A DNA stretch of 22,492 nt from Myxococcota bacterium (GTDB taxonomy: Bacteria > Myxococcota > JACRCW01). Below are positions 1 to 22,492 of this stretch, piece after piece. Made by a program: the position numbers and the translations under genes. The stretch's first letter is position 1. Every line of letters starts with the position of its first letter. Location: the NCBI GenBank assembly GCA_040752415.1, contig JBFMGU010000174.1:1-22492 (forward strand), read 5' to 3'. The notes under the pieces are model-generated. The model worked only from the letters and a program-made list of their open reading frames with translations. It made no database searches and had not been told where the DNA came from.

Positions 1-3
1 CGA

Positions 4-56
4 TGAACACCTCCTGGGGGGCCCCCCGCTGCCTGGGTGTTCAGCGAGGCCCCCCC
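4..56. repeat. Short palindromic/hairpin cluster downstream of the desaturase-rhodanese gene (possibly truncated by the window edge)
   Basis: TGAACACC (4-11) and GGTGTTCA (36-43) form an inverted pair enclosing the palindrome GGGGGGCCCCCC (16-27). GGCCCCCC (48-55) offers an alternative pairing. No clear U-tract. Confidence 0.4.
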
Positions 57-100
57 GTCACGCCCTCACCACGCCTTTGGGGCGCAGGGGACCAAGAGGG

Positions 101-1996
101 TCAACGCTGCGTTGCCGCCGGCGGGGAATCCGTCGCAGCGGCCAGGTCGAGCCGGCTGTATTCGGCCCAGGAGCCGTCGTAGTTGACCAGCTGTTCCGTC
201 GACACGCCGGTCTGCATGAGCGCGAAGTACACCGCCGCCGAGCGCGTTCCGGATTGACAGTAGGTCATCACCCGCGAGTCAGCGGACAAGCCGTGCTCGC
301 GGAACAAGGCGCGGAGCTCGTCGGGGGCGCGCAGCGTGCCGTTGGAGCGCTTGAACACGTGTACCCACTCCAGGTGCACCGCGTCCGGAATGTGACCGGC
401 GCGCCCGGCCTCGTCGTGCTGCTTCCTGCCGTCGAACTCGTCGCGCGAGCGCGTGTCCACGAACGTCACGCCGGAGGCGCGGAAGGACGCGAGCTCACTC
501 CACGTCAGGCGCGGCGGCTGCAAGGGCGCGGAGAGCACCACGTTGCCTTCCGTCGACGCACGCGGGACGCCCCCGGCCAGCCCATGCCCTGCTTCCTTCC
601 ACGCCAGCAGACCTCCGTCGAGGATGCGCACTTCCCGACCCGCCACCTCCCGAAGCGTCCACCACAGCCGATGCGCCTCGGGACCACCGTCGGTGTAGAG
701 CACCACCACGGACTCCGACGACACGCCGCGAGCGCGAAGCGCGCGTTCGAGCTCGTCGCGGGGACGGGAGAGACCCGGGATGGGCGCCTCCGTCGAGTAG
801 TCATCACGCCAGAGCGGTTGCGCGGACGGGATGTGGCCCTCCTCGAAACGCTTCCTGGGACGGACGTCGAGCAGGACCAAGCGAGGACTTCCCAGCGCTC
901 GCGCCAGCTCACGGACGCTCACCATGACGTCGGGACGCCCGTAACCCGCGGCCTTGGCGTCGTTTCCAAAGGAGCCCAGCGCGGCCGTCGCGTCGTCGAC
1001 GCTGAAGGCATACGCGTCCGGCGTCACCGTGGATGCAGCGGATGGCTGTGATGACGCGGCCTGCTCTCCCAACAACGGCGTGCGCACCTCACGCACGGGC
1101 GGCTGATGCAACACCCACCCCAACACCAGCACCCCGGCGCCAACCGCGCTTGCGGTCAGCGTGCCCCAGCGCGTCGACGGTAGGAGCCGGGTCAGCGGCC
1201 ACGCTTCCTGGGCGAAGAAGCTCTTCGGAAACGTCTCCACGCCGGCGAAACCGAGGCGGGGCGGCGGCTGGTCGGGCATGGACGCGGTGCCGAAGATCCA
1301 GTCCCACAGGCTGAAGATGATTCCGAAGTTCACCGTGGTGCGCGCATCCCCGTCGTAGTTGTGGTGCCAGATGTGCATCCGCGGGCTGTTGAGGATGTAG
1401 CGCCACCACCCGTGACCCAGGTCCAGGTTGGCGTGATTGAGATGCCCAATCAGTGTGCCGAAGATGGCGTGGACCATCACCGCTGTCGACGAGAAGCCGA
1501 GGAACGCCAGCGGCACATAGAGGAGCGCGCGGTAGACCACCACCTCCGTCCACTGGAAGCGGAAGGAGACAATCCAGTCCATCTCCCCGTCGACCACGCT
1601 GTGGTGGACCTTGTGCGTCTCCCACAGGAATCCCACGCGGTGCAGCAGGTTGTGCACGCCCCACTGGAGGAAATCCACGACGAGAAGCGCCACCACGATC
1701 TGCACCGCCACCGGCCAGCCCGACGCCAGGTTGCGGTAGACCCAGGTGGTCAGCCCCGCCTGCGCCAACGCGTGATCCAGGTGCGGCAGGAGGTGCGTGG
1801 CGGCGATGCCGTAGAGGATGACGCCGAGGAAGTGGCCGTTGAAGACGAGGTGCAGGAAGTCGGAGAGCAGGGTCCCGCGCAGCTGCTTCTGCTCCTTGCG
1901 CCACGGGAAGAAGTGCTCCAGCACCGCCACCACGACGGAGATGAGCGCCAGGGAGAGCGGGTAGAGATAGAGCGCCAGGAGGGACATTGCGCCCAC
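101..1996 (-). CDS. Sterol desaturase/fatty-acid hydroxylase family membrane diiron domain fused to a two-domain rhodanese (sulfurtransferase)
   Basis: N-half is hydrophobic with His boxes HNLLH, HKVHH, HLNH, HIWHH and the NFGIIFSLWDWIFGT motif. C-half has DVR..FEEGHIPSA, LDGGLLAW, DTRS..EFDG, GHIPDA, active loop YCQSGTRS (Cys codon 257-259) and NYDGSWAEY. One continuous frame. Start is GTG 1996 or ATG 1987. Confidence 0.92.
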   Translation of the reverse strand: MGAMSLLALYLYPLSLALISVVVAVLEHFFPWRKEQKQLRGTLLSDFLHLVFNGHFLGVILYGIAATHLLPHLDHALAQAGLTTWVYRNLASGWPVAVQIVVALLVVDFLQWGVHNLLHRVGFLWETHKVHHSVVDGEMDWIVSFRFQWTEVVVYRALLYVPLAFLGFSSTAVMVHAIFGTLIGHLNHANLDLGHGWWRYILNSPRMHIWHHNYDGDARTTVNFGIIFSLWDWIFGTASMPDQPPPRLGFAGVETFPKSFFAQEAWPLTRLLPSTRWGTLTASAVGAGVLVLGWVLHQPPVREVRTPLLGEQAASSQPSAASTVTPDAYAFSVDDATAALGSFGNDAKAAGYGRPDVMVSVRELARALGSPRLVLLDVRPRKRFEEGHIPSAQPLWRDDYSTEAPIPGLSRPRDELERALRARGVSSESVVVLYTDGGPEAHRLWWTLREVAGREVRILDGGLLAWKEAGHGLAGGVPRASTEGNVVLSAPLQPPRLTWSELASFRASGVTFVDTRSRDEFDGRKQHDEAGRAGHIPDAVHLEWVHVFKRSNGTLRAPDELRALFREHGLSADSRVMTYCQSGTRSAAVYFALMQTGVSTEQLVNYDGSWAEYSRLDLAAATDSPPAATQR

Positions 1997-2027
1997 GTCA
2001 TAGTCCGCGGGCGGCGCGCCGCAACGG

Positions 2028-3461
2028 TCAGCCCTCGCCAGTGCCGAGGTTGTAGCGCTTCAGCAGCGTGTAGAGGTGCTTGCGGTCAATGCCCGCTTCC
2101 CGCGCCGCCGACGAGATCTGCCCGCCGGACTTCTCCAGCAGCCGACGCACGTACGCCTCCTCGAACTGCTCGACGAGCTTCTCCTTGGCGTCCTTGAACG
2201 GCAGCGTCAGGTCCGCCTTGAGCTCCAGCGTGTCTCCCCCCCAGGTGGCCGGCATGGCGGCAGGCACCGCGTCCATGGGGATGGGCGGCGGACCGGCCAC
2301 GTTCATGGCAATGGGCGAGGGCGGCAGGATGGCGTCGAGGTCGTCGGCGTCCGCGAGGTAGAGCGCGCGCTCGATGACGTTGCGCAGCTCCCGCACGTTG
2401 CCCGGCCAGCGGTGCTGCGCCAGGCGGTGCATCAAGGCCGGGGTGAGACGCTGCAGCAGCTTGTCGCCGCCGGGGAGTTGCCGCGCGAACTGCTCGGCCA
2501 GCAGCGGAATGTCCTCGAGACGGTCGCGCAGCGGCGGGAGCGGCAACGTGAACACCGCGAGACGGAAGTAGAGATCCTCGCGGAACTTCCCCGCCTGCAC
2601 GTGCTGCCACAGGTCGCGTTGACTGGCGGCGATGATGCGCGCCTCCAGCTTGATGGTCTGGCTGCTGCCCACGCGGTGGAACTCCCGCTCCTCCAACGCG
2701 CGCAACAGCTTGGGCTGCAGGTCCAGCCGGAGATCGGCAAGCTCGTCGATGAACAGCGTGCCGCCCGCGGCCAGCTCCAACGCGCCACGTCGGGTGCTGG
2801 TGGCCCCGGTGAACGCCCCGCGCTCATGACCAAACAGCTCGCTCTCGATCAGGTTCTCCGCAATGGCACCGCAATCCACGACGACAAACGGCTTGCCCTT
2901 GCGACTGCTGGCATCATGCAGCGCCCGCGCCACCGCGCCCTTGCCGCAGCCGGTCTCGCCCAGGATGACCACGGTGGCGTCGGTGGCGGAGACGCGGTTG
3001 AGCAGGGAGAAGAGCTGGCGCATGCGCGGGCTGCGCCCCACCAGCTGGCCGAAATGGCTCTCCGGCCACATGGGCACGGCCATGGGCTTGAACAGCGGCT
3101 CAAAACGCAGCTGCACGTCACCGGCTTTGATGACGGCGCCGGGGCGCAGGTAGGCCTCCCGGATGCGGTACTGGTCGATCCAGAGGCCATTGGTGGAGCC
3201 CAGGTCGCGCAGCAGGTAGCCGTCGCCCTGGCTGATGAGCTCGAAGTGATCCCGGCTCACCGTCGGGTCGGGCAGCACCAGGTCATTGTCCTCACCCTTC
3301 CCTACCCGCACCCGCTCCCCGGTGATCTCCAGGACCGCGCCGGAGCGCGCACCGGTGAGCACGGTGAGCTGACAGCGCCGCTCCGTGGGCAGGCCGGGCT
3401 CCGCGGCGCTCAGCTCCGTCTTGACGTCGACGAACTCGGGACCCTGACGGGTGGTGACCAC
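2028..3461 (-). CDS. FHA-domain sigma54-dependent enhancer-binding protein (FHA-AAA+-Fis HTH)
   Basis: FHA motifs [16 protein letters not shown] and DLGSTNG. Walker [23 protein letters not shown], Walker [23 protein letters not shown]-terminal [19 protein letters not shown]. Confidence 0.95.
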
Positions 3462-3580
3462 GGCGTGTCCTTGGACGTTGCATCCCCGACGCGACCGCGG
3501 CGGGCGTTCCGGGCGTCTTCCTTAGGCCGCGCTGCTGTGCGCACACAACTGTCGGGCCCACGCGCCCACCCGCCGCTGGC

Positions 3581-3586
3581 TTGACA
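3581..3586 (+). promoter_or_regulatory. Candidate sigma70 -35 hexamer upstream of kinase 1
   Basis: Perfect TTGACA within GGCTTGACA, starting 72 nt before the TTG start. The same 9-mer precedes kinase 2. The -10 element is poor. Confidence 0.35.
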
Positions 3587-3652
3587 TGCTCACGCGCAAC
3601 GGCTGCCATGAGCGCACGCGGACGGCCACCGGCGTGACGGGGAGCGGGAACG

Positions 3653-4957
3653 TTGAGTGATGAGGGATTCAGGCCCTTTGTGCTGGGCCGCTACAACGTG
3701 CTCAAGCGCCTGGGACAAGGCGGCATGGCGGAGGTGCTCCTGGCCGAGCAACCTGGGCCGAAGGGGTTCGCCCGTCGGGTGACCATCAAGCGCGTGTTGC
3801 CGGAGCACGCAAGCGCCACCGAGTTCCTGCAGATGTTCCGCGACGAGGCCCGCCTGGGCATGCTGTTGCAGCACCCCAACATCGTCCAGGTGCTGGACTT
3901 CCACGACGACCCGCTGGGCGCGTACCTGGTCATGGAGTTCGTGCACGGGGCGGACCTCAGCGCGTTGCTGCGGGCCATGTCGCAACAGAAGCGGCACCTG
4001 CCGGTGAAGGTCTCCGTGTTCGTGGCGTGGAGCATGTTGCGCGGCCTGAGCCATGCGCACTCCGCGTGCAGCCCCGACGGAAAACCGCTGCAGCTGGTGC
4101 ACCGCGACGTCTCCCCGTCCAACGTGTTCCTCTCGCTGAGCGGCCAGGTGAAGCTGGGGGACTTTGGCGTGGCCAAGGCCCTGGGTCGCAGCACGCAGAC
4201 GCAGGTGGGCGTGCTCAAGGGCAAGCTCCGCTACATGGCGCCGGAGACGTTGCTCACGGGCCAGGTGGACGCGCGCGCGGACCTGTTCGCGGCGGGCGTG
4301 GTCTTGTGGGAGAGCCTGGCCACGCGCGTGCTGTTCACCGGCAAGACCGACTTCAACGTGGCAGAGGCGGTGATGAAGCAGCCGTTCCAGGCGCCCTCCA
4401 CGCTCAATCCCGAGGTGCCGCCGCTGCTGGACGAGGTGGTGCGTCGCGCGTTGGAGAAGGATCCGCTGAAGCGCTTCCAGACCGCGCGGGAGTTCGAGCA
4501 GGCGCTGTTTGCGCTGTTGGGCGGCAGCCACCCCGACGCACTGGGTGAATCCCTCTCCGAGCTGGTGCGCACGCACACGCGGGTCATCCCCGCCGCCGAG
4601 CTGGACGCGCTGCCCCGCCCGGTGCGCCAGGAGAAGCTGGCCGCGCCCGCGCCGCTGGACCTCCCGGGTCTGCCCCCCACGTCGAGCGTGCACACCGAGC
4701 CCACCCGCGTGGCGCCCGCTCCCAAGGTGGCGGACTGGTGGGAGGAACCGCCGCCGCCGCCCCCGCCGCCCGTCGACGACTTCTTTGCGCCGCTGCTCAA
4801 CAGCCCCCGTGACGCGCCCGCTCCGTCGTGGCCACCCAACAACGAGGCGACCATCCCCGTGGGACACGCTGCCCTCGTCGAGGAAACGCTGCTGGAGGAT
4901 CCCGCGGAGCTGGAGGCCACGATCCCGGATCACCCGCGACGCGACGGCTCGCGGTGA
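3653..4957 (+). CDS. Hanks-type Ser/Thr protein kinase 1 (cytoplasmic, Pro-rich tail)
   Basis: LGQGGMAEV, VTIK, HPNIV, HRDVSPSN, DFG, YMAPE, DLFAAG. TTG start with GGAG at 3641. No transmembrane segment. Confidence 0.95.
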   Translation: MSDEGFRPFVLGRYNVLKRLGQGGMAEVLLAEQPGPKGFARRVTIKRVLPEHASATEFLQMFRDEARLGMLLQHPNIVQVLDFHDDPLGAYLVMEFVHGADLSALLRAMSQQKRHLPVKVSVFVAWSMLRGLSHAHSACSPDGKPLQLVHRDVSPSNVFLSLSGQVKLGDFGVAKALGRSTQTQVGVLKGKLRYMAPETLLTGQVDARADLFAAGVVLWESLATRVLFTGKTDFNVAEAVMKQPFQAPSTLNPEVPPLLDEVVRRALEKDPLKRFQTAREFEQALFALLGGSHPDALGESLSELVRTHTRVIPAAELDALPRPVRQEKLAAPAPLDLPGLPPTSSVHTEPTRVAPAPKVADWWEEPPPPPPPPVDDFFAPLLNSPRDAPAPSWPPNNEATIPVGHAALVEETLLEDPAELEATIPDHPRRDGSR

Positions 4958-4962
4958 CCGGC

Positions 4963-4968
4963 TTGACA
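4963..4968 (+). promoter_or_regulatory. Candidate sigma70 -35 hexamer upstream of kinase 2
   Basis: Perfect TTGACA within GGCTTGACA in the short gap between the kinases. The -10 element is uncertain. Confidence 0.35.
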
Positions 4969-5025
4969 AGGTGATCCGCCACAAGTTGGATTTTCCGTCG
5001 GAGAGTGCGCGTGGAAGAGATGCCA

Positions 5026-6276
5026 ATGCAGCCCTTTGTGCTGGGCCGCTACAACGTGCTCAAGCGGCTGGGAGCGGGCGGCATGGCGGAGGTGCTGTTG
5101 GCGGAGCAACCCGGGCCCGCCGGCTTCTCACGCCTGGTCACCATCAAGCGCATCCTGGAGAAACACGCCCGCGACGCCGAGTTCATCCGGATGTTCGTCG
5201 ACGAGGCGCGCGTCTCCATGAGCCTGCAGCACCCCAACATCGTCCAGGTGTTGGACTTCCAGCAGCAGGGCAGTGACCACTTCATGGTGCTGGAGTTCGT
5301 GCACGGCGCGGACCTGGACCACCTCATCAACGCCCTCGCGCAGCGGTCACGCATCCTGCCGGTCCCGGTGACGGTGTTCGTGTTGTGGTTGGTGCTGCGC
5401 GGGCTGTCCTACGCGCACACCGCGGTGGGTCCCCGGGGTGAGCCGCTCATGCTCATCCACCGCGACATCTCGCCGGGAAACGTGCTGCTCTCCGCCACCG
5501 GGCAGGTGAAGCTCACGGACTTTGGCGTGGCCAAGGCGCGCGGCCGGGCCACGCAGACGCGGGTGGGCATCCTCAAGGGCAAGCTGCACTACATGGCGCC
5601 CGAGGCCATTGTGAGCGGGACCGTGGACCAGCGCGCGGACCTGTTCTCCGTGGGCGTGACGTTGTGGGAGGCCCTGACGGGGCGCCCGCTGTACAACGGC
5701 GAGACCGACTTCGTGGTGGCGCAGGCGGTGGTGACGCAGCCCTTCGTGGCGCCAAGCGTGCACCACCCCGCGGTCCCCCCGGAGGTGGACGAGGTGTGTC
5801 GACGGGCGCTGGAGCCGGACCCGGGCAAGCGCTTCCAGACCGCACGGCAGATGGAGCAGGCGCTGTTCGAGTGCATGCGCGGGCACCACCCCGACGAGCT
5901 GGGCGAGCAGTTGTCCGACCTGCTGAAGGCCCACCTGGACATTCCCTCGGTGGCGGACCTGGCCGCCCTGCCCCGCCCCGCGGCGTGGGAGCGCATGGAG
6001 CCCGCGCGCATCTCCTGGCCGCCGGTGGAGCGCGTCCACGGGGTCATCCCGGCCAGCGCCCTGGGTCCCGACGGGGCCAACGCCACCACGCTCCCGCTCG
6101 CGTCTCCTCGTCCCCTGGAGGATGACTTCTTCAACCCGCCGCAGGCCCCGCCCGTCGACGGGAGCACCACCACGCGCATGCCGCCGGAGGAGCTCAAGGT
6201 GTTGCGGGAGAAGTCCACGCCCCCGCTTCCCGACGACGACTTCTTCAACGTGGGCGCACCGCCACCTCGGAAGTGA
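5026..6276 (+). CDS. Hanks-type Ser/Thr protein kinase 2, paralogue of kinase 1
   Basis: LGAGGMAEV, VTIK, HRDISPGN, DFG, YMAPE. ATG 5026 (or 5020) after GGAAGAG is preferred over GTG 5005 because it aligns with the kinase 1 N-terminus (PFVLGRYNVLKRLG). Confidence 0.95.
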   Translation: MQPFVLGRYNVLKRLGAGGMAEVLLAEQPGPAGFSRLVTIKRILEKHARDAEFIRMFVDEARVSMSLQHPNIVQVLDFQQQGSDHFMVLEFVHGADLDHLINALAQRSRILPVPVTVFVLWLVLRGLSYAHTAVGPRGEPLMLIHRDISPGNVLLSATGQVKLTDFGVAKARGRATQTRVGILKGKLHYMAPEAIVSGTVDQRADLFSVGVTLWEALTGRPLYNGETDFVVAQAVVTQPFVAPSVHHPAVPPEVDEVCRRALEPDPGKRFQTARQMEQALFECMRGHHPDELGEQLSDLLKAHLDIPSVADLAALPRPAAWERMEPARISWPPVERVHGVIPASALGPDGANATTLPLASPRPLEDDFFNPPQAPPVDGSTTTRMPPEELKVLREKSTPPLPDDDFFNVGAPPPRK

Positions 6277-6459
6277 GGTTGTGAGGCCCGGGCCCGGCGG
6301 TTATGGCGCCGCGCACGCACGCACGTTGGCCCGACGGACGGACGAAGTGGCTGGGGCTGCGCGCGAGGGGATGGGGCGGACATCCCGGGCTGTTCCTCCA
6401 ACCGCGGCCAGGGGCGGGTGGTCCGCCCATTGGAATCGCCGCTGCAGGGAGGCTATGGC

Positions 6460-7491
6460 ATGAGCGTCGACGCAACGGAGACCGAGATGAACAACCCCGA
6501 AACCCTCCCGACCCTCACCCAGCACATCATGGCCAAGCAGGCGCAATATCCCGACGCGCGCGGCCAGTTCAGCATGCTCATGACGCAGATTGGCGTGGCG
6601 GGGAAGATCATCTCCGCGCAGGTCAAGCGCGCCGGCATCATTGAGCTGTGGGGCAACACCGGGAAGCAGAACGTGCAGGGTGAGACGGTGGAGAAGCTGG
6701 ACCGGATTGCCCAGGACACCATTGTCGACGTGCTCACGCAGAGCGGCTGCGTGGCGGGCATGGCCAGCGAGGAGGAGGACCACGTTATCGACGTGCCGCA
6801 GCAATGGGCCGGGGACTACGTCGTCTGCTTTGACCCGCTGGACGGCTCCTCCAACATCGACGCCAACGTCTCCATTGGCACCATCTTCGCCATCTACCAC
6901 CGCACCGATCCCAAGGCGGTGGGGCAACGCGACTTCCTGCGCAAGGGTCGGGAGCAGGTGGCGGCGGGGTACATCATCTACGGCTCGTCGACGGCGCTGG
7001 TGTATTCCGACGGGCGCACCGTGGACTGCTTCACGCTGGACCCCTCCTGCGGCGAGTACTTCCTCACGCGCGAGAACATGAAGTGGCCGGACAAGACCGG
7101 CATCCTGTCCATCAACGAGTGCAACGAGCCCTACTGGCCCGACGGCGTGAAGGCCTACGTGGACGCGGTGAAGGCACGCAATGACACCGAGAAGCGTCGC
7201 GTGAGCTCCCGGCACATTGGCAGCCTGGTGAGCGACTTCCACCGCAACCTGGTCAAGGGCGGCATCTTCCTCTACCCCAAGGGCAAGGACGGCAAGGGCA
7301 AGCTCCGCGTCCTCTACGAGTGCAACCCGCTGGCCTTCATTGCCGAGACCGCCGGTGGCGCCGCGTCCGACGGGAAGCGCGCCATCCTGGACATCGAGCC
7401 CGCGGGCCTGCACGAGCGCACCGGCCTGGTGATTGGTCACAAGGGTGAGGTGGAGCTGGCCTGCAGCTACCTCAGCGGCGCCAAGGCCTGA
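6460..7491 (+). CDS. fbp: Class 1 fructose-1,6-bisphosphatase
   Basis: NVQGE..KLD, ASEE, FDPLDGSSNIDANVSIGTIF, SINE, GSLVSDFHRNLVKGGIFLYP, GKLRVLYECNP. GGAGG at 6448-6452 supports ATG 6460. Confidence 0.97.
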   Translation: MSVDATETEMNNPETLPTLTQHIMAKQAQYPDARGQFSMLMTQIGVAGKIISAQVKRAGIIELWGNTGKQNVQGETVEKLDRIAQDTIVDVLTQSGCVAGMASEEEDHVIDVPQQWAGDYVVCFDPLDGSSNIDANVSIGTIFAIYHRTDPKAVGQRDFLRKGREQVAAGYIIYGSSTALVYSDGRTVDCFTLDPSCGEYFLTRENMKWPDKTGILSINECNEPYWPDGVKAYVDAVKARNDTEKRRVSSRHIGSLVSDFHRNLVKGGIFLYPKGKDGKGKLRVLYECNPLAFIAETAGGAASDGKRAILDIEPAGLHERTGLVIGHKGEVELACSYLSGAKA

Positions 7492-7528
7492 GGGGCCGGG
7501 TCAGAGACTCTCAGCTCATGACGACGAG

Positions 7529-7857
7529 GCGGGCGAGCACGGAAGGGGCTGCGTCAGAACAAAGATGCCAGCGGGATTGCGGACGTCGTGAGCGGGCCAC
7601 GAGCTGGAGTGCGGCGGGCCCTCGCCGCCCTGGCCAGCGCCCAGCGGGTTCCACCACCCGCCAACGGACCGGCGTGCGCAGCCGCGGCACATTCCCCGGC
7701 GTGGCGGAGTCCGGCCTTCGCGAGCAGCCGTTGAAGACGCACTTGGCGCTGGCCAGGGCGGCGAGGGCCCGCCGCACTCCAGGTCGTGGCCCGCTCACGA
7801 CGTCCGCAATCCCGCTGGGCATCTTGTTCTGACGCAGCCCCTTCCGTGCTCGCCCGC
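7529..7857. repeat. Long inverted-repeat element (113-bp arms, 103-bp spacer), REPIN/MITE-like
   Basis: 7529-7641 is the reverse complement of 7745-7857 except for one substitution (GAGCT/GACCT) and a compensating 1-nt shift (AACAAAGATGCCA/AACAAGATGCCCA). It lies between convergent fbp and the lptE-like gene. GACGAC occurs at 7520-7525 and 7861-7866. Confidence 0.93.
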
Positions 7858-7876
7858 TGCGACGACACCCGCTGGT

Positions 7877-8395
7877 TCACCGCGCCAGCACGGCGTCCGC
7901 GAGCTCATCCGCCAGGGCCACGCACGCGCGCTCCAGCGCCAACCGACGCATGTCCTCCGTCTGGCTGACGCTGTCCGCCACGACGAGCTCCGCGCTCCCC
8001 GTGCGGTCCCCGCTCTCCCAGATCACGTTGCCATTCGCGTCGCGCAGCCGCGCCTTGCCGCGCACGCGCAACACGCTCAGGCCCGCCGCGGTCCCGCCGG
8101 GACGGAACACCGGGATGTTGCCGCCTTCAATCGCCACGATGTCGCCCTCGAGGCGGAAGTCCGTCTTCGACGAGGGAAGCGGGTGGCCCAGGCGTTGTCG
8201 CAGCCGCTCGGTCACCATGGCGCCCGCAATGCCTTCCGCGGTTCGGTCCGTCAGCGGTGACACGAAGATGGACGGCGTGTCGTGCTCCGGGGAGCCGCCG
8301 CCGTAGGTGAACGCATACGCGCAACCGCCGGCCGCCAAGAGCACCAGCAGCGCCAGCCTCGTCCAAACACGTTTCCCACGGCTCCGCGCGTCCAT
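7877..8395 (-). CDS. lptE: LptE-like LPS-assembly lipoprotein (172 aa; the real part of the 877-aa track ORF)
   Basis: MDARSRGKRVWTRLALLVLLAAGG-CAYAF lipobox resembles the LptE GCGY/F start. SIFVSPLTDRT, DFRLEGDI, LRDANGNVIW and a C-terminal helix RRLALERACVALADEL match the LptE pattern. Confidence 0.7.
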   Translation of the reverse strand: MDARSRGKRVWTRLALLVLLAAGGCAYAFTYGGGSPEHDTPSIFVSPLTDRTAEGIAGAMVTERLRQRLGHPLPSSKTDFRLEGDIVAIEGGNIPVFRPGGTAAGLSVLRVRGKARLRDANGNVIWESGDRTGSAELVVADSVSQTEDMRRLALERACVALADELADAVLAR

Positions 8396-8542
8396 GCGTT
8401 GCGCGCCTGTAGCACCCCGCGCGCGCTCCGCGCACCGGTGTTTCCCGGCGTCCCTCGGAATTCTGAGGTTTTCCGCGACCCGCAAGCGCCTGTTCTCACT
8501 GCCACAATCCGCTGGCAGGGGAGTTGCTTGAGGGGGCCGCGC

Positions 8543-11134
8543 ATGCGTTGCCTCTTCGTGCCGCTGTTGGCCGTGTTGTGCGTGGGATGCCTCGGTGAGG
8601 AACCCGAGCTGGGTCGCGTGGCCCACCGGGTGTGGTCGGAGCCGGAGCACCTCCGCTTCGACGACACACGCGTGGGAACCCACCGTTCCGCGGTGTTGAC
8701 GCTGCGCAGCGAGGGAGCGGGCGCGTTGCACCTGGGACTGCGTGTGGAGCCCGCGGATTCCGCGTTTGGCGTGGACCGCACCAGCGCCACCGTCACCGCC
8801 GGTCAGGCGGCACAGGTCACCGTGAGCTTCCTGGCGGCGGTGGAAGGGCCGTTCCACGGCGAGCTGGTGGTCACCCATGACGGTGAACCTGACGACGACG
8901 GGAGCCGCGAGGTGCGCGTGCCACTCTCCGCGCTCGCCGTTGCGCCGCCCGACTGCGACGACGGAAACCCCTGCACGCTGGACCAGCCCGACCCGGTGCT
9001 CGAGGGCGTGTGCCTCCACGTCCCCATCCGCGCCGCCTGTGACGACGGAAACGCGTGCACCCACGACGACACGTGCGAAGCGGGATTGTGCGTGGGGCTC
9101 CCCATCAGCTGCAATGACGACGTCGCTTGCACCGCCGACAGCTGCGACCCCGGCCTTGGCTGTGTGCACCTCCCCACCGCCGCGCTGTGCGACGACGGTG
9201 ATCCATGCACCCAGGACGCGTGCACCGGTGACGACGGAGATGAACGCGGGTGCATCCATCCCGTGGCCGTGGATGGCACGCTGTGCGGCGTTCCCTCGTG
9301 CGCGGAGATGCCGGTGTGCGTCATGGGCCAGTGCCACGCCATGCCCGCGCCCGACGGGTTCCCGTGCGAGGACGGCGACCCGTGCACCCAGGGTGACTCC
9401 TGCCACGCGGGGAGCTGTACCGCCGGTGCCGGGGGCGCGTTGACGACGAGCGAACCGGTGGTACTGCAGGAAGTCTGGGTTGACGACGCCGAGACCCCGC
9501 CGCCGCTCGACGCCGGCATCGGCGCGGGGATGGCGCAGGAGGACGCGGGAGCGGAACGTCGGCATGATGAGGAGAGTCCCGACGCAGGCGCCGCGACGTC
9601 GGTGGTCTACGTCCCGGACCAGCCGCTCTGGGGCCAATGGCCCGTGTCCCTCGACGGAATGGCCATGTTGTGGCGCGATGCCATCAATCCCAATGGCGAC
9701 GAGATGCTCGTGTTGTGGCGGGGCTCGTCGTACCCGGGCGGATGTCTCTCCGATCCCGCGGCGTGCACCGTTGCGCCGGCGTGCGCCCCCAACACCCTCC
9801 AGGCCACCGACACCGCCACCCGCCTCAACCTCACCCTCACCACCACGTCGGGCATGGCCACCAACAACCACACTCTGGACCTGGATGACATCCATCGCCG
9901 CTCCGCCGGCGCGGGGAACCCGGAGTCGCCACCAGCGCCAGGGTCCGTGGCGAATGCCGCGGGCGTGGCGACGGTGGAAGGGATGGTGGGCGCGGCGATC
10001 GTCAACTACGCGAGCAACTGCACCGCGTGCACCACCAATGACATCACGGATGGAACCATCGGCTGCACCCCAGAGGGACCCGCGTTGGCGGTGTTCCGCG
10101 CGTGGCCCAGTGGATTCAACGTCGAGGACGCCCTGTGGCTGGGCGGTGGGCCGGAGGCGGTGCTGCTCCCGAACCTGGTGCGGGGACGGGATGGCCTGCC
10201 GCTTCTCGCCGTCACGGAGTGGAACCGGGAGCTCTTTGTGGCGTACGCGCTGCACCTGCCGGGTTCCTGCGTGACGCCAGACTGCGACTGCAACCTCGAC
10301 TGCGATGACTGCTGCGACGAGCCCTGCCCCTGCCAGGACAACATCACGCTCGTGGTGCGGCGGTACCTGCTCGACGCCAGTGAGGCGTCGATGCCGCGCA
10401 TGCTCTTCGCCGCGGAACAGCACGTGGTCGTCTCGTTCCAGGAGAGGCCGGACGCGGAGGCCGGGTTCCTCTCGTCGCTGCGCATGGACCACGTGGATGG
10501 ACGGCTGCACCTCACGTGGCTGCAGGACTCCGAGGTGATCCCCCAGATGCCCGAGTGTGAGCCCAGTGGGATCTATCCGTATGCCGCCACCATGAGCGCG
10601 TATGACGCCTGGGTCTCGACGGCGGATGACAGTGGCGTGCTGGGAGCGCCGTCGCTGTTGCGCTCCCGCGTGGGAGCGGTGGGATACGCGCAGGATGCCG
10701 GTGGAACCGCGATCCTGGAGTGGAGCCGCGTGGGCGTGGGGGACTTCATCTGCGCACCCATCGACACGCTCGTCGCCACGCGCGGGGAGGATGGCGAAGA
10801 GCTCATGCAGCGCGTGGGGCCGGGGGAACAGAACCTGACGGCGGCGCGGGCGCAGATGCTCCTGGGAAGGGCCACGCTGCTGGCGGTGGATGCCAGGGGA
10901 ACACTTGCCGTGGCGGCCGCGCCCGCGGCGGGATTCCCGGCAACCGTGGCCACCGGAGGATGGAACGGGGAGGCGAACGCAAGGTTGTGGCCGGGCGCGG
11001 CGCCGCGCGGAGTCGACGTCAGCGTCGGAGCCGTGGTGGGCGCGGTGGCGGAGATTGGGATCTGGAACAACGCGATGCCGCGCTCAGGACTCGTGATCAC
11101 CCAGGTGGGGTGCGGACTGGGGAACGAACCGTGA
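8543..11134 (+). CDS. Large surface lipoprotein: Ig-like (ASH/choice-of-anchor D-like) domain, CDDGNxCTxD Cys-rich repeats, DAG linker, uncharacterised C-terminal region
   Basis: GAGGGG RBS before ATG 8543. Signal MRCLFVPLLAVLCVG-C. P.HLRFDDTRVG...LTLRS.G...L pattern. Five CDDG(N/D)xCTxD-like repeats at about 8954-9418. Confidence 0.85.
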   Translation: MRCLFVPLLAVLCVGCLGEEPELGRVAHRVWSEPEHLRFDDTRVGTHRSAVLTLRSEGAGALHLGLRVEPADSAFGVDRTSATVTAGQAAQVTVSFLAAVEGPFHGELVVTHDGEPDDDGSREVRVPLSALAVAPPDCDDGNPCTLDQPDPVLEGVCLHVPIRAACDDGNACTHDDTCEAGLCVGLPISCNDDVACTADSCDPGLGCVHLPTAALCDDGDPCTQDACTGDDGDERGCIHPVAVDGTLCGVPSCAEMPVCVMGQCHAMPAPDGFPCEDGDPCTQGDSCHAGSCTAGAGGALTTSEPVVLQEVWVDDAETPPPLDAGIGAGMAQEDAGAERRHDEESPDAGAATSVVYVPDQPLWGQWPVSLDGMAMLWRDAINPNGDEMLVLWRGSSYPGGCLSDPAACTVAPACAPNTLQATDTATRLNLTLTTTSGMATNNHTLDLDDIHRRSAGAGNPESPPAPGSVANAAGVATVEGMVGAAIVNYASNCTACTTNDITDGTIGCTPEGPALAVFRAWPSGFNVEDALWLGGGPEAVLLPNLVRGRDGLPLLAVTEWNRELFVAYALHLPGSCVTPDCDCNLDCDDCCDEPCPCQDNITLVVRRYLLDASEASMPRMLFAAEQHVVVSFQERPDAEAGFLSSLRMDHVDGRLHLTWLQDSEVIPQMPECEPSGIYPYAATMSAYDAWVSTADDSGVLGAPSLLRSRVGAVGYAQDAGGTAILEWSRVGVGDFICAPIDTLVATRGEDGEELMQRVGPGEQNLTAARAQMLLGRATLLAVDARGTLAVAAAPAAGFPATVATGGWNGEANARLWPGAAPRGVDVSVGAVVGAVAEIGIWNNAMPRSGLVITQVGCGLGNEP

Positions 11135-11145
11135 GGCGGTGATGA

Positions 11146-11273
11146 CCGAGGGAAAGCGGTACTTCATACCGCAGTCCGAAAGGGCTGGCGCCCGTGGCGA
11201 CGACGGAAACAGCGTCACCCGAGCCAAAGCGGTATTGCAGACCGCACTCCCAAAGGGCTGGCGCCCGCGGCGA
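11146..11273. repeat. Tandem pair of 55-bp REP-like double-hairpin units between convergent genes
   Basis: 11146-11200 and 11219-11273 are 47/55 identical. Each has GCGGT-N7-ACCGC and GGGC-TGGC-GCCC stems. On the minus strand each stem is followed by TTT. Confidence 0.85.
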
Positions 11274-11276
11274 ACG

Positions 11277-12473
11277 TCAGGGAAGACAGACGCGCGGACC
11301 AAAAGGCAGTGTCTGGTCCACCGCAATCCCCAGCGTCATCTCGTCGCGGTGCGTGGTGCCCATGTAGAAATGCGTCTCCTCGGGCGTACCGCCAATCGCG
11401 TTCAAGTCACCAGGACCCGTCTCATAACCCGCGGCCACGACGACGGCGCGGGAACCGCCACTCGGATCACGCACGATCATTCGCGTCCCACGCGCCGGAC
11501 GCGCCGCGCTCGTCCAGTACATGTTCACGTACCAGGCCTCGTGCAACACCGGGAACAACGTGGGACTCCCAATCCCCGCACCGTAGAAGTCCCCGCCCTC
11601 CAACGGCGCCCAGTCCTGCGTCCGGTGCATCACCAACCCGCTCCGTGACTGCGACAACGCATAGTGCTCCGCCAGCTCCTCCGTCGACGTGCTGGGGTAC
11701 GGCTCCGGCTCCTCCTGCGTCACCAGGTGCGCCTCCAACACCATCGGCCCCGTCGCCGGCATGGCCAGGTGATCACCGTTGTCGTTCACCCGCGGCATCT
11801 CCCCCACCTCCACCTCACACGGCCCGCGCGAAGGCTCCATGAACCCGATCTCGACGGTGAACGCCCCCACCTGCTCCACCCCGCCACTCACGTACGTGTC
11901 CGCCACCACCCACAACGTCCCCGCGCTGACGTCGGCGCGCGCGTGCTTGTCGCCGCGGTCCAGGCACGCCTGAGCATCCAGGTCCGTCAGGATGTGCACG
12001 TCCACGTCGACACCCGTGCCGTCGTACACCGCCACGCTCAGGAAGCCGTCCGCCGGAACGTCGACGCGGAACACCACCTCCGGACCACCCTCGTTCGTGT
12101 TGGGCGCGCAGTTGTACGCGTCCAGCGTGCCGGGAGGCTCCAGGCTCGTGTCGCCCTCGTGGTGGTACGGGAAGGTGTCCACGCAGATGACGCCCGGCGG
12201 ACATTCCGGAGGACCCGCGTCGACCGAGGCGTCGGGCTCACCGGTGCTGGCGTCGGGGACCGCAGCGTCCGGTGACGTCGTGGCGTCGGGCAGCGCGGCA
12301 TCAGGCACTCCCGCATCCGTGGGCAGCGTGCCGGCGTCCGACGTGCTGGCGTCGGGGCGCGCGCCTGCGTCCGTGGTCCCGGCGTCATCTCCCGACGAGG
12401 ACGCGCCCGTGCATGCGGAAACGACGAGAACAGCGAGAACGAAGGCGGTCCGAAGCTCCATGCGCCACGCCAT
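11277..12473 (-). CDS. Lipoprotein with DAG/PDA low-complexity linker, PPC-like beta-sandwich and uncharacterised (possibly DPBB-like) C-terminal domain
   Basis: Lipobox VLVVSA-C. Ten DA(G/S/A/T) units. GPEVVFRVDVPADGFLSV..DVDVHIL..C pattern. Start is ATG 12473 or 12461. Confidence 0.85.
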   Translation of the reverse strand: MAWRMELRTAFVLAVLVVSACTGASSSGDDAGTTDAGARPDASTSDAGTLPTDAGVPDAALPDATTSPDAAVPDASTGEPDASVDAGPPECPPGVICVDTFPYHHEGDTSLEPPGTLDAYNCAPNTNEGGPEVVFRVDVPADGFLSVAVYDGTGVDVDVHILTDLDAQACLDRGDKHARADVSAGTLWVVADTYVSGGVEQVGAFTVEIGFMEPSRGPCEVEVGEMPRVNDNGDHLAMPATGPMVLEAHLVTQEEPEPYPSTSTEELAEHYALSQSRSGLVMHRTQDWAPLEGGDFYGAGIGSPTLFPVLHEAWYVNMYWTSAARPARGTRMIVRDPSGGSRAVVVAAGYETGPGDLNAIGGTPEETHFYMGTTHRDEMTLGIAVDQTLPFGPRVCLP

Positions 12474-12494
12474 ACCGCGCCACGCAGCGACGAG

Positions 12495-13274
12495 CTATCG
12501 GTCTTCCCACCTGGGCGGACGACGCTCGAAGAACGCGGCCACCGCCTCCGCGTGGTCACGACTGCCCCAGCTGGTGGCAAACAGACGCGCCTGCAGCTCC
12601 ATGCGTGGCGGCGGAGACAGCTCGCGCATGGTGCGCTTGAGCATCCGCACCGCAATGGGCGCGTTCTCCGCAATCTGCGCCGCCAGCTCCCGCGCCCGCG
12701 CCAGCCCCTGCCCCTTCTCCACCACCTCGTCGACGAGGCCGGCCTCCCGCGCCTGCTCCGCGCTGAGCTGCTCACGGAAGAGCAACATGCGCATGGCGCG
12801 ACGCTCCCCCACGTCACGCACCAGCCGGGCAAACGCTCCCCACCCCGCAATCACGCCAAACTGCAGCTGCTTCCACGCCAGGTACGCGTGGCTCTCCGCA
12901 ACCCGGATGTCCGTGGCCATGAACGCCTCACAGCCGCCGCCCATGGCATAGCCGTTCAGCACGCCGATGACGGGGACGGAGAGGTCCTCCAAGGCGGCCA
13001 ACGCCTCCTGCATCTTGAGACTCATGGCGCGACCACTCTCCGCGGAATCCAGCGCCTGGAACGCCTTGAGGTCACCACCCGCGCAGAAGGCCTCCTCGCC
13101 CGCGCCGGTGAAGATGACCGCGCGCACGTCCTTGTCGTCGGCCAGCTTGTCCACGGCGGCGCGCAGCGCGTCCATGGTGGCCAGGTCCACCGCGTTCTTC
13201 ACGTCGGGGCGGTTGAGGATCAGGAGCGCCGCGGGGCCCTCCTTCTGCAACAGCACACTGCTCATCTCAGTCAC
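12495..13274 (-). CDS. Crotonase-superfamily enzyme (enoyl-CoA hydratase/isomerase family, ECHDC1-like)
   Basis: LNRPDVKNA, AFCAGGDL, NGYAMGGGCE, DIRVA, AEQAREAGLVDEVV. The second catalytic Glu position is Gln (WKQLQFG). Start is GTG 13274 (8-nt overlap with the upstream gene) or ATG 13265. Confidence 0.93.
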   Translation of the reverse strand: MTEMSSVLLQKEGPAALLILNRPDVKNAVDLATMDALRAAVDKLADDKDVRAVIFTGAGEEAFCAGGDLKAFQALDSAESGRAMSLKMQEALAALEDLSVPVIGVLNGYAMGGGCEAFMATDIRVAESHAYLAWKQLQFGVIAGWGAFARLVRDVGERRAMRMLLFREQLSAEQAREAGLVDEVVEKGQGLARARELAAQIAENAPIAVRMLKRTMRELSPPPRMELQARLFATSWGSRDHAEAVAAFFERRPPRWEDR

Positions 13275-13932
13275 CCAGGTGCTTCGGGTACACGCGCTTG
13301 CCGCCGCTCTCGTAGCTCAGCAGCCGCAGGTGCCATTGCTCGATGCTCTTCTTCCCCGGCGTATGCACCCACGCCACGCGCTCCACCATCCCAACGCCCT
13401 TGCAGAAGGTCACGTCGGTCACCTTGCTCTCGTCGTGGGGCAGCTTGATGGTGCTGCGCGTCTGCGCGCACCCGGTGAAGCGGCCCGCCGGCACGTCCGC
13501 CTGCGCGTCCAGGGAGATGAGCTCAAAGCGCTCCGCGGTCTTGACGTCGTGGATGGCCATCCACTTGTGGCCCACCTCCATGGGCTCCTCCAGCAGGTAG
13601 CGCGTCCCGTCAAAGATGCCGCGCGGCCGCACCTCGAAGCGCGCCTCCAGCGGCTTGTAGCGTTTCCCGTCGGAGACCATGGGCAGCATCTGCGCCACGT
13701 AACGACCCGGCGCCTCCTCGCGCGCAATGGCCACCTGGTAGGTCTGCTTGCGGCCCAGGAACGCGTCCTCGTAGACCCAGCGGTCACCCACCTTCAGCGG
13801 GAAATACAGGCTGCTCAGCCGTTCCGAGGTTGCCGCACGTCGGGAGGTGCTCTTGCCACCCGCGCACGCGCCCGCCGTCACCGCCAGCCAGGGCACCAAC
13901 ACCAGACACACCGCCACGCCGGAAAAGCGCAT
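13267..13932 (-). CDS. Hypothetical beta-rich lipoprotein (YFPLxxGxxWxY ... VPAGxF family, DUF3108/TapB-like)
   Basis: Signal MRFSGVAVCLVLVPWLAVTAGA-C. Motifs YFPLKVGDRWVY, DVPAGRFTGC, FCKGVGMV. Tightly coupled to the crotonase gene. Confidence 0.75.
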   Translation of the reverse strand: MRFSGVAVCLVLVPWLAVTAGACAGGKSTSRRAATSERLSSLYFPLKVGDRWVYEDAFLGRKQTYQVAIAREEAPGRYVAQMLPMVSDGKRYKPLEARFEVRPRGIFDGTRYLLEEPMEVGHKWMAIHDVKTAERFELISLDAQADVPAGRFTGCAQTRSTIKLPHDESKVTDVTFCKGVGMVERVAWVHTPGKKSIEQWHLRLLSYESGGKRVYPKHLGD

Positions 13933-13999
13933 GACGCTACGTGTATCAGGTGGCCCCACCCGATGCCCAAAGAATGACTGAGATCAACCGGGTTGACAT

Positions 14000-14926
14000 T
14001 CAGGCCGCGGCGCCCTTGGGCTTCCACGCGCCGGCCTGCGCATACTTGCTGGGCAGCGTGCGCCCCAGGATGCGACCCATGGTGCGGGTCACCGCGGCCA
14101 CCTTCTCCACGTCGACGCCGGTGTGCAGGCCCATGCCGTCCAGCATGTAGACCAGGTCCTCGGTGGCGAGGTTGCCGGAAGCGCCCGGAGCGTACGGGCA
14201 GCCGCCCAGGCCACCGGCCGCGCTGTCAAAGGCGCGCACGCCGGCCTCCAGCCCGGCCAGGGCGTTGGCCAGCGCGGTGCCGCGGGTGTCATGCAGGTGC
14301 AGCGCCACGCGGTCCAGCGGGATGCGCTTCTGCACGGCCTGGAGCACCTCCCGGATCTGGCGCGGCGTTCCGACGCCAATCGTGTCGCCCAGGCTGATCT
14401 GGTACGCGCCCAGCTCGGTGAGCTGCGCCGCCAGGTCCGCAATGCGGCCGGGGTCCTGCCGTCCCTCGTACGGGCAGCCGAACGCGGTGCTGACGTAGGC
14501 GCGGAAGCGGACCCCGTCGGCCCTGGCCTTGCGACACAGCTCCCCGTAGCGGTCCAGCGTCTCCTGCACGGACGCGTTGATGTTCTTCTTGTTGTGCGTC
14601 TCCGACGACGAGAGGACCAGCGCCACCTCCCGCATCCCCGCCGCCACGGCGTTCTCATAGCCCTTGAGGTTGGGAACCAGCGCCGCGTAGTCCACGCCTT
14701 CCTTGCGCCTGATGCCGCGGGCCACCTCGGCCTGGTCAGCGAGGGGCGGAATCCAGCGCGGGTTGACGAAGCTGGTGATCTCGATGCGGGTGATTCCCGC
14801 GTCCACCAGCGACTCGATCATGGCGATCTTGGCCTCGGTCTCGACGAGCGAAGCCTCGTTCTGGAGCCCGTCGCGCGGGCCCACCTCCATGATGCTGACG
14901 TGGTTGTCGTTGTTGCTGGCGGCCAT
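14000..14926 (-). CDS. hmgL: Hydroxymethylglutaryl-CoA lyase
   Basis: EVGPRDGLQNE, SFVNPRWIP, FGCPYEG, ISLGDTIG, LHLHDTRG, GGLGGCPYAPGASGNLATED. ATG 14926 after AGGTG is preferred to GTG 14983. Confidence 0.95.
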   Translation of the reverse strand: MAASNNDNHVSIMEVGPRDGLQNEASLVETEAKIAMIESLVDAGITRIEITSFVNPRWIPPLADQAEVARGIRRKEGVDYAALVPNLKGYENAVAAGMREVALVLSSSETHNKKNINASVQETLDRYGELCRKARADGVRFRAYVSTAFGCPYEGRQDPGRIADLAAQLTELGAYQISLGDTIGVGTPRQIREVLQAVQKRIPLDRVALHLHDTRGTALANALAGLEAGVRAFDSAAGGLGGCPYAPGASGNLATEDLVYMLDGMGLHTGVDVEKVAAVTRTMGRILGRTLPSKYAQAGAWKPKGAAA

Positions 14927-15040
14927 CTGGCACCTGACGCCCCGCGGCGGGCTCCTCCGCCTACGTTCTAGCGGGAGCGTCACGCTTTGGCATGCCCCCG
15001 GCTACCGGGCTTTCGTGACGGGTGCGGTGGACCCGACCGG

Positions 15041-15448
15041 TCAGGCGGCCTTGCGACCCACGTGGCTGCGGACCCAGTCGATGATCTCCTGGGTGCTGGC
15101 GCCCGGGGTGAAGATCTCGGAGACGCCGCGCTTCTTGAGCTCGGCAATGTCCTCCTCCGGGATGATGCCCCCGCCGAACACGAGGATGTCGGGGGCGTTC
15201 TTGTCCTTGAGGAGGTCAATGACGCGGGGCATCAGCGTCATGTGCGCGCCGCTCATGATGGAGAGGCCAATGGCGTCGACGTCTTCCTGGATGGCGGCGT
15301 TGACGATCATCTCGGGCGTCTGGTGCAGGCCGGTGTAGATGACCTCGAAGCCGGCATCCCGGAGGGCACGCGCCACCACCTTGGCCCCGCGGTCATGACC
15401 GTCCAGGCCGGGTTTGCCAATGAGAACGCGGATGGTTCGCTCAGCCAC
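15041..15448 (-). CDS. Stand-alone cobalamin-binding subunit of an acyl-CoA mutase (methylmalonyl-CoA mutase C-terminal/IcmB-like)
   Basis: [10 protein letters not shown] (DxHxxG), [25 protein letters not shown]. 135 aa with a GAGGA RBS. Confidence 0.95.
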
Positions 15449-15527
15449 GACTTCCTCTTCTCGAAGCGGTTTCGGCCCGGTCTTCTCGCACAGGGGCCGT
15501 GTGCAAGTCCAACGCCCCGGGATGGCC

Positions 15528-15533
15528 TACACT
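15528..15533 (+). promoter_or_regulatory. Possible -10 box (TACACT) of a leaderless transcript
   Basis: TAnnnT hexamer ends 7 nt before ATG 15541 and no Shine-Dalgarno is visible. Confidence 0.3.
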
Positions 15534-15540
15534 CGCGCGC

Positions 15541-17808
15541 ATGACCTTCCGCCGGCTGCTGGCCCTGACGACGTTGTTCACGCTGCAATGGGCCTGCCCT
15601 TCCCCGCCCCCCACCACCACGCCGGTGCGGCCGGCTCCGTTCGACGCCGGTGGAGACTTCCGCTTTGACGCCGGGACCTTCCGTGGCGACGGGGGATTCC
15701 GCTCCGACGCGGGCCGTCCCGACGCGGGCGCCGCCTGCACACCACCTCCCAACCCCAGCGACGACGCCGGGACCACGAGCGTGACCCCGGTCTTCCACGC
15801 CATGCCGACCATCTCCGTGTCCACCGTGCGCGCCCTGGCCCTTGGCGACGTCAACGGCGACGGGCATCTCGACCTGGTGACGCTGGAAGCAAGCTCCACG
15901 TTGGTGCAATCCCGCCTGGGTGACGGCGAGGGCGGGTTCCAGGTCGGACCGGCCCAAGCGCTGACCGGCGGTACCGCGTTGGCGCTGGCGGACGTGAACC
16001 GGGACGGCGTGCTGGACGTGGTGGCAACGCGCACGGGCTTCCTGGAGTTGCTGCACGGGGACGGGTTGGGCGGTTTCACGGGCGTGCGCTCCGTGGCGTT
16101 GTCGTCGCAGGCCAACCAGGTCCTGGTGGAGGACTTCAACGGGGATGTGTTCCCCGACGTGGCCGTGGCGGACAGCGCCAACGGCCTGGTCATGGTCCTG
16201 CTCTCCGACGAGGAGGGGCCGCGGGGGCCGGTCCTGGACAACCTCGTCCCCGGGCTGCAACGCATGACCAGCGGCGACTTCAATGGCGACGGGCGCGCCG
16301 ACCTGGCCGTGAGCGAGACCTTGACGGGCAGCGTCAGGCTCCTGCAGTGGAATGGCAACGGGTTCTCGCAGTCCAGCATCAGCACCGCCGTCGCCAGCGC
16401 CACCTCGTTGGCAGCCGCCGACTTCAACCGCGACGGGCGCACCGACGTGGTCACCTTCAGCTACGACGACAAGCTGGCCCTGCTGATGAGCCAACCCCAC
16501 GCGCCGCTGGCGCCGGTGAACCACTACTGCCTCCCGCGCACCACCACGCCGCTGGTCGCGGATTTCAACAACGACGCCCGGCCCGACCTCTGGCTCGGTG
16601 CCGACGACGGTGGCGAATCGCAGCTCCTCCTGGGTCACGGGGATGGCACGTTCCACGTCGTCACCGCTGCGGCCTCCGGGTTGTCCCTGGCCGCCGCCGC
16701 GGACCTGAACCATGACGGCACCACGGACCTGGTGGCGGTGCGCACGGACACGCTGGCGGTGCTGCTCAACACGCCGGTCACGCGAACGGTGCGCATGGCG
16801 CCGCTGGTGCGGATCTCGTTGACGTCCGGGGCGCAGTCATTGGACGTGGCGGACCTGGATCACAACGGGGTGCTGGACCTGGTGACGGCGGGACCAGGCA
16901 CCGGCGCGGTGGAGCTGCGCCTGGGCACGCCCGGCACGGGATGGACGGACGCGCACGTGCTCAACACCGACACCTCGCCCTACGTGGTGCGCACCGCGAA
17001 CCTGAGTGACGATGGAAGGACCGAGCTGCTGGTGGCGGCCCCCGGCGGGCTCCAGGTCTGGCAGCGCAACGTCCAGGACGTGTACCAACCCCTTCCCGGG
17101 TTTGCCGCGTCGGCGGAGACGCCGGTGCGGATGCTGGTGGCGGAGCTCACCGGAGACGCGTTTGACGACGTGGCGGTGTTGGACCACGCGCGCCACGAGG
17201 TGGTGATCCACGTGGGGAACGAAGACGGCGTCCCCGCGGATACCATCCGCCACGTCGTGGGACAGGGCCCCAGCGACATGGTGACGCTGGACCTCAACCG
17301 TGACGGATACCTGGACCTGGTGGTGGCCAACGCCGACGAGAACAACCTGGGCATCTTCCGCGGAGGGCCTGACGGGCTGCAGGCGTCGGAGCCGTTGGAG
17401 CTGACTTCCCGCCCGCTGGCGTTGGCCACCGGGGACATCCATGGCAACGGTGTTGACGACGTGGCGGTGGCGCTTCCCGACGCGGACGTGGTGACCGTCT
17501 TCGTCGCCAGCGACGGTGCGCTGTCCTCGGGGGGCCAGGTGGAGGTGACCGGCCGCCCGTCCGCGGTGGCGCTGCGGGACATGGATCTCGACGGGAGACT
17601 GGACCTGGCGGTGGCCAGCTTCAGCAGCGGGCTGGTTCACGTGCTGCTGGGAAATGGCGCGGGAGGCTTCACGCTGACGGAGAGCTTCACCGCGCCCGCC
17701 AATCCCACGACGATCACCGCCGCCGACCTGAACCGCGACGGGATGCCCGACCTGGCGATAGGCGGCATCGCCGACGACGAGGTGGGCCTGGTGCTGTCCA
17801 CACCGTGA
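15541..17808 (+). CDS. FG-GAP/VCBS repeat lipoprotein with 14 DxNxDGxxD-type repeats
   Basis: Signal MTFRRLLALTTLFTLQWA-C, then a Pro/Thr and DAG linker. Seven repeats run from GDVNGDGHLD to ADLNHDGTTD ending VLLN, and seven more from ADLDHNGVLD to ADLNRDGMPD. Confidence 0.92.
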   Translation: MTFRRLLALTTLFTLQWACPSPPPTTTPVRPAPFDAGGDFRFDAGTFRGDGGFRSDAGRPDAGAACTPPPNPSDDAGTTSVTPVFHAMPTISVSTVRALALGDVNGDGHLDLVTLEASSTLVQSRLGDGEGGFQVGPAQALTGGTALALADVNRDGVLDVVATRTGFLELLHGDGLGGFTGVRSVALSSQANQVLVEDFNGDVFPDVAVADSANGLVMVLLSDEEGPRGPVLDNLVPGLQRMTSGDFNGDGRADLAVSETLTGSVRLLQWNGNGFSQSSISTAVASATSLAAADFNRDGRTDVVTFSYDDKLALLMSQPHAPLAPVNHYCLPRTTTPLVADFNNDARPDLWLGADDGGESQLLLGHGDGTFHVVTAAASGLSLAAAADLNHDGTTDLVAVRTDTLAVLLNTPVTRTVRMAPLVRISLTSGAQSLDVADLDHNGVLDLVTAGPGTGAVELRLGTPGTGWTDAHVLNTDTSPYVVRTANLSDDGRTELLVAAPGGLQVWQRNVQDVYQPLPGFAASAETPVRMLVAELTGDAFDDVAVLDHARHEVVIHVGNEDGVPADTIRHVVGQGPSDMVTLDLNRDGYLDLVVANADENNLGIFRGGPDGLQASEPLELTSRPLALATGDIHGNGVDDVAVALPDADVVTVFVASDGALSSGGQVEVTGRPSAVALRDMDLDGRLDLAVASFSSGLVHVLLGNGAGGFTLTESFTAPANPTTITAADLNRDGMPDLAIGGIADDEVGLVLSTP

Positions 17809-17844
17809 CGTCGCCGGCGACGCCCTCCGGCCAGCCCGGACCCG

Positions 17845-18849
17845 CTACCGACGTGGAACCGCGGTCGGGGAAGCGCGCGGATCGACCTCGTCCTTCGGAC
17901 CCGGTTGCTTGACCTCGCCAGCTGGCCGGCTCGCGGTCTCCATGTAGCCGATGAGGAGCTGGACTTCGCTATCGCTTAGCTTCAGATTCGGCATCTGGAC
18001 CTGCTTGTACCGGGCGTAGAGGTCCATGGCGGTGGGGTCTTTCTCCGCGAGCATCTGGTCGGGTTCCTTCAGCCAACGTGAGAGCCAGGCCCGGTCCCGC
18101 TTGGCCACCACGCCCCGCAGGTCCGGTCCCACGGTGTCTCCCGCGCCAATGGTGTGGCAGGCCTGGCAGCGTCGCCGGAAGAGGTCCTCACCGGGGTCCA
18201 CGTGTTTGATGCGGGGCGCATCCGCATAGCTCTTCCGGCTGGTGTTCGCGCGACGGTAGTTGAACAGGTCGTCGCCCAGCACCGCGGCCAGCACCTTGGG
18301 GTTGTCGAACGCGGAGCGCTTCCGCCACTGCCCCGTGGCCTCATTGCCGACGATCAGGCTCGCGGTGTGGTCGGCGCGGGCCTCTCCCTCCCGGTACAAG
18401 CCCAGCTTCTTGCGCAGCAGCGTGATGTCCTCCGCCTTGCCGGTGAGGAACTGCCAGCCGGGCCCAGCCTTGAACTTCTCCGCGTACTCCTTGAGCGCCA
18501 CCGGCGTGTCGTGCTCCGGGTCGATGCTGATGGAGTACATGAAGATGTCGCGGCCCACGCGGTCGCCGAGCGCCTCCTGGACCTTGCGCAGGTTGGCGGT
18601 CTCCAACGGACACGCGTTGCCGCAGCCCACGAAGATGAAGTTGATGAGGACCACCTTGTCCTTGATGACGTCGTCGTAGAAGCGCAGGGGTTTTCCGTCC
18701 TGGTTCACCAGCGTGACGTTGGGGAAGTAGCCGGCTCCCCAGGGCGAGCCCGCGGGCGCCGCCGCCGTGGGACCGCCGCTGAGCATCAGCCCGGTGGTCA
18801 GGAGCAGGAGGAGGGCACGCATCACCCTCGGGTCGGTAAAGGTTTTCAT
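17845..18849 (-). CDS. Sco1/SenC copper chaperone fused to a C-terminal cytochrome c
   Basis: Signal peptide ending AAA. Sco CGNACP (CxxxCP), SISIDPEHDTP and conserved His (ADHTA). Haem motif CQACH, GPDL and axial Met (QMPN). GGAGG lies 8 nt before ATG 18849. Confidence 0.95.
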   Translation of the reverse strand: MKTFTDPRVMRALLLLLTTGLMLSGGPTAAAPAGSPWGAGYFPNVTLVNQDGKPLRFYDDVIKDKVVLINFIFVGCGNACPLETANLRKVQEALGDRVGRDIFMYSISIDPEHDTPVALKEYAEKFKAGPGWQFLTGKAEDITLLRKKLGLYREGEARADHTASLIVGNEATGQWRKRSAFDNPKVLAAVLGDDLFNYRRANTSRKSYADAPRIKHVDPGEDLFRRRCQACHTIGAGDTVGPDLRGVVAKRDRAWLSRWLKEPDQMLAEKDPTAMDLYARYKQVQMPNLKLSDSEVQLLIGYMETASRPAGEVKQPGPKDEVDPRASPTAVPRR

Positions 18850-18878
18850 CGTCGAGGCCTCCGCGGGACCGTGCTGGC

Positions 18879-22199
<3,321 letters not shown>

Positions 22200-22492
22200 G
22201 ACGCGGTCCGCAGCCAATCCGTGCGAGGGATGACGCGGAAAGACCACTACGCGCCGGCTTCGCGCGTGCGTCGACGTTAGAGTCATGGAAAGCCCTTGGA
22301 CCCGGCGCGCTGCCAGGTGCGGATTCCTGCCCATCATGGCCCCCTGGTTTCACGCACCGCGCCTTCGTCCGGAACGTGCGGCTCCTTCGGGCACAGGTGC
22401 GTCCGACCTTGGAATGTACGGCTTGCTTATTCTGCCCGCAGATACCCCGGCAGGGCCCGTCCTCGTCGACACGCAGGAGGGTCACGGCAACA

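Follow-up and report, generated by a model that had tools for sequence, protein, structure and literature searches.

The window analysed here, a stretch of 22,492 nucleotides from a Myxococcota genome, carries on its minus strand, at positions 101..1996, a single open reading frame that starts with GTG and encodes a protein of 631 amino acids; the database form of the protein (P0002) starts from the ATG codon of Met4 and comprises 628 residues. The frame contains, in this order, a diiron hydroxylase domain, an additional sixth transmembrane helix (TM6), a linker and a tandem rhodanese. Pfam analysis returned FA_hydroxylase (PF04116) at residues 101-237 with an E-value of 1.2e-26 and a score of 94.1 bits against a cut-off of 31, and recognized two Rhodanese segments (E 1.1e-30). 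Only 100 nt separate the stop codon from the end of the contig, so that partner genes downstream are not visible in the window. On the other side, 31 nt from the GTG codon and on the same strand, lies a gene for an FHA-domain sigma-54 activator (2028..3461, minus strand), which is probably co-transcribed with the fused gene. This activator was also considered as a conserved regulator of the system and was rejected, as its cluster (C26) occurs in three loci only; the sigma-54 -24/-12 pattern gave 26 matches in the window against 30 expected by chance, and thus no signal.

The N-terminal part of the protein (residues 1-275; 1172..1996, minus strand) was assigned to the FA_hydroxylase superfamily of membrane proteins from Pfam, hydropathy, K+R counts, DSSP analysis of the structure models and a fold comparison in which Scs7p ranked first. 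The models were confident (pLDDT 90.9 and 88.7) and, together with hydropathy, predicted helices at residues 2-29, 43-79, 96-120, 149-165 and 170-188. Alignment located four histidine motifs on the minus strand, all invariant in 149 domains: HNLLH at residues 115-119 (1640..1654), with H115 and H119; HKVHH at residues 128-132 (1601..1615), with H128, H131 and H132; HLNH at residues 185-188 (1433..1444), with H185 and H188; and HIWHH at residues 208-212 (1361..1375), with H208, H211 and H212. These ten histidines are invariant both in the 120 homologues and in the 149 domains, which cover both branches of the subfamily, and reproduce the ligand pattern of a diiron centre, HX3-4H, HX2-3HH and HX2-3HH plus further histidines. 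Judged from its sequence, the diiron domain is catalytically intact. The subfamily also possesses an invariant signature of its own, consisting of E27, Q36, R40, D46, N53, D108, R146, E151 and Y155.

Lipid hydroxylases such as yeast Scs7p (4zr0/4zr1) and rhizobial OlsE share with this domain the PF04116 match, the His boxes and the multi-helix membrane architecture. However, the present protein has no cytochrome b5 domain, is joined to rhodanese partners predicted to be periplasmic, bears its own residue signature and scored far below the cut-off of the OlsE equivalog model (NCBIfam NF052566; 87.7 bits against 475), on which stand-alone relatives reached 87.4 and 82.2 bits. Scs7p was the best solved fold, with a Z value of 5.8 and an rmsd of 5.0-5.2 over 169-171 aligned residues, the next row having a Z value of 3.9. 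Foldseek with the N-domain alone gave no match at E ≤0.001 (only E 1.8), and with the whole model it retrieved rhodaneses only and no hydroxylase fold. A 60-sequence profile found 0 matches among PDB sequences at E up to 1, and the Protein Atlas returned only generic 'sterol desaturase family' clusters.

Residues 276-303 (1088..1171, minus strand) constitute TM6, which is predicted to return the chain to the periplasm and appears both as a peak in the family-averaged hydropathy and as a helix at 276-297 in both models; a vestige of it persists in sister proteins that stand alone. A conserved linker and rhodanese N-terminal extension follows (residues 304-352; 941..1087, minus strand), in which the alignment highlighted G310, E311, A314, S316, Q317, P318, F343 and G344, and the stand-alone protein of locus L054 ends in a remnant of the linker motif. 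Cleavage by signal peptidase at the conserved A314-x-S316 after TM6 was considered and judged improbable, as more than 10 residues separate this motif from the end of the hydrophobic stretch. As a family average, K+R amounts to 4.8 in the loop 27-46 and to 0.8 after TM6. The reversed-order relative P0129 consists of a signal peptide followed by the rhodanese and then the hydroxylase and has no TM6, the rhodaneses of split-gene loci carry lipoprotein signals, and in P0131, the closest of the free rhodaneses, a lipobox and a CxxCH haem motif are present. The position of TM6 between the modules, the charge bias and the exported relatives suggest a topology in which the N-terminus of the hydroxylase is outside, the His boxes are cytoplasmic and the rhodanese pair is periplasmic.

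The tandem rhodanese shows the usual division into an inactive and a catalytic half. Domain 1 (residues 353-475; 572..940, minus strand), delimited by Pfam and alignment, is non-catalytic, the position of the active cysteine being occupied by an invariant Asp436 (codon 689-691). Domain 2 (residues 495-620; 137..514, minus strand), recognized by Pfam/NCBIfam, alignment and PDB and Foldseek matches, contains Cys580 (codon 257-259) in a six-residue loop (CQSGTR, within CQSGTRS), and this cysteine is kept in at least 90% of the 120 aligned homologues. In the PDB sequence search the nearest proteins were thiosulfate sulfurtransferases, 1e0c (1.6e-29) followed by 1uar and 3hwi, with SseA lower, and Foldseek of the model against thiosulfate sulfurtransferases gave target-normalised TM-scores of 0.85-0.88. 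The score on the SseA equivalog (NCBIfam NF008557) was 98.9 bits, below the cut-off of 250, and the catalytic loop is CQSGTR and not the CG[ST]GVT type of SseA. The best sequence and fold matches, RhdA of Azotobacter vinelandii (1e0c), the Thermus protein 1uar and Mycobacterium CysA2/CysA3 (3hwi, 3aax), likewise combine an inactive and a catalytic domain and hold their cysteine in a six-residue loop with arginine in sixth position. They are soluble cytoplasmic proteins, whereas the present rhodanese is membrane-tethered and predicted to be periplasmic; unlike them, it possesses a conserved N-terminal extension, in common with the lipoprotein-haem c rhodanese P0131.

The fusion is genuine and conserved, and it is undescribed in the literature searched, where no paper on a hydroxylase-rhodanese pairing was found. 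The location of the gene at the end of a contig of a metagenome-assembled genome (MAG) might raise the suspicion of an assembly chimera, or of a frameshift artefact joining two separate genes, but such an origin is practically negligible. All 120 of the listed homologues contain both Pfam domains in the same collinear order, with 54-62% identity over about 97% coverage and from many independent assemblies, and the protein was also matched along its full length in G034, G142 and G152, three other genomes of Myxococcota in the sample. Moreover, a 268-nt contig from a public run, which may be the source sample itself, is identical to positions 1018-1285 across the domain junction. This one DNA sequencing run shares a small fraction of the sequence words and covers the gene at 1018-1285 only; no RNA run was among those listed. 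A previous sequence-only reading of this DNA had reported one uninterrupted 631-residue frame with all His boxes and a tandem rhodanese, and both the frame and its motif coordinates were reproduced on recalculation, including the catalytic CQSGTR (residues 580-585; 242-259, minus strand) and the YDGSWAEY following the Cys580 loop (residues 606-613; 158-181, minus strand). Its statement that no characterised enzyme combines the two modules agrees with the literature searched, and its concern that the fusion might be found in this assembly only was dispelled by the homologues.

The gene neighbourhoods of the Myxococcota relatives were compared in 43 loci with enough flanking sequence, 28 with the fused gene and 15 with a stand-alone hydroxylase. 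Here and in the comparisons below, the genomes are related to each other and mostly MAGs, gene calls and clusters were made by simple scripts, and trees come from quick searches. A GH113-like gene was found in 24 of the 28 fused loci and in none of the stand-alone ones, and a gene for a molybdenum/cytochrome c protein in 20/28 against 2/15, one of these two being probably a frameshifted fused gene. The usual order, on one strand, is fused gene, GH113 and Mo/cytochrome c gene. The latter resembles the SorT-SorU sulfite dehydrogenase of Sinorhizobium meliloti, with 498.5 bits for SorT and 95 bits for SorU, just under the NCBIfam cut-offs of 570 and 100, and PDB matches to 4pw3 (3e-115) and 4pw9_B (8.5e-20). 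In S. meliloti, SorT/SorU is a periplasmic sulfite dehydrogenase in which an exported molybdenum enzyme and a c-type cytochrome oxidize sulfite (PMC4760952); unlike that system, SorT and SorU form one polypeptide in the Myxococcota relatives, and the accessible text of that paper names no rhodanese-hydroxylase partner. Both partner proteins appear to be exported, as SorT-SorU carries an RRRFLK motif of the Tat type and the N-terminus of GH113 resembles that of a lipoprotein. Four loci without the Mo gene carry in its place a signal-peptide DsrE-like gene, and 3 of the 28 fused loci have neither partner. The GH113-like gene does belong with GH113 (Pfam 151 bits; PDB 3civ at 9e-33), but it was rejected as a core partner, since 0/80 Bacteroidota-type loci carry it. 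In the genome of the window itself homologues of the partner genes are present and none is linked to this contig: the one most similar to GH113 shows 45-48% identity and is located in the middle of a contig, next to fts genes, and for the Mo enzyme the highest identity is no more than 32-36%.

The stand-alone Myxococcota orthologues have no tandem rhodanese nearby (0/15). The rhodanese module was lost repeatedly, the tree requiring 11 changes, with sister pairs 82-95% identical, and the orthologues keep every ligand after the loss of rhodanese, GH113 and SorT-SorU. They remain catalytically intact, which indicates that the oxygenase also works alone. Recurrent neighbours in Myxococcota are lipase-like, acyl-CoA-dehydrogenase-like and putatively GpsA-like genes. 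Many stand-alone members lie among non-sulfur genes (lipase-like, Kbl-like and GT2), a setting that fits an independent lipid function.

A second version of the pairing was observed in Bacteroidota, where members of the same hydroxylase subfamily are fused, in the reversed order, with a rhodanese of another lineage or are encoded next to it; in the tree, the rhodaneses of one fusion order are not the sister group of those of the other. The tandem rhodanese lies upstream of the hydroxylase in 26 Bacteroidota-type loci, as one ORF in 17, as two adjacent ORFs in 7 and truncated in 2. A SorA-like Mo enzyme adjoins 13 of 16 Bacteroidota-type loci with a rhodanese, being absent in the other 3, against 0/30 without one; it belongs to a different lineage from the Myxococcota enzyme (SorA 247 bits, SorT 192 bits). 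About one third of the stand-alone Bacteroidota-type members (18/52 loci, and 10/22 when at least three genes were present on each side) lie in sulfur clusters with rhodanese, MBL-rhodanese (persulfide-dioxygenase-like), TauE, CysZ-like and SulP genes, and in 14 loci within MBL-rhodanese/TauE/CysZ clusters a small lipoprotein-type rhodanese directly precedes the stand-alone hydroxylase. A complex prediction for the separate hydroxylase and rhodanese of locus L131, run without controls, scored 0.00 and speaks neither for nor against a complex. The association of the subfamily with sulfur genes put forward from the sequence alone thus holds for the fused forms, through SorT/SorU and SorA-like enzymes, and for roughly one in three stand-alone members of the Bacteroidota type, but not for the stand-alone Myxococcota members (rhodanese 0/15, sulfite dehydrogenase 2/15). 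Of the neighbours that the sequence-only reading had named for stand-alone proteins, rhodanese and persulfide-dioxygenase-like genes were retrieved, whereas no YeeE/YedE gene was seen in the neighbourhood clusters scanned for any member examined.

The recurrence of the pairing in two phyla beside sulfite-oxidising enzymes suggests that sulfur oxidation in bacteria includes a component not yet described. In the reading that we favour, with a probability of about 0.55, the protein is a membrane-tethered periplasmic sulfurtransferase that works with a sulfite dehydrogenase, its diiron partner belonging to the same pathway. Residues 1-275 would form a five-helix diiron oxygenase with the N-terminus outside and the ten histidine ligands at the cytoplasmic face, and the sixth helix would cross outward to display the tandem rhodanese at the periplasmic face of the inner membrane. 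As part of a periplasmic sulfur-oxidation module, the rhodanese would take up sulfane sulfur from thiosulfate, or from persulfide or polysulfide, as a persulfide on Cys580. Sulfite freed or handled there would be oxidized to sulfate by a Tat-exported molybdenum/haem c sulfite dehydrogenase of the SorT-SorU type, whose electrons would enter the respiratory chain. The diiron domain would act on a membrane-soluble substrate from the cytoplasmic face, as a component of the pathway and not as a mere anchor; both this membership and the flow from rhodanese to sulfite dehydrogenase are what we infer from the conserved architecture and the gene linkages. Against this reading speak the fused loci without partner genes, the unlinked partner homologues in the genome of the window, the persistence of the oxygenase where the sulfur module was lost, the non-sulfur neighbours of many stand-alone members and the predicted location of the two active sites on opposite membrane faces, which makes a direct hand-over of substrate hard to imagine.

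A less probable but tentatively conceivable alternative is that the N-domain is an ordinary membrane-lipid hydroxylase, with OlsE- or Scs7p-like chemistry and a housekeeping role of its own, onto whose periplasmic end the rhodanese was hung, near the sulfite dehydrogenase and the cytochromes, the two activities being unconnected in chemistry and in pathway. Lipid hydroxylases are indeed the families that match best (OlsE 87.7 bits, Scs7p Z 5.8), the ligands survive in orthologues that lost the rhodanese and its partners, and the lipase-like, acyl-CoA-dehydrogenase-like and putatively GpsA-like neighbours recur. TPM domains, also of a periplasmic type, are fused to the same hydroxylase fold (P0225 and P0250), and related rhodaneses use other anchors, namely the lipoprotein signals of P0131 and of the split forms, which suggests that membrane tethering as such matters. 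However, in the two gene orders different rhodanese lineages have become attached to this one hydroxylase subfamily, a rhodanese already anchored by a lipid is still encoded directly beside the hydroxylase in the 7 split loci, and the small lipoprotein-type rhodanese precedes stand-alone hydroxylases in 14; such a recurrent pairing would not be expected of an arbitrary anchor.

The sequence-only reading had proposed a candidate oxygenase-sulfurtransferase. Taken as a bifunctional enzyme in one compartment, its diiron site would oxidize a persulfide or thioether carried by the rhodanese, with both modules in the cytoplasm. The cytoplasm is indeed the usual location of tandem rhodaneses such as SseA. 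Natural fusions of iron oxygenases with rhodaneses do exist, namely the persulfide dioxygenase-rhodanese proteins CstB of Staphylococcus aureus and the Blh type, described in the available text of two papers as acting in sulfide, persulfide and sulfite metabolism (PMC12934615, PMC9163753). The resemblance to these O2-dependent proteins concerns function only; MBL-rhodanese genes of this kind share clusters with stand-alone hydroxylase members. CstB and Blh are soluble, mononuclear-iron proteins of the metallo-beta-lactamase fold with both modules in one compartment, whereas the present protein bears its His boxes in a diiron domain of the membrane, lacks a Lactamase_B domain by Pfam, and has modules predicted on opposite membrane faces. 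This arrangement makes a single-site oxygenase-sulfurtransferase unlikely. The conserved extra transmembrane helix between the modules, the charge bias in the same direction, the signal peptide before the rhodanese in the reversed-order form, where TM6 is absent, the lipoprotein rhodaneses of the split forms and the apparent export of the partner proteins all oppose a shared compartment, leaving this proposal very improbable.

Within the periplasmic sulfurtransferase reading, we infer that the oxygenase may act on sulfur species rather than on lipids. A speculative and rather unlikely extension is that the diiron domain is a new kind of sulfur-pathway oxygenase, which might oxidize membrane-dissolved sulfane sulfur or a lipophilic persulfide loaded into the bilayer by the periplasmic rhodanese, or might release sulfite from an organosulfur lipid by hydroxylating the carbon that bears the sulfonate. 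Either way, the Sor-type dehydrogenase would receive the sulfite, and in clusters without one it would pass to TauE, CysZ and rhodanese. Were this true, heterotrophic marine Myxococcota and Bacteroidota would perform an O2-dependent, membrane-embedded sulfur oxidation that is missing from present gene catalogues of the sulfur cycle. Should the diiron domain participate in the chemistry, it would represent a new class of enzymes that oxidize sulfur or organosulfur compounds; otherwise, the protein would still be a clear example from nature of a sulfurtransferase kept on the outer side of the inner membrane beside its sulfite dehydrogenase. Surveys of sulfur oxidation tally the genes for SQR, PDO, Sox, Sor, Soe and Apr. 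According to the accessible part of a marine-sediment survey, Sor-type sulfite dehydrogenases occurred in Myxococcota MAGs only (PMC12345210). Our comparative data suggest that these Myxococcota Sor genes are usually accompanied by an unstudied membrane protein, and that the same hydroxylase subfamily also accompanies rhodaneses in Bacteroidota.

The gene at 101..1996 on the reverse strand was an open frame of 631 codons from GTG, and the same product occurs in a public protein collection with the start placed at Met4 (628 aa). Pfam returned FA_hydroxylase at residues 101-237 with 94.1 bits against a cut-off of 31 and rhodanese in two stretches (E 1.1e-30); the best NCBIfam models, SseA (98.9 bits against 250) and OlsE, an ornithine-lipid hydroxylase (87.7 against 475), left the protein far under both equivalog cut-offs. 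The motif coordinates of the sequence-only reading proved exact, and the fusion that it described is genuine and no artefact, as both domains were present in all 120 homologues among the matches listed. These showed 54-62% identity over about 97% coverage and came from Myxococcales, Sandaracinus, Polyangiales and Bradymonadia MAGs and from Tara and JGI metagenomes; in their alignment the ten His ligands, Asp436 (the active-Cys position of rhodanese domain 1), Arg585 and Ser586 were invariant and the catalytic Cys580 was conserved in at least 90%. The domain junction was also confirmed by an identical 268-nt contig covering 1018-1285, from one public run, possibly of the source sample.

In an even sample of 401 genomes of the phylum, 28 matched at E up to 1e-30, with full-length matches only in the window's own genome (G000), G034, G142 and G152 and a match in two pieces in G062. 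The fusion is lineage-restricted, and all the named records seen were MAGs.

Since the window is a complete contig ending 100 nt past the focal stop, the gene context was taken from relatives. A pattern search of one-genome-per-species contigs gave 601 matches, of which 582 encode a relative; the analysis retained 80 loci. Genes were called by a custom script and clustered by BLAST in a set of 78 loci, the window among them, after removal of three in which the focal gene could not be called. Two same-strand genes stood out downstream of fused genes, one GH113-like and one encoding a molybdenum/cytochrome c protein. They were counted by tblastn, independently of the gene calls, in the 43 loci whose flanks reached 6 kb or more downstream and 3 kb or more upstream: the GH113-like gene occurred in 24 of 28 fused loci and 0 of 15 stand-alone ones (Fisher p 2.6e-8), the molybdenum/cytochrome c gene in 20 and 2 respectively (p 3.7e-4), both values overstating significance because the species are related. 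Both partners were found in 19 fused loci and neither in 3, and the two stand-alone exceptions were L077, probably a frameshifted fused gene, and L058, which has an unexplained 150-residue tail. The first gene is truly related to GH113 (Pfam 151 bits; PDB 3civ at 9e-33). The second gene is a fused SorT-SorU with a Tat-type motif (SorT 498.5 bits, cut-off 570; SorU 95, cut-off 100; PDB 4pw3 at 3e-115 and 4pw9_B at 8.5e-20); in a sediment survey, Sor-type genes are reported only in Myxococcota MAGs (PMC12345210). In the genome of the window, GH113 was best matched mid-contig near ftsZ, ftsA and ftsQ (45-48% identity) and the best molybdenum-enzyme homologue showed 32-36% identity, and the partnership is thus inferred from the closest relatives, L003, L014 and L040, where the partner genes are present. 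Four fused loci without SorT-SorU (L036, L044, L046, L047) carried upstream at position -1, divergent on the opposite strand, a DsrE/DsrF-like gene with a signal peptide, whose product is a possible alternative acceptor of sulfur in the periplasm; L019 had an additional SQR-like flavoprotein and an MBL gene.

Fused and stand-alone forms were intermixed on a tree of 74 N-domains. The tree required 12 changes, of which starred branches force at least 8; leaving out L053, truncated by its contig, brings the number to 11. Sister pairs were 82-95% identical. The stand-alone proteins end immediately past TM6, the sixth transmembrane helix, and the stand-alone hydroxylase at L054:2848-3819 retains at its C-terminus a remnant of the fused proteins' post-TM6 linker motif, a molecular fossil of the lost rhodanese; the stand-alone forms are therefore products of secondary loss. 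Lipase-like, UPF0014, ADH and sulfatase genes are common to the two kinds of loci. All ten His and the residues of a subfamily signature (E27, Q36, R40, D46, N53, D108, R146, E151, Y155 and others) were invariant in 149 domains. In the Myxococcota type these comprise 53 fused and 21 stand-alone domains, in the Bacteroidota type 25 linked to a rhodanese and 50 stand-alone. Rhodanese, GH113 and SorT-SorU thus behave as a single unit, and the oxygenase has an independent function as well.

At E up to 1e-30, 192 of 1.84 billion cluster representatives matched. Among the 42 scanned with Pfam (34 long multi-stretch matches and 8 others), hydroxylase and rhodanese were combined only in P0129 and P0145, in reversed order; both domains were present in 108 of 120 P0129 relatives among the matches listed, named Crocinitomix, Flavobacteriales and Bacteroidetes MAGs, and T9SS and GldN genes lay near P0129-type genes. 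In 26 of 80 metagenome loci a tandem rhodanese was directly upstream of the hydroxylase (17 single ORFs, 7 pairs of adjacent ORFs, 2 truncated where the contig begins). In the 46 loci whose upstream flank reached 3 kb or more, a sulfite-oxidase-family gene accompanied 13 of 16 rhodanese-linked and 0 of 30 other loci and was followed by a small CxxCH cytochrome gene; its scores (SorA 247, SorT 192, SoxC 187 bits) were all under the cut-offs, and its lineage differs from that of the Myxococcota dehydrogenase. GH113 was found in 0 of the 80 loci. In a quick rhodanese tree with weak deep nodes, the Myxococcota modules and the metagenome protein P0131 formed their own clade (100, starred) and the Bacteroidota rhodaneses were scattered among free-standing tandem rhodaneses. 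One hydroxylase subfamily thus recruited rhodaneses and sulfite dehydrogenases of different lineages. Other fusions of the hydroxylase fold (P0225, P0250, P0234, P0177) comprised an N-terminal TPM domain, FA_desaturase with two FA_hydroxylase stretches, and a double FA_hydroxylase.

Family-averaged hydropathy placed helices at about 5-26, 47-69, 93-113 and 150-185 (hairpin) and, between the modules, a sixth at about 283-303, and AlphaFold models of the whole protein (pLDDT 90.9, pTM 0.76) and the N-domain (pLDDT 88.7, pTM 0.84) both agreed (helices 2-29, 43-79, 96-120, 149-165, 170-188, 276-297). Mean Lys+Arg was 4.8 in loop 27-46 versus 0.8 in the 27 residues past TM6, which predicts N-terminus out, His boxes in and rhodanese pair out. 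The relatives provide independent support for this prediction: the reversed-order P0129 has a signal peptide, the tandem rhodanese and the same hydroxylase without TM6; the rhodanese of split-gene relatives carries a lipoprotein signal; P0131, the closest free-standing rhodanese, combines a lipobox with a CxxCH haem motif; and other hydroxylase members bear N-terminal TPM domains, which are usually extracytoplasmic. P0131 (406 aa), sister of the Myxococcota fused rhodaneses, shares their N-terminal extension and represents a second means of membrane attachment for such a rhodanese, here joined to a redox partner.

The proposal that stand-alone members sit near sulfur genes held for part of the Bacteroidota-type loci, with rhodanese or MBL-rhodanese neighbours; in Myxococcota, tblastn found a tandem rhodanese near 0 of 15 stand-alone hydroxylases, and the YeeE/YedE neighbour also expected was absent from the neighbourhoods scanned. 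A rhodanese-containing, TauE, CysZ-like or SulP gene lay within five genes in 18 of 52 stand-alone Bacteroidota-type loci (10 of 22 with at least three genes on each side), and in 14 a small lipoprotein-type rhodanese was directly upstream. A block of TauE, MBL with two rhodaneses, thioredoxin, a 76-aa membrane ORF, rhodanese, hydroxylase, Crp-type regulator and CysZ-like gene recurred, many of the loci being close kin; the remaining loci adjoined Kbl-like, GT2 or peptidase genes. The 76-aa ORF has no family match. It is conserved in L097 (9736-9963) and at the equivalent place in L098-L102, L126 and L165, where it separates the thioredoxin gene from that of the small rhodanese in front of a stand-alone hydroxylase, and it also adjoins fused genes in L093 and L094.

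The rhodanese part is most likely a thiosulfate or persulfide sulfurtransferase, held at the membrane in the periplasm, which would work together with a sulfite dehydrogenase. The diiron domain is probably a pathway partner rather than a chance anchor, because the rhodanese pairing recurs in both gene orders, persists between adjacent genes even when the rhodanese is lipid-anchored, and stand-alone members sit in persulfide and sulfite clusters. A plain lipid hydroxylase tethering the rhodanese stays alive as an explanation, since the oxygenase survives independently of the rhodanese and shows lipid-hydroxylase kinship (Scs7p, Z 5.8). The diiron and rhodanese active sites are predicted to lie at opposite membrane faces. 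No description of the hydroxylase-rhodanese pairing was found in the literature searched.

The window's own genome holds a second sulfur cluster outside the window (G000:C445:7533-15375), labelled from N-terminal sequences only. It contains a molybdopterin oxidoreductase of 961 aa with a Tat signal (9780-12665), a 4Fe-4S protein, a subunit that may be NrfD-like, a membrane gene that may be YeeE-like (13282-14409) and a tandem rhodanese with a signal peptide (14428-15375), an ensemble resembling a thiosulfate/polysulfide/tetrathionate reductase locus; on the same contig, a sulfite-oxidase-family gene, likewise labelled, lies at 3322-4818.

Within the window, an FHA-domain sigma-54 activator (2028-3461, reverse) is directly upstream of the fused gene and divergent from two Ser/Thr kinases (3653-4957 and 5005-6276, forward), which suggests kinase-to-FHA control in this genome; the arrangement was not conserved among the relatives' loci. 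Long opposite-strand ORFs at 7877-10510 (reverse) and 8282-11134 (forward) overlap, both with weak Pfam matches, to an LptE-like C-terminus in one case and to ASH/Ig-like domains in the other. The segment 12495-14983 (reverse) encodes an enoyl-CoA hydratase and, a short distance away on the same strand, an HMGL-like lyase and looks like leucine or isovalerate-type degradation; the 230-aa ORF between them (13267-13959) and further adjoining ORFs had no family match. Finally, the ORF at 17845-18882 (reverse) fuses SCO1/SenC to a c-type cytochrome and overlaps the end of another (18879-22337, reverse), whose 1152-aa product has multicopper-oxidase, Big_9 and cadherin-like domains, possibly a copper-delivery and oxidase pair.
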